From: Shigella phage ShigP1 | DNA length: 64,000 bases | Reading direction: 5' to 3' (one strand) | Sequence record: PQ818763 | Shown here: piece after piece, positions 1 through 64,000 of the stretch | How the letters are laid out: each line of letters opens with the position of its first letter | Numbering within the stretch: the stretch's first letter is position 1 | Notes under the pieces: generated by a model | Databases searched by the model: none | Seen by the model: the letters and a program-made list of their open reading frames with translations, nothing else | Told to the model about the DNA's origin: nothing | Made by a program: the position numbers and the translations under genes

Positions 1-658
1 CCTGAAGGATTGTCCAGCCTTCAACCAACCATTTATGGAGGAAGGTTTCAACTTGACTCTCTTCATCTTCACAATAGAAGGTTCGGTCTAACATCAAATA
101 GAACAGACAACGATCAGCAGGGATATTCTCAGTTGCTACCCCCATAAAACCTTTATCGTGCCAGCGTAAACAGGAGGGACGATCTTTGTCCACAAATGCT
201 TCCATAGCTTCCAGTACAGCACGAGGTGTGGTTCGATGCTCAGGGTTTTTGTCGTTCCAACGTTCGATGTTGTTCTTAGGGGGCGTGTCTTCATCTTCAT
301 ACGAACACCAACTTAAAGCTTCAGCTACATGCTTTTCATCACGCCAACGTCTAAAACCTAACATCTTCATATGAGTTCCAGAGTTCCAGATATGCTTGAT
401 TTTACACATATCCATCTCTCGGCTTAACAGGAACTCTTCCCCATCAGCACTACGAACGTTAGCTTCTTCATGCCACACTCGAACGTGCATATTCCATCCA
501 TGAGTTGCCTCATACATGTTAGGGTCGAAGTAGTCATCATACTCTTCATCGTCTTCATCAACGCCACCGTTATAGTTGCGAAGCTGAAGGAACCCATAAC
601 AAGGAGGGTTGACTGTTAAAACATTACCTTCAGTATCTTCTAATGTTACTGGAAACAT
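1..658 (-). CDS. hypothetical protein, partial (start codon at 656-658, C-terminus beyond window start)
   Basis: Hand translation from ATG 656-658 (MFPVTLEDTEGNVLTVNPP...) stays open to position 1; acidic and Trp-rich, no recognised motif. Confidence 0.45.
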   Translation of the reverse strand, partial: MFPVTLEDTEGNVLTVNPPCYGFLQLRNYNGGVDEDDEEYDDYFDPNMYEATHGWNMHVRVWHEEANVRSADGEEFLLSREMDMCKIKHIWNSGTHMKMLGFRRWRDEKHVAEALSWCSYEDEDTPPKNNIERWNDKNPEHRTTPRAVLEAMEAFVDKDRPSCLRWHDKGFMGVATENIPADRCLFYLMLDRTFYCEDEESQVETFLHKWLVEGWTILQ

Positions 659-669
659 TATACCAACCT

Positions 670-1032
670 CTATTGGTTTTTAATCAACTCAATCGACTTA
701 CGAATATAAAGAATATCTCGGAAGTTTCGATAGTTGTTCATAAATTGATGCTTCTGGAACTCAGCTTCTTCCAGAGCTTTCTTTGCTTCTGCGTAGTTTT
801 TACGGGCAAGATGTACAACCCGATCCGGTAACACGTTTGCACGATGGATTAGATACTTATGAGCTTTCATGTTACTTTGCTCACGAGCAATCTTACCTTT
901 AGCAACCTTGATACCATTTGCAATCCAAGCAAGTTCTTGCTCAAGCTCTTCGTTGGACATACCACCGAGGTTTGATGCAACCTTGTTCAGAGTTTCAATA
1001 TTAACGTTGCCCTTGATGGGACGTGTATTCAT
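670..1032 (-). CDS. hypothetical protein (120 aa)
   Basis: ORF track; same strand as neighbours, tight spacing. Confidence 0.5.
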   Translation of the reverse strand: MNTRPIKGNVNIETLNKVASNLGGMSNEELEQELAWIANGIKVAKGKIAREQSNMKAHKYLIHRANVLPDRVVHLARKNYAEAKKALEEAEFQKHQFMNNYRNFRDILYIRKSIELIKNQ

Positions 1033-1204
1033 ACTTACTCCTGTTGTTTACACTCGTCAATAACCCACTGATAAGTGGATTGCCCAGAAAAGAAACACTG
1101 AATAAATCCAGATGTTCTCTGCGTTACCAGTGCTAGTGCACAAATCACTACCGCTGCTGCTAGCAGTTTTAAATCTAATTTAGACATATTTCCTCTCGTT
1201 GAAT

Positions 1205-1231
1205 TTAAAAAAGGACTCTCCGAAAAGAGTC
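1205..1231 (-). terminator. rho-independent terminator (minus strand)
   Basis: Hairpin GACTCT-ccgaaa-AGAGTC at 1214-1231, followed on the minus strand by a T-run (plus-strand A-run 1206-1212). Confidence 0.5.
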
Positions 1232-1297
1232 AAGCTTTAAATACAAAAAGATATTACCCAATATCTGTGGATAACCTGCTCTTAAAATATCTATCCG

Positions 1298-1418
1298 ACG
1301 GATGTTCGAGGAATGTTCCTCTCCCTAGCATCGGCCCCATACGGGAAATATATTAAGATTAGGTTAGTTGAGTCAGAATAACTCACATAGCCCTCCGAAG
1401 AAGGCTATAGGCGTTACT
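1298..1418 (-). repeat. conserved intergenic structured element, copy A
   Basis: About 120 nt shared with 6935-7050: blocks CGGATGTTCGAG, CTCTCCCTAGC, CTCACATAGCCCTC, GGCTATA; three hairpins with compensatory changes between copies. Confidence 0.55.
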
Positions 1419-1422
1419 ACAA

Positions 1423-1641
1423 CTAAAAATCACCTGATTTTACAAAATCATCACTAAGAATTTCGTCAATCTCTTTGCTAGTCAAATCTTTCCTGAACCA
1501 GCAACAAGGAACATTCACCCATTGACCAGAGTTGTTCTCTACAGAGCATAGATTCCCTGTCTTACTCTTGCATTTATAAGATTTTCCTTTATCTAGGCGA
1601 TAGTGTAATCTGTAAACTACAGACACAAGTGTTATCATCAC
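1423..1641 (-). CDS. small Cys-rich protein (72 aa)
   Basis: ORF track; several Cys residues (CKSK...CSVE...PCCW). Confidence 0.45.
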   Translation of the reverse strand: MMITLVSVVYRLHYRLDKGKSYKCKSKTGNLCSVENNSGQWVNVPCCWFRKDLTSKEIDEILSDDFVKSGDF

Positions 1642-1871
1642 TCACCTTTCTTAGCACGATCTTTGGCAGTTTTGCCAGTGCGGATGCGATGAGAAACGTT
1701 AACCAGAGTGCCACCATCAACTACGGTAACGCTCTTGTTTTTAGCCAGATCAAACACAGTCTTCTCTGTACCACCCAAGCGAATTTGCTTAGGTTCGCTG
1801 AAGGTTTGGGTTGATTTGGATTGGAACTGAAACGGTTGACGGATTGCATCGATTGCGCTTACTTTAGACAT
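1638..1871 (-). CDS. hypothetical protein (77 aa)
   Basis: ORF track; AAGGAA Shine-Dalgarno upstream of ATG; 4-nt overlap with downstream gene. Confidence 0.5.
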   Translation of the reverse strand: MSKVSAIDAIRQPFQFQSKSTQTFSEPKQIRLGGTEKTVFDLAKNKSVTVVDGGTLVNVSHRIRTGKTAKDRAKKGE

Positions 1872-1943
1872 AGGGGAAATTCCTTAAAAAATTATGGCTG
1901 CGTAGAGGGAATTCCCTACGCAAATCGGGCCGCCCACAGAGAG

Positions 1944-1961
1944 GCGTCATAGTACTAAAAG
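1944..1961 (-). promoter_or_regulatory. conserved 18-nt intergenic motif GCGTCATAGTACTAAAAG, copy 1
   Basis: Identical 18-mer recurs at 9762-9779; both copies sit just downstream of a minus-strand stop and upstream of a hairpin and the next gene. Confidence 0.4.
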
Positions 1962-2103
1962 GAGGAGAGAAGAGGGCTTATTTAGCTACCTTTTTCTGTC
2001 CGTTTACGAACCAGATAATTGAACCGTCAGGCTGTCGTTGACCGAAGCCTTTCTGGTTAATCATATCGTCATAAGAATATGCTTTACGTCTCATTTGTTT
2101 TCC

Positions 2104-2358
2104 CTACGAAGTTAAGATGATTTCAGCCTTAATAAACTTCTCACCAACAACCATATCACCAGAGATGACACGTAGTTCTCCAGTGCCTAGGTTAACAGCT
2201 CCAGCAGGTTGACAACCCCTGCTTTTAGCTGTCATCATATAAACCTTTTGATTTTGGCACTCTTGGAGAGTGAACACATCTGACATATTTAGATCTCTGA
2301 CGCGGAGGATTTTTTCCTCTTTGTCTTTAACTTTAATGTTAATAATGCTCATATGCAC
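2104..2358 (-). CDS. small protein, paralog family 1
   Basis: ORF track; shares L-x-x-G-[DA]-V-F and C-x-[VA]-N-L-x-x-G motifs with 8 other ORFs in 2104-7748. Confidence 0.5.
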   Translation of the reverse strand: MHMSIINIKVKDKEEKILRVRDLNMSDVFTLQECQNQKVYMMTAKSRGCQPAGAVNLGTGELRVISGDMVVGEKFIKAEIILTS

Positions 2359-2603
2359 TACTCCTGAACCACTGACATACGAATCATTTCTACCTGATCA
2401 TCAAGACCTTTAACAGATAACACACCTGTGGAAAGGTTTACCACAGGAACCCAACCACTGGCTATACGGATGTTACCAGAAGCATTTTCAACCCTCATGT
2501 AATACTGAGGAGAGGCACTTCCGTTCTGAACCACGAAAGGGTTTCCGGGAATGATTGTTTCCAATCGTACCGTATTATCCTTTTTCTTTGGGATGATTTT
2601 CAT
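2358..2603 (-). CDS. small protein, paralog family 1
   Basis: ORF track; tandem with neighbours; VVNLSTG motif. Confidence 0.5.
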   Translation of the reverse strand: MKIIPKKKDNTVRLETIIPGNPFVVQNGSASPQYYMRVENASGNIRIASGWVPVVNLSTGVLSVKGLDDQVEMIRMSVVQE

Positions 2604-2851
2604 TGCGTATTATCCACCAAAAGTTCTGCTGATACAGGAACAACTCGGCACCAGATAGAAGGTGCTGTTACGTTACCATCGGATAGACGAAGAGTAATTG
2701 TTCGATCAGAGTTAACGGTTACATTAGGACTTTCAGACACAGACCCTTTAACATAGAGAGTAGCACTCTCAGGGAATTTAAACACTGCTCCGCTGGGGAG
2801 GGAGTTGAGATCAATCGTGGTCACTTCTTCTTTCTTGTGGGTAATCTTCAT
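2600..2851 (-). CDS. small protein, paralog family 1
   Basis: ORF track; LPSGAVFKF motif; start overlaps upstream stop. Confidence 0.5.
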   Translation of the reverse strand: MKITHKKEEVTTIDLNSLPSGAVFKFPESATLYVKGSVSESPNVTVNSDRTITLRLSDGNVTAPSIWCRVVPVSAELLVDNTQ

Positions 2852-3102
2852 TTAGAATCCTTAATAACGTTAGCTTCAACCTTAACAGGAATAACAGAGA
2901 TGCCCTCAACGGGGCCACTTAAGTGTCCATCTTCCAGTCTGACACACACGACTCGATCTCGTGCAACTTCTACCCAATTAGTAGATGCCGCAGTACAGAC
3001 CATATGAATTGGACCGTTCTCTTCCAGCCGGAAGGTATCGCCCTTCTTCAGAGTGTGGAGTTTCACAGTCTTGATAGTTTTGTTCAATTCGTTAACTTTC
3101 AT
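2848..3102 (-). CDS. small protein, paralog family 1
   Basis: ORF track; LKKGDTFRL motif. Confidence 0.5.
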   Translation of the reverse strand: MKVNELNKTIKTVKLHTLKKGDTFRLEENGPIHMVCTAASTNWVEVARDRVVCVRLEDGHLSGPVEGISVIPVKVEANVIKDSK

Positions 3103-3110
3103 ATTGATTC

Positions 3111-3422
3111 CTATTTAAGTTTGAGGCTAATGTTAAGGTGCATACATGCTCTGTTCTGTACAGCAGCATAACTTCTACCGAGCATGTCAGCCATTCTCTG
3201 AATAGACATGAACCCAGCATTACGGATAAGGAACTGGTCTTCTTCTTCAGACCATTTAACTCGGATTGAAGCTCTTGATATTCCGAATTTAGTACAAGCT
3301 GTGTTAACTGCATTCTCCGTTACATTCATAATCTGAGCAACTTCTTGAACCGAGTACTCTTTGATTAGTCTCCGAAGATTTTCAATCTGCATCGGAGTCC
3401 ATATAGTTCTTCGTGCTTTCAT
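3111..3422 (-). CDS. putative DNA-binding protein with two Myb/SANT-like helix-turn-helix repeats
   Basis: Two repeats of W-x(2)-E-x(2)-L ... hydrophobic helix (WTPMQIENLRRL...; WSEEEDQFLIRN...MADMLGRSYAAVQNR). Confidence 0.45.
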   Translation of the reverse strand: MKARRTIWTPMQIENLRRLIKEYSVQEVAQIMNVTENAVNTACTKFGISRASIRVKWSEEEDQFLIRNAGFMSIQRMADMLGRSYAAVQNRACMHLNISLKLK

Positions 3423-3450
3423 ACATCCTCCAATTAGCTATTATTCAATT

Positions 3451-3596
3451 TGGTTACAGGTGTAGGATTCGAACCTACGCTCGGACTCCCTAGCCATCAC
3501 CAAAGGAATGCATCCAATGGGCATACGGTCATTCGACCACGGGCGACTGCTTTACCGTAGACTCTGCATTACTGAGTCCCATAAGCTATACCTGTA
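3451..3596 (-). ncRNA. tRNA-like stable RNA (about 146 nt), non-canonical
   Basis: 3' end is a canonical T-arm GTAGG-TTCGAAT-CCTAC plus acceptor ACCTGTA-A-CCA; the complementary TACAGGT lies 146 nt upstream; internal region does not fold as a standard tRNA. Confidence 0.3.
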
Positions 3597-4087
3597 ATTA
3601 AAAGGTTGTTCCACATTTACCCTAAAGTTATTGGGGAGTACACTAGCTCTGGGCCACGCTGTAGATATCGGCCTACCTTCCACAGCTAATCAGCTAATGT
3701 ACTCTCCTAATAGTTTATGAATAGGGGGAGGGGACGAATCCTCCCTTATCCTATTAATTAATATTGCATGTAAGACCTAACAATCGGTTGCCTTTGTAGG
3801 AATAAGCGTTATGCTAATCCAGCACTAAACTCCCGCCCCCTTAGTGGGCTGGGTTATTAAAGGGTAACGCCCTTATGGGCTAGTTACATGAATGTTAGTT
3901 TGATAGGAGATCTGAAGTCCTATCTCAAAGGACTCTCGTAAGAATCCTTCACGATATTACTTATTCATCTCTCGTCGGCTATCTCTCCAAGCCAACCAAG
4001 TGTAGGTTTTCAGTTCTTCAAAGTCTTCTGGAGAGAATAGATACTCTTTGAAGGTATCACCAAACCACTTTAAAAATTCTTCAGTCA

Positions 4088-4345
4088 TTAGTCCTCATAC
4101 TTTTTGTTAGGAAGGATGAAATCCCAAAGAGCAGCCCATGATACGAGTGCTATAAATAGTACAGCAATAATAGGCCACAAGAAAACCATAGCTGCTATCT
4201 TTCCGAGGTCTGGCTCACCATCCCAACCTCTGAAACACTGATTACCTTTAACATCTATAATCTTAATCAGAACACCTGATACTACTGATCCTATCAGATA
4301 GGCTATTAACATACTAACAAGACTGGTCACAAGGTTGATCTCCAC
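4088..4345 (-). CDS. small membrane protein (two predicted transmembrane helices)
   Basis: ORF track; hydrophobic stretches LVSMLIAYLIGSVVSGVLI and AAMVFLWPIIAVLFIALVSWAAL. Confidence 0.5.
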   Translation of the reverse strand: MEINLVTSLVSMLIAYLIGSVVSGVLIKIIDVKGNQCFRGWDGEPDLGKIAAMVFLWPIIAVLFIALVSWAALWDFILPNKKYED

Positions 4346-4496
4346 ATGTTTTACAGATCACTGGTGAGTAACTACAGGCAGGGTATACTGACACTCCATC
4401 AAATGTCTCACACCCACAGTCAGGGCATGTACCATTGGATTCCATGTCGTCGTCATCACACACTTCACCGCCACCATAACAGCTCATATGAACTCC

Positions 4497-4718
4497 TTAG
4501 TAAACTAAACCTACAGCCTTAGCATCAGGCTGAGGGACTACCTTTGCGCTAGGGCGATAACCATCCACTGAACCGTTCCAAAGATTGACACAGGTGATAT
4601 ATCCATCGTCTATGATGTCTGTTTTAATCCAGAAGTGTTTATCATGACCAAAAATACTTCCGTTTGGCAGCGTGGACAGCTCAACGGTTTTAAGTGACTG
4701 CTTAGAGTCTAGTTTCAT
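4497..4718 (-). CDS. small protein, paralog family 1
   Basis: ORF track; LPNGSIF and CVNLWNGS motifs. Confidence 0.5.
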   Translation of the reverse strand: MKLDSKQSLKTVELSTLPNGSIFGHDKHFWIKTDIIDDGYITCVNLWNGSVDGYRPSAKVVPQPDAKAVGLVY

Positions 4719-4727
4719 ATAAGTTCC

Positions 4728-4925
4728 TTAATATACCAAACCATGTAAAAGAAACACCCTCTTTGTAAGCTCTGCTTTAGCTCTGTAATAAGCCTTAGAA
4801 CCTAACAGGCGGCTCTTAACAAAGAACTTAATGTCATTGCTAACATCTTGTATTAAACGCTCCTGTACAGCTTCTGAGGAGCTATTAATTGAATCAATTA
4901 ACACCTTTGTGGATGTGTAATTCAT
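4728..4925 (-). CDS. hypothetical protein (65 aa)
   Basis: ORF track only. Confidence 0.4.
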   Translation of the reverse strand: MNYTSTKVLIDSINSSSEAVQERLIQDVSNDIKFFVKSRLLGSKAYYRAKAELTKRVFLLHGLVY

Positions 4926-4926
4926 A

Positions 4927-5226
4927 TCACCACTCCTTACCGGTTGTTGTTACAGAGCCACCACACCACAACGCTGTATCAATCACAACATTGTCTGGCG
5001 TAGACTTCTCTTCGTTGATAGAAGGGTTAGCATTAGAACAGGTTGCTCCGTTCCATCGCATATCAATTTCACCAGAAGGAATCTTCTCACCCTTATACCA
5101 GCGAGAAACACAAACACCTTCCACTGCTACTGCACACCATCCATCAGGACGGCTCTGTACGCAGCCTGTAAGGGCTATGCAGACAAGGAAGATACAGATT
5201 AAGGATATTACACCACCCCAACTCAT
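4927..5226 (-). CDS. putative lipoprotein (Cys-rich)
   Basis: N-terminal hydrophobic signal ending in lipobox-like LTGC; mature part Cys-rich. Confidence 0.5.
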   Translation of the reverse strand: MSWGGVISLICIFLVCIALTGCVQSRPDGWCAVAVEGVCVSRWYKGEKIPSGEIDMRWNGATCSNANPSINEEKSTPDNVVIDTALWCGGSVTTTGKEW

Positions 5227-5245
5227 AATTACCTCCTATTAGATT

Positions 5246-5340
5246 TGGTGGACTATCTGGAATCGAACCAGAAGCTCACTAAGAAAGTAATTCCCACTGT
5301 TATAAAAGCACTTGCCTCAACAGGGATACACTAACTCTGG
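5246..5340 (-). other. tRNA-like remnant (T-arm and acceptor 3' strand only)
   Basis: TCTGG-TTCGATT-CCAGA T-arm followed by TAGTCCA-C; no matching 5' acceptor strand within 100 nt. Confidence 0.25.
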
Positions 5341-5366
5341 TGCCGCACCCATACTAGCCCTAAATG

Positions 5367-5442
5367 TGGTGCGCCCTACAGGACTCGAACCTGTAACCAA
5401 TAGCTTAGAAGGCTACTGCTCTATCCATTGAGCTAAGAGCGC
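5367..5442 (-). tRNA. tRNA-Arg (anticodon UCU)
   Basis: Hand fold: acceptor GCGCTCT/AGGGCGC, D-arm GCTC-AATGGATA-GAGC, anticodon stem GTAGC/GCTAT with loop CTTCTAA, T-arm ACAGG-TTCGAGT-CCTGT, discriminator A, encoded CCA; 76 nt. Confidence 0.8.
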
Positions 5443-5622
5443 AGAATTATTTAGATCATATCTCGCTTGGTGATATGACCACATGTTTTACATCGAAGTA
5501 TATAACGAGTACCTGTGTCTTCTATTTGACCAATCTCATTATATATGTGTAAACGAACTTCTTTTATTGTCTCCCAATCATGGAGATGGAAGAAACGTTT
5601 AAACCACTTGAACATAATAACC

Positions 5623-5874
5623 TCAAGCACAAGCAGGGAGTGTGATGATTTTATACTGACCATCAAACTCACTAAACAAACCCAAGAATGTAGGACTGTA
5701 AGTACCAGTACAAACAAACTCATCAAACAGTGCGTTATAACTAGGCTTGATCTTCCAAGCCCATACATATCCCATCTTGTCAATTGCAATATAACGAGTG
5801 TTCAGAGGAACAGCCATCATCACATCATTAACTGCAATCACTTTAGTTATTGGTGCAGCTTGGAAGTTTTTCAT
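5623..5874 (-). CDS. hypothetical protein (83 aa)
   Basis: ORF track; start overlaps stop of upstream gene. Confidence 0.45.
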   Translation of the reverse strand: MKNFQAAPITKVIAVNDVMMAVPLNTRYIAIDKMGYVWAWKIKPSYNALFDEFVCTGTYSPTFLGLFSEFDGQYKIITLPACA

Positions 5875-6095
5875 CCTACTCTCCTAACGTTTAGGGTAGC
5901 TTGATAAAATTTGACAGGACAACTTCTGTCAAACGTAAATCTTGTTTCAGGATTATTTATACAGATAGCATGTCTGTGCATAACCTTCATATATAAAGGA
6001 GGTTTTGTATCCCCATCTATCTCTAGAGAGAACACATCACCATTACGGAGGCTACCAAAAGTGTTATCTTTAGGCTCAGAGCGAACGATAATCAT
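5871..6095 (-). CDS. small protein, paralog family 1
   Basis: ORF track; LRNGDVFSL motif. Confidence 0.5.
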   Translation of the reverse strand: MIIVRSEPKDNTFGSLRNGDVFSLEIDGDTKPPLYMKVMHRHAICINNPETRFTFDRSCPVKFYQATLNVRRVG

Positions 6096-6311
6096 ACTTT
6101 ACCTTTGATAAAAATATCATTACCACAGACACAGCATGAACGAACAACAGTAGCGCCACGCTGAACGATACGAACCTCTTCCTTAACCAGACTAATACGA
6201 GCACCGCAGCAAGGGGAGTTGACATAAGAGTAACCAGCTTGCGTATGTTTGATTGTTTGCTTAGACATTTTAGCTTCCTCTTGTTAGTTTAAGTAAGAGT
6301 TGTCCCTTAAT

Positions 6312-6341
6312 TAAAACAACAAAGGCCGCCCGAAGGCAGCC
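6312..6341 (-). terminator. rho-independent terminator (minus strand)
   Basis: Hairpin GGCTGCC-TTCG-GGCGGCC followed by TTTGTTGTTTT on the minus strand, just after the stop of 6347-6598. Confidence 0.55.
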
Positions 6342-6346
6342 TCTCT

Positions 6347-6598
6347 TTATTGACTCACACCACGAATCAGATGATTCTGTAGCGTACCGTCTTCTGCATT
6401 ATACAGGAATGCGAACATCAACTCCTTAGCCACATCTCTTGAGCAATTAAGACACTTAGAGATTTGAGTTAGTTGCATGTTACGTTCAGTGTGTTCCATC
6501 AAGGCAATGCGAATGATCTCTCGCATACCTATTACATGAACTGTTTTAACCGGCATAGGTCCAATTACCTTGCTTGTTACGAATGGCTGACATTGCAT
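6347..6598 (-). CDS. hypothetical protein (83 aa)
   Basis: ORF track only; start codon uncertain. Confidence 0.4.
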   Translation of the reverse strand: MQCQPFVTSKVIGPMPVKTVHVIGMREIIRIALMEHTERNMQLTQISKCLNCSRDVAKELMFAFLYNAEDGTLQNHLIRGVSQ

Positions 6599-6934
6599 GA
6601 ATCCAGAAGCCTTCCAGTTTCAGAGCACCATTAGCTACTGCATCCATACGTTCAGGGCGGTTCATACGTTTGGTTGATACTTTCATACCTATCTCTCTTT
6701 GTTAGTGGAGGCATTATTGCCAGTTGATATAAGGGATAGCCCTAGTCAGTAGACTAATCCTGACCGCGTACTCATTGCCGACCTTCTCTGCCTAAGAGTT
6801 CAGGTTCTAGAGCTATCTCTTATTCCAACTGGTGAAGACTCCCTACCCCTAGGAAGTCTCCTGAATCCCAAACCAATATGTACCCCTACATATTAGAAAG
6901 TCTTTTCGAAAATTAACAGGTTTTAGTCTAACAC

Positions 6935-7050
6935 CGGATGTTCGAGCAAGCTCTCCCTAGCGGTGTGGCATATGCCTGAATTAATAAGTTAATGAGGAAC
7001 ACCCTCACATAGCCCTCTGATAAACACAAGGGCTATAAGTCGGTGTTACT
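6935..7050 (-). repeat. conserved intergenic structured element, copy B
   Basis: Second copy of the 1298-1418 element; hairpins TGAGG/CCTCA and ATAGCCC/GGGCTAT covary with TGAGT/ACTCA and ATAGCC/GGCTAT in copy A. Confidence 0.55.
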
Positions 7051-7264
7051 TTTGGGATAAACACAGATCAGGACGGGGCATAACAGTGGTTGATAAACCG
7101 AAGACTTCAACAGAACCACTGCTCAAGTTAGCAGCCTTACACAAACCATCAGGGGTTTTATCTTCTAACATCAGCCAGAAACGTCTGTCGTAAGAGAAAA
7201 CATCACCACTTTTAATATCTTCTGCATTTGCATATTTAGGATAATCAACTACTTTAATTTCCAT
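7046..7264 (-). CDS. small protein, paralog family 1
   Basis: ORF track; IKSGDVFSY and ANLSSGS motifs. Confidence 0.5.
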   Translation of the reverse strand: MEIKVVDYPKYANAEDIKSGDVFSYDRRFWLMLEDKTPDGLCKAANLSSGSVEVFGLSTTVMPRPDLCLSQK

Positions 7265-7522
7265 CTACTTGCCCTTGTTAGTAATAACAACATCATGAAG
7301 AAGAACAACCTTGCTTTTCGAGCTAAGCTTAAGGACTTGCTTATTTGTCAGACTAAGGACGACACAACCACCATCAGAAGGCTTGGTCTCTTCAATCTGT
7401 GGGGTAAACAGCTGAACAACCATGTAGAAATCTGCTCGTGTTTCTCTGATTTGGAATACATCTCCAAGTTTGAGATCACCAACACACAAAGACGGTTCAT
7501 TTACTTCAAGATTAATCTTCAT
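7265..7522 (-). CDS. small protein, paralog family 1
   Basis: ORF track; LKLGDVFQI motif. Confidence 0.5.
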   Translation of the reverse strand: MKINLEVNEPSLCVGDLKLGDVFQIRETRADFYMVVQLFTPQIEETKPSDGGCVVLSLTNKQVLKLSSKSKVVLLHDVVITNKGK

Positions 7523-7748
7523 CTTTAGCCTCTATATTAGTTATGTGGAGATCGCTGCGTACTTGGCAGACTTCATCCCGTTTAAAAGGCATGAGCTTTC
7601 CAGTTACCACATCAACACAGTTGACATAATTGTCTGCGTACAATGTGTCGGTTCTAATGTAAAGGGATTCTTTACGCTCAAACAGAACGCCCGGCTTCAT
7701 GTTGTTTAATCGAAGCATTGTACGATCGGATTTAATATTAACTTTCAC
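7512..7748 (-). CDS. small protein, paralog family 1 (GTG start proposed)
   Basis: Track ORF 7512-7856 trimmed to a GTG at 7746-7748 preceded by AGGAG; resulting N-terminus KVNIKSD... matches family member MKVNELNK...; MKPGVLF and CVDVVTG motifs. Confidence 0.4.
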   Translation of the reverse strand: MKVNIKSDRTMLRLNNMKPGVLFERKESLYIRTDTLYADNYVNCVDVVTGKLMPFKRDEVCQVRSDLHITNIEAKDED

Positions 7749-8034
7749 TGTTAATCTCCTGCTGCTTAGCAATAGCCGCTCGCAAGTCTTCATTAGCACG
7801 AGCAAGGCGCAACACTTCATGATTGAGGTTCTGAAGACGTTTGTTTCTGTCTTCAACTTGCATAATAAGATCGTTGAGTGTTACTTTAACTTTCTCATTA
7901 TACATCTCATCCACTCGAACTAGGGATTTATACATTCTTTCCCAGCTTGCTGCTTTATTTCTGAGAATAATAAATCCTAGAACGCTGATAGTTAAACAGC
8001 TTACAAAAAGGAATTTATATACTTCTAAAGTCAT
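7738..8034 (-). CDS. membrane-anchored coiled-coil protein (Rz/i-spanin-like architecture)
   Basis: N-terminal transmembrane helix FLFVSCLTISVLGFIIL followed by heptad-like charged region. Confidence 0.4.
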   Translation of the reverse strand: MTLEVYKFLFVSCLTISVLGFIILRNKAASWERMYKSLVRVDEMYNEKVKVTLNDLIMQVEDRNKRLQNLNHEVLRLARANEDLRAAIAKQQEINSES

Positions 8035-8234
8035 ATTATTTACCCTTTTATCAGAGATTAAAAGTAATATTATTTAAGTAAGTTATATTTAGTAAACTTA
8101 TTTTCTAAGAAATTTTCAAAGGGTCTATATACAGAGCATTACCCATAGTCCCAGAATACTGCCATCTTTTTCAATAAATTTACTAAGTGGTTGGTTTATA
8201 AAGGAATTTAGTTTGTCAAATCTGGCACTAGTGA

Positions 8235-8624
8235 TTATTCCCTAGAGCTATTATCGAACACTAAATCACCACAATACATAGGATTGGCATACCATTTTGG
8301 CACCCCTTCGCTCTTACTCTGAAAGTAAGTCCCACTGTACAGCGGAACATAATTCTTCTTAAGGGCACGTTTAGCAAGTCGCTCGCTTTCTCCAATGGCT
8401 TGCTTAGTCATCGGATTTTTATCACGAATCAGCTTTACATAACGTTTATAAGGTTTCTCCTGTTTTAATAGTACCGGAATCCACTCAAACTGGTTCTTTT
8501 GTCTTATCACCTGTTCAGCGGTCAGTTTTCGTTGGGCCATTCTATTTATCACGGTATCCGCAACTAAAGCCTTACATGCGGTTGGCTGATTCCCTGCCTC
8601 ATAATAAATAGTCAATGTCAACAT
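8235..8624 (-). CDS. cell-wall hydrolase, SleB/CwlJ (Hydrolase_2) family
   Basis: Motifs YYEAGNQPTACKALVADTVINR and QFEWIP resemble the SleB/CwlJ catalytic core. Confidence 0.55.
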   Translation of the reverse strand: MLTLTIYYEAGNQPTACKALVADTVINRMAQRKLTAEQVIRQKNQFEWIPVLLKQEKPYKRYVKLIRDKNPMTKQAIGESERLAKRALKKNYVPLYSGTYFQSKSEGVPKWYANPMYCGDLVFDNSSRE

Positions 8625-8699
8625 TAGCTGTGCCGTTGTTATCAGAACTTGCTACCTCCTGTTTTGTTGTTTCAATAAACACCCTCGAAAAGATGCTTA

Positions 8700-8727
8700 T
8701 AGAAACACCCCTCCCTTTCGGGAGAGG
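8700..8727 (-). terminator. putative terminator (minus strand)
   Basis: Hairpin CCTCTCCC-GAAA-GGGAGGGG followed by TGTTTCT on the minus strand, after the stop at 8735. Confidence 0.45.
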
Positions 8728-8734
8728 CACTATC

Positions 8735-9636
8735 TTACCACTCGTAACTTACACCAGCGCCCAGAACAGCGTCACTCTCTGAAGTCATTGCCACTGATGC
8801 TTTAGTTACTACGTTTTCATTGAAACGAGCACTAACACCAATAGCAAGAGCAGATTCACCATCGTAAGCACCTACCCCAGCACCAACAGAGAAAGCAGAT
8901 CCTTGACTTACTTGCGGGATGTTAGCCATTGCAGCCACGCCAGAAATACCAGCAGAGGCATGATCACGGTTACGGTCTACTTGTTTTTGCAAAGAAGCAA
9001 AACGTTTGTTGGTGGATTGTTCCAGAGCTTTGATAGATTTGGCGTTAGCATTAACGGCAGACATATCTGCATCTTTACCATTTTTGCCATTTAATCCGTC
9101 AACGCCATTCAAACCTGCTGCACCAGTTAGGCCAGTTTCGCCTTTCTTACCATCTGCACCAGAATCACCTTTTTCACCTTGAGCGCCATCTTTACCATCA
9201 ATGCCATCTTTACCATTGATGCCATCTTTACCATCAATGCCATCTTTACCATCAATGCCATCTTNNNNNNNNNNNNNNNNNNNNNNNNNNNNNNNNNNNN
9301 NNNNNNNNNNNNNNNNNNNNNNNNNNNNNNNNNNNNNNNNNNNNNNNNNNNNNNNNNNNCAATGCCATCTTTACCATCAATGCCATCTTTACCATCAATG
9401 CCATTAGTACCATTGATGCCAGCCGATCCAGTATCACCTTTTAAGCCCTGCTCTCCGCGATCACCCTTGTCACCTTTCGGACCTTGTTCGCCTTGAATAC
9501 CCTGTTCTCCTTTATCACCTTTCGGCCCCTGCTGGACTTCACACTGTTTAGAGTGTGAGCATTTGTCAGAATGAGCAAAGGATGGGGCACTAATGGCAGA
9601 TAAAACTAGAATAGCTGACAATGCAAATGCTTTCAT
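8735..9636 (-). CDS. secreted collagen-like protein with YadA-type C-terminal anchor (trimeric-autotransporter-like); interrupted by assembly gap
   Basis: Signal peptide MKAFALSAILVLSAISAPSFA; G-X-Y triplets on both sides of the N-run; (IDGKDG)n encoded by an 18-bp tandem repeat; C-terminus GISGVAAMANIPQ...VGAGVGAYDGESALAIGVSARF...LGAGVSYEW matches the YadA anchor pattern; track ORFs 9127-9708 and 8735-9112 are the two halves put out of frame by the gap. Confidence 0.6.
9185..9410 (-). repeat. 18-bp tandem repeat (CATTGATGGTAAAGATGG on the coding strand) with N-run 9265-9359 inside
   Basis: At least 4 copies left of the gap and about 3 right of it; the gap is flanked by identical repeat units. 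Confidence 0.85.
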
Positions 9637-9661
9637 TTCATGGTTTCCTATATAATAGATA

Positions 9662-9717
9662 CAAAAAAGCCTCCAATTAAGGAGGCGGTAACGCAAAAAG
9701 CCGCCCAAAGGCGGCTA
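9662..9717 (-). terminator. tandem rho-independent terminators (minus strand)
   Basis: Hairpins AGCCGCC-TTTG-GGCGGCT and GCCTCC-TTAATT-GGAGGC, each followed by a T-run on the minus strand. Confidence 0.6.
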
Positions 9718-9761
9718 TGCGGAAGCTTCAAATGGGGAGAGGGCACGACGCTACAGAAAGA

Positions 9762-9779
9762 GCGTCATAGTACTAAAAG
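9762..9779 (-). promoter_or_regulatory. conserved 18-nt intergenic motif GCGTCATAGTACTAAAAG, copy 2
   Basis: Identical to 1944-1961; same position relative to flanking genes and hairpins. Confidence 0.4.
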
Positions 9780-9796
9780 AGGGGGCTATATTCCTA

Positions 9797-10240
9797 CTAC
9801 TTAACCCTTGCCTCTTTGATGGGGTCAATGTATTTCTCAACGCCCCACTTGTGTTTACTATCTGCGTAGAAAACATCAGGTGCACACTGGCTTGTCTTAG
9901 GGAATGCCTGAGGGTCTTTCGTGCTACCCTTAAACTTCTGTTTACCACGGGTGCGACCATTACAGAAGATTTCTAACTTCTTCTCTTCTTCTGTTTTAGC
10001 GCCCCCGCTCTGTAACAAAGAACGTTTATGATCAGCTAACAACAACGCATCAGCACGATGGACACGATGGCCTACACGTTTTGCCACACTGGAAGGAACA
10101 TGGGATTCAGCCTCAGCCTTTGCAGCACGGCGTTTTAAACTACGCTTACTAACGTGATTAGTTGCCTTCGGTTTCTCTTTCTCTAGTTCAGAGATAGCAA
10201 AACAACGCCCGCCCTTCATGCTGATTTTAGATTTAGCCAC
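9797..10240 (-). CDS. hypothetical basic protein (147 aa)
   Basis: ORF track; Lys/Arg-rich. Confidence 0.45.
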   Translation of the reverse strand: MAKSKISMKGGRCFAISELEKEKPKATNHVSKRSLKRRAAKAEAESHVPSSVAKRVGHRVHRADALLLADHKRSLLQSGGAKTEEEKKLEIFCNGRTRGKQKFKGSTKDPQAFPKTSQCAPDVFYADSKHKWGVEKYIDPIKEARVK

Positions 10241-10309
10241 AATCTTATTCCTTCCAGTGATAAGTTATATCGGGCAAGCCCATCAAGTCGATAGGCTTGA
10301 ACAAATAAC

Positions 10310-10519
10310 TTAATCAAGTAAACTAAACGATTTCCAACTACGTAGAAGGATTGTACCGTCATCCATAGTTACACATAATTTTAGTAGTTTCTTATTGGCA
10401 CTACTCACCGTTGTAATTCGTCCGGTTGTACATTTACCTTTATTGCTATAAAGATACACTACACGACGGCCTAACAGACGAGAGGGAGCTTTCTTAAACT
10501 CTGAAATGTTAGTGATCAT
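10310..10519 (-). CDS. hypothetical protein (69 aa)
   Basis: ORF track only. Confidence 0.4.
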   Translation of the reverse strand: MITNISEFKKAPSRLLGRRVVYLYSNKGKCTTGRITTVSSANKKLLKLCVTMDDGTILLRSWKSFSLLD

Positions 10520-10740
10520 GATGCTTGATACCTTTGAATGTGTTCAATACGGGTTGATTGAGCAAATGACGCTTTAACAGCCATTTTCCTAACTTCTTCT
10601 TTACGCTGGTTAGTGTGTACAGTATCCCAATGTTTGTTATCACGTTGGCGCTGTAATATCTTACTACATTTGCGATGGTTTCCCGTGCTGCGATGTTTCT
10701 CACAAATAGGACACTTGCCAAAATTACTACTGAATATCAT
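10516..10740 (-). CDS. small zinc-finger-like protein
   Basis: CPICEKH...HRKC motif; start and stop overlap neighbours. Confidence 0.4.
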   Translation of the reverse strand: MIFSSNFGKCPICEKHRSTGNHRKCSKILQRQRDNKHWDTVHTNQRKEEVRKMAVKASFAQSTRIEHIQRYQAS

Positions 10741-10964
10741 TTTCTCAATCCCAGCTTTCTTAAGATACGGCCTAACGTTGTTTCTTGCGTGATAATATAA
10801 CTGATCGCTTCACGTTCCAGCGTTTCAATCTTCATTGGTGACGGATACCATTCACCGGTAATAACACATTTACATTCAACGCCATACTTTTTAGATAGGC
10901 GGTAATGTTGACCGTTGACAAGATTCCTATAAATCGTGGTATGCGTAATTAACATGATCATCAC
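10737..10964 (-). CDS. hypothetical protein (75 aa)
   Basis: ORF track only. Confidence 0.4.
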   Translation of the reverse strand: MMIMLITHTTIYRNLVNGQHYRLSKKYGVECKCVITGEWYPSPMKIETLEREAISYIITQETTLGRILRKLGLRK

Positions 10965-11007
10965 CTTTGATTAAATTCTTTGATTAATGCACTGAATCAA
11001 TGCACTG

Positions 11008-11044
11008 ATAAAAGAAAAGGCGCTACCCGTTAAGATAGCGCCTT
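11008..11044 (-). terminator. rho-independent terminator (minus strand)
   Basis: 9-bp stem AAGGCGCTA/TAGCGCCTT followed by TTCTTTTAT on the minus strand, after the stop of 11067-11975. Confidence 0.5.
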
Positions 11045-11066
11045 ATGTTTATTCAAATTGTCTTAC

Positions 11067-11975
11067 TTATGCCGCCTGACGTGCCGCCATAATTTCAGCC
11101 GCTTTACGCAATACTTCTTCCTCTTCTGCTTTCGCCGCTTGTTCGGTACGGGTAGCAACCGTTGAAGAGATACGACCGCGCAGACTTTCTAACTTCTCCT
11201 GCATAGCTGCAACAGTCTTTTCCATTTCATCAGCGTATGAATCGAGTGATTCTAATTCCTTGCTTGATGCGTTCATCAGATAATCATCCGAGATCGCTAC
11301 CGTCGAGGCCGTGATTTTCTTGATGAGTGAATCAAAGGACTTTTTAACCTTCCCAACTTCTTCACTCAGGGCGATAGTGTTATCGCTGGTTGCGCCGTTG
11401 CGCTCATCAGCCAGTAATTTGGCTTCAATACGGATTGCATTCAAGCGTTCAACCAAAGCGTAAATATCCTGATTAAAATCTTCCTTGTTTTTCGCCGGAA
11501 TTTGCAGGTGTGCCGCCACGTTGTCATTGCAACCTTTGTAGAAGTTAGGATTATCCACTTCAATTGCACGACCTAATGCAAAGTTTTCGAAAGCGTTTGA
11601 CCAGCGGGCACGGTTTTGCTCCATTTTGGCTTTAATTTGCGCTTCTTTCGCATCTTCTTTAGCTTTCGCTTCACCTTCCAGATTAATCCACTTCTTACGA
11701 CCATTTGACGCATCAGTGTTAAACTTGATAGGAGTTAAGAAAGTGATCGCGGTGGCAATAACATCCATATCGCGGAAACGTTCGGTTAACAGGAAGTCAA
11801 CCGCCGCCTGCAATACATCTAACTTCTTACCGTTGCTACGAAAGTGCTGCAAATGACCTAACAGGAAGTTAGAAACATCTTGTTTGATCGCTGCATTATT
11901 GCTACGGATATTGTTAGCCAGAGCATTAAAACCAGATTCGTTAACCAGAGTAAAGATTTTAGCCATAATATTCAC
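11067..11975 (-). CDS. hypothetical protein (302 aa), coiled-coil rich C-terminal half
   Basis: ORF track; no recognised motif. Confidence 0.5.
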   Translation of the reverse strand: MNIMAKIFTLVNESGFNALANNIRSNNAAIKQDVSNFLLGHLQHFRSNGKKLDVLQAAVDFLLTERFRDMDVIATAITFLTPIKFNTDASNGRKKWINLEGEAKAKEDAKEAQIKAKMEQNRARWSNAFENFALGRAIEVDNPNFYKGCNDNVAAHLQIPAKNKEDFNQDIYALVERLNAIRIEAKLLADERNGATSDNTIALSEEVGKVKKSFDSLIKKITASTVAISDDYLMNASSKELESLDSYADEMEKTVAAMQEKLESLRGRISSTVATRTEQAAKAEEEEVLRKAAEIMAARQAA

Positions 11976-12786
11976 CTTTCAATTGTAAGGGCGCTATTGC
12001 CCCGCTCTCTATGAGCAATTCAAGTCACTATTGACTTAACTATAACCACTCATTGTAAGTAGTTATAGGTAAGCGGGGCGGTCTTATCAGGAGTTAACCT
12101 TGCCGCCCCCTTATCCGTGATGTTTCATCTGGTATCTTTAATTAGTCGCTATAAACGAAGCCGACCTGATAGCGATGATCAATCATCACAATAAGGCAGT
12201 GCGTCCGACTCTAATTAGTTACGTTATTGTAACCGTCGGCAATATCGTTTACTTTGCTTTCGCTCTCGCCTATCCTTTTATATCAACTCTCAATCGCTAG
12301 TCATCGCCCACTACGGGATACTATTGCGAAAGAGTCATTGACCGTCTAATGTTCCGACGTTTTATATCTTTCGGCAAGTTTACTACATAAACCGACTATG
12401 TACTTTCATCATAAGATGAATCTCAAGCCGTTCACATCGTAAACGTTCACACTAAACCTTATTGTTAAATAGCAATTTGCCACTTTTTAACCATTCACCG
12501 CCGCTCTCAATTGAGCGTTAATTCGTCGGGATTGCCTACCCTGATTAACTTCTTTCACCGTAGCACCATGTTAGCGATGACCGCCGCTACCCTTAACCGT
12601 GGGCGATTAGCTTAAGTCTTTGCGTGTACTCAATGAATCCGTTTATCAATGGTGACGTTTCCAGTAAGGGAATGTAAAACTGTTTACCCTGATAATTTAG
12701 GGAGTTTTACGCCGTTTTATCTGGTATGCTTTCCGATGGTTATTATCATCAAGCATATTCAACCGATATAGGAGAATGTTTAAATT

Positions 12787-13729
12787 ATTAAAGAGCGGTA
12801 AATCTATCAGTGTGCTTTCTCACACTATGCAACTGTTAGCCGTTGTTACGCTTTTCACTGAAGCGATGATTTGCTTAGTGAGTGCTCATTATGAATCATG
12901 TTGTTTTCGCTGTCAACCGCTTTTTAATCTTTTTCGTCGTTCCCGCTATTGGGAGGATATATCAATCAGCTTTATTTGATTGAAGATTAAGCGGTGAGGC
13001 TTAACTTATGACTCATGTTGTTAAAGAGCGTTTAGCCTTTTAAAGTGTCTGCTAATCACTGTCACATTGAAGGCTTACTGATTCATTAACAGGCCGCCTA
13101 CACCTGAACTAATCGCTGCACTATGTGCCACCTTTCCCGCGATACGTTGATTTGGGAACTAGTTAGCGATGTTTTGCTAACTTGTGGTTAGTATGGACTA
13201 CTTTAACCACGTTTGCAACTCTTTTTATCATCTTCTTTTAATTCCTTTCCCTTATCTCGCGTGAATCTATGCGAAAGGGCAAGATGATAAGTCTGATTTG
13301 TCTTTCAGGGAATCTAGTGCGCTTTCAAGCATTAATCTTTTGAAAGTATCGAACAAATAAGGCTTATTGATATTGCTTATTGTCCGCCTGCGTCACGTAT
13401 GAATCAGGAATCAATTCTACCGATTAACTGAGCGCCTTATAGTAATGACGTCGCCGCCACCCGTAAGACAAATCATATTTTTAAAGAGCGGGATTTTTTA
13501 AGTCATCGCTGACTATGCTCACTATATATCAGGCTGTTTTCGGTGTCAATACTCTTTTTAAGAATATTTTCACTTTCTAGCCTGATTTTTAAAGAGCGGG
13601 GCAAGTTTCCTTGCCTTGTATGTTTTACATCGTACCCGATGAAATGAAGTATACATTAATCAGTGAGGGATGCAATAGGGTAAAACAAAATATTTTAAAC
13701 TTTTTCACTATAGGAAGGTAAAAGAGCGG
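12787..13729 (+). repeat. five dispersed copies of the motif TTTAAAGAGCGG in an ORF-poor region
   Basis: Copies at 12787-12798, 13020-13031, 13480-13491, 13588-13599, 13718-13729, all in the same orientation; copy 4 is followed by a GGCAAG-TTTC-CTTGCC hairpin. Confidence 0.6.
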
Positions 13730-13935
13730 GCGAACGTGATACATCATAGGAAAAGGCTTGTAAAGCGATAACAAGCGGCCTATAACGCATCACAATGAGC
13801 TAAAAGGGAGTAAGGTATACAATCACCTTAGAAAAGAAAAAAGCCTCATAGCGAGGCTTATAGGAAGGATTTAAAGCATCAGATAGATTATGACCATAGG
13901 CATGACTACGGCACAATACAGGAGAAAGATTAAGC

Positions 13936-14301
13936 CTATGGATTTACACATTGACCATTACCGGACTCAATTTCATTCATGGACTCATCAAAGAGCGTCA
14001 ACGATGAGCGCATCAAGTGATCTATCGTGATTTGTTTACCGGTAGTTTCATTTACCAGCAGAATAGCTTTGTTATCTGATTGCACATGATCAAAATCATT
14101 TACATGCAAAATAATAACTTTAGGTGACTGTTTACCAGTTTCGTAATTCTCTACGAGATAGGTACACTGTAAACCGTCAACCGTATCAGGGGAGAATGTT
14201 GCAGCCTTAACGCTACCCATAGATGACAGCAGGACACCTAACAGGAGAACAACCAGAAAGAAGCCTACAAATACTTTCACTACAAACTTGATAACACCCA
14301 T
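13936..14301 (-). CDS. putative secreted or membrane protein (121 aa)
   Basis: N-terminal hydrophobic segment FVGFFLVVLLLGVLLS. Confidence 0.5.
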   Translation of the reverse strand: MGVIKFVVKVFVGFFLVVLLLGVLLSSMGSVKAATFSPDTVDGLQCTYLVENYETGKQSPKVIILHVNDFDHVQSDNKAILLVNETTGKQITIDHLMRSSLTLFDESMNEIESGNGQCVNP

Positions 14302-14396
14302 GATAATAAACCTTTAGTTAGAGAATGTAAGAATACAGCATATCAGCAATGAACAGCAGGAAGGTCGCACCAAACAAGCAACGCCAAAAATAATCA

Positions 14397-14672
14397 CTAT
14401 TCATCGTTGCTATTCTCGCCAAAAAATGCTACGCTAATCTGTTCCACTTCTTCCAGCGACAGGAGAATCCCGCGTTGGGCTAAATACTTCCCAACAGTTA
14501 GATAATCTTGCACTAAACAGACAATAGGAAAGCGTATGTTTTGTATCTCACCTTTAGAAAGAAAAGACAAATAACCAGCGTCGACTGATTCATCAAAGGA
14601 CAATGTAACGCCACCGTAATTATGCGTATCAATTAACGCAATAGTTTCATTTCCCATTGGTATCATCCCCAA
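14397..14672 (-). CDS. hypothetical protein (91 aa)
   Basis: ORF track only. Confidence 0.4.
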   Translation of the reverse strand: MGMIPMGNETIALIDTHNYGGVTLSFDESVDAGYLSFLSKGEIQNIRFPIVCLVQDYLTVGKYLAQRGILLSLEEVEQISVAFFGENSNDE

Positions 14673-14913
14673 TCAGACCATGATTAAGCAGGTTAGCCAG
14701 CGACAAATCACCGTCAATATAGATTGATCTGAAATCATCGCGGGTAATTTCGAAATCAGCAAAGGCTAGCCAATCTTTAAGAGGCTGATATTCCATCCTG
14801 CAAAAAGTGATAACAGGCAAGATTATCTGACCATCAAGTGTATTAAACTCGATAGATTGCCCACCAACAAAACAAGAAAAGCCGTTTGATAACTTAACTT
14901 CTTTGATAGCCAT
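14647..14913 (-). CDS. hypothetical protein (88 aa)
   Basis: ORF track only. Confidence 0.4.
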   Translation of the reverse strand: MAIKEVKLSNGFSCFVGGQSIEFNTLDGQIILPVITFCRMEYQPLKDWLAFADFEITRDDFRSIYIDGDLSLANLLNHGLIGDDTNGK

Positions 14914-14938
14914 TTTTACACTCCTGAAAATAGGTTAT

Positions 14939-15811
14939 TTACTTACTAGCCTTAATACAGTTGGCTAAACTAACGTGAACGGTATAAACAGCGTTATTAG
15001 CGTTATTGTAAACAGTGGTAGCAATCATCGACTCATTGATCGGGCCATAACTCACTAGATTGGTTACAGCTTTAACGTCTTCGTAACGTTGTACAGTGCC
15101 AAATGTAACCATATCCGAGTCACTATCGGTGCGCTTGAGAACTAGATCATTGTTAGGCTGATTGTCTAGTGTCTTAGACTGAAAGAGAACGCCATCATTA
15201 GTTACGTTGCTAAACTTCATTTTTAATACAATAGTACTTCCATCACTATCCGCACCGTTGCAAATCATCCAACCCTTATTGATGGAACTAGAGAAGACAC
15301 TAGCGGCATCAGTTGCAGGAGTAGAACTAGCGATAGCTTTATCAGAAAGAGATGTGACCAGTGCACTAACACCGATCGCTGCAACCAGTGCATAACTTGC
15401 CAGATTAACAGACTTCATAATCTTACTTGCAACAGTAGGCTTGATTGGCTGTTTCTTGTTTTTCTTATTCCATGCTTCAACCATGACAGACAAGCGGGAT
15501 AATTCAGCTTTCACATCGCGGCATGACTCAGGCCAATCCTTCTGATTCCAGCTATCTAAATTTGCTTGAATGTAGCAATTAATAGCGTCCTGCATATTGG
15601 TAAAACCGTTCTCTTTGAACGTGCTTTCATCTTCACACTGTAAAGCGTTCGCAGTAGAGTTAATGATCAAGCAAGCCAGCATTACAGAGTTTTTGAATCC
15701 TTTACGTGCACTTTCGTTTTCCATCCACGCATCAGGACTACCAACGGTTAAGCCTAAAGAGGAAAGGCTTTCGTTTGCTTTGTTCAAGTGGTTAATCGCT
15801 ACTTTAGACAT
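14939..15811 (-). CDS. hypothetical protein (290 aa), first gene of the leftward block
   Basis: ORF track; internal hydrophobic helix ASYALVAAIGVSALVTSL. Confidence 0.5.
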   Translation of the reverse strand: MSKVAINHLNKANESLSSLGLTVGSPDAWMENESARKGFKNSVMLACLIINSTANALQCEDESTFKENGFTNMQDAINCYIQANLDSWNQKDWPESCRDVKAELSRLSVMVEAWNKKNKKQPIKPTVASKIMKSVNLASYALVAAIGVSALVTSLSDKAIASSTPATDAASVFSSSINKGWMICNGADSDGSTIVLKMKFSNVTNDGVLFQSKTLDNQPNNDLVLKRTDSDSDMVTFGTVQRYEDVKAVTNLVSYGPINESMIATTVYNNANNAVYTVHVSLANCIKASK

Positions 15812-16404
15812 TTGATATTCCTTATGGTTGATGAAAACTACAAACTACAATCGCAACTATATAATAAAGGAAAAGGCTGTCAACCATTTATTTTCTAACT
15901 TTCCTATAACTCACTGAAAACTAAAGGGATTTAATTTACTAAACTTTCCATACTCAGAGAATCAGCTTACTTCTTATTGTTACTTTATAACACTACGGGT
16001 AACAGACCAACAGATCAGGACAAACGGGGATACAACAACCGCAGAACAGACCACGGGGAAACATAGGCAGATAGTGCGGTAGTAATATACCACTTAAATA
16101 ATTGTATAACTCAAACATCAAAGACGTTCGCTACGCTCACAAAGGCACGCTGAAAAAAGAAAAGAATAAAAGCAATTATTAAAAGAATTACAATCATCCA
16201 CTTAATTAATACATATATCATTATTGCACTCATAATCATTACTATTGAAACTATTTACATTCAAACTATGGGGGATGTGGGCTATTACTTATGGGTATTA
16301 TTAGCCTCTTATGGTAGTGCCTGTACTAGTTTATACAGTGCTAGCCTTTCTCTCACTCTTTAAAGGGGAACTAAATAAACGGGTAGCTAATGAATAGGAT
16401 GGTA

Positions 16405-16456
16405 TACACGGGGGAATAATTACGGGGAGTAGGCACGGGGAAAGGTGGAACGTGGG
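16405..16456 (+). repeat. G-rich direct repeats (ACGGGG x3, ACGTGGG x1) in the divergent intergenic region
   Basis: Copies at 16408, 16422, 16435, 16450, spaced 13-15 nt. Confidence 0.6.
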
Positions 16457-16594
16457 AATGGGCTTAAAGGCATTGCCAATAACCCTTTTTTTAAATGAGG
16501 ACTCCCCCTTTTTAGGAAACGCGCGGCGAGCGGCTAGCCCCATTCGGTCAAATCAGAATTTTAAACTCTTATATATAAGGTTGAAAGAGAACTT

Positions 16595-16759
16595 ATGTGG
16601 AAAATTAAGTTAATCATTAAGCAATTCAAATGTGATCATGAGTACTATCGGATACGCAAAGCTTACGGGGATGAAAGAGTTCACACCCTTTATAAGTCCA
16701 CTTGGAGATGTAGTAAATGTGGAAAGCTTAAACACAGCACATGGATGGATAGGCCTTAA
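16595..16759 (+). CDS. small zinc-ribbon-like protein (54 aa), first rightward gene
   Basis: Hand-translated (below the track length cut-off): MWKIKLIIKQFKCDHEYY...WRCSKCGKLKH...; frame checked from ATG 16595 to TAA 16757-16759. Confidence 0.35.
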   Translation: MWKIKLIIKQFKCDHEYYRIRKAYGDERVHTLYKSTWRCSKCGKLKHSTWMDRP

Positions 16760-16800
16760 CGTGACATGGCCTTTATGTGATAGTGCCTTAATGTGAAGTA
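16753..16800 (+). repeat. three tandem 16-bp repeats GCCTT(T/A)A(T/C)GTGA
   Basis: Copies at 16753, 16769, 16785; degenerate copies near 16818, 16934, 16961. Confidence 0.55.
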
Positions 16801-16993
16801 GTCATCAAAGATGACGTCCCCTTTATGTCTTAACTTTATCAGAGGGATGTATGACAGAAGATGAATACGGTAGCTTCTCTGAAGAAGACTACGAAAATGA
16901 ATACAGGTATTCTCACGGGTGTTAATGTGAGGTGGCCTTTACGGGTATGTCTTATGATGTGCCCTTTATACTCTTATTCAGAGGAGAAGAATT

Positions 16994-17248
16994 ATGAATT
17001 TAGTATTAGACTTTTTATCAGAGATGGTGCCTCGGTTCAGAACGGAGACATACGCTTTCGTGGTCAACAGTGACTCTGAAGAAGGGATGGAAGCTACTTG
17101 CTTAGGCCGTCTTGTTGATTTAGATGATGAAACAGATTTCGATATTACAATTGATGTAAGTAGTTTTGGTTGGCTCTTCTTCAGAGCATTCCGCACTTAC
17201 AGAAAAGAAACATACAAAGATTACAGCAAGGGAGATACAAATGAATAA
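16994..17248 (+). CDS. hypothetical acidic protein (84 aa)
   Basis: ORF track; GGAGAAG ribosome-binding site. Confidence 0.45.
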   Translation: MNLVLDFLSEMVPRFRTETYAFVVNSDSEEGMEATCLGRLVDLDDETDFDITIDVSSFGWLFFRAFRTYRKETYKDYSKGDTNE

Positions 17249-17873
17249 TTTAATCCAAGCGATGGACCTTAACGATTACAATTCACAGCTATGTCGCTCT
17301 GGTTGTAGCTTACAGCATTTAGAAACTATGGGAAATGTTTCAGGATTGGCTGTACAAGATTTATATAGTGGAAGTATTCTTAAACCAACTATTACGGAGA
17401 AGAAAGATATGATGAGTTTAGTAGAACAATACCGTGGACTTCAAGTCGGTACTATTGGTGATAAATATGAGAACTACTACAAAGATCGCTCAAAAGTACT
17501 TGAAGAAGTTGCACGGGCTAAGCCTTCTACTCTGGAAGTAGTTGAATACGAATCTACTAAACATGATCACCTCCCTGACTATGCTCGTGCAATGATTGAG
17601 ATGATTGAAGAAGCTGAATACGAAATGCTCCATGATTATATTACCTCCAAAGATGAATGGCATCGTGATGTTAGAATCGAAGAGGATGGTACAGAAACAA
17701 TTACGTGGATTCACAAGAGTGAGCTAGTAGACGACGCACTGCGAGACTACGAAAAATTTTTGGTCGACGGCTCTATTCTTTTAGAGGAAGAGAAGGGTGC
17801 AGAACTTCCGTGGGAAGGTGAGACGATTGCTCTAGGTAAGATGTTTAACCTGTCCGTTGGTGATTGTAAGTAA
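17241..17873 (+). CDS. hypothetical protein (210 aa)
   Basis: Track ORF 17166-17873 trimmed to ATG 17241, preceded by AAGGGAG and overlapping the upstream stop. Confidence 0.5.
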   Translation: MNNLIQAMDLNDYNSQLCRSGCSLQHLETMGNVSGLAVQDLYSGSILKPTITEKKDMMSLVEQYRGLQVGTIGDKYENYYKDRSKVLEEVARAKPSTLEVVEYESTKHDHLPDYARAMIEMIEEAEYEMLHDYITSKDEWHRDVRIEEDGTETITWIHKSELVDDALRDYEKFLVDGSILLEEEKGAELPWEGETIALGKMFNLSVGDCK

Positions 17874-17878
17874 TATTT

Positions 17879-17902
17879 GCCTCCATTGGGAGGCTTTTTG
17901 TG
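17879..17902 (+). terminator. rho-independent terminator
   Basis: GCCTCC-ATTG-GGAGGC followed by TTTTTGTG. Confidence 0.6.
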
Positions 17903-17929
17903 TTGTTGATAATGTAGAAGGAGTATAAA

Positions 17930-18403
17930 ATGTTTGGAGAAAACGGAGAACTCACGCCTGCACAGGTAGCTGAGATTACAGGAAGATTACCCGGAGTAAC
18001 GGAAGAACTCGAAAGCCGTGGTATGAACCCAAGCAATGGGAAGTTTCAAAAGGGAAATAAATTCGGACGACCCAGAGGTAGTAGAGGTAAACTGACACAA
18101 TTAATGTTGGACCGTGTTGCTGCAAGTCATTTGTCTCCTGATGAAGTGTTAATTCAAATTTACGAAGATCCTAATATTCCACCCGATCTTAGATTCAAGG
18201 CTGCATCAAAAGTTGCAGATCTGGTATATCCTAAGGCGGCCTCTGTTGAAGTTAAGATTGAGGAAGAGAATGTAATCAACGAAGAATCACTGAATGCACA
18301 AATCAAGGACTTCTTGACTGGAGCACTTGGTGTTGACGTTATGCCTCCAGAAGAAGATAACTCTGAGGACGCTGAAAAGGGGGAGGAAGCGGACGAGAGT
18401 TAA
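17930..18403 (+). CDS. putative terminase small subunit
   Basis: Immediately upstream of the large terminase; basic Gly-rich N-terminal segment KGNKFGRPRGSRGK typical of small-terminase DNA-binding regions; acidic C-terminus. Confidence 0.45.
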   Translation: MFGENGELTPAQVAEITGRLPGVTEELESRGMNPSNGKFQKGNKFGRPRGSRGKLTQLMLDRVAASHLSPDEVLIQIYEDPNIPPDLRFKAASKVADLVYPKAASVEVKIEEENVINEESLNAQIKDFLTGALGVDVMPPEEDNSEDAEKGEEADES

Positions 18404-18564
18404 GTAAAGGAAACAGGGAGCTGTCGAAGATCATCTGATTAATAATCTGAGGATTGTTATAGTTTTATTGCCACGATGTTCTTTTGCAGTGTACCCTTGT
18501 AGTGGAGAGGGGAGGTTCTTTGACGAAGGGACTTTCCCTTTTCTATTTTTAAACTGGAGGAAGT

Positions 18565-20106
18565 ATGTCATTAGATAAACAAATTTATGAAGCTCTAACT
18601 GGTAACAACCTTAGTGTAGAGGAAAAGAAAGCACTATTGAATATGTTGAAAGAGCGTGACCAATGGAGGAAGTATAATAAGATTTTGTCTTTCAAGGCGT
18701 ATGACTTCCAAAAGAAATTTTATGCAGCAGGATTGAAGCATCGCTTTAGATTCTTGTGTGCAGCGAACCGTGTTGGTAAATCTTATAGCGAGGCATACGA
18801 GTTTGCTTGTCATGTCACAGGTCGCTACCCAACTTGGTGGACAGGGTATAAATTTAAAAGACCTATCTTAGCATGGGCAGTTGGTATTACAGGGGATTCC
18901 ACAAGGAAAGTATTGCAAAAGGAGTTGTTTGGTACACCTATCGGAAAGGATACAAATTTATTAGGGACAGGTGTCATTCCTCGTGATGCTATCGTCATTG
19001 ACACGATAGAACGAGATGGTAACAAACTTCAAATCGTACAAATCAAACATCAAAACGAAAGAGGAGAGTTTGACGGTTTAAGTACATTAGAATTCCGTTC
19101 AACCCAACAGGGTGAACACACATTGATGGGTGCAACAGTTGACTACATTTGGTTAGACGAAGAAGATCCATACGAGTCTATGGCTATATTCGCACAGTGC
19201 GTCACACGTACACTCACAACTAAAGGTCTAGTTACAATTACAGCTACACCAGAGAACGGTTTAACTGAACTGGTAGATAAATTTATGAAAGGTGAAGGGG
19301 ATGAGAACACAGGTTCTCTATATTTCCAGAACGCTTCTTGGTGGGATGCTCATGCAGACCTAGGTGGACACATCACTGACCAAGATATAAAAGATATGAC
19401 TGAAGGTATTCCAGCGTGGCAGTTAGAGATGCGTTCGAAAGGTATGCCATTGTTAGGAAGTGGTTTGATTTATGATGTATCGGATGACACAATTAAATGT
19501 GAACCATTCGAAATTCCTGATACGTGGAAACGTGTCTGTGCAATTGATATTGGTATTGATCACCCAACTGCTGCTGTTTGGACAGCTTACGATGCAAACA
19601 CGGATACTATCTATGTTTACGACTCATATAAAGAAGGTGGCTTTACTCCAGTGTATCATGCTCCAGCTATTAATGGTCGTGGTCAGTGGATTCCTGTCAT
19701 CCTACCGCATGATGCGGACAATATTGAGAAAGGTAGTGGTTCATCTGTTGCTCAATTCTATAAGAATGCAGGAGTTAACGTACAGAGTGAGACCTTCTAC
19801 AACAAAATTGGAATGGATGGTAAAAAGAACTTCTTTGTAGAACCCGGAATCACAGATATCCGAGAAAGAATGATGAGTGGACGCTTTAAAATCTTTAACA
19901 CAGCTGCTAACGCTAAGCTATTCGAAGAGAAAGCTAGATATCACCGTAAGGTTGGTAAGATTATTAAAGAACATGATGACTTAATGGATGCAATGCGCTA
20001 TTCAGCGTGCTCTGTTACACATCGTGGTCGCTCTAAACATGACGTTAGCTACGGAAGTGCTTCTCTGTATGAGGCAAACGTAAGCAGATGGAATCAGAGT
20101 TACTAA
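18565..20106 (+). CDS. terminase large subunit
   Basis: Walker A-like CAANRVGKS, Walker B-like DYIWLDEED, nuclease-domain acidic motifs (AIDIGIDHP, LPHDAD); 513 aa. Confidence 0.8.
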   Translation: MSLDKQIYEALTGNNLSVEEKKALLNMLKERDQWRKYNKILSFKAYDFQKKFYAAGLKHRFRFLCAANRVGKSYSEAYEFACHVTGRYPTWWTGYKFKRPILAWAVGITGDSTRKVLQKELFGTPIGKDTNLLGTGVIPRDAIVIDTIERDGNKLQIVQIKHQNERGEFDGLSTLEFRSTQQGEHTLMGATVDYIWLDEEDPYESMAIFAQCVTRTLTTKGLVTITATPENGLTELVDKFMKGEGDENTGSLYFQNASWWDAHADLGGHITDQDIKDMTEGIPAWQLEMRSKGMPLLGSGLIYDVSDDTIKCEPFEIPDTWKRVCAIDIGIDHPTAAVWTAYDANTDTIYVYDSYKEGGFTPVYHAPAINGRGQWIPVILPHDADNIEKGSGSSVAQFYKNAGVNVQSETFYNKIGMDGKKNFFVEPGITDIRERMMSGRFKIFNTAANAKLFEEKARYHRKVGKIIKEHDDLMDAMRYSACSVTHRGRSKHDVSYGSASLYEANVSRWNQSY

Positions 20107-20167
20107 AGTAAGGGGGAGGTTTGTCCTCCCTTCTTTTATTTAAGCTATCAACCGAGGGAGAGAATCG

Positions 20168-22411
20168 ATGGCTAAGCAAAAATATAGTGAAGAGGTGTTG
20201 GACGAGTTACGTGTTGACCTTCAACGTCGTTTTAATTATGCTCAAGGCTACGTGGACATGGCTGTTAAGGGCTATGCTCGTGAAGCTTGGGAATATTTCT
20301 ATGGTAACTTACCTGCACCAGTAACTGCTGGCAGCTCTAGTTGGGTAGATCGTACTGTTTGGGAATCTGTTAACGGTACATTGCAAGATATTATTAACGT
20401 ATTCTGTTCTGGTGATGAAGCAGTTACTTTCGTAGCTGACAACCAACAGGATTCTGATGCTGCTGACGTAGCAACTAAATTAGTTAACCAAATTCTTCTG
20501 CGTGATAATCCGGGATACAATATTATCTCTTCTGCTGCACAAGAATGTCTGGTTACTCGTAACTCTTTTATCAAGTATTATTGGGATGAACAAACTTCTA
20601 CTCAAACTGAAGAAGCTGAAGGTGTACCACCGGAAGCATTGGCTGCATATGTTCAGGGATTAGAAGCTGGTGGACTCAAGAATCTGGAAATCTTCACTGA
20701 AGAAAATGAAGATGGTACAGTAGATGTTAAAGTTACTTACGAACAAACCGTTAAACGTGTGAAAGTTGAATATGTTCCTTCAGAGCAAATCTTTGTTGAC
20801 GAACATGCTACCTCTTTTGCAGATGCACAATACTTCTGTCATCGTGTACGTCGTTCTAAAGAAGATCTGGTTGCTATGGGATTCCCTAAAGATGAGATTG
20901 AAGCATTTAACGACTGGACAGATACAATGGATACCACTCAATCTACAGTTGCTTGGTCTCGTACTGACTGGCGTCAGGATATTGATGCTGATATTGGTAC
21001 AGATACCGAAGATATCGCTTCTATGGTTTGGGTTTATGAGCACTATATTCGTACTGGTGTTCTAGATAAGAATAAAGAGTCTAAACTCTATCAGGTTATT
21101 CAAGCTGGTGAGCATATCCTTCACACTGAAGAAGTAACTCACATTCCGTTTGTAACCTTCTGCCCGTATCCGATTCCGGGTTCCTTCTATGGTCAATCGG
21201 TCTATGACATTACGAAAGATATTCAAGATTTACGTACCGCGTTAGTTCGTGGTTATATTGATAACGTCAACAATGCTAACTATGGTCGATACAAGGCTCT
21301 TGTTGGTGCATACGACCGTCGCTCTCTGCTTGATAACCGTCCCGGTGGAGTGGTTGAAATGGAACGTCAGGACGCTATTGACCTGTTCCCATACCATAAC
21401 CTACCTCAAGGTATTGACGGCCTCCTAGGCATGTCTGAGGAGCTTAAAGAGACACGTACAGGTGTAACCAAACTAGGCATGGGTATCAACCCTGATGTGT
21501 TTAAGAATGATAACGCTTATGCAACCGTAGGCTTGATGATGAATGCTGCACAGAACCGTCTCCGTATGGTATGTCGTAACATTGCTCACAATGGTATGGT
21601 TGAATTGATGCGTGGTATTTACAACCTTATCAGAGAAAATGGTGAAGTTCCTATCGAGGTACAAACCCCTCGTGGTATGATTCAGGTAAATCCAAAACAA
21701 TTACCAGCTCGTCACAATCTTCAAGTTGTTGTAGCTATCTCTCCTAACGAGAAAGCAGAACGTGCACAGAAACTGATTAGCTTGAAACAGCTGATTGCAG
21801 CAGATGCACAGTTAGCACCTCTCTTTGGTTTGGAGCAAGACCGTTACATGACTGCACAGATCTTTGAGTTGATGGGTATTAAAGATACTCATAAATATCT
21901 TCTGCCTCTGGAACAGTATCAGCCTCCAGAACCTTCTCCGATGGAAATCCTCCAGCTCGAGATGACTAAAGCACAGGTTGAGAACGTACAGGCTTCTTCT
22001 CAGAAGATGATTGCTGATGCATTCGACCAACGTGAACGTACTACATTCGAACAGCAGAAAGCTGCGGATGAATTAAGTCTACGTCAGGAAGAGTTGCAAT
22101 TCAAGCAAGAAAATGCAGCAGATGCAATGACTCTGGAAAACCGTAAAGAAGATAACAATGCTACTCTGGAACAAGCTAAGCACAAGTTAGCTCTTATGCA
22201 ACAGCAGGTCCGTCAGTATGAATCTGTACTGAAAGAATTGCAGATGGTTATGTCTCATCAGGTAGACCAAGAGAAGATTGTTCAGCAAGCTCGTGTTCAG
22301 GATAAAACTTTGGAACTCCAAAAGAAAGAAGCTAATGTAACTAAGAAAGAGCAACAAGCTTCTCTCAAAGATTCACGGATTCCAGGCAAACGTCTTGGAA
22401 GTAAAAACTAA
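20168..22411 (+). CDS. portal protein
   Basis: 747 aa ORF directly after the terminase; position and size; C-terminal coiled coil. Confidence 0.65.
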   Translation: MAKQKYSEEVLDELRVDLQRRFNYAQGYVDMAVKGYAREAWEYFYGNLPAPVTAGSSSWVDRTVWESVNGTLQDIINVFCSGDEAVTFVADNQQDSDAADVATKLVNQILLRDNPGYNIISSAAQECLVTRNSFIKYYWDEQTSTQTEEAEGVPPEALAAYVQGLEAGGLKNLEIFTEENEDGTVDVKVTYEQTVKRVKVEYVPSEQIFVDEHATSFADAQYFCHRVRRSKEDLVAMGFPKDEIEAFNDWTDTMDTTQSTVAWSRTDWRQDIDADIGTDTEDIASMVWVYEHYIRTGVLDKNKESKLYQVIQAGEHILHTEEVTHIPFVTFCPYPIPGSFYGQSVYDITKDIQDLRTALVRGYIDNVNNANYGRYKALVGAYDRRSLLDNRPGGVVEMERQDAIDLFPYHNLPQGIDGLLGMSEELKETRTGVTKLGMGINPDVFKNDNAYATVGLMMNAAQNRLRMVCRNIAHNGMVELMRGIYNLIRENGEVPIEVQTPRGMIQVNPKQLPARHNLQVVVAISPNEKAERAQKLISLKQLIAADAQLAPLFGLEQDRYMTAQIFELMGIKDTHKYLLPLEQYQPPEPSPMEILQLEMTKAQVENVQASSQKMIADAFDQRERTTFEQQKAADELSLRQEELQFKQENAADAMTLENRKEDNNATLEQAKHKLALMQQQVRQYESVLKELQMVMSHQVDQEKIVQQARVQDKTLELQKKEANVTKKEQQASLKDSRIPGKRLGSKN

Positions 22412-22420
22412 GGACGTCGA

Positions 22421-22657
22421 ATGAACATTAGACATCAATTTAATAAAGAGCACGCCGCCGCTTTGGCGGCTCTCAACCTTAACGGCAGTCTTGACGCAGC
22501 ATTAGAGGCATTGAAAGAAAGACTCATGACAGAGATAGTTCAAACAGAACCTCATGAGAATAAGAAACGCGAAGATTGTTATCAAAAGTATAAAATGGTT
22601 GGTAGCTTAAAAGAGGTCATAAAAGCTGCTATCAATAGTGCAGGAGATGTTTCATAA
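22421..22657 (+). CDS. hypothetical protein (78 aa)
   Basis: ORF track only. Confidence 0.4.
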   Translation: MNIRHQFNKEHAAALAALNLNGSLDAALEALKERLMTEIVQTEPHENKKREDCYQKYKMVGSLKEVIKAAINSAGDVS

Positions 22658-23733
22658 TGCCACAAGATAATTATATTGACCCGAACGATTTTAAATCTTT
22701 CCTCCAACTGGATGACCTGAAAGGTTCTTTCAAAGAAGAACTCGGTCGATTAGAATCTGAACAAGAACCAGAAGTGGACATTGACGATGAGTTCCCGGAA
22801 AAAGACGGTGACGATTTCGACTTTGATACCGACCTTCTCGGTGAAAGCGATGAGCTTAAGTTCGAAGATGAAGATGGTTGGGAAGATCGTGAAGAGGAAG
22901 GCGAAGTCGAAGAAGATGAAGACGAATCCTCTGAAGCAGAAGAACAAGAGGAAGAAGATTCAAGCGATGCAGAGTATGAAGATGATTCTGCTGACGGTGA
23001 AGGTGAAGTCTTTGATGTAGACTACGAAACCGTTATCACCCTTCCTGATGGACGTGAGATGACTATTGAAGAACTTTCTAATGGCTATCTTACTGGTGCT
23101 GATATGACAGAACGAGAATCAACTCTTCAGCGTCATATGGAAGCATTCGAGGAACGTGTAGTAGGTTTGAAGGATGTATTAGAACTAGCGTCTTTAGAAG
23201 CAGACCGAGTAATTGAAGATTATAACGGTTTTGATTGGGACAAGCTTGCAGTAGAAGATCCTCAAGCATATGTTGAAAACAAACGTTTCCTAGAGAAGTA
23301 CACAGCTCGCCGTCAACAGCTTGAACAGGCTCAGGTCCGTATTAAGCAGGAAGCAGCAGCTAAAGAGCAGGAAGCTTTCCAAGCCAAGAGTATTGAATGT
23401 GTTAATATTCTGAAACGCGAGATTCCAAATTGGGATGAAAACTTATATCAAAACTTAATGCAATACGCAATTGACTTAGGTGCTACTGAAGAAGAAGTAT
23501 TGAAGGAAAACCGTCCGTCTATTTTCCTAGCTCTCCATAAAGCATACCAATTTGATAAAGGTAAGCAACAGGTGATGGCTAAGATTAAACGTCCCGGTGC
23601 TCCACGCAAGGTTGTGAAGTCTGATGCTGCAAAGTCTCGCACTTCCAATAAGCCCGACAACGCTAAGGTTGCCAAGGCATTCGCAGAGGGTCGCGTTAGT
23701 CACGAAGACGCATTCAAATTCCTCGTAGATTAA
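22657..23733 (+). CDS. putative scaffolding protein
   Basis: Very acidic low-complexity N-terminal half, helical C-terminal half; sits between portal and capsid genes. Confidence 0.55.
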   Translation: MPQDNYIDPNDFKSFLQLDDLKGSFKEELGRLESEQEPEVDIDDEFPEKDGDDFDFDTDLLGESDELKFEDEDGWEDREEEGEVEEDEDESSEAEEQEEEDSSDAEYEDDSADGEGEVFDVDYETVITLPDGREMTIEELSNGYLTGADMTERESTLQRHMEAFEERVVGLKDVLELASLEADRVIEDYNGFDWDKLAVEDPQAYVENKRFLEKYTARRQQLEQAQVRIKQEAAAKEQEAFQAKSIECVNILKREIPNWDENLYQNLMQYAIDLGATEEEVLKENRPSIFLALHKAYQFDKGKQQVMAKIKRPGAPRKVVKSDAAKSRTSNKPDNAKVAKAFAEGRVSHEDAFKFLVD

Positions 23734-23773
23734 TCGACAAATTAATTATTAATAGTATAGGAGCTAACATAAC

Positions 23774-24832
23774 ATGGCTAATCCAACTTTATTTGTATCG
23801 TATGACCAGAATGGTAAAAAACTTTCTTTTGCTAACTGGATTTCTGTTCTGTCCCCTCAGGATACCCCGTTCGTATCTATGACCGGTAAAGAGTCTATCA
23901 ACCAGACTATCTTTAGCTGGCAGACCGATGCACTGGCAAGCGTTGACGGTAATAACGCACACGTCGAAGGCTCTCGTGCTGAAGACGGTGAAATGAAACC
24001 GACTGTTATCAAATCTAACGTTACTCAGATTCTGCGTAAGGTTGTTCGTGTTTCTGATACTGCTAACACCACCGCTAACTACGGTCGTGGTCGTGAACTG
24101 ATGTATCAGCTGGAGAAGAAAGGTAAAGAGATCAAGCGTGACCTCGAGAAAATCCTTCTGTCCGGTCAGGCTCGTACCGACGTTCTGGCTGACCAGTATC
24201 TGACTAACTCTGCAACTGATCCTGCTGTTGTTGGTCTGAATGACACCCATGCAGCTCGTAAGACTGGTGCATTCCAGTTCCTGTGTGCTCACGGTGGTCT
24301 GGCTGGTGGCGTTGTTGACAAGACCAAGAATGGTCCTGCTGACCCGGATACTGGTGCAGTGACTGTTAAAGTTGCACAGAATGCTTCTAACCCGACCACT
24401 AACATTGGTTTCGACGAAGCTGATATCTTTGATATGACTCTGCAACTGTATACCGCTGGTTCTGAAGCAGATATCATCATGATTAACCCGGCTCATGCTA
24501 AGATCTTCGCTGGTCTGCAAGAAAATACTCAGGGTTCACGTAAGCGTATCTTTGAGAACACCAAGCAGTTCATCTACGAAGTTAATAGCATCACTGACCC
24601 GCTGGGCCAGAGCTACAAAATCATCGTTAACCGTTGGATGCCTACCGATGCAGTTTACTTCTTCCGTAGCGCTGACTGGACTCAGATGGTTCTGCGTGCT
24701 CCGAAACGTACTGAACTAGCAAAAGATGGTTCTTACGAGAAGTGGATGATTGAAATGGAAGTTGGTCTGCGTCACCGCAACCCGTATGCTTCCGGCGTCC
24801 TGTTCACTGCTGCGGGAAAGGTGGCGGCGTAA
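23774..24832 (+). CDS. major capsid protein
   Basis: 352 aa after the scaffold gene; followed by a frameshift site, an Ig-like ORF and a strong terminator. Confidence 0.65.
   Translation: MANPTLFVSYDQNGKKLSFANWISVLSPQDTPFVSMTGKESINQTIFSWQTDALASVDGNNAHVEGSRAEDGEMKPTVIKSNVTQILRKVVRVSDTANTTANYGRGRELMYQLEKKGKEIKRDLEKILLSGQARTDVLADQYLTNSATDPAVVGLNDTHAARKTGAFQFLCAHGGLAGGVVDKTKNGPADPDTGAVTVKVAQNASNPTTNIGFDEADIFDMTLQLYTAGSEADIIMINPAHAKIFAGLQENTQGSRKRIFENTKQFIYEVNSITDPLGQSYKIIVNRWMPTDAVYFFRSADWTQMVLRAPKRTELAKDGSYEKWMIEMEVGLRHRNPYASGVLFTAAGKVAA
24814..24820 (+). other. candidate programmed -1 ribosomal frameshift site (slippery heptamer G GGA AAG)
   Basis: X XXY YYZ heptamer in the capsid frame, 10 nt before its stop; the -1 frame is open from 24754 and continues into ORF 24844-25356. 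Confidence 0.55.
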
Positions 24833-24843
24833 CAGTAGACAGT

Positions 24844-25356
24844 GTGACTGTTAGCCCTGCGTCTTTAGCAAGTCTAGAGACAGGGGCTACTCGGCAGTTC
24901 ACTGCAAGCGCGGAGAAAAGTGATGGTTCTACCGAAACAACTGGCTTTACTTGGTCAGTGACAGGGGGTGGTTCTATCACTCAGTCGGGTTTGTATACTG
25001 CTCCGAGTGCGTCTCAATCCACTGATGTATCCATTACTGCAACTTTAGAAGGTGTTTCTGGTACAGCAACCATTTCTGAAATTGTTGCTCCTGCTCCTAC
25101 TATTGTAGCTAAGGGTCCAATTACGGGTAAAACTGGTGGTTCCTCCACTAATTTCACTACCATGTTTACTGTAACTAACTCTGCTGCTGCGGATTACACG
25201 TTTGTTGTAACTCCTACAGAAGCCGGTACAGTAAGCGCCGCTGGTGCGTTAACCTTAGATGCTGCTGCAAGTGGCGAAGTTACTGTTCAAGCAAGTTTGA
25301 CAGCTGACCCGTCCATCAATGCAACATGCACTTTTACTGGTGTAACACCTACTTAA
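24844..25356 (+). CDS. Ig-like (Big_2-type) domain, probably made as a C-terminal extension of the capsid protein
   Basis: Ser/Thr/Gly-rich beta-strand pattern VTVSPASLASLETGATRQFTA...FTWSVTGGGSITQSGLYTA; no ATG or ribosome-binding site of its own (track start is GTG); -1 frame relative to the capsid gene. Confidence 0.55.
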   Translation: MTVSPASLASLETGATRQFTASAEKSDGSTETTGFTWSVTGGGSITQSGLYTAPSASQSTDVSITATLEGVSGTATISEIVAPAPTIVAKGPITGKTGGSSTNFTTMFTVTNSAAADYTFVVTPTEAGTVSAAGALTLDAAASGEVTVQASLTADPSINATCTFTGVTPT

Positions 25357-25363
25357 AACTAGA

Positions 25364-25388
25364 CCCTGCCTTCGGGCGGGGTTTTTTC
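25364..25388 (+). terminator. rho-independent terminator
   Basis: CCCTGCC-TTCG-GGCGGGG followed by TTTTTTCG. Confidence 0.7.
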
Positions 25389-25457
25389 GTTTTAAGACCT
25401 ATACAAGCTAGTGTGTAATGTATATTCTTTGTCTACATATAACAAGGAGGACAACCT

Positions 25458-26210
25458 ATGGCAATGCCAGATGTTCAATACCCCATCAATACCTATGGGT
25501 GGCTAAAGAAGGCCGTGGCCCTCTGGGCAGATAGGGACGATGACGAATTTGTTAATCAAATTCCAAACTTTATTAACTTTGCAGAGAAAGAGATTTATCG
25601 TAACTTACGTATTCCTCCTCTGGAAAAAGAAGTGTATTTAGATATTAAAGATGGAGTAGCTTATATTCCTCCTGATTACCTAGAAGCTCAATGGATGATG
25701 AGAGCCAAAGATGGTACAATCTTCCAAGTAACATCTCCTGAAGAGATTAGCTATCGTAGACAGCATGGAACAATTAACCCATCTCACTGGAATAACCAAC
25801 CTGTCAACTTTGCTCGTTTCGGTAGTCGTTTCATTTTCTACCCTAGCATCGAAGCAGATACTCCGTACTACCCTGATGATGGAAGCCCTTTGATTCCAGC
25901 AGAAAACTCAGTGATTCTTAGCTATTATGCAGACCCACCGGAATTCCATGAAGATACAGATACTAGTACTATTCTTACTATAGCACCAGAACTTCTTCTG
26001 TACTTCACCCTACGTCATGCTTGTCTCTTTGTTCAAGATGATAATGGTGTTCAGAAATGGTCAGCATTAGGAAAAGCTATCCTTGATGAAATGGTAGAAC
26101 AGAATAAGAAACAAGAGTACTCAGGTTCACCTATCGCAATTCCGAATAACATGACTCGACTTCAGAGCAGCCTGCCTGATATTTATGGTATTCGTACTTC
26201 TCGTGTATAA
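25458..26210 (+). CDS. virion structural protein (possible head-tail adaptor)
   Basis: Position in the structural operon only. Confidence 0.4.
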   Translation: MAMPDVQYPINTYGWLKKAVALWADRDDDEFVNQIPNFINFAEKEIYRNLRIPPLEKEVYLDIKDGVAYIPPDYLEAQWMMRAKDGTIFQVTSPEEISYRRQHGTINPSHWNNQPVNFARFGSRFIFYPSIEADTPYYPDDGSPLIPAENSVILSYYADPPEFHEDTDTSTILTIAPELLLYFTLRHACLFVQDDNGVQKWSALGKAILDEMVEQNKKQEYSGSPIAIPNNMTRLQSSLPDIYGIRTSRV

Positions 26211-26219
26211 GGAGATAAT

Positions 26220-28622
26220 ATGATCGTTTATAATAACCAAGCACCTGATGCAGTGAATAACGTTGGGCAGTTTGGTGCTACTGAAGGCTCTATCGGGGCT
26301 TATAAGCAAGCAGCAGAATATGCAGCTGACTCCAAATATTGGGCACTGTTAGCAGAATCTAAGTTTGGTACAATTGATGATTTAATCGCTGAAGTAGAAC
26401 GTCTATATCAACAGGGTGTTCTGATGAAGCAGGATATTGAAGATCTTAAGCAGGATTTTAAGGATCAAGATGCTCGTTTGATGACTCTGATTGCCCAAAC
26501 CAACGCAGCAGTATCGGATGCTAATAATGCCGTTGCTCTCATTAACCAAAAACTTATTGAAGTCCAGAATCAGCTTGATGTTCTGTTAGGAATGTCTGTT
26601 GATGTAACAACTCTCCCTCCGGGAACTCCGGCTACTGGCTCTTTTAATCCTAACACTGGTGTAATCTCTTTAGGTATTCCAGAAGGTGATCCCGGAAAAG
26701 ATGGTTCTGTTAAGGATTTGGATACAGCACCTACAGGTGTTCCAGAGCTAGGTGATTTAGGTTTCTATGTTGACAAAGATGACAATACCGTCCACAAAAC
26801 TACTCTAGATAACATTGCTAATTTAATCCCATCTGTTCGTTCTGTCTCTATTAACGGCGGTCCAGCTCTTGATGGAGAGGTTGCTCTAACACTTAACAAA
26901 GAGACGGTAGGTTTAGGGAATGTTCTGAACGTTGCTCAGTACAGTCGTCAAGAGATTAATGACAAGTTTGATAAAACCACCAAGACATATCAATCTAAAG
27001 CAGAAGCTGATGCTGACGCTCAGTATCGCCAAGTTGGTGAGAAGGTCTTAGTTTGGGCAGCTACTAAGTATGAATTTTATACTGTTGCTGCTAACAAAAC
27101 ATTAACTCCTGTTAAAACTGAAGGTAGAATTCTTACTGTTAATTCCCGTTCTCCAGACTCCAGTGGTAATATTGACATTACCATTCCAACAGGAAACCCT
27201 TCTCTATATCTTGGTGAGATGGTAATGTTCCCTTATGACCCAACGAAGAATATCTCCTATCCGGGCGTTCTTCCAGCCGATGGTCGTCTAGTGTCTAAAG
27301 AGTCTGCTTCAGATTTAGGCCCATCCCTTGTCAGTGGACAACTTCCTGTTGTTTCTGAAACTGAATGGCAAGCAGGGGCTAAACAATACTTCTCTTGGGG
27401 TAAATTGGCAGATGGTATTACCGATGCAGATTCTACTAATTTTATCAACATTCGACTTCCTGATTGGACTGGAGGGGAGGCAATAAGAGCACCAGATTCT
27501 GATAAAGACTCTCAGTACAATGGGTCTGTACAGGCTCAGAAACCTTATGTTGTTACTGTAAATAACCAAGCTCCTGATGAGATTACTGGTAATGTGAACA
27601 TCTCCAGATCAATTTTAGGTGCTGCCGCTTCTGGTACAAACTCTGATATAACATCCCTCACGGGACTCACTACAGCACTGTCTGTCACACAAGGAGGCAC
27701 TGGAGCTAAAGACGCTGCTAGTGCTCGTTCTAATCTAGGTCTNNNNNNNNNNNNNNNNNNNNNNNNNNNNNNNNNNNNNNNNNNNNNNNNNNNNNNNNNN
27801 NNNNNNNNNNNNNNNNNNNNNNNNNNNNNNNNNNNNNNTGCTGCTAGTGCTCGTTCTAATCTAGGGTTGGGAAGTGTTTCCACTCTGGATAATGTACCTA
27901 TTGCTAATGGTGGGACAGGGGCTGGAGATGCTGCTGGTGCAAGGTTCAATATTGGAGCGCTAAGTAACACCCCAGCAAATTCAGGCGTAGGTGGTACTGG
28001 GGATCGTGTCCAACATGCCTCCGGGAACGGCCTGTTTACTTTAGACTTGTTTAACTGCTACTGGTATATGCAGCCAGAGGATACTAACTTCTGGATTGCC
28101 CACGGTGTGTCATATGCAGGGTCTGGTGGCGAAGCCTCACAATACGGTCGCATATCTTACGCAATAAAGATTGCAGACGGAACAATAAAATATGTCCATT
28201 GTCTTACAAACAAAAACACCACTGTTGATGTAAACGGATTTATCAAAGCGGCATCTCCGGTAGTTCATATTTACTCCGACGGTCGATATGAGACGAACGA
28301 GGAATCTGAGGGGGTTAATGTCATTCGGCAAGGTGTTGGTGAGTACTTGATTACCGGTTGCCTTGGCTTAAACGCAGATGCAAAATGGGGAGGCATTGAC
28401 GGCGGCTTTGAAATCCCTACTGACCGCAACAAACAACCTAGGGTTTGGCTGGACTATGAGATTAAAGAAGATGGTTCTATTTTAGTTAAAACCCATCACA
28501 GAACCCATCCAACCTCTCCGGTTTTTGCTAGAAATGAGATAGAAGGTTTTTCTGACGGTGATCCTATTGATATCCCGAGTGATGCTTTTATTTCAGTTCG
28601 TGTTGAAATGCCTTCTGAGTAA
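26220..28622 (+). CDS. tail fibre or tail spike protein, contains assembly gap
   Basis: 800 aa; repeated motif AASARSNLG either side of N-run 27743-27838; Gly-rich repeats GGTGA...AAGARFNIG. Confidence 0.55.
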   Translation: MIVYNNQAPDAVNNVGQFGATEGSIGAYKQAAEYAADSKYWALLAESKFGTIDDLIAEVERLYQQGVLMKQDIEDLKQDFKDQDARLMTLIAQTNAAVSDANNAVALINQKLIEVQNQLDVLLGMSVDVTTLPPGTPATGSFNPNTGVISLGIPEGDPGKDGSVKDLDTAPTGVPELGDLGFYVDKDDNTVHKTTLDNIANLIPSVRSVSINGGPALDGEVALTLNKETVGLGNVLNVAQYSRQEINDKFDKTTKTYQSKAEADADAQYRQVGEKVLVWAATKYEFYTVAANKTLTPVKTEGRILTVNSRSPDSSGNIDITIPTGNPSLYLGEMVMFPYDPTKNISYPGVLPADGRLVSKESASDLGPSLVSGQLPVVSETEWQAGAKQYFSWGKLADGITDADSTNFINIRLPDWTGGEAIRAPDSDKDSQYNGSVQAQKPYVVTVNNQAPDEITGNVNISRSILGAAASGTNSDITSLTGLTTALSVTQGGTGAKDAASARSNLGXXXXXXXXXXXXXXXXXXXXXXXXXXXXXXXXXAASARSNLGLGSVSTLDNVPIANGGTGAGDAAGARFNIGALSNTPANSGVGGTGDRVQHASGNGLFTLDLFNCYWYMQPEDTNFWIAHGVSYAGSGGEASQYGRISYAIKIADGTIKYVHCLTNKNTTVDVNGFIKAASPVVHIYSDGRYETNEESEGVNVIRQGVGEYLITGCLGLNADAKWGGIDGGFEIPTDRNKQPRVWLDYEIKEDGSILVKTHHRTHPTSPVFARNEIEGFSDGDPIDIPSDAFISVRVEMPSE

Positions 28623-28662
28623 TTTAACAATGCTCCCTTCGGGGGGCTTTAAGGAGATTTAA

Positions 28663-30861
28663 ATGTCTAGAGAATTAATGCCCAAATCTGGTATAATGAT
28701 GCCTCATGTGGTTGTAACCAGAGACGCGGCTGTTGTTGGGGTTTCTACTGTAGATGGACAGGCTGGAGCTATTAACCTCACCGGAAAATATTTACAGAAA
28801 ACCGACGCAGCTGCTACCTATCAAACTAAAACAGAGGGTGCATCTAAAGATTTTGTGCTGGATTCGATTCAACCTATTATGTCTGGTGCGCTGTTCCGAG
28901 AAGACCCTTGGGTTGTTAATGATACCCCATTCCGTTCTACTGGAGCTAATGGTGTAGAATCAGTTGATATGATGAAAGTTACTACTGATAACTCAATCAA
29001 GATTGGTAGTTATGCCTCTTCAGTTCAAGGTGTAGAGATTCATTCTGCTGGTCGTCTTCAGGTTGTTGACCAGAATGACTCTGGGGTAGAAACTAAGTAT
29101 CCAGTTTATTCTAAACGTTACCGTCCTGAGATTGAGGATTTGCCTTTTGCTGCAATTGGTTCTTATGTTAAAGACTCTAAAGGTCGTACGGTAGGTGTTA
29201 CTCGTACAGGGATTAACTCTGATATCAAACAGCTCACACAGAAAGTTACTTTCACTCAACCAGTAACTGTCCCTGATGCAGTTGGTGATTATGATGCGGT
29301 TACTTTGAGACAGCTTCGAAACAGTGGTGGTGGCTCTGGTGGTCCTACGATGAGCGGTATCTCTAACTTTGGTATTGGTGATTTCCATTTACGTGACAGT
29401 CGAGCTTTTATTCCAGCTTTTGAGGTAACGTCAGACGGTCAGCTTCTTAATCGTTCAGAGTACCCAGATCTCTGGGCTTATGCACAGCTGTTATCCCCTA
29501 TCTCAGATTCTGAATGGCTTAGTGATGCCCAAAAACGTGGACAGTACTCTACTGGTGATGGTTCTACTACTTTCCGCGTTCCAGACCGCAACGGGGTTCA
29601 GGTCGGTTCTATTAGGGAGCTATTTGGTCGCGGTGATGGTGGTACATCATCCAACGATGGTGTTATCTATGATTCTGCTGCACCTAATATCAAAGGTAAG
29701 GTCGCTGGTGTATCAGCCGGGACTTATGCAGGGATATTCGGGACGTATGTGCAAGATTCATTCTATACGGATAACAGTTTGTATCCGGCTGGTGGAGGGG
29801 ACACTATACCTCCGGGGTCCGGTGCAGTTGATGGACGTAATAATACTCTAGTCTTCGACGCAAGCCAGTCCAACCCAGTTTATGGTCGTTATAGTATCTC
29901 TGACAATATTATACCGAGAAACTTTGTGGGGGTTTGGACTATTCGTGCTCATGGTGGATTTGTTGCTGCTAATACTTCTTGGTCTGTTATTAATAGTGAC
30001 ACCACACGACCTTCCAACGGAACGAAAGTTTCTAGTGGGTCAGTTGTCTCTGAGTATAAAATCGGTTCAGAAGTAGAAGCTTCTACTACTCTCAAAACTG
30101 ATGCCTACATCAACGGAGCTTACTATGGAATCATTGACGTCTATAATAAAACTAAAGGAGTTACCAAGCAGTTAGCTTTCGACGATTCTGGTACACTGAA
30201 TTCTGATAGGTATGTTTCTAGATTTGGCACTTTGATATCTTGGAGTGAAACAGGAGCTAGGAAAGGAACATTCTCCATGGACAACCAAGGGATAGGGTCT
30301 GACTTCTCCTTCAATTCCATACTAAGTGCTTCTCAAACATCTAGTGGGGGATACAAGACCACCACTCATGTTGGCATGATTCACAACGACGCCGGAACTT
30401 TTGCCGATTCTTGCTGGCACGTTGCAGGTGATGAAGACAACAAATACGGTTGTCGCCTAACCCTTCGACCAAACAGGAATGAGATTTTCTATTATACTTG
30501 GCAACCCAGCTCTACTGGAACATATACCCTTGCCTTGAATCCTGTGTCAGATGAAAGGTTAAAACATAATATCCAAGATATTTCCCCTGAGAAAGCTATC
30601 AAGGCTATCAAAGGTTTGGATTTCAAATCGTTTGTGTACAACAGTGATGAACAAGGAAGAACTCGTCGCGGTGTTATTGCACAGCAAGCAGAAAAGGTAG
30701 AACCTCTTTATGTTAAGACTCGTAGGTTCCACGACAATGATGGTGTAGAGCAAGAACAGAAAGAGCTAGACTCAGCTCCTATGCTCCTTGATACTATGCA
30801 GGTTGTTCAAGACCTTCTGAAGCGTATTGAAGTTCTAGAAGCAAAACTAGCAGAGAGGTAA
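28663..30861 (+). CDS. tail fibre protein with C-terminal intramolecular chaperone (S74-like) domain
   Basis: C-terminus SDERLKHNIQDISPEKAIKAIKGLDFKSFVYN...GVIAQQAEKVEP... matches the auto-cleaving chaperone domain of phage fibres and endosialidases. Confidence 0.6.
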   Translation: MSRELMPKSGIMMPHVVVTRDAAVVGVSTVDGQAGAINLTGKYLQKTDAAATYQTKTEGASKDFVLDSIQPIMSGALFREDPWVVNDTPFRSTGANGVESVDMMKVTTDNSIKIGSYASSVQGVEIHSAGRLQVVDQNDSGVETKYPVYSKRYRPEIEDLPFAAIGSYVKDSKGRTVGVTRTGINSDIKQLTQKVTFTQPVTVPDAVGDYDAVTLRQLRNSGGGSGGPTMSGISNFGIGDFHLRDSRAFIPAFEVTSDGQLLNRSEYPDLWAYAQLLSPISDSEWLSDAQKRGQYSTGDGSTTFRVPDRNGVQVGSIRELFGRGDGGTSSNDGVIYDSAAPNIKGKVAGVSAGTYAGIFGTYVQDSFYTDNSLYPAGGGDTIPPGSGAVDGRNNTLVFDASQSNPVYGRYSISDNIIPRNFVGVWTIRAHGGFVAANTSWSVINSDTTRPSNGTKVSSGSVVSEYKIGSEVEASTTLKTDAYINGAYYGIIDVYNKTKGVTKQLAFDDSGTLNSDRYVSRFGTLISWSETGARKGTFSMDNQGIGSDFSFNSILSASQTSSGGYKTTTHVGMIHNDAGTFADSCWHVAGDEDNKYGCRLTLRPNRNEIFYYTWQPSSTGTYTLALNPVSDERLKHNIQDISPEKAIKAIKGLDFKSFVYNSDEQGRTRRGVIAQQAEKVEPLYVKTRRFHDNDGVEQEQKELDSAPMLLDTMQVVQDLLKRIEVLEAKLAER

Positions 30862-30953
30862 TATAAGCCCCTTCGGGGGCTTTAGTAGTGAGTACCCTTA
30901 GTAAGTAATGAAACTAATATATCCCAAGAGGTTAATATATAGGAGACACTCAA

Positions 30954-31172
30954 ATGAAAATGATGAAACAAGCTGCATATGGTTTAATATGTTTAGGCGC
31001 AGGTGTTGTGGTATCCACCGCAGTTCCTGTAGGCGCAGTTCATCCATTAGTAACTGTCCCTGCTCCAGTAGAGAAGCTTAGCTCTCAATGCAAGCAGAGA
31101 ACAATTCAAAATAACTTAGTTGTTATTTGCCCTGATGCTGAATCTAACGCTCTGAGAAAGATACTACCTTAA
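30954..31172 (+). CDS. small membrane protein, holin candidate
   Basis: One transmembrane segment AAYGLICLGAGVVVSTAVPVGAV; immediately upstream of the endolysin. Confidence 0.35.
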   Translation: MKMMKQAAYGLICLGAGVVVSTAVPVGAVHPLVTVPAPVEKLSSQCKQRTIQNNLVVICPDAESNALRKILP

Positions 31173-31201
31173 TTTAAAGGGACTACAAAAGGAGGTTAGA
31201 A

Positions 31202-31693
31202 ATGGATAACGTCGCATTGCCACCTGTACAACTAAACTTAAGCCCAGCTGGAATGGAATTCATCATGAAGCATGAGGGTATGAGAACAAAGGCTTATAAA
31301 GATTCCGCAGGTATCTGGACTATATGTGTAGGGGCTACGCGCGATATGAATGGTTATCCGGTTAGACAAGGATTAACGTATTCTATAGAGGATTGTCTAG
31401 CTCTGCTAGATAGAGACACACAAGACTCTGTTCGTGCTACTCAGAAGAACATAAAGGTTCCTTTACTAGTTCATGAGTTTGATGCACTCACTTCTTTCAA
31501 CTTCAATGTTGGCAGTGGAGCTTTGAGCACATCTAAGTTAAGGAAGGTAATCAATGGAGATGTTAAGGGGGATGTTTATTCCGAATTTCTTCGTTGGGAT
31601 AAAATAACGGTCAAGGGAGAGAAGCAGAGAAGTCAGGGTCTTCATAATAGAAGAGTTGCAGAAGCTAATCTTTACACCGAAGGTAAATATTAA
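31202..31693 (+). CDS. endolysin, GH24 (T4/lambda-type) lysozyme
   Basis: FIMKHEGMRTKAYKDSAGIWTICVGAT with catalytic Glu in HEG; conserved Asp and Thr positions. Confidence 0.75.
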   Translation: MDNVALPPVQLNLSPAGMEFIMKHEGMRTKAYKDSAGIWTICVGATRDMNGYPVRQGLTYSIEDCLALLDRDTQDSVRATQKNIKVPLLVHEFDALTSFNFNVGSGALSTSKLRKVINGDVKGDVYSEFLRWDKITVKGEKQRSQGLHNRRVAEANLYTEGKY

Positions 31694-31705
31694 TGGAGGT
31701 GCCTT

Positions 31706-32509
31706 TTGGCTATCGAAACTAATGCGGTAGTTATTACCGACTTAAACCCACTCTATCCTAGAGACAGGGATTACATCTACGAAGGGGCGGCTCAAATCCG
31801 CCTCATTAAACAAACGTTACAGAACACATTCCCCAATGTTACAGAACCGGTTGATATAGATTCTGACACCTTTAAGATTATGTCAGAGAAGCTCAAGTTT
31901 ACTGGTGATGCAATGGATGTTGGTGGTCTTATGATCAATAACGTTACTCCGGGAACTGGTGACAAGGATGTTGTTACTAAAGGTCAGATGGAAGCGTTCA
32001 TGAAGAACTGGATGGAGAATAAGCTCTATCGAATTGGTTCTTACTACATCACTGAAGAAGATATTAACCCCGGTGATTCTATCTCCTTAGGGTTTGGTTC
32101 TTGGGCTAAAGTGACTGGTGTCATTATGGGTACTGGTGTAGTAAACCCTGATGGTTCTGTCCCTAATGCTCAGAGAGTTGAGTTCCAAGCAGGTGGTACT
32201 GGTGGTCGTGTCTTCAATACCATTCGAACTGAGAACGTACCTCTGATGACAGTTAATGGCTCCAGCTTCTCTCTATCCAGTAACACTCACAGTCACAATA
32301 TGGTGTTTGGTCGTGGAGATGCTAGTGGTCATAACAGCTCACCAAACTGGTATAGTCCGGGTGGTGGTTACAGTCAGAGAACTGATAGCGACACTCACAC
32401 TCATACAATCTCTGGTAGTGTAAGTCTTGGTCGTGATGATATCTCTCGTCAACCTATTAACACTTTGCCACCATTCAGAGCAGCTCACATTTGGAGACGT
32501 ATTAGCTAA
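31706..32509 (+). CDS. tail structural protein (267 aa)
   Basis: Position; Gly/Ser/Thr-rich C-terminus. Confidence 0.4.
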   Translation: MAIETNAVVITDLNPLYPRDRDYIYEGAAQIRLIKQTLQNTFPNVTEPVDIDSDTFKIMSEKLKFTGDAMDVGGLMINNVTPGTGDKDVVTKGQMEAFMKNWMENKLYRIGSYYITEEDINPGDSISLGFGSWAKVTGVIMGTGVVNPDGSVPNAQRVEFQAGGTGGRVFNTIRTENVPLMTVNGSSFSLSSNTHSHNMVFGRGDASGHNSSPNWYSPGGGYSQRTDSDTHTHTISGSVSLGRDDISRQPINTLPPFRAAHIWRRIS

Positions 32510-32518
32510 GGAGGAATT

Positions 32519-35500
32519 ATGGCGCTGTATCCAATAAAGTCACTAGGTGCTGTAGGCGTTATCGCTGATCAGGCTCCGACAGACTTAGCTCCTAATGCTT
32601 TCACTAATGCTATAAATGCTCGATTTGTTGAGCAGAGAGTATTTAAGACGGGGGGCAATGCCCCTCTTTCTTATGTAGATGAAGATAAGGATTTAACCCC
32701 TCTGTCTTTCGTTTCTATGCCTTTCGATTATTATAGCGCAGGTAATAGCTTTCTTGTTGTAGGTACGGATAAGAAGTTATATAAACTGACAGATGAAAGC
32801 TTGACTGATATTAGCCGTAAGGTTGCTACAGTCACTAAGAAGGCTTCTGCCTCAATTAAGATTTATCCAGTTGTTTCTCAGATTGTTCCTAAAGAATCAA
32901 CTATCTCAATGAACTTCAATCAGACCAAGAATCTAGAGGTTTCTCTTCTCCCTGCTGATGCTAACAACACTGATCTTATTTGGGAGGTTAGTAACTCATC
33001 CTATGGAAGTATTACGGTAGACCCTGGTGACTCTAAACTTGCTACTCTAACATCTTTTGAGAAAGAGGGTAATCTTGTAGTAACTATCTCTACTGCCAAC
33101 GAATCCGTAGTGGCTCAGATTGCTGTTAATATTATCGATGGTGATTCAGGTATCTTCTTGAGTCAAGATACTGTTACAATTCGTAAAGGAGGGACTACTA
33201 CTCTCACGGCTGTTACTGGCAAGACCCCTGTAACTTGGTCCAGCAATAATGCTTCTATTGTATCCGTAACCCCTAACGCCAACTCTTTAACTGCTGTCAT
33301 TACAGCGAATGGAGAAGGTAATGTAACAATCACTGCTGATAACGGAACTAAGACTGCTTCTTGTGAGGTTGTTTCCATCCCTCAGATTGATAGTATCTCT
33401 TTAAGCCAGTCAGATGTTACTGTGAGTAGAGGTTCTCAGTATATCTTAACTGCTACCCTTTCTCCTGCTAACGCCCCTAATCAAAATATTACTTGGACCT
33501 CTTCTAATCCAAATATTGCAACAGTATCAGGGACTAGCACACAAGGGACGATCAACGCTCTACTTGCTGGTTTTACTGAGATTACAGCTACCACTGAAGA
33601 AGGTAACAGAGTTGCTGTCTGTACTGTACGTGTGGATTTAGCTGGAAGGACAATGAGGACAAGTGCTATGGCATTTGCTGCTCCTGTGTCAGAGCCAGTA
33701 GAAACTCAAGAGGAAGAAGTAGTAACTCCTCCTGAAAGTGAAGAGACGGTTTATTTTGCTGAGCCTACATCCGGTATTGATACGTCAGGGATGTACGAAG
33801 GTAATAACTTCTATGACTACTCTAACGTGAATGACATTGAAGGTTTTGCAAGAGCTTCTTTACTGGCAACCCCTTTGTCATCTGTAACCTTAGATGTTGT
33901 CAGCGCCTCACTTGATGTTGGTGAAGAGATTGTCATTACAGCTACGGCTTCTCCAGAAGGTGATTATTCTTATCAATGGTCTGTTGATAAAACTGGCTAT
34001 GTTTCTACAACTTCAGTCACTGGTAAATCTATCAAACTGGTTGCTCTCCGTAAAGGGGAGATTAATGTAACTTGTACTGTTAGTCAGATGACTCAGAAAG
34101 ATTACGATGCTTTTGATGACTATCCTTGGTATCACGCTGTTATCTCTAACTGTGCAGTTGCTACAACTCACTATGAAACTCCTCAGGTAAAAGAATTCGA
34201 ATCAGAATACTTTGTAGATCTTCCGGGATGGGGTGAGCAAACAGTTGTTGATAATGATGGAAACCCTTCAGTCAAGAAGTTTAACTGGAAATGTGAGAGA
34301 GTAAGATCTTTTAACAACCGTCTTTTTGCTCTGAATATGAGAGAGGCTAATGCTTCTGGTGTTACCACTAACTATCCACTTCGTCTTCGTTGGTCTAACT
34401 TTGCCAATGAGAACAAGGCTCCTACACTGTGGGATGACTTTGCCTATGATCGAGTTGTGTCTTCGGACTTAGCTTCTAATATCGTAGGACAGACTCAGGC
34501 TTTGGAAAATGGGTATGCTGGCTATATCGACTTAGCTGACTCTAACGGAAGCTTAATTGATATTCTACCCCTTAAAGATTACTTGTTCGTTTATACAGAG
34601 TTTGAAACGTATATTGGTTCTCCGACTAATAACACATACCAACCTCTGATGTTCAAGAAACTCTTTAATGACTCTGGTATCCTTGCCCCTGAGTGTGTGG
34701 TTGAAGTAGAAGGTAGCCACTTCGTAGTTACTCAGAACGATGTAATCTTACACAACGGTGCAACCAAGAAGTCAATTGCATCTAACCGTGTTAAGAACAT
34801 GCTGATTAATGAGGTGTGTCTGGTTAATCCTCTAGCAACTCGAGTACACTTGCATCAGGATAAGAAAGAAGTTTGGGTTCTCTATGTAGGTCCGGGAGAG
34901 CCGAAAGAAAGCTTCGCTTGCACTAAAGCTGCTGTATGGAATTATGAGTTTGATACTTGGTCTTTCCGTACTATCCCTTATGCTCAATGTATCGGTCTAG
35001 TCGATCCTCCTGTTTTAGAGAGAGGGCCAATCTGGTCTGACTTCCAAGAGATCACTTGGGATGACCCATCTATCAAAGAGCTTGTTTGGAGAAAGGATGC
35101 AACAAACTTTAGACAGAGGGTTACGATAGTAGGTTCGTTCTTGAGGGGATTCTACCAAGTGGATGTAGGTGCTCTTGACTATTTCTATGACAGGTTAAAT
35201 GATGTTGTTATAGAGAAGCCTCTGGAGATGAGGTTGGAGAGAACTGGTCTAGATTTTGATAATGTGACGAATGAGTGGAATCAGAAGCATATTAACAGAT
35301 TCCGTCCTCAGACAACTGGCTCAGGCACTTATACCTTTGAAGCTGGAGGTAGTCAATTCTCAAATGAATATGGACACCCACACACATCTAAGACTTATAC
35401 AATTGGTGTTGACAGGCATGTCTCGGTGAGACTGAACCATCCATACCTTTTCTATAATGTTATAGATAATGATGTTAACAGTAATGCTGCTATCAATGGG

Positions 35501-35536
35501 TTAACGATAGAGTTTGCTGTTGGCGGACGGAGATAA
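32519..35536 (+). CDS. large tail protein with tandem Ig-like (Big_2-type) domains
   Basis: 1005 aa; repeated pattern TLTAVTGKTPVTWSSNNASIVSVTP... and ILTATLSPANAPNQNITWTSSNPNIATVS... Confidence 0.5.
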   Translation: MALYPIKSLGAVGVIADQAPTDLAPNAFTNAINARFVEQRVFKTGGNAPLSYVDEDKDLTPLSFVSMPFDYYSAGNSFLVVGTDKKLYKLTDESLTDISRKVATVTKKASASIKIYPVVSQIVPKESTISMNFNQTKNLEVSLLPADANNTDLIWEVSNSSYGSITVDPGDSKLATLTSFEKEGNLVVTISTANESVVAQIAVNIIDGDSGIFLSQDTVTIRKGGTTTLTAVTGKTPVTWSSNNASIVSVTPNANSLTAVITANGEGNVTITADNGTKTASCEVVSIPQIDSISLSQSDVTVSRGSQYILTATLSPANAPNQNITWTSSNPNIATVSGTSTQGTINALLAGFTEITATTEEGNRVAVCTVRVDLAGRTMRTSAMAFAAPVSEPVETQEEEVVTPPESEETVYFAEPTSGIDTSGMYEGNNFYDYSNVNDIEGFARASLLATPLSSVTLDVVSASLDVGEEIVITATASPEGDYSYQWSVDKTGYVSTTSVTGKSIKLVALRKGEINVTCTVSQMTQKDYDAFDDYPWYHAVISNCAVATTHYETPQVKEFESEYFVDLPGWGEQTVVDNDGNPSVKKFNWKCERVRSFNNRLFALNMREANASGVTTNYPLRLRWSNFANENKAPTLWDDFAYDRVVSSDLASNIVGQTQALENGYAGYIDLADSNGSLIDILPLKDYLFVYTEFETYIGSPTNNTYQPLMFKKLFNDSGILAPECVVEVEGSHFVVTQNDVILHNGATKKSIASNRVKNMLINEVCLVNPLATRVHLHQDKKEVWVLYVGPGEPKESFACTKAAVWNYEFDTWSFRTIPYAQCIGLVDPPVLERGPIWSDFQEITWDDPSIKELVWRKDATNFRQRVTIVGSFLRGFYQVDVGALDYFYDRLNDVVIEKPLEMRLERTGLDFDNVTNEWNQKHINRFRPQTTGSGTYTFEAGGSQFSNEYGHPHTSKTYTIGVDRHVSVRLNHPYLFYNVIDNDVNSNAAINGLTIEFAVGGRR

Positions 35537-35540
35537 CAAC

Positions 35541-35569
35541 AAGGGGCTTCGTGCCCCTTTTATTGTTTT
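35541..35569 (+). terminator. rho-independent terminator or attenuator
   Basis: AAGGGGC-TTCGT-GCCCCTT followed by TTTATTGTTTT. Confidence 0.55.
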
Positions 35570-35579
35570 GGAGGAACTT

Positions 35580-36548
35580 ATGGGTGCAGGTGGTTTTCGT
35601 AAGAACACTGGTCGTAATAACACCACACTCCCGTACAACGTTGGGTTTCTCAATAATGTACAGGACACAGAAACATATAACGTAGCCGTATATGACGAGC
35701 TACAGAAAGTCAGCACAGCTACTAACCAAATGTTCCAAGCTATTGATGAGATTCACGATGAGATTGATGTTCGTATCAAAGCCCTTCATGCGATGAACTT
35801 ACAATTTGATGAGCTTGAGAATAGAATTACCACAGAGATAGAGACAGCTATTGCAGATATTCAAACACAGATGGGGAATCTCTCCACTGAAGATATTTGG
35901 GATAATTCTGTTCAACCTCCGGTAAAACTAGAAAGCACTGTATCTGGCTTTAAAACAAGTATTGAAGGTAACACAACTAAGATTCAAACGGTAGAAGGGA
36001 TTGTTAACGACCAAGGTCAAGAGATTGCTTTAGTTCAGACAGAGATTCAAAATATTAATGGAAGCCTATCTCAGTATATGAAGCTTTCTGAGTATGAAGC
36101 TACATGGGGTGTTAACTCTACAGTCAACGGAAGATATGCTGGGGTTAAGTTAACTAACAATGGAACAAACAGCCAATTCCAAGTAACAGCTAACAAGTTT
36201 ATTGTTGGTGATGGCAGCTCTGGTAACACCCCTTTTGTATTTGAGGGCGGAAGAGCTAGGATGGAATTCGCTGACATAAAGAACGTCAACATCACAACGG
36301 CTCAGATTGCCAACGCCAGAATCCAATGGGCACAGATAGATAACGTATCTATATCCAATGCTCAGATTCAGAATTTATCAGCGGATAAAATCACTGCTGG
36401 TTCTATGTGGGGTTCTAACTGGAGACTTACCGTTGGGGGTGACTTTGTTATGGGTGGTACAGGTGGGGCACAACTATGGATGAATGGAAACAGAATAGAC
36501 TTCTACGATGGAAGTGGTGCTCTAAGAATTAGAATAGGGAGTTGGTAA
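35580..36548 (+). CDS. virion protein (323 aa)
   Basis: Track ORF 35514-36548 trimmed to ATG 35580 (GGAGG upstream, downstream of the terminator hairpin). Confidence 0.45.
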   Translation: MGAGGFRKNTGRNNTTLPYNVGFLNNVQDTETYNVAVYDELQKVSTATNQMFQAIDEIHDEIDVRIKALHAMNLQFDELENRITTEIETAIADIQTQMGNLSTEDIWDNSVQPPVKLESTVSGFKTSIEGNTTKIQTVEGIVNDQGQEIALVQTEIQNINGSLSQYMKLSEYEATWGVNSTVNGRYAGVKLTNNGTNSQFQVTANKFIVGDGSSGNTPFVFEGGRARMEFADIKNVNITTAQIANARIQWAQIDNVSISNAQIQNLSADKITAGSMWGSNWRLTVGGDFVMGGTGGAQLWMNGNRIDFYDGSGALRIRIGSW

Positions 36549-36549
36549 T

Positions 36550-37581
36550 ATGGCATATGGAATATGGACACAACCAGTAGGGCCGGGGCCAGCAACCCCC
36601 GCTCCCTTGTTTATTGATAGCGGAAGTACTTTCCCTCAGTTCAAGAATAGCATAAGAGGGAGTTTTAACTTCAATGGAGCTGGGAGATCTTTCCCTATTA
36701 GTGGATGGGATGGTAGTGGTCAGATAGTTATTGTTCCCACTGGTTCTCTATGCTGGCAATGGGAAGTCCCTCCTAACTTAGTCCCTGATGTTTATTGTGT
36801 AAATAACATCTATGTAGAAAATACCTCATCTTTTAGGGTGACTCTGAACCAGAATCCCGGCGGCAATCCTTTGTTTGACTGTGGATTCAACGTCTACCAG
36901 ATTTGGCCTAGAGCTGATAGAAACTATGGGATAACTTTCTCAAATACAGCAGACTACTTTTCCATATCAGATGCTGGGGTTGTTGGTCAATGCATTTGGG
37001 CTTGGCAGGGGGTCATAAACAATGCCCTTCAGATACCAAATATCGGTGGGTTCAATATGACCAATGCTGTTGTATTTGCTAATTGGTCTGATGGAGGACT
37101 TGGGCTGTCTTATACCTCTGATGATAGAGTTATTCGTGTCTACCAGAACAGACCTTACGTAAACGGCAACACTAATGAGGGTGGTTCTGTGTTTGCTAGA
37201 ATTGCAGTATTCTGCAATGGGGCAGGTGTTCCGGAACATAATGGAGGTTTAAATATCTACTCTCCGGGAACCACTCAATGTGTATTTTCTACTAACAGAA
37301 CACCTTTTACTGTGGATACTTTTATAGGCTCAGGAGGTGGTAACACTGGAATGGCGTACCCTATGATACCTCTTACTTCTGGAATAGGTGCAATAAAAGG
37401 CCAAGGTAGTGGGTGGAGATACCAGCAAATGAGATCTCACACAATGAGTGGCTCTAGCATAGGAACTGGTTATGGAAGGTACTTATTTCAGTGGAATCAA
37501 AATTACGACCTAGGGGCTGACACTGTTGTTAACTTATCAGTTCCTGTAATAAACGCAGCTAAGGTTTTTGCTGGACTATAA
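36550..37581 (+). CDS. virion protein (343 aa)
   Basis: ORF track; position. Confidence 0.45.
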   Translation: MAYGIWTQPVGPGPATPAPLFIDSGSTFPQFKNSIRGSFNFNGAGRSFPISGWDGSGQIVIVPTGSLCWQWEVPPNLVPDVYCVNNIYVENTSSFRVTLNQNPGGNPLFDCGFNVYQIWPRADRNYGITFSNTADYFSISDAGVVGQCIWAWQGVINNALQIPNIGGFNMTNAVVFANWSDGGLGLSYTSDDRVIRVYQNRPYVNGNTNEGGSVFARIAVFCNGAGVPEHNGGLNIYSPGTTQCVFSTNRTPFTVDTFIGSGGGNTGMAYPMIPLTSGIGAIKGQGSGWRYQQMRSHTMSGSSIGTGYGRYLFQWNQNYDLGADTVVNLSVPVINAAKVFAGL

Positions 37582-37593
37582 CAAGGAGATATT

Positions 37594-38376
37594 ATGGCAA
37601 TTAAAATGGGTATTGAAGAACTAGACCCAATGGTGCAACAGGCTTCAAAAAAGTATGGAATACCAGCTGCTTTGATTCATGCTGTAATCCAAAGAGAGTC
37701 TAGTGGACGTCCTAAGGTAGCCTCTGGAACTGGTCCTGTAGGTTTAATGCAGATCAGTAAAGGATTGGCTAAAGACTATGGATACAAACTGGAAGATAGA
37801 CTGGACCCAGCAAAGAATATTGACATGGGTGCTCGTTATATCAGAGATAACTTAAAAGCTTTTAATGGCGATGTTAAGAAAGCAATGGTTGGTTATTCAG
37901 AAGGAACCGGTGGTGCTAGGCAGATGTTCGCTGGTAAGAAAGGGTTTACCCCTCAGGCTCTAGACTCAATGAACAACAAACACTTTCTTCCTTTTTACGG
38001 TGATGCAGCTTCTCAGATTGCTAACCCAATTGGAGCTTTACAAGCTGTTCAACCAGTCAATCAGTTTAATCCTGACTTGTTAGACAGAGAGAAGGCTGCA
38101 CAAGCTCCCACTCAGGCAGAGATTGCTGCTTCTAAGACAGGCGCTTTAGGTGGTAATCCGGTAGAGTTTTACTCTGATGAAGTACAGGAAGGTGAAGACC
38201 AGAAGCCTCAACAGAACTTTGGTAATGCAGTATTAGGAGTAGCTGCTATGCTTGCTGGTAAACCTCCTACTTCTCAAACAGTTCAGAGAGCGAGTGCACC
38301 ACATGCGGCAGGTTCTCAGTACAGTCCACAAACACAAGCAGTGCTTAGACGTTTGGCTAGCATTGGTGTTAAGTAA
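37594..38376 (+). CDS. lytic transglycosylase (SLT domain) virion protein
   Basis: ALIHAVIQRESSGRPKVASGTGPVGLMQIS with catalytic E-S and GLMQ motifs. Confidence 0.65.
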   Translation: MAIKMGIEELDPMVQQASKKYGIPAALIHAVIQRESSGRPKVASGTGPVGLMQISKGLAKDYGYKLEDRLDPAKNIDMGARYIRDNLKAFNGDVKKAMVGYSEGTGGARQMFAGKKGFTPQALDSMNNKHFLPFYGDAASQIANPIGALQAVQPVNQFNPDLLDREKAAQAPTQAEIAASKTGALGGNPVEFYSDEVQEGEDQKPQQNFGNAVLGVAAMLAGKPPTSQTVQRASAPHAAGSQYSPQTQAVLRRLASIGVK

Positions 38377-38395
38377 TAATCGTTAAGGAGGACTT

Positions 38396-39448
38396 ATGTC
38401 TTTATTTGGAAAATCAGCTTCTAGCAAAACCACAGTGGCTCCTTCCTCTCAGGTTGATGCCCTGCTGAAGCAGATTGTTGCTAATGCTCAGAATATGCAG
38501 AACAACGATCCGGGATTCATCTCCCAACAGCTAGCTGGGTTTAATGGCAACCAACAGGGTGCTCTGAACAACTTAGCAGCTTCTACTACTCAGAAGCAAT
38601 TGGCTGATATGTACACACCTCGTACACAGCAAGGGTTGGACCAACTAAATGCTCTTGCTCAACAATATCAGAATATTGTCAACGGTGGTGGTCTAACTGC
38701 TGAAGGTGTTAATAAGTTTAGTAAAGGGTTGAATAACTCAGCTCTTGCTCAGGCTACTAGCAAGGCAGCTTCTAATGTATCTCTTGGAAATGGTTCTGAT
38801 TCAGGTTCCCTCCGTAGAGCTGCGGCTCAAGGGGCTGCTTTGAATGGTGCTAATACAAACCTATCTCGTACCATCAACGGTAAGAACATGGGGATTAGTG
38901 CTCTTCAACAAGATCAGAACTTCCAGAGAGGTTTGCTTGGTGCTCAGTCTGGTCTAGCTGGACAGAATCTCAATCTTGGTGCACAAGGTGTTCAGGCAAC
39001 TCAACAGGCTATTCAGAATCAGCTGATGGCTGGTAATCTACAACAGCAACAAGCTCAAGCTCAAGCGGATATTAACTGGCAAAATGCTATTGGCTCTCAG
39101 CAGTATGGGTGGAATCAGCTTAACAACCAACTTAATGTATTAAATAGTGTAAGCCCAATGGCTGGGTACACGATTAAGAATGCTGCTCCGGGGGTTAATA
39201 CTGGACAACAGCTCCTAGGTGCTGGTATCACTGGATTAGGTATTGCAGGTCGTATGGGTGCTTTCTCTCCTAATCAACAGACTCAGAATGCTTGGAGTTC
39301 CTATAACAACTCAGGTGGGCAATCTGGAATGGCTGGTCCTATGATTGGTGGTTCTAATCTTTCTCAACAGAGAGGTCAGTCTAACTGGTTATCCACAGCA
39401 GGTAGTAATATCTTAGGTGGTGTCTTAGGGGCATTTGGAGCAAACTAA
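38396..39448 (+). CDS. Gln/Asn-rich virion protein, paralog of 39461-40429
   Basis: Begins MSLFGKSASSKTT, ends in a Gly-rich hydrophobic tail; strongly Q/N-biased. Confidence 0.45.
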   Translation: MSLFGKSASSKTTVAPSSQVDALLKQIVANAQNMQNNDPGFISQQLAGFNGNQQGALNNLAASTTQKQLADMYTPRTQQGLDQLNALAQQYQNIVNGGGLTAEGVNKFSKGLNNSALAQATSKAASNVSLGNGSDSGSLRRAAAQGAALNGANTNLSRTINGKNMGISALQQDQNFQRGLLGAQSGLAGQNLNLGAQGVQATQQAIQNQLMAGNLQQQQAQAQADINWQNAIGSQQYGWNQLNNQLNVLNSVSPMAGYTIKNAAPGVNTGQQLLGAGITGLGIAGRMGAFSPNQQTQNAWSSYNNSGGQSGMAGPMIGGSNLSQQRGQSNWLSTAGSNILGGVLGAFGAN

Positions 39449-39460
39449 AGGAGATTTGAT

Positions 39461-40429
39461 ATGGGACTTTTCGGAGGCGGGGGTAGTAAAACTACTTCCC
39501 AAATGATTCGCCCTGAATACATTCAACAGTATATTGACCAGCTTAACCAACAGATTGGTAATACTAGTTCAGGGGATTATGTCTATCGTGACAATGTAGG
39601 GTTTAATAACAATCAGACAGAGGCACTTAATAACCTAGCACAATCTGGCGCTTTGGGCACTCTCTCACAGCAATACATGGATGCAGCAGGTCAAGGGTTA
39701 GGGTATCTGGATAATGCCTATAAAGGCTATCAGAGCCTCTCTGGACAAGGTGGGATTACTGGAGAACAGATTGGTGCTCTCGCTGGTCAACTGTATGATG
39801 ATGACGCTGTGCAAGCAGCCATTACAGCTAATAATGAACAGGTTCAACAGAACTTGGCACGTAATGCTCTTCCTCAGTTAGCTCAACAGTATGCTGGTCA
39901 GCAGGGTTCAGGTGCTCGTATGGCTAAATCTTTTGCCCAAGGTGATGCTCTGAATCAGATGCAAGGGCAAGCAACAGATATTACCAATAGTGCATATAAC
40001 TCGGCTATCAGCCAAGCTGAAAGCATCCTCTCTGGTAATAGACAGAATCAGGCAGCTGCTCTCTCTGGTCTTTCTAATATTGGTTCTAACCTTTCTAACC
40101 TAGGTCAGCAGGGTGCTAATTTGTCTCAACAGCAAATAATGAATCAATGGAATGCAGGGTTGCAGCAACAACAGCAACAACAGAATGAATATGATAATGC
40201 CTACCAGAATGCTCAGAACGCAGCTAATTGGGGATGGCAAGATATCAATAACCAACTCGGTGCAGCAGGTGTACTTAACGGTGCTCTCGGACAAACTACA
40301 ACTACTAAAACATCTGGTGGCAAAGGTGGTTTCCTTGGTGGAGCTATGAGTGGTGCAGCAGCTGGCTCTTCCTTTGGACCTTGGGGTGCATTAGCTGGGG
40401 GTGTAATCGGTGGGTTGGCTAGTACTTAA
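39461..40429 (+). CDS. Gln/Asn-rich virion protein, paralog of 38396-39448
   Basis: Begins MGLFGGGGSKTT, ends in a Gly-rich hydrophobic tail; same composition. Confidence 0.45.
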   Translation: MGLFGGGGSKTTSQMIRPEYIQQYIDQLNQQIGNTSSGDYVYRDNVGFNNNQTEALNNLAQSGALGTLSQQYMDAAGQGLGYLDNAYKGYQSLSGQGGITGEQIGALAGQLYDDDAVQAAITANNEQVQQNLARNALPQLAQQYAGQQGSGARMAKSFAQGDALNQMQGQATDITNSAYNSAISQAESILSGNRQNQAAALSGLSNIGSNLSNLGQQGANLSQQQIMNQWNAGLQQQQQQQNEYDNAYQNAQNAANWGWQDINNQLGAAGVLNGALGQTTTTKTSGGKGGFLGGAMSGAAAGSSFGPWGALAGGVIGGLAST

Positions 40430-40442
40430 TTAGGAGATAAAT

Positions 40443-42098
40443 ATGCAACAGACAACTTACGCTCAGGTCAGAAGTCGTGACCCGAGAAATACTTTCTATG
40501 GTGTTAATCCGGGAGCGGCTTCGGCCTCTCCTTATATGGCTAGACCTACTCAGACAGCAGATATTTCTATGTATCAACGTCCTGCTGTACCTTCATCTCT
40601 TGCGGGTCTTGTCTCTCAGGCAGAGGAAGATCAGAATGCTATGGTTAATCCGGGATTCCAGCAACGTCTTATGGAACAGCAGAATCAAGGAACTCCTACC
40701 AGTCTTCAGGGTATTGATATTGGAGCACCGGCCCCTGTATCAGCTAATCCTAACCTATCCACTGATCAAGGTTTACAGGATGCTGGGCTTATGCCTAGTG
40801 GCCCTCTTCCGGTAACACCTCCTCCTAAACCACTAGAAGCTGGTCCTATGGAGTTTACTCCTTCTCAGGTGGAACAGGCACAGGGTGTGATTAATACTCT
40901 TGCTCAAGGACAAGACACTGGTGATGGAATGGCTGCTGCTACTCGTGCTAAAGATCAGGAACGTGTTAACAACGATATCTTGCAAGTTGCGAAAGCTAAA
41001 GACCCTTCGGAAGCTTGGAACAAACTACAGAAAGAACCATTCTACCAAAACTCCAGTTTCTACACAGGTTTGATGGGTGTAGGTCTTTCCATTATGTCAG
41101 GTAAGTCTCCTATTGAAGCTTTCCAGATTGGTCAGGGAATGGCTAATCAAGATGAGACTAAGAAGCAACTGGAAGCTAACCGTGATGCTCTGATTGAACA
41201 AGGCTTCTCTCAAGACTCGATTGCAGCTGCTATTGCTAACGGAGACCCGTCTCTACTGAAGATGAGAGCTGTAGACCCTGCTCAGAAAGAAGCGCTGTAT
41301 GCTGCTCGTGAAGAACGACAAAATGCTGAATGGGATAGACGTCAACAGATTCAAGAGCAGACTATGCGTGAGCGTGCTGAGGAAACTCGTCGTGCTGCTG
41401 AAGAAAGGGCTAATATGAACTTTGAACGTCAGAAAGAGTTGATTGGGTATCGTGATCAAGTCAAGGCTGAACGTGCTGAACAAGCTGCTCAGAGTTTTAA
41501 CTTTAACCCGAAAGAAGTTCGTCTTGCTCAGAATACAGCTGAAGGTACGGTTGCTAAGCAGTGGGCAGAGAAAGGTGGCCTGTTTAACCAGTCTAATAAA
41601 GACTTGGATTTGGCTGATAAGGCTGTTAAGGATAAAGACTATCAGACAGCTCGTTCTGCTTACATGCAAGCTATCATGAACTCCGCAAGGGCTGAAATCG
41701 GTGCTACTCGTTCTCTTACCGAAGAAGACTTGGGGCACTTTGCAGAAGACCCGTCAATCTTCGTTCGTGTTGGCAACAAGTTTGCACTGAAGTCTGGATG
41801 GCGTCCTACTGATTCTGCTCTTGCTTATGCTCGTAAGCAAGCTAACGTTGGTCATACCTCTGCAATGAAAGGTGTTGCTGATGCTAAGAGAGCTACGATT
41901 GAAGCTTACATTGGTTCTGGTATGGATAAGAAGAGAGCTACTGCATTGGTCAACCGTGCAATCCCTTCTGGTGGTTTCTATGACCCTCTAGGTGTTTTCT
42001 CTGAACAAGCAGAAGAAGCGGTTGGTGGTGCAGCAACCAATCCTAAGCTTAATGGTGCTCTATCAGCTGTTGAAGATACGAGCTGGTTCACTCAATAA
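40443..42098 (+). CDS. internal virion protein (551 aa)
   Basis: Position; charged coiled-coil central region. Confidence 0.4.
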   Translation: MQQTTYAQVRSRDPRNTFYGVNPGAASASPYMARPTQTADISMYQRPAVPSSLAGLVSQAEEDQNAMVNPGFQQRLMEQQNQGTPTSLQGIDIGAPAPVSANPNLSTDQGLQDAGLMPSGPLPVTPPPKPLEAGPMEFTPSQVEQAQGVINTLAQGQDTGDGMAAATRAKDQERVNNDILQVAKAKDPSEAWNKLQKEPFYQNSSFYTGLMGVGLSIMSGKSPIEAFQIGQGMANQDETKKQLEANRDALIEQGFSQDSIAAAIANGDPSLLKMRAVDPAQKEALYAAREERQNAEWDRRQQIQEQTMRERAEETRRAAEERANMNFERQKELIGYRDQVKAERAEQAAQSFNFNPKEVRLAQNTAEGTVAKQWAEKGGLFNQSNKDLDLADKAVKDKDYQTARSAYMQAIMNSARAEIGATRSLTEEDLGHFAEDPSIFVRVGNKFALKSGWRPTDSALAYARKQANVGHTSAMKGVADAKRATIEAYIGSGMDKKRATALVNRAIPSGGFYDPLGVFSEQAEEAVGGAATNPKLNGALSAVEDTSWFTQ

Positions 42099-42165
42099 GA
42101 CCTAAGTCCTGCCTTCTATAATGTATATAGGGGGTAGGACATTTTTATTTATAAAAGGAGACGTT

Positions 42166-45100
42166 ATGGCTAACATTAAACCGTGGGAAGAAGCTTCCAA
42201 AGCTCCTGCGTATCTGAATGCCTCTCCGGAGCAACAAGCTCAAATGAGAGAACAATATAAGGCAGCAGGTGGCTCTATTCCTGAGGAACAGCCAGTAGCA
42301 CAACCACAACAAGAAGAACGTGGTGCTATAGGTGAGTTTGCTCAAGGTGTGTCAAATGCTCTTCAATCTGGTGGTGCAAATATTGCAGCTAGTGCTGCTA
42401 AAGGTATTGGTGGTTTAGTTGAGATTGGTGAGAATCTAGCTGGAGCACAAACTAGTTATGGTAAGCGTATCCAAGAGAACTCTCAGAATCTTCTGAAAGA
42501 ACGTATGGATAAGATTGAGGATGGGATTGGTAAAACTGTAGGTCAGTATGCTGGCGTTGCTGGTGATATTGGTATGACTGTTGCTAACCCATTGGCTGCT
42601 GCTGCTATCATCGCAGGTCGTGAGACAGGTCGTGCATATGCAGACCAAACCCCTGAAGAGGGGGAAGATAAATCTATTCTAGATGCAGCCTTGGTTGGTG
42701 GTGCTAACTATGCGGCTCAGAGAATCCTTCCGGGCGCTGTTGGTACAGCTGAGTCCACACTTGGACGTATTGGTCAGAACGTTGCTACTAACGCAGTGGC
42801 TGGTGCTAAAGGTGGTGCTCTTGTAGGTGCTGCTGAAGCTCAGAACAAGCATGGAGATGATACAACCTTTGCTAATGTATTAGAGGGTGCTATCGAAGAA
42901 GGTGCTATGGGTGCTGCATTCGGTGGTGCAGTTGGTGGGGTTCATGGTTTGATTAGCCGTCCGGATTCTGCTGTCTTCAAGAACACTCCAGAGTATGCGA
43001 AGACCGATATTGCTGCTGATGATGAACTGATTCGTAGTGCTAAGAATATTGATGAATTGAAAGAAGCTTACTCTAAAGCTGAAACTGCTAACGCTGCTTC
43101 TGCTCTGAACCTTCTGGATGAGAATGGATTCCGTATTACAGATGCTGTTGCTGTAGATTCTCCTGCCGCTCAGCGTATTCTTAATACTGACCAAGCTCGT
43201 GCTGAGAAAGCTGCTTCCGTTCAGAAAGAACATTCCAACATTCCGGGCCTCAACCCTTTAGCTTCTCCTGCTAAGACTCGTGGTAAAGCATTCGCTGATA
43301 ACGAGCACAACCAGAAGCAGGCTGTTGCTATGAAGGATGCAATGGCTGACTACACCAAAGACAACACGAAAGCTCTTACAGATGTTCTAGATAATCTAGA
43401 CCGTGAATTAACCTCTCTCCGAGCTTCTGGTGATTTTACTGGTAGTCCGATTGATATTAAGAATCGTACACAAGCCGACCGTGACTTCATTGATGCTTAC
43501 AAGACTTTCTATAATGAAGCAAATCGATTCAAAGCTCGTGATGGTGAAGACTTTAACAACTTTGTAGAGAAAGCTGCTGAACTACAGAAGATGGCTGATA
43601 ATGTTTCTCCAGAGATGAAGAAAGCTATTGGTGGGTTGAAGAAACTGAAAGGTATGCCTGAAGGTTTTAATCCTATTCAAGATGCTTACACTCTGAACAA
43701 TACAGCTAAGTTCATGAGCAATCAAGACCGTGGTTGGACTTCCCTGACTGATGATGGATTCCGTGAGGCTTCTTCACCTAGTCTGGTAATGAACACTCTT
43801 GGTGCTGCTAAGTATGCTCTGAATCGCTTCTCTTCTCAGCGTGCTCGCTCTCAACGTGTTAAGCAACAAGAATCTAACAGCGAAGCTATCCGCTCTCTTG
43901 CTCGTGGTGATTTGGAAGTTGCTCGTGCTAAATCTACTGCTGATGAAGCTCGTGCTAAAATGGAAGAAGAACCAGTTGTTGATGACATTAAATTTAAGAC
44001 GCAAAATGACGTGGAAACCGAACCGGTTCGGGAGCCTTCTTCTAGTACTGTGACGGAAGAAAATCTTCCTTCTTCTGCTCCTCAAGAAACTCCTCTTACA
44101 GCTCGTGATTTAGTTGCGCAAAGACGCGCTATCCGTCAGGCTGAACAGCGTCGCGCTGAAGAAGAGGCATTGGCTGCTCAAGAAGCTCCGGTCGAACAAA
44201 CTCCACAGGCTGAACCTCTCCCTGCTCGTAACCCTCTAGAGGAGCGTCGTGCAATGGAACAGCAACGTGCTCAAGAAGAGGCCGCACAGGCTCCAGAACC
44301 AACCGTAGAGGAACCAACAGTCAAAGCTGAGCCATTACCTGCTCGTGCTCCTAAAGCTCCTAAGGAAGCTGTACAGGACGTTAAACCGGCAAGTGGTGTA
44401 GAACGTTTAGCTGCTATGTCTAGTGCTGCTCGTCAGGCTACTAAAGATCGTGCAGAACGTTTTGCTCGTTCTCTGTACTCTAAGGCTGCTAAAGCTAAAG
44501 CTACTGCTGAAAACTTCTTGGCCTATAAAGGTGATCCTAAGGAACTGATGCGTCGTATTCGTCAGGAAGATAATGCTATCAACACTGAACGTCATGAAGA
44601 AATGGCTCGTAACCAGCTGGCTTCTCAGCAAGGTATTGCTACTGCTAAGAACAACACTGTACGAACTAATTTTGCTGAGTGGGTTAAGGAACGTGGTCTG
44701 CCAGAAGACATTGCTACTAAGGCATTACGTGCTGAAGAGAAAGGTTTAGGTGGGAACGTAACTAACTTGGATAGTCTGAAACGTCGTGCTGAAAGGTTGT
44801 ATCAGAAGCAGCGTGAGGATGAGTTTGATAGATTATATCAACAAGCTCTAGAAGAGAACAAAGCTTTCGATAAGAAGGATGCTCCTAAACTGGTTGACCA
44901 GAAGAAAGAGCTTCAGTCTGAGATTGATGCTTTGATTGATTCAGAACCTTTACGTCCTGCTCAGAAAGATGCTATGCGTAAGCTGATGAATGACTTTGTA
45001 GATGGGAAGTTTAAATCTTCAGAGAAGGCTGGCAGGGAAGAGGCTTTGGAAGTTGGTCAGATGAAGGATATTTGGGATGGGTTTATTAACACCTACAACA

Positions 45101-46587
45101 GAGAAGTGAATGCCTTCAACAAAGCTAACAAGAACTCTCAGTACGAAGCTGCTGCTAAGCATTTACAGGCTCGTGAAGAACGTCTTGCTACTCTGAAAAA
45201 CAAAGCTCAGGCTCGTTCAGATGCTAAGGCTGCTGTTGAGAATGAACGTAAAACTTTAGAGGCTATTGCAGCTCAGAAGAGTGAGATTGAGAAGATGATG
45301 GAAGGTTTACCTAAACCTGTTCGTGAGGCTCAGGAATCTCGTACATTGAAACAGTTGGCTGCTCACCATGACAAGAACTCTCCAGTTCCTCCAGAGAAGT
45401 TCCGTAGTTACATTGAACGTATCCACAACGCCGAGTCAGATTACCTTGATCGTCAGCGTCGTTTAACTGATGCAGAGGAAGATGCTCGTCAGGCCAAGTG
45501 GAACAAGATGTACGAGCAAGCGGAAGAGATGAACCGTAAGTTTGATGTGGACAAGAGAGTTAAGCGCAGTGAAGAGCTTAAAGCGGCCCAAGAGCGTGAG
45601 AATGATCTTATGGCAGTACAACGTCAACGTGATGACATTCATCGCCGCCTGATGCGTACTATGGAAGATAAGGGCATATCTAGAGAGGATGCTGAAGCAT
45701 TTGCTGGTTCCTATATGGATAACCGTTATGCACTTCTTGAGAAGCCTATGACTCCTACTGAACATCAGAATGCTCGTTCTCGTATCGAAGCTGATGTTGA
45801 GAAGTTTGCTAAGAAGTACGAATCAATGACTCCTATCGAGAAAGAGATTGTTAAGGTTACTGGAGATACTGAAGGTAAGCTTGATAACTTGGATGCGGAT
45901 ACTAGGAAGGCTATTGAGGAGGCTCAGAAGGTTGACTCTGATATTAAGAAACTGCAAGAGGAAGAATTGGAGATGGAGAAGATTCGTTCTGCTCTGCCTG
46001 ATGATGAAAAATCTCAAGCAAATTCTGATATCTTGGAAAGCATTAAACAACAGGAAGAGGTCTTTGCTGATAAAGTAGAGAAAGCTTTCTTGAGTGGGAA
46101 GAGCTTGGATGAGTTGGCTAGTGTGGCTGAAGTTTTAGACAGGGTTCATGGTGCAGATAAGGCTGGTAACAACCGTCGCTTTGTACGTGCATTGCAGACT
46201 GCTGCTGAAAACAAGAAGAAGTATGGTGATAATCCAGTAGCTTGGTTTAGTGCTGATGATTACTCTGCCATTGCTAAACTTGGTGCTTCTTCCGCAGGTG
46301 GTAACAAATCCAGAGCACTGGAGAAGATCTTTGGTTCTACAGCTGAACAGGCTAAGAGTAAGTTGCTTGGTAGGGATGATGTAGCGAAGATGAGACGTGT
46401 AATTGAAGAGAACCCTGATATTAAGATTCCTTCTTACAAGACAACGAATCGTACTGAGTACTTGAAGTTCTTGGAGAAGTTTAATGACGAAGGGAAGCCG
46501 AAGATTAAACGTGGCTCATTGTCAGAGAAGCTTGAACGCAGTAAGCGTCAATCGAGACTCCGTGTAAGAGTTCGACCTAAGGAGTGA
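42166..46587 (+). CDS. large internal virion or ejection protein (tape-measure-like), about 1473 aa
   Basis: Track ORF trimmed to ATG 42166 (AAAAGGAG upstream); Gly/Ala-rich hydrophobic N-terminal third, long charged helical remainder; last gene of the structural block. Confidence 0.45.
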   Translation: MANIKPWEEASKAPAYLNASPEQQAQMREQYKAAGGSIPEEQPVAQPQQEERGAIGEFAQGVSNALQSGGANIAASAAKGIGGLVEIGENLAGAQTSYGKRIQENSQNLLKERMDKIEDGIGKTVGQYAGVAGDIGMTVANPLAAAAIIAGRETGRAYADQTPEEGEDKSILDAALVGGANYAAQRILPGAVGTAESTLGRIGQNVATNAVAGAKGGALVGAAEAQNKHGDDTTFANVLEGAIEEGAMGAAFGGAVGGVHGLISRPDSAVFKNTPEYAKTDIAADDELIRSAKNIDELKEAYSKAETANAASALNLLDENGFRITDAVAVDSPAAQRILNTDQARAEKAASVQKEHSNIPGLNPLASPAKTRGKAFADNEHNQKQAVAMKDAMADYTKDNTKALTDVLDNLDRELTSLRASGDFTGSPIDIKNRTQADRDFIDAYKTFYNEANRFKARDGEDFNNFVEKAAELQKMADNVSPEMKKAIGGLKKLKGMPEGFNPIQDAYTLNNTAKFMSNQDRGWTSLTDDGFREASSPSLVMNTLGAAKYALNRFSSQRARSQRVKQQESNSEAIRSLARGDLEVARAKSTADEARAKMEEEPVVDDIKFKTQNDVETEPVREPSSSTVTEENLPSSAPQETPLTARDLVAQRRAIRQAEQRRAEEEALAAQEAPVEQTPQAEPLPARNPLEERRAMEQQRAQEEAAQAPEPTVEEPTVKAEPLPARAPKAPKEAVQDVKPASGVERLAAMSSAARQATKDRAERFARSLYSKAAKAKATAENFLAYKGDPKELMRRIRQEDNAINTERHEEMARNQLASQQGIATAKNNTVRTNFAEWVKERGLPEDIATKALRAEEKGLGGNVTNLDSLKRRAERLYQKQREDEFDRLYQQALEENKAFDKKDAPKLVDQKKELQSEIDALIDSEPLRPAQKDAMRKLMNDFVDGKFKSSEKAGREEALEVGQMKDIWDGFINTYNREVNAFNKANKNSQYEAAAKHLQAREERLATLKNKAQARSDAKAAVENERKTLEAIAAQKSEIEKMMEGLPKPVREAQESRTLKQLAAHHDKNSPVPPEKFRSYIERIHNAESDYLDRQRRLTDAEEDARQAKWNKMYEQAEEMNRKFDVDKRVKRSEELKAAQERENDLMAVQRQRDDIHRRLMRTMEDKGISREDAEAFAGSYMDNRYALLEKPMTPTEHQNARSRIEADVEKFAKKYESMTPIEKEIVKVTGDTEGKLDNLDADTRKAIEEAQKVDSDIKKLQEEELEMEKIRSALPDDEKSQANSDILESIKQQEEVFADKVEKAFLSGKSLDELASVAEVLDRVHGADKAGNNRRFVRALQTAAENKKKYGDNPVAWFSADDYSAIAKLGASSAGGNKSRALEKIFGSTAEQAKSKLLGRDDVAKMRRVIEENPDIKIPSYKTTNRTEYLKFLEKFNDEGKPKIKRGSLSEKLERSKRQSRLRVRVRPKE

Positions 46588-46631
46588 TAAAAGAAAAGCC
46601 CTCAAGGAGAAATCCAAGAGGGCTTTATTAT

Positions 46632-46997
46632 TTAACGTCCCCAATCTTTATTGGTAAACGTTTTTAGTCGGTGACAGTTCGCACAAAGTGTTTGAAGATT
46701 TTCTTCTCTATTATCTTTGTGATTACCGTTTATGTGATCTACATCTAATTGACAAGTGTGTTTAGGGACGAAACCACACAACTCGCACACTTCTTTCTTA
46801 AAGTCTACGTATGGCGATTTATATCGTCTAGTACGTTCTCTGTGTGCATCCATATTCTCGTACTCTCTTTTATTGCAAGGAGAGCACAAAGGTGCAAACT
46901 TTCCACCACCTTTTGATTTCTGAGGGTTCTTGTTGCACAAAACACAAAGACCACGAACATTAGATGGCTCTGTTTTTCTAAACCTCCATGTTCCCAT
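46632..46997 (-). CDS. HNH endonuclease
   Basis: CxxC ... DVDHINGNHKDN ... LQTLCANCH motif. Confidence 0.7.
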   Translation of the reverse strand: MGTWRFRKTEPSNVRGLCVLCNKNPQKSKGGGKFAPLCSPCNKREYENMDAHRERTRRYKSPYVDFKKEVCELCGFVPKHTCQLDVDHINGNHKDNREENLQTLCANCHRLKTFTNKDWGR

Positions 46998-47053
46998 TAA
47001 TCCTCCTTGAAGGGGCTTTATTTGTTTCTATATGCTAGAATCCATCAAATTCA

Positions 47054-47314
47054 TCATACATCCCAATTTTCTTCTTCGAAGTCAATCATATAGACCTCCC
47101 AATCATCTGCAAATAAATCACCCTGAGATGGAATCCATCCGGGCTGAATAATACCTTGAGCGTTCTTTAAGACCAAATATGGGGCAAAACGGTATTGACC
47201 TACAGTATCAACTTTATCACCTACTTTAAAAATGAACTGGTTTGCACCATTCCAACCAGAGCGGGTAATCTTTTTCCCTTCTTTTACTTTCTCAAGTGCT
47301 AAACTAAAATCCAT
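47054..47314 (-). CDS. DUF2829-family small protein (Tad2-family-like candidate)
   Basis: ALEKVKEGKKITRSGWNG ... WIPSQGDLFADDWEV resembles the DUF2829 pattern as recalled. Confidence 0.45.
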   Translation of the reverse strand: MDFSLALEKVKEGKKITRSGWNGANQFIFKVGDKVDTVGQYRFAPYLVLKNAQGIIQPGWIPSQGDLFADDWEVYMIDFEEENWDV

Positions 47315-47322
47315 TTGTTCTC

Positions 47323-47550
47323 CTAGATTAAATCATAATACTTAATAATATCAGAGAGTTTGAACTCTCGAATCTCATCCTTCTCTACATCAATCGCTGT
47401 CATAATCCAACAAGGTTTGCCACCGTTATGAAAACGGGAGCTAGCAACGGAGGTTCGGAGTGGAATAACGGACCGGTCAGCGATCTCACCTCTCCAATTG
47501 CGATAGCGAAAGCGAAGCACTTGTTGCGTAGATTTTTGATCATCACTCAT
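47323..47550 (-). CDS. hypothetical protein (75 aa)
   Basis: Track ORF trimmed to ATG 47548-47550, which overlaps the upstream stop by 8 nt. Confidence 0.4.
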   Translation of the reverse strand: MSDDQKSTQQVLRFRYRNWRGEIADRSVIPLRTSVASSRFHNGGKPCWIMTAIDVEKDEIREFKLSDIIKYYDLI

Positions 47551-47944
47551 TTCCTTTTTTGAATTGTTTTCTTGCATCATTTTCCATCTTAGTTTTAATC
47601 TTATGACAAGGGTCTTTACACAGAACCTGAAAACCTTCTTTCTCACATAGAGCACGAGAGATGATTTCATCCCAAGTTGCTTCATGGTCAAGAGGAACTA
47701 TAGGCTCTATGTGGTCAATAGCCATATCCTTTACAGGGTGGTCAGAACCACACATGGCACACTTGAAGTGCATTGCCAGTCTACCTGTCTTTGGATTAAT
47801 CTTCTGCTCTGTCTTGGCGTCTGCTAGTGCATCGAACATGGGCTTCCACTTTCTAGTCAGAGAACGAATCCCGGACTTGATGAAAGAGTTGTAACGAGCT
47901 TCAGTCCACATTCCACTACAGCGAGTCTTCTCAGACTTCGCCAT
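47543..47944 (-). CDS. HNH endonuclease
   Basis: CAMCG ... AIDHIEPI ... LC..CHK motif. Confidence 0.6.
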   Translation of the reverse strand: MAKSEKTRCSGMWTEARYNSFIKSGIRSLTRKWKPMFDALADAKTEQKINPKTGRLAMHFKCAMCGSDHPVKDMAIDHIEPIVPLDHEATWDEIISRALCEKEGFQVLCKDPCHKIKTKMENDARKQFKKGNE

Positions 47945-48123
47945 AATCAGCTTCTTCCCAAACTCGTTTGTTTACACGATGGCTCACCTTACCCTCACGA
48001 GGAATACGACCAGTTCTCTGATCAAACAGTTGATGTTTAATCTTTTGGTCTTTACGAGATTCACGATTGGAGGAGTTTTCATCATATGAACGATAATCAA
48101 ATTTACCCATTATAATATCCTTA

Positions 48124-48942
48124 TTACCAAGATTTATCTAACCATGTCCAGTCGAACAGGTCTTCCGGAGTCTGACCAACAAAGAGCAGCCGAGCATTCT
48201 CAAGCATCTTCTCTTCATCTTCAGTATCGAACTTCTTATAATATTCCATTCGTACTATATGATACATGGTCCACTTATCTGTAACACCAGCCAATAGTTT
48301 AGCTGCTGCTTTCTTCCCTATTCCTTGACGTCGAAGCTGGAGCTTACCACCCCACATAACTTCTTCACGTTCTCCACATCCGGGGATATTATCTGTACCA
48401 TCTCCAATCAACATTTGATAGAAGAAGTTTTGCCATGAAACTAAATCAGATACATAGTGAGGAGGAACCTCTTTCTGTCTTTCTCCACAAGCCCAACGGT
48501 AGTGCCATCCGGGAGTTATCAACAAATCCTTGTCTCTAGTACAGATGATAGTGTTTTTATCCCTACGTTGCCTTTCAGCTAGTGCATCATCAGCCTCTCT
48601 CCCAAATACATCTATGTATTCATATTTACCTTTAATGTAATCACCAACATTTTGCCAGTGAAAAGGTCTTTCTCCGGGAGGTCTGTTTGCCTTGTAGTCT
48701 TGCTGCTTAGCAACATCAAAACGGAAATTACCACCTTCGCTGAAGTAGAACACAACCTTACTACAACCTGATCGAGCTATGATTGTATCAATCTTATACT
48801 GAAGTCGTTCAATCATGAAATTGTAATCAACTGGAACACGTCCTGTGTCAAGAAAGGGATGCTCCTGAGTAAGAGCACCCACTTCATATCGAAGAACGTC
48901 AGCATCCACTATAGCTACCTCAGGGAGCTTAACGTCTTCCAT
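48124..48942 (-). CDS. 5'-3' exonuclease / flap endonuclease
   Basis: Acidic clusters DADVLRY, DDALAE, TRDKDLL and helix-hairpin-helix LIGDGTDNIPGCGE...GKKAAAKLL. Confidence 0.7.
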   Translation of the reverse strand: MEDVKLPEVAIVDADVLRYEVGALTQEHPFLDTGRVPVDYNFMIERLQYKIDTIIARSGCSKVVFYFSEGGNFRFDVAKQQDYKANRPPGERPFHWQNVGDYIKGKYEYIDVFGREADDALAERQRRDKNTIICTRDKDLLITPGWHYRWACGERQKEVPPHYVSDLVSWQNFFYQMLIGDGTDNIPGCGEREEVMWGGKLQLRRQGIGKKAAAKLLAGVTDKWTMYHIVRMEYYKKFDTEDEEKMLENARLLFVGQTPEDLFDWTWLDKSW

Positions 48943-48943
48943 A

Positions 48944-49470
48944 TTATTCTCCTAACAGCTTACGGATTTCATTGCGGAAGTTATCATACTCTTCAGGGTA
49001 TTCAAACCCACACTCAAGAAGGGCGTAGTGAACAACCTTCAACAAATCCTGAACCTTATTCTTATCTTTGTGTCGATAAGCGTATTTGATCATATTGGTT
49101 TGTTGGAAGTTCAACTGAGGGTTTGCATGGTAAAACTCAACAGGCTGAATGATTTTAGATTCAGGGTTATAGTGTGCACCCCCAACCATAGTGTCTAAAG
49201 CTGGACTTCTTTTGCTGGTTTGTTCAGTTGTAGGCTTAAAACTGACTACAGGAACAGAGGAATAAATTGGATACTCTTCACCTACTGGCGGCTTTACTAT
49301 CAACCTTTTCATTGCATACCGAATTTCTGTATCAGCAGAACACGAAGAGATTTCTTCAACAGATTTACGATAGCTATCAATAACTGCACGTAACATAGAA
49401 ATCGTTCTGGTCTTATCTCTTAATTTGTGACACAGATCAGCAATCTCTTCTTCCATAAGGTTAAACTTAT

Positions 49471-49480
<10 letters not shown>
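48944..49480 (-). CDS. DUF3310-like protein
   Basis: C-terminal GGAHYNPESKIIQPVEFYHANPQLNFQQTNMIKYAYRHKDKNKVQDLLKVVHYAL matches the DUF3310 pattern as recalled. Confidence 0.4.
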
Positions 49481-50966
<1,486 letters not shown>

Positions 50967-50967
<1 letters not shown>

Positions 50968-51227
50968 TATTCTATTCCACGCTCTTTCAGAGCTTCTAAC
51001 AATCCATTGTGATTGGCAGCACATTCTGTGTACTGGTCCTGATACCACTCCAACGTAGTGGCTAATGCTTTTCCTTGAGCACTTTCTAAAAGAGGCAGGT
51101 CAACCCTACATTCAGCTTTTAGGTTTGTTGGTAAGGGCATTGATTGCCTGCTGTTGTCGCTCGTTGAACAAGCTGACATACTCATCACTAGCGCAGACAT
51201 TATAAAAAACTGGTTTAGTTTTCTCAT
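50967..51227 (-). CDS. putative o-spanin (Rz1-like outer-membrane lipoprotein)
   Basis: Signal peptide MRKLNQFFIMSALVMSMSAC with lipobox-like SAC; Pro-containing mature part; starts inside the i-spanin candidate in another frame and extends past its stop. Confidence 0.45.
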
Positions 51228-51462
51228 AATGCATCTCTTTATAAACGGTTTCCGTGTTCTTCTTCCAGTTAGATAAACCGGTAAGAACTCTCTGAGCAAC
51301 TTCATCAGCTGCTCTACTTCTTTCAATCTCTAACTCTTGCTGGTGCTTCTCTTTGTCCAGATTACTGCTGTCTGTTTGATATTCGTTAAACTTCATACCA
51401 CCAAAGAATACAAGAGCTGAGAAAACGATAAACCCTAAGTTATCACTTAATGTGTTTTGCAT
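51112..51462 (-). CDS. putative i-spanin (Rz-like)
   Basis: N-terminal transmembrane helix LGFIVFSALVFFGG then periplasmic coiled coil; start trimmed to ATG 51462 (GGAG upstream). Confidence 0.45.
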   Translation of the reverse strand: MQNTLSDNLGFIVFSALVFFGGMKFNEYQTDSSNLDKEKHQQELEIERSRAADEVAQRVLTGLSNWKKNTETVYKEMHYEKTKPVFYNVCASDEYVSLFNERQQQAINALTNKPKS

Positions 51463-51473
51463 GTTGTCTCCAA

Positions 51474-51498
51474 CGAAAAAAGCCACCCGGAGGTGGCT
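51474..51498 (-). terminator. rho-independent terminator (minus strand)
   Basis: AGCCACC-TCCG-GGTGGCT followed by TTTTTTCG on the minus strand. Confidence 0.6.
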
Positions 51499-51519
51499 AA
51501 GCTATAACAAGGAGAGTTA

Positions 51520-52266
51520 TTAGAATGGGCTATCGTTGTCGTCTTCGTAAGTAGAAGCAGGCTCTTTATCAATCGTAGGGATTGAAGGAGTAGCTTCTTT
51601 CTGCTCTGTTTCAGAAGCACGAGTAATTTCACGACCAGCCAGAGGCATGTTCTTAGCGTCATTAGCTTGAGTAAGCAGGTTGCGCTGGAACGGGAACATC
51701 AGTTGATAGGATGCTACGTTCTCATCGGTTTCAGCATACGGTTCGAAGAATACCAGAGGACTACGAGCTTCACCAACTGCTGCACGATATTTGGTTGGGA
51801 TTGGAGAAATGGTCTTGATGGAGTTTTTAACTTCACCAGATTTGTTAGTATAAGAGTTAACCAGAATGTTAACAGGCTGACCTAACAGAACATCCTTGAA
51901 CCAAGACAGATCACCTTTCAGTGCTTGAATACTTGGGTCAATCATTTTGCAAAGATCAAGAATACCAGAGTTCTTAGCTCGTGGGTTTACATCATAGCTC
52001 TTGAACTGGCAAGCTGGACGTGGTTCTAATGCCTTACCATCGGAATCTTTACCAGTAGCATCAACACCAATCAGCTCGAAAGCTAAATCCATACGGAAAG
52101 CCGGATTCTTAGGAGTTACTGCTTTGGTCTTCGGGTCAATCCAAGGGTCACGATTGTGAACACCCAAACCTACTACACGAACGATACGTGCTTCGTATTC
52201 ACCATCAGGGATTACATCGTAGTTGGATTTACGGGAAGCAGTTGCGATAGTTGGAATCATAGACAT
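51520..52266 (-). CDS. putative single-stranded DNA-binding protein
   Basis: C-terminal acidic tail YEDDNDSPF resembles the SSB tail DDDIPF; N-terminal fold not assessed. Confidence 0.4.
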   Translation of the reverse strand: MSMIPTIATASRKSNYDVIPDGEYEARIVRVVGLGVHNRDPWIDPKTKAVTPKNPAFRMDLAFELIGVDATGKDSDGKALEPRPACQFKSYDVNPRAKNSGILDLCKMIDPSIQALKGDLSWFKDVLLGQPVNILVNSYTNKSGEVKNSIKTISPIPTKYRAAVGEARSPLVFFEPYAETDENVASYQLMFPFQRNLLTQANDAKNMPLAGREITRASETEQKEATPSIPTIDKEPASTYEDDNDSPF

Positions 52267-52682
52267 ATTTTAATTTCCTTATTTAATTTGAAAGATTGTT
52301 GCTCTCTTTGAGCGGTTATGTATAGTATACATTACGCTTATACCGATAAGAGTACTATATAATATAAGTATCTTTGGTAGTAGATATAACACACTAGTAA
52401 TGTATATATTGTATAGCTGATAAAGTTATTGCAGGCTTGTATATTGGGCAATTCACAGAATCCCTTGCAAGTACCGAAGGGCAGGAGCCACCTGCGAGAT
52501 AAAAATAGAGAATTAAGGAATCCTTGATTTAGGTTGTAGGGACTCCTAGGGACTTTGATTCTCTATTTAAAAGAATATTAATTACTTATTACCTAAATAA
52601 TTAACTAACCTACTTAAACCAAATTCAAGAATAATAGATAAAAAGATTATTCCTAAGAAAGCTAAAAAGTAAAGGATATAAG

Positions 52683-52910
52683 TTACCATTCAAGTAAACC
52701 TTTAAAGTTAGTTTGTTCTACTATCCTCTGATAACGAAGATTAGAATCAGCTTGTTTCTTTAACATCTCATTATATTGATCTCTGATAGAGTCTTTATAA
52801 ACTACAGGTTCTTTAAATACTGAGATCTTCTTTTTCTCAGAGTTAGATAGTACATCCATCACAGGTAAGATCTCCGAGAAGGGACAGTGATAACAAACGA
52901 GACTGCTCAT
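52683..52910 (-). CDS. hypothetical protein
   Basis: ORF track; overlaps the next ORF, start uncertain. Confidence 0.3.
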   Translation of the reverse strand: MSSLVCYHCPFSEILPVMDVLSNSEKKKISVFKEPVVYKDSIRDQYNEMLKKQADSNLRYQRIVEQTNFKGLLEW

Positions 52911-53058
52911 CGCTATACAGTTGATCTATCTCTTCTTTAAGTTTTGCTAACTCAATGAAATTGATAAGTTGACCATGTTCAAGACAGTCTGTTTTTAGTA
53001 TAAATAAAACTTCAGCGTTTGTTGAATCTTCACTTGAGTATTTATCAATGTATTCCAT
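52843..53058 (-). CDS. hypothetical protein (71 aa)
   Basis: ORF track only. Confidence 0.35.
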   Translation of the reverse strand: MEYIDKYSSEDSTNAEVLFILKTDCLEHGQLINFIELAKLKEEIDQLYSDEQSRLLSLSLLGDLTCDGCTI

Positions 53059-53060
53059 TT

Positions 53061-53282
53061 TTATGCCACATCTCCTTGTTTGTTGTTAATAACATCCAGT
53101 GCTGTGTAAGGTTTACCTGTTCCTAAGTATTCCAGAACTGGAGGATTCTTCTTTTCTTCAGCGACTACATAAGGTGTGATCTTTCCTTTCAGTACAGCCT
53201 GAGATGCTTTAGCACTATCTTCAGATGTGTGAATAGTAGTAAGCCCTTTCTTCCCAATTCTATAAGTGTGAACCCAAATCAT
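53061..53282 (-). CDS. hypothetical protein (73 aa)
   Basis: ORF track only. Confidence 0.35.
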   Translation of the reverse strand: MIWVHTYRIGKKGLTTIHTSEDSAKASQAVLKGKITPYVVAEEKKNPPVLEYLGTGKPYTALDVINNKQGDVA

Positions 53283-53442
53283 ACTTCTTCCTCATATTCC
53301 CAATTTCTTTCATAATACCCAGAGTTGTAGTTTAGGGCGCACTTCTCGGCCTCTTCTATGTCGTCGGTGTTTAGGATATTCACCCACCCTCCAGCTTCAT
53401 CAAAACCTTCTTCTTCCTCGTTAATCCATACACTATATTTCT

Positions 53443-53853
53443 TCATCGAATCACCAAAGGCTCTTCAGAGTACACAGGAGCGGCTATTTCTACAGGAGGT
53501 GCTGCCCTAAGGTCATTAAGTCTTACGCCCTTCAGCATACCGTCTAGGTGGTCCTTTTTGGGGATTCCAACAGGGAAGTCGTCAATCCAGATATCGACGA
53601 AGAAACCTAGCTGTCGACAGACCTCATCCTTCTGCACACCATTACAAAAGATAATAGGAATCTGCAAACACTCTGCATCAATCTTAATGTCGTGGTTATC
53701 GTACCCATTAGGCTCTGCAAAGCGATAAGTTACAAAGCGTACATCGTAGCCCTTTTCTTGCATTAATGCCACCACAGAGCGCCACAGCTTTTTATCTGAG
53801 GTGTAAGTGTCATCGTAATCTAAACCAATATTCATGTCAAATCCTTTAGACAA
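53443..53853 (-). CDS. HAD-like hydrolase (possible 5'-nucleotidase)
   Basis: Motif I IGLDYDDT (D-x-D-x-T); acidic motif VDIWIDD. Confidence 0.45.
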   Translation of the reverse strand: MSKGFDMNIGLDYDDTYTSDKKLWRSVVALMQEKGYDVRFVTYRFAEPNGYDNHDIKIDAECLQIPIIFCNGVQKDEVCRQLGFFVDIWIDDFPVGIPKKDHLDGMLKGVRLNDLRAAPPVEIAAPVYSEEPLVIR

Positions 53854-53877
53854 GAAAAGCCGCCCGAAGGCAGCTTC
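53851..53877 (-). terminator. rho-independent terminator (minus strand)
   Basis: AGCTGCC-TTCG-GGCGGCT followed by TTTCTTGTC on the minus strand. Confidence 0.55.
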
Positions 53878-54067
53878 TTATTTAACTGTTCACTTTAGCT
53901 TCAAGTGTTTCGTTTTCAATACTCAAGTCAATCACTACACCAGTAAGCTCAACGACTGCTTGGCGAAGGGCATCTTTACCCATAGAGTGTACTTGAGATA
54001 AGAAGAAAGCTTTACCTTCTTCAGTGGATAGGGTTTCTTTTAATTCAGAAGCAGTCATTGATATTCC

Positions 54068-54262
54068 TTATGTTATGTTATAAATTCGCATGATTGTACC
54101 ACCATTGGCTTCAATAGCAGCAACCATTTGGTTTCGTTCTTCATCCGTGTAAACTAACACACTTCTAAACTCGCCTGTTGCATCAGTATAAAGGATGTTA
54201 TATTTTGGAGGCGGTTTACGGTAAATACCTTCCATCACTCTTTCTCCTCTCGTTCTTTCCAC
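54068..54262 (-). CDS. hypothetical protein (64 aa)
   Basis: ORF track only. Confidence 0.35.
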   Translation of the reverse strand: MERTRGERVMEGIYRKPPPKYNILYTDATGEFRSVLVYTDEERNQMVAAIEANGGTIMRIYNIT

Positions 54263-54418
54263 AGTTCGGCTAGCTCTAGATAGAACTCAGCCTCATCAAG
54301 ACGACCTTGTTCATTACAGATGGCGCTCTGACGATAACACCAATCCGATGGCATCTCTTCCACTTCAATCTCCTTGTTACGAACCAATCAATAAGAATAG
54401 TTCATTCGTCTTATTTAT

Positions 54419-54613
54419 TCACTCTACCAATGCAGGTACTTCTATCATTTTAACTGTGAATGTCTTGTTTGGAAACTTTCGAACTAGCTCTGCTGCTTTG
54501 GTTATTGCTAAGTTCTCTGTCTCAAAGATACACAGTTGACCATTTAACGCTACGAGAGTGGAGCCACCACTGAAGACGGCCCAAGATTCATAATAACCAC
54601 GAACACTCATCAC
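54419..54613 (-). CDS. hypothetical protein (64 aa)
   Basis: ORF track; overlaps the upstream stop. Confidence 0.35.
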   Translation of the reverse strand: MMSVRGYYESWAVFSGGSTLVALNGQLCIFETENLAITKAAELVRKFPNKTFTVKMIEVPALVE

Positions 54614-54978
54614 TCAACCTCAATATTATATAGAGTTTTCAGTGTATCTTTAATCCAAGCACGTCGTTTTGGATTCTTATGATGTGCCCCGTTTTCCCTA
54701 TCTCTAAAATATTGATCACATCCGAATGGGTATGTTGGGTCAAAAAACTTTTCTTGATTAAACATATTCTTCATGTCGTCAATATCTAAATGCTTTGTGA
54801 AATAGTAATACCTCTTATAACAGCGAAAGTTGAAGCATAATCCTTGATCTTCACTAAACCATTTTGGATAAATTCCAGTCTTAGCTATTTCATAATATTG
54901 GAGGAGGAAATCCTCCATCCCCCTCTCTTTAGCTAAACATCTCAATGTTCTGTAGATGATATTGGTTTCTTTCATCAC
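54610..54978 (-). CDS. hypothetical protein (122 aa)
   Basis: ORF track; immediately downstream of the polymerase gene. Confidence 0.45.
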   Translation of the reverse strand: MMKETNIIYRTLRCLAKERGMEDFLLQYYEIAKTGIYPKWFSEDQGLCFNFRCYKRYYYFTKHLDIDDMKNMFNQEKFFDPTYPFGCDQYFRDRENGAHHKNPKRRAWIKDTLKTLYNIEVE

Positions 54979-54983
54979 TCACC

Positions 54984-56828
54984 TTAGTGTGTATGCATCC
55001 AGTTAAGTCCAATCTGACAATCAGATGCCAGAGGACATTCCATATTCAGATACTCGCCAGCTTTCTTAACACAAAGCTCGGTGTGCTCTTTGAGTTTCTG
55101 TACATCATTACGGTTTACTGAGAATTGACCTTCATCGTGCATATCAATTACCTTAGCACAACGAACCTTATCTTTCTCAATCCACTTGTTAAGGAACATC
55201 ATAGCATATTTCATAACAACAGCACCAGCACATTGCAGGAGTGTGTTAAGGGCTTTATGAACCATAACCTTACCAGTGGCATCCCGTCTCATTGTAATCT
55301 TACGACCATCAACTCCAATCAAGTATCCTTGAGCAGCTTTCTCTGTCATACGATCAATGAGGATTGCAATACATGGGTTCTCTGCTAAGAAACGTGCTCG
55401 CATCACTGAACCTTCGTCAGCCCCACCACCTACAATTGAACCAAGCTTAGCATCACCAGCACCATAGTTGAATGCGTAGATAAACGTCTTAGCGTTGTCA
55501 CGAGTAGGAAGACCAGCAAGTTTCTGGTTGTGGGAGTGGATATCACCTTCAAGGAGAATATCACGATACATAATAGCAGAAGCTAAACCACGTTCTGCCA
55601 GAGCTTTCTTAGCTGGGTTGTTCTCTTCAATTGCCTCAGCAAGCATATCCCTACACTCTTTAATGAGGTAGTGAGCGAGCATACGAAGTTCAAGTCCAGA
55701 ACCATCATACCCTAAGAATACTTCTTTACCAGCGGGTATGTAATATTTGTAAGCACCTATAGGTTTATCTTTCTTCCCCGGCTTACCTTTCTCGTAAATT
55801 ACGTTAGTACCTTTTCGTATATAACAACCATCAGGAACAACGTTAGTAATAACGAAAGGACGAGAGTGATCACTGTCTGAGTTATAGTCAGACTCAAACA
55901 GACTGCGACACTCGTGACCAAACAAACCACGGGAGGGAATATTAACCACGATACGATGTTTGAATCGAAAAGTCGGCGTAGCGCAGCTGTTAGCTTCTGC
56001 CGAAAGTTTACCATCTTCGCGTTCCTTTGCTATGAGTCCACTGATAAGACCTAGCCTGTGAGCCGCTACAACGCGTCTCTTAAGCAAACTTCCAACACTC
56101 CCTAGTTCACCCCCTAGCCCTTCTTCAAGAGTCTCCTCGAGGTTTGTAGGAGCTGTAGGCCACTTGTTTGATGTGGCTAATGCTTTCTTAATCTCATCAA
56201 ACGTTACAGGATTACGGCGATTAGGGTTCAATCCCAAACCAAACACGTAAGCTTTCATGTAGTTCTTAGTTTTAAACCTGAAGTGCTTTTCTAAGAACTT
56301 CTTAATATCAGCGTCAACCATCTCGGCTGTCTGCTTTTGCTTAGCATTGCCTCGCATCCAAGCAGTATACCATGCTTGGTATGTTCCATACTTTCTCATA
56401 TCTTTCTTAATTTCGAAAGTATTCCAAGGCTTCTTAGATACGTTAAACTCTGGAGGAAGAAAGCCCTCATCCATAAGAGCTTCTTTAACTCGTGCATCCT
56501 TCGATGGGTCAAAGTCTACATATTCGACACAGGTGAAAGCTCCACCAATGTCTTCTCTCTTCAGTCCAACCCTATCACAATAAGCTTGAGGCCACTTCTG
56601 CAAAGCCCCTGACTTCTTAAATGGCTTCATGTAAGTAGAGCCATCTAATCTCATCTTAGGTAAGAGAGGAATCAACTCTCTGTCAATATTAACAATAATC
56701 TCTTTAAGGAGGTGAACATACCACCGAGCATTTCTTCGGTTGAAACTCACTCCGTGCTTTGCTTGCTTAGAGATTATATCAGCGACAGTCATCTCTGTCA
56801 AAAATGGAAGAGCGTCCGGGTTGCTCAC
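54984..56828 (-). CDS. DNA polymerase, family A (T7-like), polymerase domain only
   Basis: Motif A DGSGLELR, motif B RDNAKTFIYAFNYGAG, motif C MHDE; C-terminal third alignable with T7 gp5 as recalled (GVDGRK..., KALNTLLQCAGA); no Exo I/II/III motifs in the N-terminal 250 aa. Confidence 0.8.
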   Translation of the reverse strand: MSNPDALPFLTEMTVADIISKQAKHGVSFNRRNARWYVHLLKEIIVNIDRELIPLLPKMRLDGSTYMKPFKKSGALQKWPQAYCDRVGLKREDIGGAFTCVEYVDFDPSKDARVKEALMDEGFLPPEFNVSKKPWNTFEIKKDMRKYGTYQAWYTAWMRGNAKQKQTAEMVDADIKKFLEKHFRFKTKNYMKAYVFGLGLNPNRRNPVTFDEIKKALATSNKWPTAPTNLEETLEEGLGGELGSVGSLLKRRVVAAHRLGLISGLIAKEREDGKLSAEANSCATPTFRFKHRIVVNIPSRGLFGHECRSLFESDYNSDSDHSRPFVITNVVPDGCYIRKGTNVIYEKGKPGKKDKPIGAYKYYIPAGKEVFLGYDGSGLELRMLAHYLIKECRDMLAEAIEENNPAKKALAERGLASAIMYRDILLEGDIHSHNQKLAGLPTRDNAKTFIYAFNYGAGDAKLGSIVGGGADEGSVMRARFLAENPCIAILIDRMTEKAAQGYLIGVDGRKITMRRDATGKVMVHKALNTLLQCAGAVVMKYAMMFLNKWIEKDKVRCAKVIDMHDEGQFSVNRNDVQKLKEHTELCVKKAGEYLNMECPLASDCQIGLNWMHTH

Positions 56829-56844
56829 TTTATACTCCTTTAAA

Positions 56845-57258
56845 TTATTGGTAAAGTAAATCTGTAAATGCTTGGTTATCTTCTACTACATCCAAGGATG
56901 TGGAATCAACAGCATATGTTCTCATTGCTGCATTTGTTTGTGCCCAAGTAGGTGGAGAATAAGAAGACCTAACCTCACGAGGCTGCTCTCTGACTAGATG
57001 GGCCACAACCCTCTGATTAGCAACTTCTTCTCTTTCTCTAATAGCCCTCTGGATATAGGCCAGCTTCATGCCCCAAGCTTCTTCAAACTCTTGAGGATGC
57101 TTATCACTGATAACCACATACTGACGTTCAGGAATACCAGAGCGAATCTCTGATAATAACTCATGGAATAAATCTAGTTCATGTTCAGTGAGATTCATTT
57201 CAATATCATCCCACTTAAGAACTAGGAAACGGTTTTGGTGTCTAGCTGGTAATGGCAT
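56845..57258 (-). CDS. hypothetical protein (137 aa)
   Basis: ORF track only. Confidence 0.45.
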   Translation of the reverse strand: MPLPARHQNRFLVLKWDDIEMNLTEHELDLFHELLSEIRSGIPERQYVVISDKHPQEFEEAWGMKLAYIQRAIREREEVANQRVVAHLVREQPREVRSSYSPPTWAQTNAAMRTYAVDSTSLDVVEDNQAFTDLLYQ

Positions 57259-57421
57259 TCTACTCCACCTCTACTTCAATGTAAGTTCTCTCGCCAACGT
57301 CATCTTTTAAGACCCATGCCTTGGCATCTTCTTCAGACTTAAAAGCTTTCACAACGCTGTATCCCCCTTCCCATTCATCACCGACCCAGCGCTGTCCTAC
57401 GTAAATGTATTCTTTCATCAC

Positions 57422-57706
57422 TCAACCTTTCGGGAATGGCATTAAAAACTCTACAGCAGATTTGATTTCGTTATTGATTCGTGAATCACGGTAAGAGATA
57501 AACTTACCTTTGCTGTCACGTAACATCACATGGGTTCTGGCTGTTTTGTGAGGAAGCAAAGTGATACTGGTTGGTATAGTATCAATTCCTACAGAGCATG
57601 AATTAATAGTCTTACTCTCTACTAGCAGATAAGACCAAGTACGCGGTTTCTGCTCCGGACGGTTGGGGTATGTGTCTCGAATCTGTACCATAGCTAACTT
57701 ATTCAT
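57422..57706 (-). CDS. small protein, paralog pair 2 (C-terminal PFPKG)
   Basis: Shares KTARTxVxLR...GKFISY...PFPKG with 57708-57962. Confidence 0.5.
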   Translation of the reverse strand: MNKLAMVQIRDTYPNRPEQKPRTWSYLLVESKTINSCSVGIDTIPTSITLLPHKTARTHVMLRDSKGKFISYRDSRINNEIKSAVEFLMPFPKG

Positions 57707-57707
57707 G

Positions 57708-57962
57708 TTAAACTCCTTTAGGGAATGGGATGAGATTTTCTACTGCAACACGGAAAGATTTTTCTACATCTTTGTTTTTATAAGAAATGAATTTACCATC
57801 AGCACCACGAAGGATTACATTAGTGCGAGCTGTTTTTGGGTTAATCTCAATCATCCGTTCGATGATCTTGTTTGATTTGTTGTGGTGGTTAGTGAAAGTC
57901 CACTTAACAATCTTGCCATCTCTGGTTACATCAAAAATATTTACGATTTTTACAATAGACAT
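57708..57962 (-). CDS. small protein, paralog pair 2 (C-terminal PFPKG)
   Basis: Shares KTARTxVxLR...GKFISY...PFPKG with 57422-57706. Confidence 0.5.
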   Translation of the reverse strand: MSIVKIVNIFDVTRDGKIVKWTFTNHHNKSNKIIERMIEINPKTARTNVILRGADGKFISYKNKDVEKSFRVAVENLIPFPKGV

Positions 57963-58030
57963 ATTTATTACCTAAGAAGTTTATTTTGGTTTATATAAAA
58001 GAAAAGGCCACCCATTTGGGTAGCCTCATA

Positions 58031-58348
58031 TTACGATGAGCTTAAAGCCCCTTTGCGTGCTCCAGCTGCTTTTCCAGCTCGATCACCACTTTTGCCGCCG
58101 TTTGAACGGTTTGAGCTGACTGATTCAACACGTAAGTTGCTTGACGCATTAGAGCCTCCAGACTTGACAGCTCGTTTGTGTCCAACATCTTTACCTCTGA
58201 CAGCAGCTTTTCCATCGCGCTTTTCAACGATGCGACGTGCACGGTGGCGCTGAGCATCTCCGCTCTTGCTCCCAACGCCTGTTTCACCACGGGCAATTGC
58301 GGTACGTCTTTCTTGTGCATAATCTCTCTTTCCTACATGGTCTGCCAT
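58031..58348 (-). CDS. basic low-complexity protein, possible nucleic-acid binder
   Basis: Strong AAGGAG Shine-Dalgarno 6 nt before the ATG; Arg/Lys/Gly/Ser-rich; preferred over overlapping 58042-58320. Confidence 0.5.
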   Translation of the reverse strand: MADHVGKRDYAQERRTAIARGETGVGSKSGDAQRHRARRIVEKRDGKAAVRGKDVGHKRAVKSGGSNASSNLRVESVSSNRSNGGKSGDRAGKAAGARKGALSSS

Positions 58349-58404
58349 TTAGAACTCCTTAATATATCAGTGTACACTAAGGAGTATACATTATAAGTTA
58401 CTGT

Positions 58405-59142
58405 TTAAGCTTTCTTTTCCATTGCTTTAACAATCGCCTTACAGAAACCAGAACGAACAATATCATCTGATTCACCATCTACAATCTCAGCAAACTCATA
58501 CAGATCGTGTTCATCAATAAAGTTAGTAGCCCAAGTTAGACCACTCTCTCGACCACGCATATCATGCTGGTTTGTATCACCCATACAGAACAATTGAGAG
58601 GTTTCTCCCAATCGAGTCATGATGGAGAAGGCTTCATCCTTAGTTGTATTCTGGAACTCATCTACGATAACAATGGCATCATTGAAAGAGCGACCACGGA
58701 GATATTCCAGAGGTACAAATTCAATGTTACCATTTCCGATTTGGCATTCATAGAATCCCTTACCGTATCGCTGAGTAATAACATCAATGATAGGCATCAG
58801 GTATGGTTCAAACTTCTCACGCATTCCTCCCGGAAGTAACCCAAGAGAGTTACCCATGCCAACTGAAGGTCGACTCAGGATGATCTTCTGAATCTTACCA
58901 CTCTTCAGTGCATCGATAACCGTGGAAGTGATTACAAAGGTCTTACCACAGCCCGCAGGAGCGTCTGTGAACACAACTTGTTTAGTCTTAATAGCATTGA
59001 GTAGCTCAGACTGAAACTGGTTCTGAGGGACTACAGGCTTTGCTAAAACCACCTCTTCATACTCTCGCTTACCTTTACGAGTAACAAGTGCTTCCCGACG
59101 AAGGTCTTTCCGTGATTCTTTCCGTGATTGACGACGACTCAT
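58405..59142 (-). CDS. phoH: PhoH-like ATPase
   Basis: Walker A APAGCGKTF; Walker B IVIVDEFQN; typical PhoH length. Confidence 0.7.
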   Translation of the reverse strand: MSRRQSRKESRKDLRREALVTRKGKREYEEVVLAKPVVPQNQFQSELLNAIKTKQVVFTDAPAGCGKTFVITSTVIDALKSGKIQKIILSRPSVGMGNSLGLLPGGMREKFEPYLMPIIDVITQRYGKGFYECQIGNGNIEFVPLEYLRGRSFNDAIVIVDEFQNTTKDEAFSIMTRLGETSQLFCMGDTNQHDMRGRESGLTWATNFIDEHDLYEFAEIVDGESDDIVRSGFCKAIVKAMEKKA

Positions 59143-59324
59143 TTACGCTCTCCAATTTCTTCGTAATGACATTCAGTAGTTAAACAATCTTTACAGATTG
59201 CTGTGTAAACCCTGACGTTAGTAAATCGTTTGTTCTTCCCTTTGGTTGGAGAGCCTTTAGCAAGCTCTCTGATAACCTTGTTACTTAAGTGAAGGTTTGT
59301 CCCTTCACATCTAGAGCACTTCAT
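59139..59324 (-). CDS. small zinc-ribbon protein
   Basis: CSRCEG...CKDC motifs. Confidence 0.4.
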   Translation of the reverse strand: MKCSRCEGTNLHLSNKVIRELAKGSPTKGKNKRFTNVRVYTAICKDCLTTECHYEEIGERK

Positions 59325-59640
59325 GGTTCATATCTTTATGAAGTCTATAAACAGCTGTCGCCATACAAGCAACAGCTTCATTATGCGGGAGATGCATACC
59401 TGTAGAACCATCCCAATCCCTGAACTCATTGTCAAAGACTCCGGTAGGCTCTTGATACAAGGCTTGCAACTCCACTAGATCATTAGCAACTTGTTGCCAT
59501 TTATCATCAGACCAGATAGGGTCATCCAACCAGTAATACAAATAGGAATGGATGATCAATTGCCTTCTGTGCCGATTAATTACTTCAGCGGGACTTATCT
59601 CACTTCCATTTGAAGTCCTAAATGTATTACTGTCAATCAT
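59311..59640 (-). CDS. hypothetical protein (109 aa)
   Basis: ORF track only. Confidence 0.4.
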   Translation of the reverse strand: MIDSNTFRTSNGSEISPAEVINRHRRQLIIHSYLYYWLDDPIWSDDKWQQVANDLVELQALYQEPTGVFDNEFRDWDGSTGMHLPHNEAVACMATAVYRLHKDMNHEVL

Positions 59641-59891
59641 TTCACAACCTTAAATTTGAATGTTGTTGGGTGATAATAATGCAACCTGTTGATGGTGTGC
59701 TTGATTTCAAGGTATGTCCTACAGGAGTGGCACATAACATGAGACAAACCAGTCACAGGATTGGGCTTAAAATTGATGATAGGCTTCTCTTTCTTACAGA
59801 AGCTACAGACTTTCTTTTCCATCTTTTCTCCAGTGGTCAACGAATTGCTGAAACACTTTATGGTCGAATGTGAAACCTCGAGCAATCCCAC
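59637..59891 (-). CDS. small zinc-finger-like protein
   Basis: CSFCKK...CHSC motifs. Confidence 0.4.
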   Translation of the reverse strand: MGLLEVSHSTIKCFSNSLTTGEKMEKKVCSFCKKEKPIINFKPNPVTGLSHVMCHSCRTYLEIKHTINRLHYYHPTTFKFKVVK

Positions 59892-60036
59892 ACTCTACGA
59901 AAGTAGAAGGCATATAGTCTACATCATCTTTAGATGTATGACCATAAACTTGAATAAGCTTTTTAATCTTATCCTTCTCTCTTCGAGGAAGCATTCTAAA
60001 TGCCTCCTGAATATCTGTAATATGTTTGATTTTCAT
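59803..60036 (-). CDS. hypothetical protein (77 aa)
   Basis: ORF track; overlaps the previous ORF in another frame. Confidence 0.3.
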   Translation of the reverse strand: MKIKHITDIQEAFRMLPRREKDKIKKLIQVYGHTSKDDVDYMPSTFVECGIARGFTFDHKVFQQFVDHWRKDGKESL

Positions 60037-60052
60037 CAGAAAGCCTCTGATA

Positions 60053-60709
60053 TTAACTCTCCAAAGTTTTCTTCAGAGCTGCCCACGAGATTGGGTAGAG
60101 TTTAGCCATCTCTTCATCTAGAGATTTAGCAAACACTCGAACTTCATATTGAGCGTGAGAGGAGAGTCGCTGACGACACAACTCAAACCAGCCGTACAAA
60201 GAACCGGTCCACACCCACTCAGTGATCATCCCCTGAGGAAGAACAAATCGAGCTTGCTCTGGTGCAATAAATTCAATCAACTTGTCATATGCTGCTAGAG
60301 AAGCTTCATATGAATCGTTAATCAGCATTAATGCTTCAGCTCGCTCTCCGTCGATGAGTTGAACCCCTGAACCTGCATGGAGGTCCGAAGGTCTCGCAAA
60401 AATCTCTTTAGGGATGAAGACTTCAACTGCTCCATCTTTATACCGCCGGGACATTTCGTTCCACGAGAATCCAACCTGATGCTTCTGTAGTTGACGAGCG
60501 ATTGCAATTGGAGCCTTACAACGAAAGGACACTTGTGGATGACGGAACGGAGTGCAGTGTTTCTCTCTAGCCAAGAAGTTAATCAGCCGAGTATCACGAT
60601 CATTCAAATCACCCTCTCGTACAACACCAAAAGAAACTCTTGCAGCATTAACAACAGTTTTATCACTGCCCATAGCTTCAATCAATGTTGCTTGCAATTG
60701 TTCATTCAT
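60053..60709 (-). CDS. thyX: flavin-dependent thymidylate synthase (ThyX)
   Basis: ThyX signature RHxxVSF...SxNEMSRRY. Confidence 0.75.
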   Translation of the reverse strand: MNEQLQATLIEAMGSDKTVVNAARVSFGVVREGDLNDRDTRLINFLAREKHCTPFRHPQVSFRCKAPIAIARQLQKHQVGFSWNEMSRRYKDGAVEVFIPKEIFARPSDLHAGSGVQLIDGERAEALMLINDSYEASLAAYDKLIEFIAPEQARFVLPQGMITEWVWTGSLYGWFELCRQRLSSHAQYEVRVFAKSLDEEMAKLYPISWAALKKTLES

Positions 60710-61181
60710 ACTTCAACTTCTCCTTGTTATAAGCAATCTCTGCTTCTTCTGGAGTATGGAAAGTTCCTAAATGCTTAGTCTTTCCGTTAACTCCGATGAT
60801 AGCTCTGAATTTTGTACCACTAGCCGTCTCTCTGATGTAAACACCCATTGGGAGTTTTCCAGCTTTTCCGGCTCTGTTGTATTGTTTTCTGTTATGACAG
60901 TTTGTAGATGGGTCAACATCTCTTAGGTTTTTAAGAGAGTCATCCAGTTTAATCTGGTTGATGTGATCAATCTCAAACTCAGGCATCTTTCCATAAGAGA
61001 AAAACCAAGCTAATCGACATGCTCTGTAAGATTTCCCTTCATAATAGATGTACCTGTAGCCTAATGTTGAGATACACCCAGCAATATTCCCTGATACTCT
61101 CCGACCTTTAGTGTTCTTCCACCTAAAGATTCCAGTATCAGGGTCATATGCTAGGTCTTCTTTTATCTTATCAGTTAACAC
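60702..61181 (-). CDS. HNH homing endonuclease with C-terminal AP2 DNA-binding domain
   Basis: EIDHINQIKLDDSLKNLR...CHN (HNH_3-like) and GVYIRETASGTKFRAIIGVNGKTKHLGTFHTPEEA (AP2-like); free-standing between the thioredoxin and thyX genes. Confidence 0.65.
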   Translation of the reverse strand: MLTDKIKEDLAYDPDTGIFRWKNTKGRRVSGNIAGCISTLGYRYIYYEGKSYRACRLAWFFSYGKMPEFEIDHINQIKLDDSLKNLRDVDPSTNCHNRKQYNRAGKAGKLPMGVYIRETASGTKFRAIIGVNGKTKHLGTFHTPEEAEIAYNKEKLKYE

Positions 61182-61446
61182 CTAAAGCTGTATCCAAAAA
61201 TGCTTTCAGGTTTGCTTCGGTTTGCATACCAGAGAGGCTATAGTGTGCACCACTGTTACGGTTAGGTACAACGAAAGCAGGGATGCTACGAACCCCGTAC
61301 TTAACAGCTTGTTCACGACCATCACCTTCAAGGATGTTAATCTCTTCCACTTCTACATCAAACTCCTTAACAACCTTCTCAAAGGTAGGAGCCATTGCTT
61401 TACATGGAGCACACTGATCGCTATAAAACTTAATTACTTTAGACAT
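61171..61446 (-). CDS. thioredoxin-like protein
   Basis: CAPC active site and cis-Pro motif SIPAFVV; 91 aa. Confidence 0.6.
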   Translation of the reverse strand: MSKVIKFYSDQCAPCKAMAPTFEKVVKEFDVEVEEINILEGDGREQAVKYGVRSIPAFVVPNRNSGAHYSLSGMQTEANLKAFLDTALGVN

Positions 61447-61695
61447 GTAAATCCTTATGCAGTCAGGAGGTGAAGCAGGAATGGGATAACAACAGCTACG
61501 ATAACCATGACAGTTGATGCTGTTTGAATCTCACCTTTCTTATCAGGAGTTTCTTCAATAAGCTTACCAGAAGCCCAATAAATACCACCACCAATAAAGA
61601 TAGCCCAAATACCCCATACGATTGCTGATAACATATATCTATATCCTTATAAATAAGTTCGCCCCACCTCGGGTTAGGAGACAGGGCGGAGGTTT

Positions 61696-62307
61696 TTAGT
61701 AAGACACGTCACCACTTGAATGGGACATGTTGCTCTTGACGAAGTAGCAATACTTGCCAAGACCTTCATTTATTTCTTGAAGCATACTCTGGTCAACTGG
61801 ATAAGTGGCTAAATCGCCATCAAACTCATCCATCTTCTCAATAATACACATCAATGTCATGCACATATCAGAGAGCATACCGTCCATGTCTAGATCAGCA
61901 TTACCCTCTGAGAACCAAGCATGAGATAGGTAGTTAGCTGCTGTAGCGTCCACTTTAACACAGTGGTAACGCATACGTTCAGCAATACGATCTCCTACTT
62001 GTCGTGCGTAATCTTCCAGCTCATCAAACATACCATGAACACCCTGAAATCCTGAACCAGAGACGTTCCAGTGGTAGTTTTTAGCTTTGATATGCAAGAG
62101 TTCCATGTTAGCTTGTAAGCAGCTCAGGATGTGTTCTAGGCTGTTTCCACTAATCATACCTTGCATCGTTTCAAGGCGAGAGATTGATAGGTCGGACCGG
62201 TCTAACATATTGTAGCTGTCACGACCAATCTCAGGTAAATCAAAGACATTCTTATGCATTTGGGTTTTCTCCATCAAGTTCAACTGAGTTAGCAACGTTA
62301 CGTGCAA
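61696..62307 (-). CDS. Dps-like ferritin-superfamily protein
   Basis: YHWNVSGSGFQGVHGMFDE and DRIAERM match the Dps ferroxidase-site pattern. Confidence 0.55.
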   Translation of the reverse strand: MHVTLLTQLNLMEKTQMHKNVFDLPEIGRDSYNMLDRSDLSISRLETMQGMISGNSLEHILSCLQANMELLHIKAKNYHWNVSGSGFQGVHGMFDELEDYARQVGDRIAERMRYHCVKVDATAANYLSHAWFSEGNADLDMDGMLSDMCMTLMCIIEKMDEFDGDLATYPVDQSMLQEINEGLGKYCYFVKSNMSHSSGDVSY

Positions 62308-62581
62308 TATTATCCATTACCTGCTGGGTAATTACGATGCAGTTCTGTGGGTCTACTGACTTAGAACGCCCCATTTCAGGGTCATACACCTTAACTCGCT
62401 TAGCAGTTGAACCTGTAACCTGAAGAACCTTCAACAGATACCCCTGATTACCAATAGACCAAGCAACAACATCACGATTCTTGATAAAGCGACCAAGCAT
62501 ATCACGATGATAAAACTGTTGCATCACCTTGGATTTTGTAATCTCTTCAGTGGGCGGGGCCACTTTACTCAAATCTAACAT
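62252..62581 (-). CDS. hypothetical protein (109 aa)
   Basis: ORF track only. Confidence 0.4.
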   Translation of the reverse strand: MLDLSKVAPPTEEITKSKVMQQFYHRDMLGRFIKNRDVVAWSIGNQGYLLKVLQVTGSTAKRVKVYDPEMGRSKSVDPQNCIVITQQVMDNIARNVANSVELDGENPNA

Positions 62582-62653
62582 AACTCTCTCCTGTAAAATA
62601 CAAATTCTTATTGTACTCTATATACATTTGAGAGTTATCATATCTACTACCAA

Positions 62654-62863
62654 TCAGTAGTAAATTACTTTAGACATAAAAGAACCAGTGTTAGGGTCTT
62701 CATACCAGCGATGTATGTCAGCGCTTTTTACTATTGTGCCCAGAGTCTTCAACTGTTTCTTAGCAATACGAGCCTCTTTGCGAGTGTCAAACAATTTGAT
62801 GTTATCTTTTCTCATGTGTTGCTCAAGATCCCAAACAACATGAATAGCCCACATCTTTTTCAT
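62654..62863 (-). CDS. small protein, paralog triplet 3 (C-terminal Y-Y)
   Basis: Basic, about 67 aa, ends VIYY; tandem with two similar ORFs. Confidence 0.45.
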   Translation of the reverse strand: MKKMWAIHVVWDLEQHMRKDNIKLFDTRKEARIAKKQLKTLGTIVKSADIHRWYEDPNTGSFMSKVIYY

Positions 62864-63072
62864 TAGTAATGTACCTTTCCGCTGATATAAACACGACCAG
62901 AAGAATACTCCTTGGCCTTATGGATGCTGATACTATTAACCACGTCACCAGTAAGCATAGTCTTTTTAAAATCTCGAGCTTGTTGACGAGTAGGGAGTGC
63001 AGTCATAGTCATACCACCTGATGCCCACTTAATCTTCGCTAACCAGAATTTTCTCATAGTGATTGGTCTCAT
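62863..63072 (-). CDS. small protein, paralog triplet 3
   Basis: About 69 aa, ends KVHY; overlapping start and stop. Confidence 0.45.
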   Translation of the reverse strand: MRPITMRKFWLAKIKWASGGMTMTALPTRQQARDFKKTMLTGDVVNSISIHKAKEYSSGRVYISGKVHY

Positions 63073-63269
63073 TAGTAATAAACCTTACTGTTGACACAAA
63101 AAGCACCTTCACTATTCACGATAGCTTTTCCTAGTGTAACCTTATTAAGTCTAAAAGTAGACTTGTATTGATTTTTGACCCTACGTGCGTGCTCTCGAGT
63201 CTTAACAAAATCTACAGCTACTAACTCTCCAGTCGTGTTATCATGTACACGAACAATCCACTTTTTCAT
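63072..63269 (-). CDS. small protein, paralog triplet 3
   Basis: About 65 aa, ends KVYY; overlapping start and stop. Confidence 0.45.
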   Translation of the reverse strand: MKKWIVRVHDNTTGELVAVDFVKTREHARRVKNQYKSTFRLNKVTLGKAIVNSEGAFCVNSKVYY

Positions 63270-63803
63270 TTACACACCTTTAGATGCAACCACACCTTCA
63301 GAGTTATTATAACGACCCTTCACTGCGTAGGAATGTTCCCCTGCATGAGAGTGCTCAAACATAACCATCTGACCAACACGCATACCAGCACGAACTCGTA
63401 AGCTGTGGTGCTTGGTTACGTTATGGAATTCAAATGTCAGCTTACTACTATTAAATCCTGCATCTGCCCAACCGGCGTGAAGGTGGTTCAAACCACAACG
63501 AGCCATAGACGAACGCAGAACAAACAGACTTGAGATGTTATCTGGAAGATTAAACTCCTCCATAGAGTGAGCCAAGAAGAACTGACCCGGAGTGATAACC
63601 AAACCCTCTTCAGGAATCTTTACTTCCTTCCACTGAAGATTCTCTTTCGCATCAATATCAACGATGCCATCAGCCTGTTCTTCAACAAGGATAGTATCAC
63701 CAATACGGATATCCACACTAGCAGCGTTAACATACTTATGCTCCGCATCCAGATAGCCATTGTCAATTACATCATGCAGTTCAATACTTCCTAGTAAACT
63801 CAT
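63270..63803 (-). CDS. dcd: dCTP deaminase / dUTPase-superfamily protein
   Basis: ASVD ... R ... GW ... G ... E spacing typical of the Dcd/Dut jelly-roll family; 177 aa. Confidence 0.6.
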   Translation of the reverse strand: MSLLGSIELHDVIDNGYLDAEHKYVNAASVDIRIGDTILVEEQADGIVDIDAKENLQWKEVKIPEEGLVITPGQFFLAHSMEEFNLPDNISSLFVLRSSMARCGLNHLHAGWADAGFNSSKLTFEFHNVTKHHSLRVRAGMRVGQMVMFEHSHAGEHSYAVKGRYNNSEGVVASKGV

Positions 63804-63812
63804 TCTTATTCC

Positions 63813-64000
63813 TTAGTTATTTGTTTCCATGTCAAAAGAGATTCCACGACCCGCTTCATCGGCAAACCGAACTGTACGGGTTTGAGGTTCTAATACTTCA
63901 GGGTTGTTAGCAATAAAGCGATCAGCGAGACTATCTCCCAAATCTTGTTCCATACCTTCATCAGTCCAGATAACACGAGAAGGGGCGTTGATATCACCAA
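63813..64000 (-). CDS. hypothetical protein, partial (N-terminus beyond window end)
   Basis: Hand translation open from 64000 to TAA at 63813-63815 (...RGISFDMETNN*). Confidence 0.35.
   Translation of the reverse strand, partial: GDINAPSRVIWTDEGMEQDLGDSLADRFIANNPEVLEPQTRTVRFADEAGRGISFDMETNN

Follow-up and report, generated by a model that had tools for sequence, protein, structure and literature searches.

Two paralogous copies of a phage-specific structured RNA domain in the early operon of phiEco32-like phages

What do two similar intergenic segments on the minus strand of Shigella phage ShigP1 encode, and what might they do for the phage? The window analyzed here, a stretch of 64,000 nucleotides (sequence record PQ818763), comes from a phiEco32-like Kuravirus. 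A preliminary description had listed sequence blocks shared by the two segments, as well as three hairpins differing by compensatory changes, and had proposed a functional RNA structure. All of the listed blocks and hairpins were found. A covariance model was built from 12 A-type sequences with a hand-drawn structure. This model, made only from copies of the first segment (copy A), scored the second (copy B) at 49.5 bits with an E-value of about 1e-8, which confirms the duplication, and it detected nothing else in the 64-kb window at E<0.01. A weaker plus-strand match at 1378-1460, overlapping copy A (20.1 bits, E 0.05), is in our reading the reverse complement of the P1 hairpin. Copies A and B are paralogous copies of one phage-specific structured RNA domain of about 125 nt with five helices, P1-P5 (Table 1), and core lengths range from 124 to 138 nt. 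Beyond what had been described, the domain comprises P3, P4, and an invariant internal loop; copy A also has a helix P6, a double DnaA box, and terminators.

Both intergenic regions are 95-100% identical to those of more than 100 phiEco32-like coliphages. Copy A is identical or near-identical in >100 Kuravirus records, and copy B is conserved in 98 phage records. In phiEco32, copy A lies between phi32_91 and phi32_90 and copy B between phi32_113 and phi32_112, both unannotated. GenBank records do not annotate the element and show only "terminator" or spurious small ORFs at these sites. No description of it was found in the literature on phages 7-11, SU10, SU7, and phiEco32, the primary phiEco32 papers (PMC2587145, PMC3275717) being outside this scope. 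As an RNA family the element is apparently new, its general kind being familiar.

Table 1. Coordinates of the two RNA domains, their parts, and associated features in the window
Feature	Position	Strand	Remarks
Copy A, core	1289-1417	minus	129 nt, 5'-GUAAC...GGAUAGAU-3'; covariance-model score 160.8 bits
Copy A, P1 hairpin	1386-1409	minus	10 bp, cUUCGg tetraloop on the variable top; U.G pairs on this strand only
Copy A, P2 hairpin	1369-1385	minus	UGAGU-UAUUCUG-ACUCA; double changes U-A / G-C / C-G
Copy A, J2/3 strand	1346-1368	minus	ACUAACCUAAUCUUAAUAUAUUU; 5' strand of long-range helix P6
Copy A, P3 mini-hairpin	1336-1345	minus	CCC-GUAU-GGG; C-G to G-C swaps at 2/3 pairs
Copy A, P4, invariant loop, and P5	1295-1334	minus	GCUAGGG.. 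/ ..AACAUCCG; variable P5 tetraloop
Linker, P6 3' strand (A only)	1272-1294	minus	Overlaps the weak DnaA box
Double DnaA box (A only)	1266-1285	minus	TTAAGAGCA-gg-TTATCCACA; perfect consensus 9-mer
T1 (A only)	1245-1266	minus	AU-rich hairpin AGAUAUU-GGGU-AAUAUCU + U5; absent in 7-11
T2, intrinsic terminator (A only)	1207-1231	minus	GACUCUU-UUCG-GAGAGUC, then C U6; followed by RBS and ATG at 1187
Copy B, core	6926-7049	minus	124 nt; 49.5 bits, E 1.4e-8, with the model from A copies only
Copy B, P1	7008-7037	minus	Within 6993-7037
Copy B, P2	6993-7007	minus	Within 6993-7037
Copy B, P4, invariant loop, and P5	6931-6966	minus	P4 ACACCG/CGGUGU, P5 GAG-CUUG-CUC; A-U to U-A compensation in Suseptimavirus B
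Two hairpins (B only)	6875-6894, 6834-6861	minus	Loop UAGGGGUA in each; compensatory changes in both stems
tRNA-Arg(UCU)	5367-5442	minus	ARAGORN; between copies A and B, same operon

Between P4 and P5 lies an invariant, symmetric, purine-rich 7x7 internal loop, in which GCUAGGG(A/C) is opposite (G/A)AACAUCCG. The nucleotides of this loop and of the junction are invariant across A, B, and 7-11. The lower P1 stem (UAUAGCC/GGCUAU(G)) is likewise invariant, and the top of P1 (4-16 nt) and the P5 loop vary, a pattern that is aptamer-like.

The copies used for the covariation analysis came from annotated phages (L001-L003, L013-L016), IMG/VR, and metagenomes, with a total of 41 found, 37 of which were distinct. 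The alignment, fitted to the model, represents about five lineages: Kuravirus A, Suseptimavirus A, the 7-11 group, Kuravirus B, and Suseptimavirus B. Standard pairs made up 97.9% of the cells in the 37 distinct sequences, compared with 85% in column shuffles and 34-47% when the partners were slid by 1-3 columns, and the covariation score was 0.341 (0.123 in shuffles). The preliminary description had staked its proposal on further copies and covariation in related genomes, and both were found. Double changes were detected at 11/27 pairs, among them 3/4 P4 pairs and 2/5 P5 pairs, with every helix represented save the invariant lower P1 stem. The compensatory changes first noted between the two copies are real and extend to further helices. 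For P2, the versions are UGAGU/ACUCA, UGAGG/CCUCA, and GAGC/GCUC; for P3, CCC/GGG, GCC/GGC, and GGC/GCC; for P4, CCGA/UCGG, UUCGG/CCGAA, ACACCG/CGGUGU, and UCACCG/CGGUGA; and for P5, GAGG(A)/(U)CCUC, GAGC/GCUC, and GAGA/UCUC. The bases flanking P5 also co-vary (A.G 22, C.A 12, A.A 3, C.G 0), with switches within each lineage; we take this to fit a non-Watson-Crick pair of the sheared type. Such an isosteric-type switch between A.G and C.A would be hard to explain at the DNA level.

Of the two strands, the minus strand is the RNA strand. It is the more stably folded relative to shuffled sequences (z -2.1 and -2.4), in contrast to the plus strand (z -0.3 and -1.7), and several of its conserved pairs are U.G, pairs that would turn into C.A mismatches on the complementary strand. 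It is also the gene strand, and a functional structure at the RNA level, its pairing preserved by covariation, agrees with the original proposal.

Kuravirus and Suseptimavirus phages have two copies each. The Salmonella phages 7-11, SE131, and pSal-SNUABM-01 have one confirmed copy, in a syntenic position upstream of an amidoligase/ATP-grasp cluster. The non-coding block of 7-11 is 69% identical to that of Kuravirus, and the proteins encoded on either side are unrelated. When IMG/VR, metagenomes, and GTDB genomes were scanned for the sequence pattern, only Kuravirus, Suseptimavirus, and 7-11-like contigs were recovered, in addition to one chance match (L046). The element was absent from uncultured phage contigs that encode a closer COOH.NH2 ligase (59% identical). 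It does not follow its neighbor genes: the ORFs flanking A and B show no paralogy, the flanking ORFs differ among Kuravirus, LAMP, Suseptimavirus, and 7-11, and PHROG and Pfam searches with the neighboring small proteins gave no informative family. A candidate second copy in 7-11 (L062:284-377, 16 bits), detected when positions 56.4-89.9 kb of this genome were scanned, was rejected; it does not possess the invariant loop and has no BLAST similarity. The site of this weak match is another long early intergenic region of 7-11 (L062:145-380), which contains GGGGUAGGG, a possible counterpart of the UAGGGGUA loops downstream of copy B. In EcoN5 (L016:8985-10753), a tandem duplication of about 1.5 kb comprises the gp90/gp89 homologs and an identical second element A.

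As first described, the copies directly follow minus-strand genes: each starts no more than 5 nt from the stop codon that ends the preceding minus-strand ORF, and conservation sets in abruptly at GUAAC. In copy B, the upstream ORF ends on the UAA within the 5' GUAAC. The corresponding triplets of the window (1414-1416 in A, 7046-7048 in B) are nucleotides 2-4 of the element. The UAA of GUAAC terminates the upstream ORF in 8 of 14 contexts, and in three more the ORF has an in-frame stop of its own no more than three codons before it. Some phages have UGA for UAA in GUAAC, and there the upstream ORF stops three codons earlier, in frame. The triplet is always followed by C, and the upstream ORFs are unrelated to one another. 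A stop codon followed by C is a weak termination context in E. coli. P1 can be extended (P1a) when the leader, which includes the last codons of the ORF, base-pairs to the loop and 5' half of P2. This pairing is AGUAAC/GUUAUU in A and AACACC/GGUGUU in B, where a change from C-G to U-A is compensated in one lineage. Since P1a excludes P2, and since a terminating ribosome would prevent P1a, a translation-linked switch is possible; that the two pairings act as such a switch is plausible but unproven.

The genes around A and B in the window are all on the minus strand, and the strand of the two copies is the sense strand of the early operon, which is read leftward by the host sigma70 RNA polymerase. 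A promoter scan of the window placed strong minus-strand sigma70 promoters at ~15883, ~13549, and ~12916; these are the counterparts of promoters listed for phage SU10, and the SU10 promoter table contains no more early promoters before the first middle promoter. No sigma70 promoter was found between the early promoters and copy A, either in the window scan or in the SU10 table. Given that there is no further early promoter, A and B are internal parts of one host-polymerase early transcript of ~26 kb, 6-12 kb away from the early promoters. The operon has ~50 early genes and only two element sites. Strong terminator-like hairpins are located at 11044, 9716, and 9686, between the early promoters and copy B. 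The delayed-early block, with homologs of gp90 down to gp69, includes gp79, an inhibitor of sigma70. phiEco32 is a model of phage takeover of host transcription through the sigma factor gp36 and gp79.

The early-promoter region has features of its own. Four copies of CGCTCTTTAA, the boxA core of the rrn and lambda nut antiterminators, were found on the minus (sense) strand at 12788-12797, 13021-13030, 13481-13490, and 13589-13598. All four are inside the 0.8-kb early-promoter spacer, each shortly past a strong sigma70 promoter, and 0.83 copies of the 9-nt core GCTCTTTAA would be expected per whole window. Just ahead of the copy at 12797 is the hairpin AGUGUG-AGAAAG-CACACU, in an rrn-like order. 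These motifs suggest that the early operon may rely on Nus-factor antitermination. The motif is absent from the right end of phage 7-11. A region of ~900 nt (11976-12888) has no long minus-strand ORF; it separates the last early promoter from the first gene downstream (11067-11975). A minus-strand ORF contains a 9-nt periodic repeat resembling GCCATCTTTACCATCAAT at ~9064-9440, interrupted by a run of N (assembly gap).

Copy A does not end with the core. Its J2/3 strand is complementary to the linker, with a duplex energy of -15.7 compared with -6.1 +/- 2.0 for shuffles. The P6 duplex beats shuffles in every A lineage (z -2.4 to -4.7), with sequences that differ: UAACCU/AGGUUA and UCUUAAUAUAUUU/AGAUAUUUUAAGA in Kuravirus, UCUUUUUA/UAAAGAGA in 7-11, and different again in SNUABM and L061. 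RNAalifold concurs. As this complementarity exists in all A lineages, copy A forms a three-way junction of ~170 nt closed by P6. The conserved block is unbroken from GUAAC to the U-tract of T2, with a U/A-rich stretch before T2. The stem of T2, its flanks, its U6 tail, and the RBS are kept in all A lineages, and the records of 7-11 and SU7 label T2 as "terminator"; the stem is conserved in sequence and does not covary. The preliminary description had pointed to the absence of a T-run. This is correct for the core, whereas copy A is followed by two hairpin-plus-U-run terminators 25-85 nt downstream; the conclusion that the element is not a simple terminator stands. The domain shows no conserved pairing with the 5' half of T2 that could serve as an antiterminator; the only complement, AAGAGC/GCUCUU, offers 5-6 bp and is missing from 7-11 and SNUABM.

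Copy B is followed by ~240 nt of further conserved leader, which includes the two UAGGGGUA hairpins. Duplex energies compared with shuffles gave no support for an equivalent of P6 in B, and no terminator was found for ~580 nt downstream. A helix closing the 5' and 3' ends of B (UAACACCG/CGGUGUUA) was considered and dropped in favor of P4, as the U-to-A change of Suseptimavirus has its compensating partner in P4, the leader having none.

The linker of copy A resembles a host sequence. Positions 1285-1266 (minus strand) read TTAAGAGCAggTTATCCACA, that is, two 9-mers that share an orientation and are spaced by 2-3 bp, the consensus TTATCCACA being one of the two; this is the pattern of a double DnaA box, here of the high-affinity type. 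AGGTTATCCACA is invariant in every A copy, including that of 7-11. When the A module was used as a BLAST query against 5426 complete E. coli genomes, one locus was matched in 5423/5426, with 36/42 identity. The match pairs window positions 1246-1287 (minus) with L064:1501-1542, in the treC-nrdD intergenic region, just upstream of the nrdD start codon and antisense to nrdD. The double DnaA box of E. coli nrdD, tTTAAGAACAggTTATCCACAg, was found to be bound by DnaA in ChIP-seq (PMC11317965). Its phage counterpart is tTTAAGAGCAggTTATCCACAg, with one substitution and the same spacing and orientation, and the E. coli flanks TTTTTAAG... and ...AAATTGGGAAAG are also present in the phage. The nrdD regions of Salmonella, Citrobacter rodentium, and another enterobacterium have the boxes only, the E. 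coli flanks being missing. Tracking of the host's own nrdD flank was rejected, as the Salmonella phages do not match the Salmonella flank and 7-11 keeps only the box region. On the simplest reading, E. coli-like DNA was captured long ago as the A linker and would have been retained for its binding of DnaA. The captured segment partly doubles as the P6 3' strand. The A RNA is also complementary to ~35-40 nt immediately 5' of the nrdD start codon; such complementarity might allow an antisense effect on nrdD, for which there is no specific support. Copy B has no E. coli match and no DnaA box.

As for the function, we tentatively favor, at less than even confidence, a factor-binding cis-RNA that would tune early termination or transcript fate. 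The invariant loop and the invariant lower P1 stem would form a docking surface for a trans-acting factor, most likely a protein and possibly a small ligand, and the element would act in cis on its own transcript. In copy A, factor binding or folding would set the fraction of polymerases stopping at T1/T2, which in turn would set the ratio of immediate-early transcripts to delayed-early ones (the block of gp90-gp69 homologs including gp79); DnaA on the adjacent boxes may act as an added roadblock. In copy B, the same docking module would have another output: it would affect how the long leader of the gp112 homolog is structured or how stable it is. This reading is favored by the covarying structure, the invariant core, and the independence from neighbor genes; by T2 and an RBS after A in every lineage with no intervening sigma70 promoter; and by the upstream stop codon inside the element together with the alternative pairing of leader and P2. 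It is weakened by the lack of a conserved T2 antiterminator, by the ~580 nt without a terminator after B, and by the sequence conservation of T2, which fits the 3' end of an RNA gene equally well. A more specific version, which we regard as unlikely, would make the core the sensor of a new riboswitch-like or protein-sensing attenuator class that times the passage from immediate-early to delayed-early expression, merged in A with the captured nrdD DnaA box. If true, read-through into the gp79 block would be tied both to translation upstream and to occupancy by host DnaA (replication status), in a phage without an N- or Q-type antiterminator.

Nearly as likely as the cis-acting attenuator is a pair of processed, stable non-coding RNAs acting in trans, cut near GUAAC, with the A product (~210 nt) ending at T2 and the B product being a processed fragment. 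Such RNAs would bind or titrate a host or phage protein, like paralogous sRNA pairs or the T4 RNAs C and D. This possible role would account well for the continuous A block from GUAAC to the T2 U-tract with its sequence-conserved terminator stem, for the independence from neighbor genes, and for two paralogs that share a core and differ in accessory hairpins; a tRNA-Arg is processed from the same operon, and T4 has two stable RNAs beside its tRNA-Arg. However, B lacks a terminator, T4 rnaC/rnaD are not homologous, and neither sequence conservation nor the promoter scan reveals a promoter upstream. The small RNA of the preliminary description is a possible reading, but no upstream promoter is conserved, and conservation sets in only at GUAAC, abruptly. 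An intercistronic module for mRNA processing or stability is more doubtful. It would be cut by RNase E in J2/3, or by RNase III in P6 or in the P4-P5 rod, after which P1/P2 would shield the upstream mRNA at its 3' end and P3-P5 would shield the downstream mRNA at its 5' end. A very stable P1 directly after the stop codon, 22 nt of A/U-rich, G-poor single strand between hairpins, and a T7-like setting (a long early operon with three strong sigma70 promoters) are consistent with this role. However, generic protection does not need an invariant loop and an invariant lower P1 stem, J2/3 of A is paired in P6, and there are only two sites among ~50 genes. Nothing specific was found for the RNase III-type site first proposed: the rod of P4 (4-6 bp), 7x7 loop, and P5 (5-6 bp) amounts to ~17-19 pair-equivalents, probably shorter than classic RNase III substrates, and P6 could lengthen it in A; two sites for ~50 early genes are unlike T7; and P1-P3 would be superfluous.

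We give little probability to two further explanations. One is a put-like processive antiterminator, in which the nascent RNA would bind its own polymerase and make it resist downstream terminators, as do putL and putR of HK022. Two similar cis copies in an early operon read by an unmodified host polymerase, with terminators downstream of both, would suit this role. Phage 7-11 has also been reported to need an antitermination strategy, left undefined, which would favor it as well (PMC8948821). Yet three strong terminator-like hairpins (11044, 9716, 9686) precede B, the architecture of 125 nt and five helices differs from the ~70 nt and two stems of put (PMC9378689), and the four boxA motifs CGCUCUUUAA just past the early promoters offer an alternative Nus-type route. 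The other, equally improbable, places the function of A at the DNA level or directs it at the host, as a replication origin or priming site, a DnaA sink, or an antisense RNA to the nrdD 5'UTR, with the hairpins being secondary. The double DnaA box differs little from the nrdD site bound by DnaA, the A RNA is complementary to ~35-40 nt upstream of the nrdD start, and an AT-rich stretch follows the boxes. This is hard to reconcile with copy B, where the same core occurs without a DnaA box or E. coli match, and with the U.G pairs and the A.G/C.A switch, which indicate RNA; moreover, there is a single DnaA site, the nrdD flank found in Salmonella is not that of the Salmonella phages, and 7-11 has retained the box region alone. 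Under the favored reading of a factor-binding cis-RNA, the element at the head of the gp79 block would be a concrete candidate control for how the 26-kb early operon of phiEco32 is subdivided and how its terminators are passed. As a well-supported new family, the element joins a short list of structured RNAs in virulent coliphages.

Comparison with known RNA classes gave no direct match. Searching the whole window against Rfam 15 at the gathering threshold retrieved only the tRNA, and permissive Rfam scans of 1150-1450 and 6560-7090, with matches considered up to E 10, gave only chance-level matches, outside the cores. No tRNA-like fold was found in the element, ARAGORN detecting the tRNA-Arg at 5367-5442 alone. 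A hammerhead was rejected, as the position matching A9 can be A or C, that matching G12 can be G or A, and no Rfam ribozyme matched. A CRISPR-repeat mimic, a k-turn, and a sarcin-ricin motif were weighed for the internal loop from its sequence and not sustained. Homology to T4 rnaC/rnaD was also rejected, no covariance-model match being found with filters off. Nevertheless, like the T4 RNAs C and D (species 1 and 2), A and B are two small structured RNAs without a promoter of their own, in an operon with a tRNA-Arg(UCU); T4 rnaC ends in a tRNA-like GGGTTCGAATCCCGG arm, whereas the A/B element is not tRNA-like. As in T7 early RNase III sites, which are irregular hairpins spanning about two helical turns, mutually similar hairpins with an internal loop are repeated after gene ends in a long sigma70 operon, but there are only two sites, and each is a multi-helix domain instead of a single 20-bp rod.

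HK022 put acts in cis on RNA polymerase through the beta' zinc-binding domain. The element resembles putL/putR in that two related cis-encoded RNAs occur in early units read by the host polymerase, with terminators downstream and neighbor genes that are not fixed. It differs in its size (~125-170 nt), in its five to six helices, in its distance of 6-12 kb from the promoters, and in the strong terminators that come before; there is no similarity to put in sequence or at the Rfam level. The put RNA is promoter-proximal, with ~70 nt in two stem-loops (PMC9378689). With attenuating riboswitches and protein-dependent attenuators, the element shares an invariant core and variable periphery, a terminator before the next RBS in A, and alternative pairings. 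Unlike attenuating riboswitches, it belongs to no Rfam class, lies within an operon after a stop codon, is confined to one phage lineage, has no conserved antiterminator overlapping T2, and lacks a terminator in B. Finally, the A linker has the arrangement TTAAGAGCA-gg-TTATCCACA-g, as do the double DnaA boxes of E. coli (nrdD, datA, DARS, oriC R4 type), but the predicted phage site differs from these in being inside a transcribed RNA module and half paired in P6.

Follow-up and report, generated by a model that had tools for sequence, protein, structure and literature searches.

A 64,000-nt stretch of the Shigella phage ShigP1 genome (hereafter the window), which belongs to a Kuravirus (phiEco32/SU10-like phage), carries nine small open reading frames (ORF), p1 to p9, that raise two questions: whether they constitute copies of a single gene and, if so, what a phage would gain from keeping so many of them. 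The original prediction regarded them as an amplified early-gene family with diversified host-interaction or anti-defence specificities. Here we analyze the statistical support for the family, its predicted fold, its distribution across phages and the evolution of its members, and we weigh the functions that could account for these observations.

All nine ORFs are present at the predicted positions and lie on the minus strand (Table 1), each preceded by a Shine-Dalgarno-like site 5-10 nt upstream. Their products span 72-85 aa, which corrects the range of 63-85 aa first given, and the remark that they usually start with MK applies to the ATG-encoded M-K of five of the nine, or to six when p9 (GTG start, then K) is counted. 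The p9 start, at 7748, falls within a longer ORF and creates an overlap of 11 nt at the start of p8. For p1, the start is probably the ATG at 2352 (82 aa) and not the GTG at 2358, because the alignment to its PHROG starts only at residue 3 and the annotation of phi32_95 uses the same start. The predicted tandem arrangement with overlapping stop and start codons was recovered at the p4/p3 and p3/p2 junctions, and the p9/p8 and p8/p7 junctions are also tight.

Table 1. Features of the paralog cluster and of the spacer facing it (window coordinates)
Feature	Coordinates	Strand	Length (aa)	phiEco32 counterpart	PHROG	Remarks
p1	2104..2358	-		ortholog of phi32_95	phrog_12612	closes four-gene tandem array
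p2	2358..2603	-	81	ortholog of phi32_96	phrog_7431	
p3	2600..2851	-	83	ortholog of phi32_97	phrog_7832	ATGA overlap with p2
p4	2848..3102	-	84		phrog_7832	ATGA overlap with p3; first member modelled
p5	4497..4718	-	73	ortholog of phi32_104	phrog_6570	most typical member; second member modelled
tRNA-Arg(UCU)	5367-5442	-				single tRNA, within paralog cluster
p6	5871..6095	-	74	ortholog of phi32_109	phrog_10911	most divergent member
p7	7046..7264	-	72	ortholog of phi32_113	phrog_6570	
p8	7265..7522	-	85	phi32_114 slot	phrog_9955	abuts p7, zero spacer
p9	7512..7748	-	78	ortholog of phi32_115	phrog_16423	GTG start
Promoter-like region	12888..13549	-				two near-consensus sigma70-type sites facing paralog cluster
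Promoter-like site	13549-13521	-				TTGACA-17-TATAGT, near-consensus sigma70
Promoter-like site	12916-12888	-				TTGACA-17-CATAAT, near-consensus sigma70

Pairwise BLASTP comparisons among the nine proteins are significant for p3-p4, p5-p7 and p5-p9 only, and profile methods were therefore used. In a leave-one-out test, each paralog was scored, among the 368 ORFs of the window, against an HMM of the remaining eight. All nine were recovered with E between 2e-10 and 3e-3, the best non-family ORF of the window reaching an E of at least 0.014, and none of 500 shuffles matched the observed score. An independent HMM, compiled from 95 sequences of distant relatives with the nine paralogs and their close kin left out, retrieved precisely the nine at E 6e-17 to 2e-7, followed at 0.45 by the best other ORF of the window. 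The predicted count of at least nine copies therefore stands at exactly nine, with no tenth copy within the window. Comparison of each ortholog-group profile with the distant profile using hhalign returned probabilities of 96.4-99.4%, and even p6, the weakest member, is clear by all three measures (E 0.003, E 2e-7 and 96.4%, respectively). These tests provide the statistical support on which the predicted similarity depended, and the nine ORFs are true paralogs of one family, with identities of 14-28% in the multiple alignment and at most 36% over the best local alignment.

The family signature runs from [LIM]-x-x-[GS]-x-x-F through [YWH]-[MIVL] and a V-N-L-x-x-G-like segment to V-x-P/V. The motif first described, beginning with L-x-x-G-[DA]-[VT]-F, captures a signature that the proteins do share, in wording that is too loose: a single Phe is the only residue invariant across the nine. 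AlphaFold models of p4 and p5 (pLDDT 86.3 and 86.6) contain the same SH3-like barrel, a compact arrangement of five or six antiparallel strands over ~60 residues, in agreement with the proposed amplification of one small fold, and all nine proteins are predicted to be single-domain SH3-like (Tudor/KOW-like) small beta-barrels. Positions conserved throughout the family lie in or next to predicted strands and in the tight turns between them (G-D-V-F, N-L-x-x-G), and no polar or metal-binding constellation is found among them; variability is found in the strand 3-4 hairpin and in the remaining sequence. This distribution of conserved positions suggests non-enzymatic proteins, and the paralogs are most likely binding modules rather than enzymes.

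Beyond the window, the family comprises 2,019 representatives (~2,000 clusters at 50% identity), nearly all of 65-90 aa with full-length matches and almost all stand-alone proteins. A second, word-indexed search contributed few additional members, and a tblastn search of phage genomes with the family consensus returned five records only, being therefore too insensitive for gauging distribution. One candidate, P0124 (902 aa, 7 stretches), was ignored as an apparent low-complexity repeat false positive. The family includes N4 gp21 (E 2e-17) and PaP3 ORF65 (E 1e-10) by sequence, and their predicted structures match as well (Foldseek probability 1.00, TM about 0.7). Every paralog is an end-to-end match to the PHROG given in Table 1 (E 1.5e-26 to 3.7e-49); weak cross-matches connect these PHROGs, and the family is split over at least nine, adding 8365 and 34455, all annotated as 'unknown function'. 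Pfam yields no match at E <= 1 for the nine paralogs or for ten distant members, searches of NCBIfam (104 members) and of PDB sequences (two family profiles) gave no meaningful match, and the paralogs go unmentioned in published work on SU10, phage 7-11, Kuravirus taxonomy and BASEL. Judged by sequence, the family is large, widespread in phages and unnamed.

A second context for this domain is found in bacteria. The family domain aligns over 49 columns with the C-terminal domain of Flavobacteriaceae SprT-like proteins (hhalign 96.8%, E 3e-10; reversed-sequence control, 0.3%), and profile similarity at this level indicates that the phage family is homologous to the C-terminal barrel domain of these metallopeptidases. 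The majority of the 73 hits, SprT-like proteins from Flavobacteriaceae, measure 180-201 aa and have the family domain at the C-terminus, those of Tenacibaculum, Cellulophaga and Sediminicola being about 197-200 aa long; PF10263 is carried by 69 of the 73, and one protein from a Tenacibaculum metagenome-assembled genome (P0116) combines PF10263 with five tandem repeats of the family domain. The bacterial domain is protease-fused, chromosomal and strongly basic (mean net charge +4.9), whereas the phage proteins stand alone, are neutral to acidic and lack a protease domain: PF10263, the HExxH zincin protease domain, has no match in the nine paralogs of 72-85 aa, and only the accessory C-terminal domain is shared. 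The flavobacterial C-terminal domain occupies the position at which a DNA-binding module is found in other SprT/Spartan proteins, and the fusion to SprT, the only one in the family, hints at nucleic-acid or substrate binding, not at counter-defence.

Several lines of evidence place the paralogs among the early genes, as predicted. Their phiEco32 and SU10 orthologs sit in a sigma70-driven early gene cluster (PMC8948821, PMC4281155), and the two promoter-like sites facing the paralogs fall in the spacer reported to hold the phiEco32/SU10 early promoters (PMC4281155, PMC8948821). In PaP3, ORF57-71, including ORF65, are expressed under chloramphenicol, as early genes (PMC4707531); a correlation between ORF65 and rpoS expression was too weak for use.

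The repertoire of copies differs among related phages, both in number and through slot-wise swaps for old, diverged alleles. LAMP holds three copies, PKM.Hi.22.6 six, MN05 and SR02 eight each, phiEco32 and SU10 nine each, Ptacy1479 and NJ01 ten each, and EP335 eleven. From one related phage to another, amino acid identity within a slot varies between 42 and 100%, with DNA over the region mostly 80-99% identical. The p4 slot of phiEco32 holds a different, p6-like family member, p8 is 100% identical to its SU10 counterpart and only 59% to that of phiEco32, and alleles are swapped even where two phages are nearly identical, as in the BASEL pair Bas90 and Bas91. Distant members of the family are single-copy in other phages, and amplification is therefore a feature of this lineage and not intrinsic to the family, which counts against the binder kit proposed below.

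The explanation we rate highest, at about an even chance of being correct, is that the nine proteins are early SH3-like barrels acting as non-enzymatic binders with separate targets. Soon after infection, each paralog would bind one-to-one a different host, or possibly phage, protein, and the repertoire would amount to an accessory kit, with exchangeable parts, that serves host takeover or counter-defence. The nature of the targets may be read from charge. The nine paralogs have net charges at pH 7 of -2.5 to +2.7 and pI of 4.9-9.2, and stand-alone family members average -3.5, only 1% of them reaching +3 or above. The contrast between these neutral to acidic phage proteins and the basic SprT domain points to protein rather than nucleic-acid targets. 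Within this explanation, anti-defence is a plausible candidate role, consistent with the data, although the fold itself is a generic one.

The barrels could instead be small nucleic-acid binders, attaching to DNA or RNA in the manner of KOW, PWWP, L2, EF-P domain I and, presumably, the C-terminal domain of SprT; through such binding they would modulate transcription, translation or the nucleoid of the host, much as has been proposed for T4 MotB against H-NS. Homology to a strongly basic domain sited where the Spartan-type DNA-binding module lies is in its favor, and T4 MotB, an early KOW/SH3-like DNA binder, provides a precedent (PMC7827196). We nevertheless consider it unlikely, given the charges described above, the alignment of the SprT basic hairpin to the most variable, non-basic segment of the phage proteins, and the lack of any KOW or other nucleic-acid-binding Pfam match, even at E 1, in the nine paralogs and ten distant members.

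A bolder version of the binder kit starts from a published observation on the Gordonclarkvirinae: although they have no known inhibitors, these phages prove 'remarkably resistant' to most of the defence systems tested and to restriction-modification (PMC11990801). The recombining set of 3-11 barrels might be a combinatorial library of protein inhibitors in which every allele would neutralize its own target among the host's immunity or housekeeping proteins, and such a library would explain this resistance; we regard this proposal as quite unlikely. As a sub-case of counter-defence, the paralogs might also act as antitoxin-like neutralizers, each able to block its own host toxin or abortive-infection effector. 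VapX, an SH3-like antitoxin, blocks VapD in this way, and early expression and a variable repertoire suit such a role. The likeness to VapX, however, goes no further than the fold (12-18% identity) and is equalled in score by dozens of unrelated SH3-like domains. No cognate, VapD-like toxin gene is found among the recognized neighbors, several of which are family members and others small ORFs. These points make an antitoxin role distinctly improbable.

Two narrower roles were also considered. The first, an interaction of a CarD/UvrD-CTD-like barrel with RNA polymerase, is unlikely: in the phiEco32 infection study of Savalia et al. 2008, only gp36 and gp79 reportedly co-purified with host RNA polymerase, which makes the polymerase an improbable stable target. 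The paralogs as EF-P-like substrates of amidoligase/RimK-like enzymes (annotated downstream in SU10, LAMP and NJ01, and in PaP3) were rejected because, of all segments, the hairpin matching the EF-P modification loop shows the lowest conservation.

The nine genes might, finally, be retained as redundant copies for the sake of dosage, or might be decaying debris without individual function. Their tandem arrangement with translational coupling, and the fact that some relatives, such as LAMP, cope with three copies, are compatible with this idea, which is already disfavored and very improbable in view of the low identity among paralogs. Every paralog forms a separate ortholog lineage, its reading frame intact in ~70 phage records; ribosome-binding sites precede all nine genes, and dN/dS is 0-0.35 in every paralog, with one near-identical pair at 0.44. 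Every copy is kept by purifying selection, and the predicted diversified set is borne out by this selection together with paralog divergence and allele swapping. The same ratios carry no sign of the gene-wide positive selection expected of an active arms race, a point against the binder explanation. The remaining alternative, a chance likeness among short ORFs suggested by the mostly non-significant BLASTP comparisons, has a negligible probability and is already refuted by the leave-one-out test and its shuffles, the independent distant-relative profile, the hhalign probabilities and the predicted fold common to p4 and p5.

Unification of these genes reduces ~9 of the ~60 phiEco32-like early genes, all annotated as 'hypothetical', to one family and one fold that also spans N4 gp21, PaP3 ORF65 and ~2,000 more clusters without a Pfam, NCBIfam or PDB entry, offering an entry point to the function of many orphan genes together. 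Natural variation in the repertoire (3-11 copies, and swaps such as that between Bas90 and Bas91) supplies ready-made comparisons, and the SprT link a bacterial setting for asking about the binding partners of the barrel. Should the copies turn out to be counter-defence or host-takeover binders, the family would count as a new class of considerable size; otherwise it stays an ordinary one, if large. Were the inhibitor library real, these ~2,000 clusters, N4 gp21 among them, would constitute a new, widespread class of phage counter-defence scaffold.

Among known systems, EF-P/eIF5A domain I, the SH3-like domain of ribosomal protein L2, Tudor/PWWP, KOW, the DtxR C-terminal SH3 domain, FeoA and CarD/UvrD-CTD resemble the paralogs in fold only (identity 2-20%). 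KOW and aromatic-cage signatures are absent from the paralogs, and the Pfam models KOW, EFP_N and Ribosomal_L2_C have no match at E <= 1 in the nine and ten distant members. VapX likewise shares the fold without sequence similarity, and the near-neutral paralogs differ from DNA mimics of the Ocr/ArdA type, which have a strongly acidic surface. T4 MotB is early and non-essential, has a 'translation-protein SH3-like' domain (KOW/SH3-like plus OB-fold predicted), binds DNA and alters H-NS binding (PMC7827196); its two domains (KOW and OB-fold), against a single barrel of 72-85 aa here, set it apart by architecture alone. The family members N4 gp21 and PaP3 ORF65 are both single-copy in their own phages, as opposed to the nine copies found here, and the PHROGs that list such proteins as separate unannotated families are united here as one superfamily with one predicted fold.

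The nine small ORFs p1 to p9 constitute a family of paralogs. Pairwise BLASTP is significant only for p3-p4, p5-p7 and p5-p9, so the shared motif behind the original prediction needed a proper test. In a leave-one-out HMM analysis over 368 window ORFs, each paralog matched the profile of the other eight (E 2e-10 to 3e-3), the best unrelated ORF had E ≥ 0.014, and 500 shuffles never gave a score as high as the observed one. A distant profile compiled from 95 relatives, leaving out p1-p9 and anything ≥35% identical to them, retrieved exactly p1-p9 from the window (E 6e-17 to 2e-7; next ORF 0.45), and each ortholog-group profile aligned with it at full length in hhalign (96.4-99.4% probability). 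These results confirm the paralogous family and refute a chance likeness of motifs. The expectation of at least nine copies holds for the nine, with no further copies in the window, and the ORFs encode 72-85 aa rather than the 63-85 aa first claimed. In PHROGs the paralogs fall into seven families, all of unknown function, that cross-hit one another weakly.

Window bases 2000-8000 share 90-97% identity across 76-88% of their length with Kuravirus/Gordonclarkvirinae podophages, including SU10, SkaterBoy_Bas90, DE5 and phiEco32. Eight of the nine paralogs have phiEco32 counterparts (phi32_95-97, 104, 109, 113-115), while the p4 slot holds a different, p6-like family member, phi32_98; every phiEco32 family gene is labelled 'hypothetical protein'. 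The predicted overlap of stop and start codons in the tandem array is present as ATGA at p4/p3 and p3/p2; p9 and p8 overlap by 11 nt, p8 abuts p7, and all nine ORFs are preceded by a Shine-Dalgarno-like site. Published transcription work assigns this part of phiEco32-like genomes to the early class: promoters at the cluster start are used by the host sigma70 RNA polymerase, and transcription runs leftward (PMC8948821, PMC4281155).

Several other features of the window were recorded. Four strong terminator-like hairpins lie inside the leftward early transcription unit, and a scan of 15 kb counted 22 such sites over the two strands, where shuffled sequence gave an expectation of 10.3 +/- 3.0. 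This points to early transcripts made in segments or to an antitermination requirement. The two Cys-rich mini-ORFs interspersed with the paralogs carry CxxC pairs and are possibly zinc ribbons, with no Pfam match. The ORF just upstream of p9 is called 'DNA helicase' in RefSeq and phrog_12154. A helicase would have to be much longer, and no Pfam family matches the product, so the label is likely a propagated error. An ORF matching the SleB-type cell-wall hydrolase (Pfam Hydrolase_2, E 2e-7) is unexpected amid early genes. The collagen-repeat ORF, whose ortholog is named 'tail protein' in RefSeq, combines a signal-peptide-like N-terminus, Gly-X-Y repeats interrupted by masked bases and, at its C-terminus, a membrane anchor of YadA-like type (PF03895, E 5e-20), an architecture that, judged from sequence, is that of a trimeric autotransporter; the product could be an infected-cell surface protein acting, for instance, in superinfection exclusion. 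Two further pairs of adjacent paralogs match phrog_6814 (unknown function; 56% identity over 41 aa) and phrog_4287 ('DNA ejection protein'; 32% identity over 274 aa).

Positions of the paralogs and other features in the window, and of the amidoligase block in PaP3 and SU10
Feature	Coordinates	Strand	Remark
p1	2104-2358	minus	ATG at 2352 more likely the start
p2	2358-2603	minus	
p3	2600-2851	minus	
p4	2848-3102	minus	
p5	4497-4718	minus	
p6	5871-6095	minus	
p7	7046-7264	minus	
p8	7265-7522	minus	
p9	7512-7748	minus	
tRNA-Arg(UCU)	5367-5442	minus	among p1-p9
Cys-rich mini-ORF	4314-4487	minus	57 aa
Cys-rich mini-ORF	6092-6268	minus	58 aa
ORF upstream of p9	7738-8034	minus	98 aa
Hydrolase_2-matching ORF	8235-8624	minus	129 aa
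Collagen-repeat ORF	8735-9708	minus	early region
N run in collagen-like repeat	9265-9359		95 masked bases
Second N run	27743-27838		96 N, interrupting a gene
Terminator-like hairpin	1923-1898	minus	
Terminator-like hairpin	6344-6321	minus	
Terminator-like hairpin	9716-9699	minus	
Terminator-like hairpin	11044-11017	minus	
Near-consensus sigma70-like site	12916-12888	minus	faces paralog cluster
Near-consensus sigma70-like site	13549-13521	minus	faces paralog cluster
phrog_4287 gene	38396-39448	plus	
phrog_4287 gene	39461-40429	plus	
phrog_6814 ORF	57422-57706	minus	94 aa
phrog_6814 ORF	57708-57962	minus	84 aa
Amidoligase block, PaP3	32292-38613		adjoins early small-ORF region
Amidoligase block, SU10	13870-20219		adjoins early small-ORF region

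That the paralogs share one small fold is supported by AlphaFold2 predictions from family alignments, which yielded confident all-beta models for p4 (pLDDT 86.3) and p5 (pLDDT 86.6, core >95). No sequence relatives of the family were found in Pfam, NCBIfam or PDB. Family-wide conservation covers the N-terminal M-K-[IV], the turn G-D-V-F, [YW]-M-K-T, V-N-L-x-x-G and V-x-P-V; all these positions, except the N-terminal residues, map to predicted strands or inter-strand turns, and the strand 3-4 hairpin varies in both length and sequence. The family conservation shows no constellation of polar or metal-binding residues, which argues for a scaffold over an enzyme.

The predicted SH3-like barrel also appears to extend to bacterial proteins, in the only domain fusion of the family. 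Comparison of the phage family with the C-terminal domain of SprT-like proteins by hhalign (96.8% probability, E 3e-10; reversed-sequence control 0.3%) supports their homology. Ordinary Flavobacteriaceae SprT-like proteins of ~197-200 aa carry one C-terminal copy, whereas a 478-aa protein from a Tenacibaculum MAG (P0116) has five after its SprT-like peptidase domain, an unusual repeat expansion for a bacterial protein. In the flavobacterial proteins this domain is basic, with a mean net charge of +4.9, in contrast to the average of -3.5 for stand-alone phage members; p1-p9 range from -2.5 to +2.7.

Copy number, counted over about 13-20 kb of early region in each of nine relatives, is 3 in LAMP, 6 in PKM.Hi.22.6, 8 in MN05 and SR02, 9 in phiEco32 and SU10, 10 in Ptacy1479 and NJ01, and 11 in EP335. 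Paralog slots are mosaic among relatives: p8 is 100% identical in SU10 and 59% in phiEco32; p1 is 100% identical in phiEco32 and SR02 and 51-58% in EP335, Ptacy1479, MN05 and NJ01; and p5 identity spans 42-100% (71 records). Compared pairwise with their orthologs, all nine paralogs have dN/dS of 0-0.35 (one near-identical p5 pair gives 0.44), which marks every copy as a maintained gene; gene-wide positive selection was not detectable in these comparisons. With dS saturated for divergent alleles, the diversity thus stems from old alleles swapped by recombination and from gene gain and loss.

These stand-alone predicted barrels are early, individually conserved and collectively variable. Each would be a non-enzymatic binding module with its own target, and the set may act in host takeover or counter-defence. 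According to the BASEL study, Gordonclarkvirinae withstand restriction-modification and most of the defence systems tested although no inhibitor is known in them (PMC11990801), which makes the paralogs candidates for that role. Antitoxin-like neutralisation, by analogy with VapX, is a rival to this reading. Nucleic-acid binding is another; proteins of similar fold, the connection to SprT and the precedent of T4 MotB support it, but it is weakened by protein charge, which makes protein targets more likely. The selection data contradict redundant or decaying copies.

Databases already list the nine genes as hypothetical proteins and under separate PHROGs, and accessible literature on phiEco32-like phages makes no mention of their paralogy. 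What appears to be new is the union of the nine into one superfamily, the predicted SH3-like barrel as its fold, the 3-11 copy range among related phages, and the placing of N4 gp21, PaP3 ORF65 and the SprT C-terminal domain in that same family. Small early phage accessory proteins of unknown function are a familiar type, and the family is a useful if unsurprising lead.

An exhaustive HMM search over 1.84 billion cluster representatives identified 2,019 matches (E <= 1e-3), nearly all of 65-90 aa and matching end to end, with two domain copies in a few. Foldseek against predicted viral structures returned proteins, almost all of them labelled uncharacterised, from N4, PaP3, Proteus, Serratia, Klebsiella, Dickeya, Erwinia, Vibrio and Pectobacterium phages. 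Two distant members occur in single copy, surrounded by small ORFs, on 67- and 228-kb contigs with the appearance of large phage genomes. PaP3 (Bruynoghevirus) and Kuravirus phages, which like N4 contain the barrel family, also have in common an amidoligase / glutamine amidotransferase / COOH-NH2 ligase block. PaP3 ORF57-71 are early genes by experiment (PMC4707531). By sequence, N4 gp21 (E 2e-17) and PaP3 ORF65 (E 1e-10) are family members, each the single copy in its phage, in contrast to the nine in the window.

Follow-up and report, generated by a model that had tools for sequence, protein, structure and literature searches.

The interval 3451–5442 of the window, the 64,000-nucleotide stretch of DNA analysed here, holds a small RNA island within the early region of a phiEco32/SU10-like coliphage (Kuravirus), composed of one ordinary tRNA and three co-oriented non-coding RNA modules. 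The tRNA-Arg and the modules, which we call A, B and C, are all located on the minus strand. A and B exist as discrete conserved modules with sharp edges, fixed lengths and covarying stems, and A has been transferred between unrelated phage families as a precise unit, taking a tRNA slot in arrays. As the most likely mechanism, we propose that A and B are probably non-decoding tRNA mimics excised by tRNA-processing enzymes.

Layout of the RNA island

The T-loop motif GGTTCGANTCC occurs three times in the 64 kb, where 0.06 occurrences are expected, and at least three were obtained in 0 of 100 shuffles. All three occurrences are on the minus strand, at positions 3465, 5259 and 5381. A minihelix scan of the window finds a T-arm, a complementary acceptor stem and ACCA combined only in tRNA-Arg, B and A. 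In the tRNA-finder check that an earlier, sequence-only reading of this DNA had suggested, ARAGORN with default settings reports only the Arg tRNA; this is also the sole Rfam call in the window, and A and B are left uncalled. Annotation of A, B and C is absent from all public records examined.

Five small ORFs separate A from B. No sigma-70 promoters or terminators were found between the RNA units, in a scan that is uninformative because it returned fewer sites than shuffles did and is not above chance either way.

The tRNA-Arg (5367..5442, minus strand) is 76 nt long, with anticodon UCU and an encoded CCA. The earlier reading had described it as a standard tRNA, and both ARAGORN and the Rfam model RF00005 (72.4 bits, E = 7e-14) confirm it. 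It is annotated as such in many relatives, and AGA accounts for 23.5% of the Arg codons in window ORFs of at least 120 aa. This is a genuine, ordinary codon-supply tRNA.

Element A and its sister form A′

Element A (3451..3596, minus strand) is a tRNA-like RNA of 146 nt, delineated by sequence, consensus fold and covariation. It has a 7-bp acceptor stem (UACAGGU/ACCUGUA), A73, an encoded CCA and the T-arm GUAGG-UUCGAAU-CCUAC. The perfect T-arm, 7-bp acceptor, CCA and length had all been recognized in the sequence-only reading, with which the sequence and the minihelix scan agree. The interior is built of non-tRNA helices, namely a long arm (11–48) with the loop AGUAAUGCA and hairpins at 53–76, 77–97 and 103–118. 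Rfam tRNA and tmRNA models give no support for A at E ≤ 10. The start codon of a D5-like regulator ORF (3422) lies 28 nt after the CCA.

We find A in 12 phage records. The six unique copies of A are all 146 nt long, and the nine unique copies of the sister form A′ are all 124 nt long. The acceptor stem occurs in four versions, which are mutually compensated. In A, both bases have changed in three pairs, and paired cells make up 98.8%, compared with 24–44% in slid controls. The two forms have in common the acceptor frame, the T-arm and ~25 nt before the T-arm; their interiors are unrelated by alignment. A contains C3-G70, not G3·U70, and is without alanine identity; A′ also lacks G3·U70.

Copies of A in Schitoviridae (HS106, GADU21 and L005) are 95% identical, and the likeness ends within ~4 nt of the ends of A. 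In N4-like Klebsiella phages, which are unrelated to kuraviruses, A sits inside the tRNA arrays; in HS106 and L005 it is placed between tRNA-Tyr and tRNA-Ser, with gaps of 3 and 6 nt. No obvious RNA-handling partner protein is found in the gene neighbourhood of SkaterBoy.

Element B

Element B (5246..5360, minus strand) is a tRNA-like RNA of 115 nt without an anticodon, defined by sequence, minihelix scan and a constrained fold. It begins 6 nt past tRNA-Arg, and the following ORF (5226) has its start codon 19 nt after the CCA of B. The 6-bp acceptor stem (GGGCUA/UAGUCC) includes G3·U70 and is accompanied by A73 and an encoded CCA, while the T-arm, UCUGG-UUCGAUU-CCAGA, is canonical. The sequence-only reading had placed the unit at 5246–5340 and credited it with only a T-arm and the acceptor 3′ strand. 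Both are present, but the 5′ strand had been missed: GGGCUA at 5360–5355 pairs with UAGUCC, and the unit spans 5246–5360.

In the constrained fold there is no anticodon arm; a long helix, part of a ~57-nt arm capped by a tetraloop, occupies its position, and only two substitutions touch that arm. The D region is reduced to a mini hairpin, GGUG-CGG-CACC. Neither the consensus fold of A nor the constrained fold of B contains a normal D-arm or a 5-bp/7-nt anticodon arm, and other helices are found instead. Two features of B count against mimicry. The constrained tRNA-like fold, at −32.3 kcal/mol, is not the minimum free energy fold (−37.9 kcal/mol), since CCAGA is present twice and the copies compete for the T-stem, and the acceptor/T stack comprises 11 bp, not 12.

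About 29 kuravirus records carry B. Among four phages, 3 of the 115 positions are variable and both flanks diverge; two of the substitutions preserve pairing. Alignment shows no likeness between B and A outside the T-arm. Searched alone against Rfam at E ≤ 10, B obtains no tRNA or tmRNA support, the sole match being one of 7.5 bits on the T-arm, and ARAGORN finds no tmRNA in it. The B pattern has no match in IMG/VR. Viral contigs matching CCAGNGYTAGTGTAYYCY...T (L011–L014) were discarded as chance matches inside coding sequence.

B contains the complete alanine identity set: G1-C72, G2-C71, G3·U70, A73 and CCA. Its acceptor stem corresponds to that of E. coli alaT (GGGGCUA/UAGCUCC) with one G-C pair deleted, the A73-CCA end is identical and the T-loop is similar. 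Unlike alaT, B is 115 nt long, has neither a normal-size D-arm nor an anticodon arm and is not called as a tRNA. G3·U70 and A73 are also present in the 'tRNA-OTHER' of KP8, located in a schitovirus island. The tRNA-like domain of tmRNA resembles B in having G3·U70, A73, CCA and a canonical T-arm and in lacking an anticodon arm. The constrained fold of B would add a long helix where tmRNA has P2, and the D region of B, UAUGGGUGCGGCAC, loosely resembles UCUGGAUUCGACGG of tmRNA. In contrast, Rfam tmRNA models miss B, and its acceptor has 6 bp. The tmRNA of mycobacteriophage DS6A consists of the tRNA-like domain alone, and a domain of this kind inhibits tmRNA (PMC4131195, PMC11915505). Like B, this domain-only tmRNA is phage-encoded and has no tag frame (PMC4131195).

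Element C and the tmRNA-like tag template

Element C (3628..3713, minus strand), a structured RNA identified by RNAalifold on nine loci and by the module map, lies just upstream of A. It forms a long stem of ~21–23 bp with an apical hairpin G(U/A)GGA...UC(C/U)(A/U)C. Nine of the 30 pairs in the RNAalifold consensus of the nine loci show compensatory changes. The possibility that C is a permuted tRNA-like domain was ruled out by inspection, as it has no T-loop and no CCA. The motif CCAGAGYUAGUGUA is common to C and the 5′ part of B, with a score that was reached in 5 of 300 shuffles.

In schitoviruses, a tmRNA-like tag template comes directly after C and directly before A′. The template next to A′ matches Rfam RF04321 with 33 bits (local E = 3.6e-5). 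Its tag frames are conserved (ANDDVVLMAA, ANDDVILMAA and ANEEAYLMVA), the changes in Ala-Ala being synonymous, and ARAGORN at a 90% threshold recovers the same tags. A relaxed ARAGORN model that joins the 3′ part of C and A′ into one standard tmRNA has imperfect acceptor pairing and was not adopted, because the own 5′ strands of A and A′ covary perfectly. C and a conserved non-coding block are common to the schitovirus islands and the window, whereas the tag template and module D are missing from the window according to the module map. Local alignment of the A interior with the KP8 tag region is not significant, its score being reached in 17 of 300 shuffles.

Comparison with phage T4

Knowledge of small tRNA-like RNAs in the tRNA regions of phages goes back to work on T4 in the 1970s. 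In T4, tRNA-Arg, rnaD (119 nt) and rnaC (139 nt) follow each other on one strand. Like A and B, rnaC and rnaD are found in the tRNA region, on the tRNA strand and right after tRNA-Arg(UCU), with similar sizes. Furthermore, rnaC has a canonical T-arm (CCGGG-UUCGAAU-CCCGG) near its end, an acceptor-type strand after it and long internal arms, as A and B do. The two systems differ in that rnaD has no T-arm, the CCA of rnaC is not encoded, and rnaC and rnaD are adjacent, whereas five small ORFs intervene between A and B. Direct alignment of A and B with rnaC and rnaD reveals no homology, and only the T-loop GTTCGAATCC aligns. The suggestion of the sequence-only reading that A might be a tRNA-like stable RNA of the T4 type fits in position and architecture but not in sequence. 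Reviews up to 2025 assign no function to T4-type small tRNA-like RNAs, including species 1 (rnaC) and species 2 (rnaD) of T4 itself (PMC3014915, PMC12685909).

A and B represent two new sequence families of tRNA-like RNA, in well-studied therapeutic coliphage groups, and genes of this type are missed by phage annotation pipelines. They offer handles that T4 never did, namely exact module boundaries, covariation, inter-family transfer, a sister form beside a tmRNA-like tag template and a version with alanine identity. These features make specific and cheap experiments possible (RNase P, AlaRS, SmpB, deletions), and could connect such RNAs with ribosome rescue or with host defences that target tRNA.

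Alternative explanations

A and B could be decaying pseudo-tRNAs, functionless remnants of a former tRNA array, but we consider this unlikely. The predicted RNA ends coincide exactly with the limits of conservation, beyond which the flanks diverge, and the lengths (146, 124 and 115 nt) do not vary. Compensatory changes are found in the acceptor stem and the internal hairpins, A is kept as a precise unit after inter-family transfer, and the interiors consist of long, ordered helices instead of eroded cloverleaves. The known copies are 91–100% identical, so that much of this conservation could reflect recent transfer, and only few pairs covary. Decay would agree with the failure of tRNA finders to call A and B, with the presence of other odd tRNA look-alikes in the phage tRNA islands of related loci, and with the dispensability of both elements, each being missing from some close relatives (B from XT32, A from SkaterBoy). 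It would also agree with the weak fold z-scores (−1.4 to −2.0) and the degenerate T-loop of the XT32 copy of A (UCCGAAC, with C at the near-universal U55 position). The last three of these observations also count against mimicry, as do the shallow diversity of the known copies, the lack of Rfam support for A and B and the absence of alanine identity from A. Equally doubtful is the proposal that A and B are mainly RNase P processing signals, which set downstream 5′ ends or expression and release an RNA without a role. A Shine–Dalgarno sequence and a start codon do come soon after B (ORF 5226) and A (the D5-like regulator ORF 3422), and the promoter and terminator scan, not above chance, found none between the units. 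However, a minihelix would suffice for RNase P, yet interiors of 80–110 nt are conserved like the ends. In addition, A in HS106 and L005 is located between tRNAs and not before an ORF, and the same regulator gene is expressed without A in SkaterBoy.

It is highly improbable that A is an intron-interrupted tRNA, as the sequence-only reading had considered, or a miniature tmRNA carrying a tag frame of its own (GCA...UGA, 12 codons; tag AESTVKQSPVVE). With introns allowed, ARAGORN models the window copy as a tRNA-Val(UAC) with a 49-nt intron. This model fails in relatives that are 92–96% identical. Its D-arm is poor, its anticodon coincides with the alignment column that varies most (C/U/A/U), and it disrupts a hairpin supported by covariation; we regard it as an artefact confined to the window copy. 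Bacterial group I tRNA introns are, moreover, far longer than 49 nt. For the miniature tmRNA, AAU-GCA and a subsequent in-frame UGA are present in A, but the substitutions within the frame are all non-synonymous in the alignment of copies, G3·U70 is absent and Rfam tmRNA models give nothing. Least probable is the idea that integration left the tRNA-like pieces behind as attP-type remnants of tRNA genes from a host. The 3′ part of a tRNA carried by a phage is often the mark of an attP site, and B was first seen as a 3′ half only. Both acceptor strands are present, however. Bacterial genome contigs from 185,579 species gave no match to the patterns for B and for A/A′, nor did E. coli genomes to the interiors of A and B, in a search for host counterparts and for long stretches of antisense pairing. 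Moreover, the relatives (Kuravirus, Schitoviridae) are virulent phages.

Proposed mechanism

In the tRNA-mimic model that we favor, A and B imitate only the top half of a tRNA, with the acceptor stem stacked on the T-arm, a discriminator A and an encoded CCA, and other helices take the place of the D/anticodon half. Having no anticodon, they cannot decode. Host tRNA-maturation enzymes would probably cut both RNAs from a polycistronic early transcript, with RNase P acting at the 5′ ends, followed by 3′ trimming and CCA repair. The products may then, like T4 species 1 and 2, accumulate as stable small RNAs, and might engage, as molecular mimics, proteins that read the acceptor/T-arm minihelix.

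The layout of B would correspond to a tmRNA tRNA-like domain capped at P2. With an alanine identity set on a body that lacks an anticodon, B is a predicted substrate of AlaRS and might compete with tmRNA for SmpB. As a hypothesis only, B may serve as a tmRNA/SmpB or AlaRS decoy. A belongs to a family with two forms, of 146 nt (A) and 124 nt (A′), and the position of A′ directly after a tag template hints that the whole island may deal with translation or ribosome rescue.

A broader, and quite unlikely, reading is that A/A′, B, C and the tag template constitute a modular phage-borne system acting on trans-translation, in the form of a new split or re-permuted tmRNA in schitoviruses and of tag-less decoys in kuraviruses. 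The schitovirus version would combine a tag template with a downstream, self-closed tRNA-like piece of non-alanine type. In kuraviruses, A and the alanine-type B would act during infection to block SmpB-dependent ribosome rescue or to hijack it, and T4 rnaC and rnaD might be distant functional analogues.

Conserved non-coding block

The conserved non-coding block (3714..3956, minus strand), revealed by BLAST against the loci and sequence comparison, starts right after the stop codon of the upstream ORF and contains several hairpins, such as GGGAGGAUUCGUCCCCUCCC. It is common to other kuraviruses and, in part, to schitovirus contigs. BLAST gives 96% for XT32, 82% over 236 nt for L007 and partial matches for L008 and L009.

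Three units with a tRNA top half

The window contains the T-loop motif GGTTCGANTCC three times (positions 3465, 5259, and 5381), always on the minus strand, against a chance expectation of 0.06. When the window is scanned for a T-arm together with a complementary acceptor stem and ACCA, only three units combine all of these features, each on the minus strand: tRNA-Arg(UCU) at 5442–5367, the 115-nt element B at 5360–5246, and the 146-nt element A at 3596–3451. The sequence-only reading, which had proposed a tRNA-Arg(UCU) beside atypical tRNA-like RNAs, describes something real and non-random. It placed the tRNA and A exactly and gave the correct length for A; for B, it recognized the 3′ part and overlooked the 5′ acceptor strand, GGGCUA at 5360–5355, which pairs with UAGUCC.

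The tRNA-Arg(UCU) is ordinary. ARAGORN at default settings, the tRNA-finder check that had been suggested, calls it as the sole tRNA in the 64 kb, and it scores 72.4 bits against the Rfam tRNA model. AGA, a rare codon in E. coli, accounts for 23.5% of the Arg codons in the long ORFs of the window. The 2.3 kb surrounding the RNA elements are 88–96% identical to phiEco32/SU10-like coliphages (Kuravirus, Gordonclarkvirinae). tRNA-Arg, A, B, and a structured RNA upstream of A, element C, share the minus strand and the orientation of a run of small early-region ORFs.

Element B

B is found in about 29 kuravirus records, at the same locus every time. An exact 3′-end pattern did not find it in IMG/VR, nor did an interior pattern in bacterial genome contigs. 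Among four phages, 3 of its 115 positions vary and both flanks are wholly diverged; two of the three substitutions lie in the long arm and preserve pairing. The acceptor and 3′ end of B (GGGCUA...UAGUCCACCA) correspond to those of E. coli alaT (GGGGCUA...UAGCUCCACCA) less one G–C pair. G3·U70 and A73, the identity elements for alanine, are kept.

When its acceptor and T-arm are imposed, the fold of B (−32.3 kcal/mol) comprises, from 5′ to 3′, a mini hairpin in the D position, a 57-nt arm that is capped by a tetraloop and takes the anticodon position, 8 nt of linker, and the T-arm. The sequence CCAGA is present twice in B, at 5340–5336 and 5260–5256 (minus strand), and either copy can pair with the 5′ strand of the T-stem. 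In the unconstrained optimum of −37.9 kcal/mol the second copy pairs with the T-stem instead, making the non-tRNA alternative more stable by 5.6 kcal/mol in silico. This difference in stability could reflect a conformational switch or merely a limit of the energy model.

For close relatives the tRNA-Arg/B locus is a hotspot where modules are gained and lost; some of them have an annotated endonuclease gene here. Phage HC-25922 carries B without the tRNA, and the kuravirus XT32 has a distinct 81-nt tRNA-Arg(UCU) call with an N inside (L003 73–153) and lacks B.

Element A and its sister form

A is found in only about 12 phage records. Copies of 95% identity occur in another family, the N4-like Schitoviridae, namely in the Klebsiella phages HS106 and GADU21 and one IMG/VR contig. 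Similarity between kuraviruses and schitoviruses stops within about 4 nt of its termini, and by this sequence comparison A is a sharply bounded module. In these schitoviruses, A takes up one position of a tRNA array (Asn, Pro, Tyr, A, Ser, Gln, Ser), with spacers of 3 and 6 nt to the tRNAs on either side. Between tRNA-Asn and tRNA-Pro of HS106 (L004 3766–3831), we also observe a T-arm-like hairpin inside a CCCUCUG/CAGUAGAGGG stem, in a segment with a weak match to Rfam YrlA (Y RNA-like; 23 bits, E=0.8).

When viral and metagenome contigs were scanned with patterns, the unique copies recovered were six of A type, each 146 nt long, and nine of a sister form, A′, each 124 nt long. The two forms share the acceptor frame, the T-arm, and about 25 nt before it, and their interiors are unrelated. 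Four versions of the acceptor stem occur (UACAGGU, UACAGAU, UACUGGU, and UACCAGU), each with an exactly complementary 3′ strand. Pairing holds in 98.8% of cells among A-type copies, compared with 24–44% when the partners are slid. Two-sided changes are seen in three pairs (acceptor 6:137, hairpins 20:36 and 84:90), the shallow A-type diversity leaving most helices uninformative for covariation. One A copy has a non-canonical T-loop, and three copies of the family encode UCA in place of CCA at the 3′ end.

Structured RNA and tag template

Upstream of A lie 360 nt of conserved non-coding sequence. Within them, element C (3713–3628, minus strand) forms a long hairpin, with 30 pairs in a nine-locus consensus, 9 of them showing compensatory changes. 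The adjoining block at 3714–3956 (minus strand) directly follows the upstream ORF's stop codon and contains several hairpins, such as GGGAGGAUUCGUCCCCUCCC at ~3744–3725. No promoter was recognized in this block, which may nevertheless be a candidate promoter carrier.

C and part of this block are also present in schitovirus contigs (KP8, L007–L010, and L015–L028), where a ~170-nt segment absent from the window comes after C and precedes A′. The permuted and beta tmRNA models of Rfam match this segment over their resume-codon and tag region, scoring 33 bits (gathering score, 47) with E=3.6e-5 for the local stretch. Its frame has 10 codons from GCA to UAA, in the variants ANDDVVLMAA, ANDDVILMAA, and ANEEAYLMVA; the terminal Ala-Ala is kept through synonymous changes, and a conserved hairpin follows. 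ARAGORN calls the same tags at a threshold lowered to 90% and misses them at default. The template lies at 3806–3838 in KP8 (L002) and ~2226–2258 in L007, with the GCA resume codon after AACAUAAAU, and recurs in the N4-like (Schitoviridae) contigs L006, L008–L010, L016, L017, L021–L023, L027, and L028. It is unannotated, and A′ or a segment termed module D comes directly after it. The tag lacks an attached tRNA-like domain of the alanine type, and A′ carries C3–G70.

Module D is a conserved non-coding segment of ~70 nt with a T-arm-like hairpin (CCAGG-UGGAAUC-CCUGG), located just upstream of a tRNA-like unit in every case (XT32, L003 1630–1700; KP8, L002 4122–4185; L007 2546–2612; also L018, L020, and L025). 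In most A-bearing kuraviruses it stands between C and A, and it is deleted from the window. Cloverleaf-shaped tRNA look-alikes with a 6-nt anticodon loop occur at L002 3323–3397, L015 10073–10145 (minus), L016 3534–3606 (minus), and L023 6059–6131. The 'tRNA-OTHER' of KP8 is a 75-nt cloverleaf of this type with G1-G2-G3·U70, A73, and CCA (alanine identity); a second one in schitovirus islands adjoins tRNA-Ile(AAU). Downstream of the RNA island of SkaterBoy_Bas90 (L032 20151–27357), a gene cluster encodes an amidoligase, a COOH-NH2 ligase, a glutamine amidotransferase, a RimK-like ATP-grasp protein, and a gamma-glutamyl cyclotransferase.

Nature of A and B

Neither A nor B is called by default ARAGORN or Rfam, and B alone gives no call even at E≤10. 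In consensus or constrained folds, other helices take the places of the D- and anticodon-arms; A and B are not decoding tRNAs. The sequence-only reading had offered an intron-containing tRNA or a T4-type stable RNA. With introns allowed, ARAGORN returns a tRNA-Val(UAC) with a 49-nt intron for the window copy of A only. This model is not built for copies 92–96% identical, the column of its presumed third anticodon base varies more than any other among A copies (C/U/A/U), and it disrupts a hairpin backed by compensatory change. The intron-containing tRNA thus fails, and it is effectively excluded, as is a mini-tmRNA. The same holds for attP fragments: both acceptor strands are there, and the bacterial genomes searched, comprising E. 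coli genomes and representative genomes of 185,579 species, contain no A- or B-like sequence.

Of the two readings, the T4-type one is the better. In T4, tRNA-Arg is likewise followed on one strand by rnaD (119 nt) and rnaC (139 nt), and rnaC has long arms and a canonical T-arm at its end, as in the window elements, but without sequence homology to A or B. According to reviews as recent as 2025, the roles of rnaC and rnaD are unknown (PMC3014915, PMC12685909). We consider A and B to be, rather probably, genuine non-decoding mimics of the tRNA top half, analogous to T4 species 1/2 in position and build, that would be excised by the tRNA-processing machinery. Possibly they are instead pseudo-tRNA relics or pure RNase P punctuation.

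As mimics, their most specific proposed role concerns B, which might be charged by AlaRS and/or compete with tmRNA for SmpB. Phage tmRNAs on record number 79, plus forms without a tag coding sequence, such as that of mycobacteriophage DS6A, 'little more than the TLD'; a TLD-type molecule strongly inhibits tmRNA, perhaps through SmpB titration (PMC11915505, PMC4131195). For A, a link to trans-translation would come only from the neighborhood of A′. A and B add new sequence families to a known, unexplained kind of RNA, which the cross-family mobility, the alanine identity, and the tmRNA-like module alongside in relatives render testable.

In T4 rnaC (L001 3001–2909, minus strand), we further observe that CGGAACG, located 46 nt inside the annotated 5′ end, can pair along its whole length with the post-T-arm CGUUUCG, including a G·U at position 3. 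This pairing, at odds with the MFE fold, would define a 93-nt tRNA-like core preceded by a 5′ leader.

Follow-up and report, generated by a model that had tools for sequence, protein, structure and literature searches.

An accessory gene of a virulent Kuravirus is predicted to encode a collagen-like surface protein with a YadA-type anchor

Identity of the gene

The stretch of DNA analysed here, a 64,000-nt window of Shigella phage ShigP1 (PQ818763), carries on its minus strand a gene (9636→8735; start ATG 9636-9634, stop TAA 8737-8735) that is the orthologue of phiEco32 gp119, an accessory cassette predicted to code for a small type Vc surface protein. Taken as a whole, the evidence is probably best explained by an accessory surface protein of this type, made by a virulent Kuravirus, which would be exported, form a fibre and be anchored in the outer membrane. 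A preliminary description of this DNA had proposed that a lytic phage encodes a protein composed of a Sec signal, a collagen stalk and a YadA-type anchor; it had the coordinates and strand of the gene right, and each of the three parts passed the tests that we ran.

With an identity of 95-99% to the genomes of Kuraviruses, the window belongs to a phage of that genus (the phiEco32 group of virulent E. coli phages), in agreement with the lytic lifestyle proposed earlier. The gene is syntenic with phi32_119 (‘agglutinating adhesin’) of phiEco32. The C-terminal 118 aa of its product are 100% identical to those of phiEco32, EcP-vB, EcM-vB1 and FS2B, its 5' 296 nt are 100% identical to those of EcP-vB, EcK-vB and EcM-vB1, and the EcP-vB allele matches it identically on either side of a gap in the assembly. 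The GC content was unremarkable.

The presence and architecture of this gene are already known from databases and the literature. In phiEco32, gp119 has been labelled ‘agglutinating adhesin’ in GenBank since 2008, a label derived from homology alone, and ‘tail protein’ in RefSeq, while its EcP-vB counterpart is called ‘YadA-like protein’; Moreno Switt et al. (2013) discussed gp119 as a yadA homologue in a virulent phage, located away from the tail genes (PMC3728262).

Architecture of the encoded protein

By profile, by alignment to a solved anchor and by predicted fold, the C-terminal domain is a genuine YadA-type anchor. It spans 8738..8917 (minus strand) and is predicted to contribute four beta-strands per protomer, with an ALAIG motif and a C-terminal Y-E-W. 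The Pfam model YadA_anchor (PF03895) matches the extreme C-terminus over its full length (positions 1-60 of 60) and scores 69.7 bits, where 22.7 is the cut-off (E 2.2e-19). The last 90 residues align without gaps to the YadA anchor 2LME (E 7e-9), an alignment that takes in both the ALAIG motif and the E-W end; the region also matches the Hia anchor by alignment. An AF2 model of the 125-aa C-terminal fragment (pLDDT 85 overall) consists of a helix (11-63) and four strands (74-83, 86-96, 101-110 and 115-123), and when it was searched with Foldseek the top five hits were the Hia, AtaA and YadA anchors (TM 0.56-0.75, E 6e-8 to 5e-4). These five solved anchors of trimeric autotransporter adhesins (TAAs) were the only significant PDB fold matches, the next match having an E of 0.16. 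The AF2 helix corresponds to a helical neck or coiled-coil segment (8918..9070, minus strand), which aligns to the anchor helix of YadA and Hia and is predicted to cross the barrel pore. The protein ends in ...GAGVSYEW, and its aromatic last residue would serve as a beta-signal for recognition by BAM.

Directly N-terminal of the neck lies the collagen-like tract, which is split by the gap into a part of 18 G-X-Y triplets ending in IDGKDG repeats (9360..9528, minus strand) and a part of 21 triplets (9071..9264, minus strand), so that at least 39 triplets are present, uninterrupted on each side. The profile search that bore out the anchor likewise bore out the collagen, including the (IDGKDG)n block noted earlier, with a Pfam Collagen match of 77.5 bits (cut-off 27.2). 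Charged residues occupy 53% of the X and Y positions of the 39 triplets, and the predicted triple helix has many Lys/Asp/Glu pairs in place of abundant proline. The NCBIfam models Scl and Lcl match the same region below their cut-offs, and BclA is among the PDB matches. A helical neck and a TAA anchor follow the tract immediately and may act as the trimerisation domain that nucleates the helix; trimerisation would be expected from the family. A Pfam profile search found no YadA_head or YadA_stalk domain in the passenger.

At the N-terminus, residues 1-21 (MKAFALSAILVLSAISAPSFA; 9574..9636, minus strand) read on heuristic inspection as a Sec-type signal peptide, as had been suggested, with a lysine in the n-region and a 14-residue hydrophobic core of mean Kyte-Doolittle value 2.3. 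Cleavage is predicted between MKAFALSAILVLSAISAPSFA and HSDKC, with S-F-A at -3 to -1; inspection of the predicted signal peptide revealed no lipobox. The mature protein would begin with a distal tip of 15 residues (HSDKCSHSKQCEVQQ; 9529..9573, minus strand), the allele-variable part of the protein. The Cys-containing segment described earlier is found here, both cysteines of the tip lying within the first 11 mature residues.

Distribution, alleles and transcription signals

The adhesin gene is located in the leftward early gene cluster, outside the structural module, in a region that secondary descriptions assign to the early class (PMC8948821; PMC4281155). Its anchor was found at ≥95% identity in only 14 of about 100 phage records matching the locus. 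In the phiEco32 clade the adhesin lies between the homologues of gp120 and gp117. CHD5UKE1 and 1-6af have nothing at this site, and pEC-N1203-2Af.1 has an unrelated ORF there that we read as HTH-like; the junctions are common to all variants of the site. As judged from these genomes, the adhesin gene is an accessory cassette at a fixed site, polymorphic for presence or absence among Kuraviruses. It is also absent from SU10, the phage on whose virion structure the annotation of structural genes in this genus was based (PMC11990801).

The cassette itself varies. phiEco32, MN03 and Bas90 carry another N-terminal allele, that is, another signal peptide, a different tip (KSGNNGNGNGGCGVGQSTNGCGIGDWF) and another upstream terminator. 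Because both tip alleles occur together with tail-fibre modules that are 98.5-99.2% identical, the tip does not follow the receptor-binding proteins of the phage, a point that counts against our best explanation, and on the same grounds we dropped the idea that it is matched to the phage's own receptor-binding protein.

Two intrinsic terminators precede the gene, both on the minus strand. One (AGCCGCCTTTGGGCGGCT followed by a T-tract; 9699..9716), downstream of the gp120 homologue, is kept in relatives with and without the cassette; the other (GCCTCCTTAATTGGAGGC followed by TTTTTT; 9669..9686), directly upstream of the gene, is allele-specific, and phiEco32-type genomes carry CCCCGGCTACGGCTGGGG in its position. 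Closer to the start, the 5' junction element TATTATATAGGA (9646..9657, minus strand) contains a weak, 7/9 match to tAATGTAtA, the promoter consensus of the phage sigma factor gp36 (PMC8948821), as well as an AGGA Shine-Dalgarno sequence 9 nt before the ATG. Cassettes of the phiEco32 type and of pEC-N1203 have 8/9 matches to the consensus at the same place. Since the gp36 element (TAATGTATA, at most 1 mismatch) was not enriched in the window (23 found, 20.9 expected), we keep the 7/9 match as a lead only. A sigma-70 scan returned no convincing promoter upstream of the gene. Just past the stop codon, a GC-rich hairpin with a weak T-tract (8710..8727, minus strand) marks the 3' edge of the cassette. 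Regarding the promoter and terminator of its own by which a moron is recognised, the cassette has terminators upstream, a hairpin downstream, no sigma-70-like promoter and the 7/9 gp36 match. The pair of tandem terminators directly upstream, along with the want of a convincing sigma-70 promoter, was counted against our best explanation.

Homologues in other phages

The combination of signal peptide, fibrous passenger and YadA anchor recurs in non-structural regions of TR2 and S6 (N4-like), GAP32 (jumbo), SKML-39 (Ackermannviridae) and phiR1-RT (T4-like), in the last of which the protein, g139, has almost no passenger. LAh10 possesses the anchor as well, in a coding sequence cut at the edge of the locus, so that the N-terminus lies outside our reading. 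Across the 147 closest cluster representatives, a signal-like N-terminus was present in 110, collagen runs in 18 and a terminal W in 140. In Serratia T4-like phages, an ORF with a YadA anchor falls within a deletable 6.5-kb region (PMC5449768). A word-indexed protein search gave just 16 matches, all of them short or fragmentary. A match in Hafnia is a chromosomal 134-aa anchor fragment whose context is uninformative.

Alternative explanations

The adhesin is most probably neither part of the virion nor part of the lysis cassette. Were it a virion tail or fibre protein, its collagen rod would be a shaft and its C-terminal domain a trimerisation module, and there are labels that point this way: the best PHROG is phrog_26246 (‘tail protein’), many collagen-containing tail-fibre PHROGs match the G-X-Y region, RefSeq calls phi32_119 a ‘tail protein’, and a ‘YadA domain-containing structural protein’ of a cyanophage was found in virions (PMC9146016). 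However, the tail-fibre PHROG matches are confined to the low-complexity collagen part, and a Sec signal combined with an aromatic-ended outer-membrane beta-barrel anchor is incompatible with virion assembly in the cytoplasm. Together with the position in the early leftward cluster outside the structural module, the absence from most Kuraviruses including the structural reference SU10, the non-structural location of the homologues and the deletable region that holds the T4-like one (PMC5449768), this makes a virion protein very unlikely and is consistent with the earlier proposal that the product is not a virion fibre. A surface protein could instead benefit the host, as a virulence or colonisation gene (an adhesin or serum-resistance factor) resembling the prophage Eib genes. 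The Eib immunoglobulin-binding TAAs are indeed prophage-encoded and share ~34% identity with the phage protein in the anchor, the homologue from Salmonella phages is among the putative virulence genes given by Moreno Switt et al. (PMC3728262), and the collagen repeats of VtaA2 from Glaesserella (Haemophilus) parasuis contribute to collagen binding (PMC6755704). Yet Kuraviruses are described as lytic phages, no lysogeny-related gene is annotated within the stretches that we read, and a cell infected by such a phage is dead within one latent period. Moreover, blastn in its distant mode found no match to the anchor DNA in 5,426 complete E. coli genomes, and the anchor is therefore not resident in lysogens. 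A benefit to the host is accordingly improbable, though less so than a place in the virion.

The neighbouring genes named earlier could be taken as a hint at lysis. The SleB-like hydrolase reported beside the adhesin is real: the downstream gene (8624..8235, 129 aa) matches Pfam Hydrolase_2 (SleB/CwlJ-type) at 32.2 bits, above the cut-off of 27. The Rz-like protein stood only in part, in that the product of the gp116 homologue (8034..7738, 98 aa) shows a hydrophobic segment at its N-terminus and sequence resembling a coiled coil, but matched no spanin family in Pfam, PHROG and NCBIfam profile searches, and the annotated Rz-like spanin of the genus lies elsewhere in the genome. An adhesin adjoining these two genes might work with the hydrolase to weaken the envelope. 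But Kuraviruses without the adhesin have an identical homologue of the hydrolase, the holin and endolysin of Kuraviruses are in the late module and their Rz-like spanin is beside the sigma-factor gene, away from the adhesin locus (see also PMC9965538). The hint was therefore misleading, and we rejected membership in a lysis cassette on account of where the annotated holin, endolysin and spanin are located. An accessory role in lysis seems most improbable, and the anchors of TAAs have plugged pores, with no lytic role that we know of. Comparably remote is a decaying gene, the halves of which would be out of frame across the gap and yield no full-length protein. The gap (95 N; 9265..9359, no strand) sits inside the 18-nt tandem repeat that encodes IDGKDG, with 4.4 copies at 93% on one edge and 2.5 copies at 100% on the other. 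Taken literally, 95 N put the frame off by one base, and MN03 is annotated with a 125-aa C-terminal fragment of the adhesin alone. Against this, with 96 nt in the gap the reading frame and the 18-nt register would both be kept, and the gap length is an arbitrary placeholder that carries no information, since the second N run of the window counts 96 N where MN03 and Bas90 have 252 nt. EcP-vB, with identical flanks, has an intact ORF of 258 aa, and orthologous ORFs are uninterrupted in six further relatives, among them phiEco32, EK5, Ec3-ASingh, Bas90 and phiEc_1, with IDGKDG copy numbers ranging from about 2 (phiEco32) to 7-8 (Bas90). The annotation in MN03 is truncated because its linear record stops inside the repeat.

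Proposed mechanism and role

As an accessory surface protein, the adhesin would be transcribed with the leftward early genes, either because transcription passes both terminators ahead of the gene or because a weak promoter lies close by; as an alternative to early sigma-70 read-through, a gp36-dependent and near-leaderless transcript may start 6-8 nt past TATTATATA. The 21-residue signal peptide would hand the protein to the host Sec system, and the host BAM would assemble three four-stranded C-terminal units to form a 12-stranded barrel in the outer membrane, whose pore would hold the three neck helices. The fold and family membership of the anchor were tested here, and from the family we infer the trimer and its insertion into the membrane. 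The passenger would then be threaded outward from its C-terminal to its N-terminal end and zip into a collagen triple helix, at least 39 triplets and about 33 nm long, to which the part hidden by the gap has to be added. At the end of the fibre would stand the 15-residue tip, whose two cysteines could form inter-chain disulfides. Slippage in the 18-nt repeat would make the length of the fibre vary between phages, from ~2 to 8 or more IDGKDG units. By inference, there is good support for the predicted display of the adhesin on the surface of the infected cell.

Kuravirus infection requires the O-antigen (PMC11990801), and a layer of such fibres would, early in infection, alter the surface of the infected cell, which bears this antigen. 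In what is the least certain step of this model, we tentatively suggest that the layer may hinder the adsorption of rival phages or of the phage's own progeny, by superinfection exclusion or receptor shielding, or else clump infected cells with their neighbours. Most Kuraviruses with this kind of receptor lack the gene, an observation that speaks against this role, as the near lack of a passenger in g139 speaks against shielding in phiR1-RT. More speculatively still, at least five unrelated virulent lineages (Kuravirus, N4-like Schitoviridae, T4-like Straboviridae, Ackermannviridae and GAP32-type jumbo phages) may plant short TAA fibres on the cell early, via Sec and BAM, thereby controlling adsorption, to the exclusion of rival phages or the sparing of progeny, or gluing the cell to fresh hosts, the Kuravirus fibre being a length-tunable collagen rod.

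What makes the gene of interest is the occurrence of a bacterial surface-adhesin design in strictly virulent phages, beyond prophages such as the Eib carriers. Factors for host colonisation are of no use to a virulent phage, and therefore the protein presumably serves infection itself; candidate roles are superinfection exclusion, keeping progeny from adsorbing again to debris that bears O-antigen, and host clumping. Kuraviruses are popular candidates for therapy, and an ‘adhesin’ annotation is sometimes taken as a virulence flag, a question that knowledge of the adhesin's real role would settle for these phages. On the function of phage YadA-anchor genes, our full-text search of the literature found only remarks in genome annotations (PMC3728262, PMC9146016, PMC5449768). 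As the architecture is already in databases and the literature, the value lies in a functional experiment and not in the sequence observation.

Comparison with known systems

The closest counterparts are phiEco32 gp119 (ABY52920.1) and the ‘YadA-like protein’ of EcP-vB and EcM-vB1, which share the locus and the identical C-terminal 118 aa with the window gene, although phiEco32 gp119 differs in its N-terminal allele and in its IDGKDG copy number. The Salmonella N4-like phages FSL SP-058 and SP-076, as well as TR2 (gp24, ‘agglutinating adhesin’), also encode a signal peptide, a Cys-containing head, a long collagen-like stalk and a YadA anchor, with ~67% identity in the C-terminal region. These phages are likewise virulent and their gene lies in a non-structural region, adjoining a dUTPase gene, but they belong to an unrelated family, Schitoviridae, the N-terminal head is longer (about 70 aa), and they have no further homology to phiEco32 (PMC3728262).

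Among bacterial TAAs, YadA of Yersinia, Hia of Haemophilus and AtaA of Acinetobacter share with the phage protein the anchor, the pore helix, the terminal aromatic residue and the Sec signal. They have globular heads and coiled-coil stalks, whereas the passenger of the phage protein is nearly all collagen triple helix with a 15-residue tip. The combination of collagen and YadA anchor is nonetheless an established design, since the VtaA TAAs of Glaesserella (Haemophilus) parasuis carry collagen triple-helix repeats in their passengers (PMC6755704); the VtaAs, likened here to the phage protein by design, differ in being large chromosomal virulence factors with extra adhesin motifs. The Eib proteins (P-EibA and P-EibD) are phage-borne TAAs of E. 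coli too, but they reside in temperate prophages, are expressed in lysogens, bear a coiled-coil Ig-binding passenger and benefit the host. Finally, Scl1 and Scl2 of Streptococcus and BclA of Bacillus, the last with a known length polymorphism in repeat number, resemble the phage protein in composition, having Pro-poor, charge-stabilised collagen stalks; they are anchored via LPXTG or the exosporium, and the phage protein via a predicted outer-membrane barrel.

Results

The window belongs to a Kuravirus, i.e., a phiEco32-like E. coli podophage of the C3 morphotype. Bases 8000-10500 are matched by 99 phage records, nearly all from Escherichia phages, with EK5 and phiEco32 at the top (~97%), while bases 10500-35000 are matched by Ec3-ASingh and MN03 at 97.8-97.9%. 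The adhesin gene, an orthologue of phiEco32 gp119 (phi32_119), lies on the minus strand with its ATG at 9636 and its TAA at 8737-8735, and is broken by a run of 95 N (9265-9359). On the N-terminal side of this gap, translation gives a signal peptide (MKAFALSAILVLSAISAPSFA) and a mature start (HSDKCSHSKQCEVQQ), followed by 18 G-X-Y triplets, the last of which are IDGKDG repeats. The C-terminal side supplies 21 further triplets, a 40-residue non-collagen segment and the terminus ...ALAIGVSARF...LGAGVSYEW. The adhesin thus combines a signal peptide, a collagen stalk and an anchor, as the preliminary description had proposed; its observation and architectural reading proved correct by translation, Pfam, PDB alignment and AF2/Foldseek.

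The signal peptide, assessed by inspection, carries lysine as its second residue, a hydrophobic core of 14 residues and S-F-A just ahead of the putative cleavage site, and we saw no lipobox in it. When the reconstructed protein was searched against Pfam, the collagen triplets scored 77.5 bits with the Collagen profile (cut-off 27.2). Proline occupies only 2 of the 78 X/Y positions of the tract and 53% are charged, a low-proline, charge-rich make-up that bacterial collagen-like proteins typically show. At the C-terminus, YadA_anchor (PF03895) scored 69.7 bits (cut-off 22.7, E 2e-19) over 60/60 profile positions, up to the final residue. Among PDB sequences, the last 90 residues aligned without gaps to the YadA anchor 2LME, solved by solid-state NMR (E 7e-9), an alignment that takes in both ALAIG and the E-W at the very end, and also matched the Hia anchors 2GR7, 2GR8 and 3EMO (~2e-5). 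We modelled the C-terminal 125 aa with AF2 from a 14-sequence alignment; the model (pLDDT 85) predicts a single long helix and then four strands. Searched with Foldseek against the PDB, it gave significant matches only to the Hia, AtaA and YadA anchors (E 6e-8 to 5e-4, TM 0.56-0.75; next match E 0.16). Judged by sequence and predicted fold, the C-terminus belongs to the anchor family of the trimeric autotransporter adhesins (TAAs), in agreement with the YadA-type anchor first read from the sequence.

As to whether the gene is whole, 95 N taken literally leaves a one-base frame offset between the two halves, while 96 nt (6 + 5×18) in its place would keep the reading frame and also the register of the repeat. 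Both gap edges abut 18-nt repeats (4.4 copies at 93% and 2.5 copies at 100%, by Tandem Repeats Finder). A second N run in the window (27743-27838, 96 N) falls within a repeated motif (…GGTGAKDAASARSNLGL…) of a tail-fibre gene, and its flanks enclose 252 nt in MN03 and Bas90, the repeat being collapsed in Ec3-ASingh. Since 96 N there replace 252 nt, the run lengths carry no meaning and the N runs are assembly placeholders at unresolved repeats; the window is therefore a draft assembly with such gaps. Uninterrupted orthologous ORFs, with ~2 to 8 IDGKDG units, occur in phiEco32, EK5, Ec3-ASingh, Bas90, phiEc_1 and EcP-vB, the last of which is identical to the window on either side of the gap and encodes an intact product of 258 aa. 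In MN03 only a 125-aa fragment is annotated, because the linear record (MT129653.1, 76601-77187) stops inside the IDGKDG repeat; the complete gene is concealed there by an artefact of assembly or permutation. From these sequences, the adhesin gene in the window is probably intact.

The adhesin gene sits where the gp120 and gp117 homologues meet (window 8700-9720), a junction that in Kuravirus is a hot-spot of cargo exchange. We compared this junction with the corresponding loci of relatives (L009 1100-1400, L010 1100-1800 and L011 1100-1550): the phiEco32 clade carries the adhesin here, CHD5UKE1 and 1-6af carry nothing, and pEC-N1203-2Af.1 carries an unrelated ORF whose translation looks like that of an XRE-type HTH protein. 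The 5' junction (TATCTATT[A/G]TATAGGAA) and the 3' junction are common to these variants. The anchor is present at ≥95% identity in only 14 of the ~100 phage records matching the locus, and blastn with its DNA gave no match in 5,426 complete E. coli genomes. The adhesin has two N-terminal alleles, and the tail-fibre modules that accompany them are 98.5-99.2% identical; the window's allele is confined to EcP-vB, EcK-vB and EcM-vB1, with a partial copy in PGN6866.

The preliminary description also hinted at lysis through two neighbours, one SleB-like and one Rz-like. The former, a 129-aa cell-wall hydrolase homologue downstream of the adhesin gene in the early cluster (8235-8624, minus strand), does pass Pfam Hydrolase_2 (SleB/CwlJ type; 32.2 bits, cut-off 27) and has no signal peptide. 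It is distinct from the late-module endolysin, is kept in all Kuraviruses examined and is identical in those without the adhesin. The latter, a 98-aa protein further downstream (7738-8034, minus strand), has a transmembrane-like N-terminal segment and coiled-coil-like sequence but matched no spanin family; its RefSeq name 'DNA helicase' stems from PHROG 12154 and is almost certainly a misannotation. Nor is it the annotated Rz-like spanin of the genus, which adjoins the sigma-factor gene. Holin and endolysin lie in the late structural module, so the adhesin stands outside any lysis cassette and the lysis hint does not hold. The gene is accessory, non-structural and non-lysis in context. Between the gp117 and gp116 homologues lies an AT-rich trough (7850-8300, GC 0.28), where the minus strand shows two sequences resembling sigma-70 promoters (8096-8069 and 7995-7967).

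The adhesin gene lies within the leftward cluster, which published work on phiEco32 and SU10 places in the early class; for these genes, host sigma-70 RNA polymerase initiates at promoters where the cluster begins (PMC8948821; PMC4281155; PMC12276001). This cluster also holds a tRNA-Arg gene (anticodon TCT; 5367-5442, minus strand), as in phiEco32. Tandem intrinsic terminators (9716-9699 and 9686-9669) stand directly upstream of the adhesin gene and a GC-rich hairpin just after its stop codon; no sigma-70-like promoter was detected around the gene. Just upstream of the ATG, the minus-strand 9-mer TATTATATA (9657-9649) agrees at 7/9 positions with the promoter consensus of the phage sigma factor gp36, tAATGTAtA. 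At the equivalent place the agreement is 8/9 both in phiEco32-type cassettes (TACTGTATA) and before the different cargo of pEC-N1203-2Af.1 (TATTGTATA); at this stringency, the window shows no enrichment of the motif. As a lead only, a start 6-8 nt past TATTATATA would yield a nearly leaderless mRNA lacking an AGGA ribosome-binding site.

Discussion

Annotations of the feature go back to 2008, so its novelty is low: phi32_119 is an 'agglutinating adhesin' in GenBank and a 'tail protein' in RefSeq, and the EcP-vB record names its orthologue 'YadA-like protein'. Its function is a worthwhile but ordinary follow-up; we found no experimental work on the phage protein itself in the literature. Going by the TAA family, the adhesin would be exported through Sec and assembled with the assistance of BAM into a trimeric 12-stranded barrel, and its passenger would be secreted C-to-N and fold as a collagen rod of at least 33 nm with a disulfide-capable tip. 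Kuravirus infection requires O-antigen (PMC11990801). Speculatively, the rod might shield the O-antigen-bearing surface against further adsorption, or clump cells, a role that we regard as possible yet rather doubtful. SU10, from whose structure the structural genes of the genus were annotated (PMC11990801), has no adhesin gene.

Related anchors occur in other phages. A tblastn search with the C-terminal 118 aa returned 102 phage records, six of which we examined in genomic context. The N4-like Salmonella phage TR2 (like SP-058 and SP-076) encodes a protein of ~67% identity with a collagen stalk, adjoining dUTPase; coiled-coil passengers are found in N4-like Erwinia S6 (also beside dUTPase), jumbo GAP32 and SKML-39 (Ackermannviridae). 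In the T4-like Yersinia phage phiR1-RT, g139 (2402-2770 of the extracted locus) encodes 122 aa comprising a signal peptide, ~30 residues and a YadA anchor. In these five the order is signal peptide, fibrous passenger (almost none in g139) and anchor with a terminal W or F, and the genes lie outside structural modules. The jumbo Aeromonas phage LAh10 encodes a large protein, seen from its C-terminal side as the CDS is cut at the locus edge. Given g139, in some phages the function may reside in the anchor itself. An exhaustive HMMER search with a threshold of E ≤ 1e-3 gave 2,294 cluster representatives. The best 147 of these have a median length of 418 aa; 140 terminate in W, the N-terminus looks signal-like in 110, and 18 contain six or more G-X-Y triplets.

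Moreno Switt et al. (2013; PMC3728262) described a yadA homologue, away from the tail genes, both in phiEco32 and in two virulent Salmonella phages (SP-058 and SP-076), and a YadA-anchor ORF lies within a deletable 6.5-kb region of Serratia T4-like phages (Chen et al. 2017; PMC5449768). Collagen repeats are established in bacterial TAAs, namely VtaA of Glaesserella parasuis (PMC6755704), and the prophage Eib proteins match the C-terminal 118 aa of the adhesin at ~34%.
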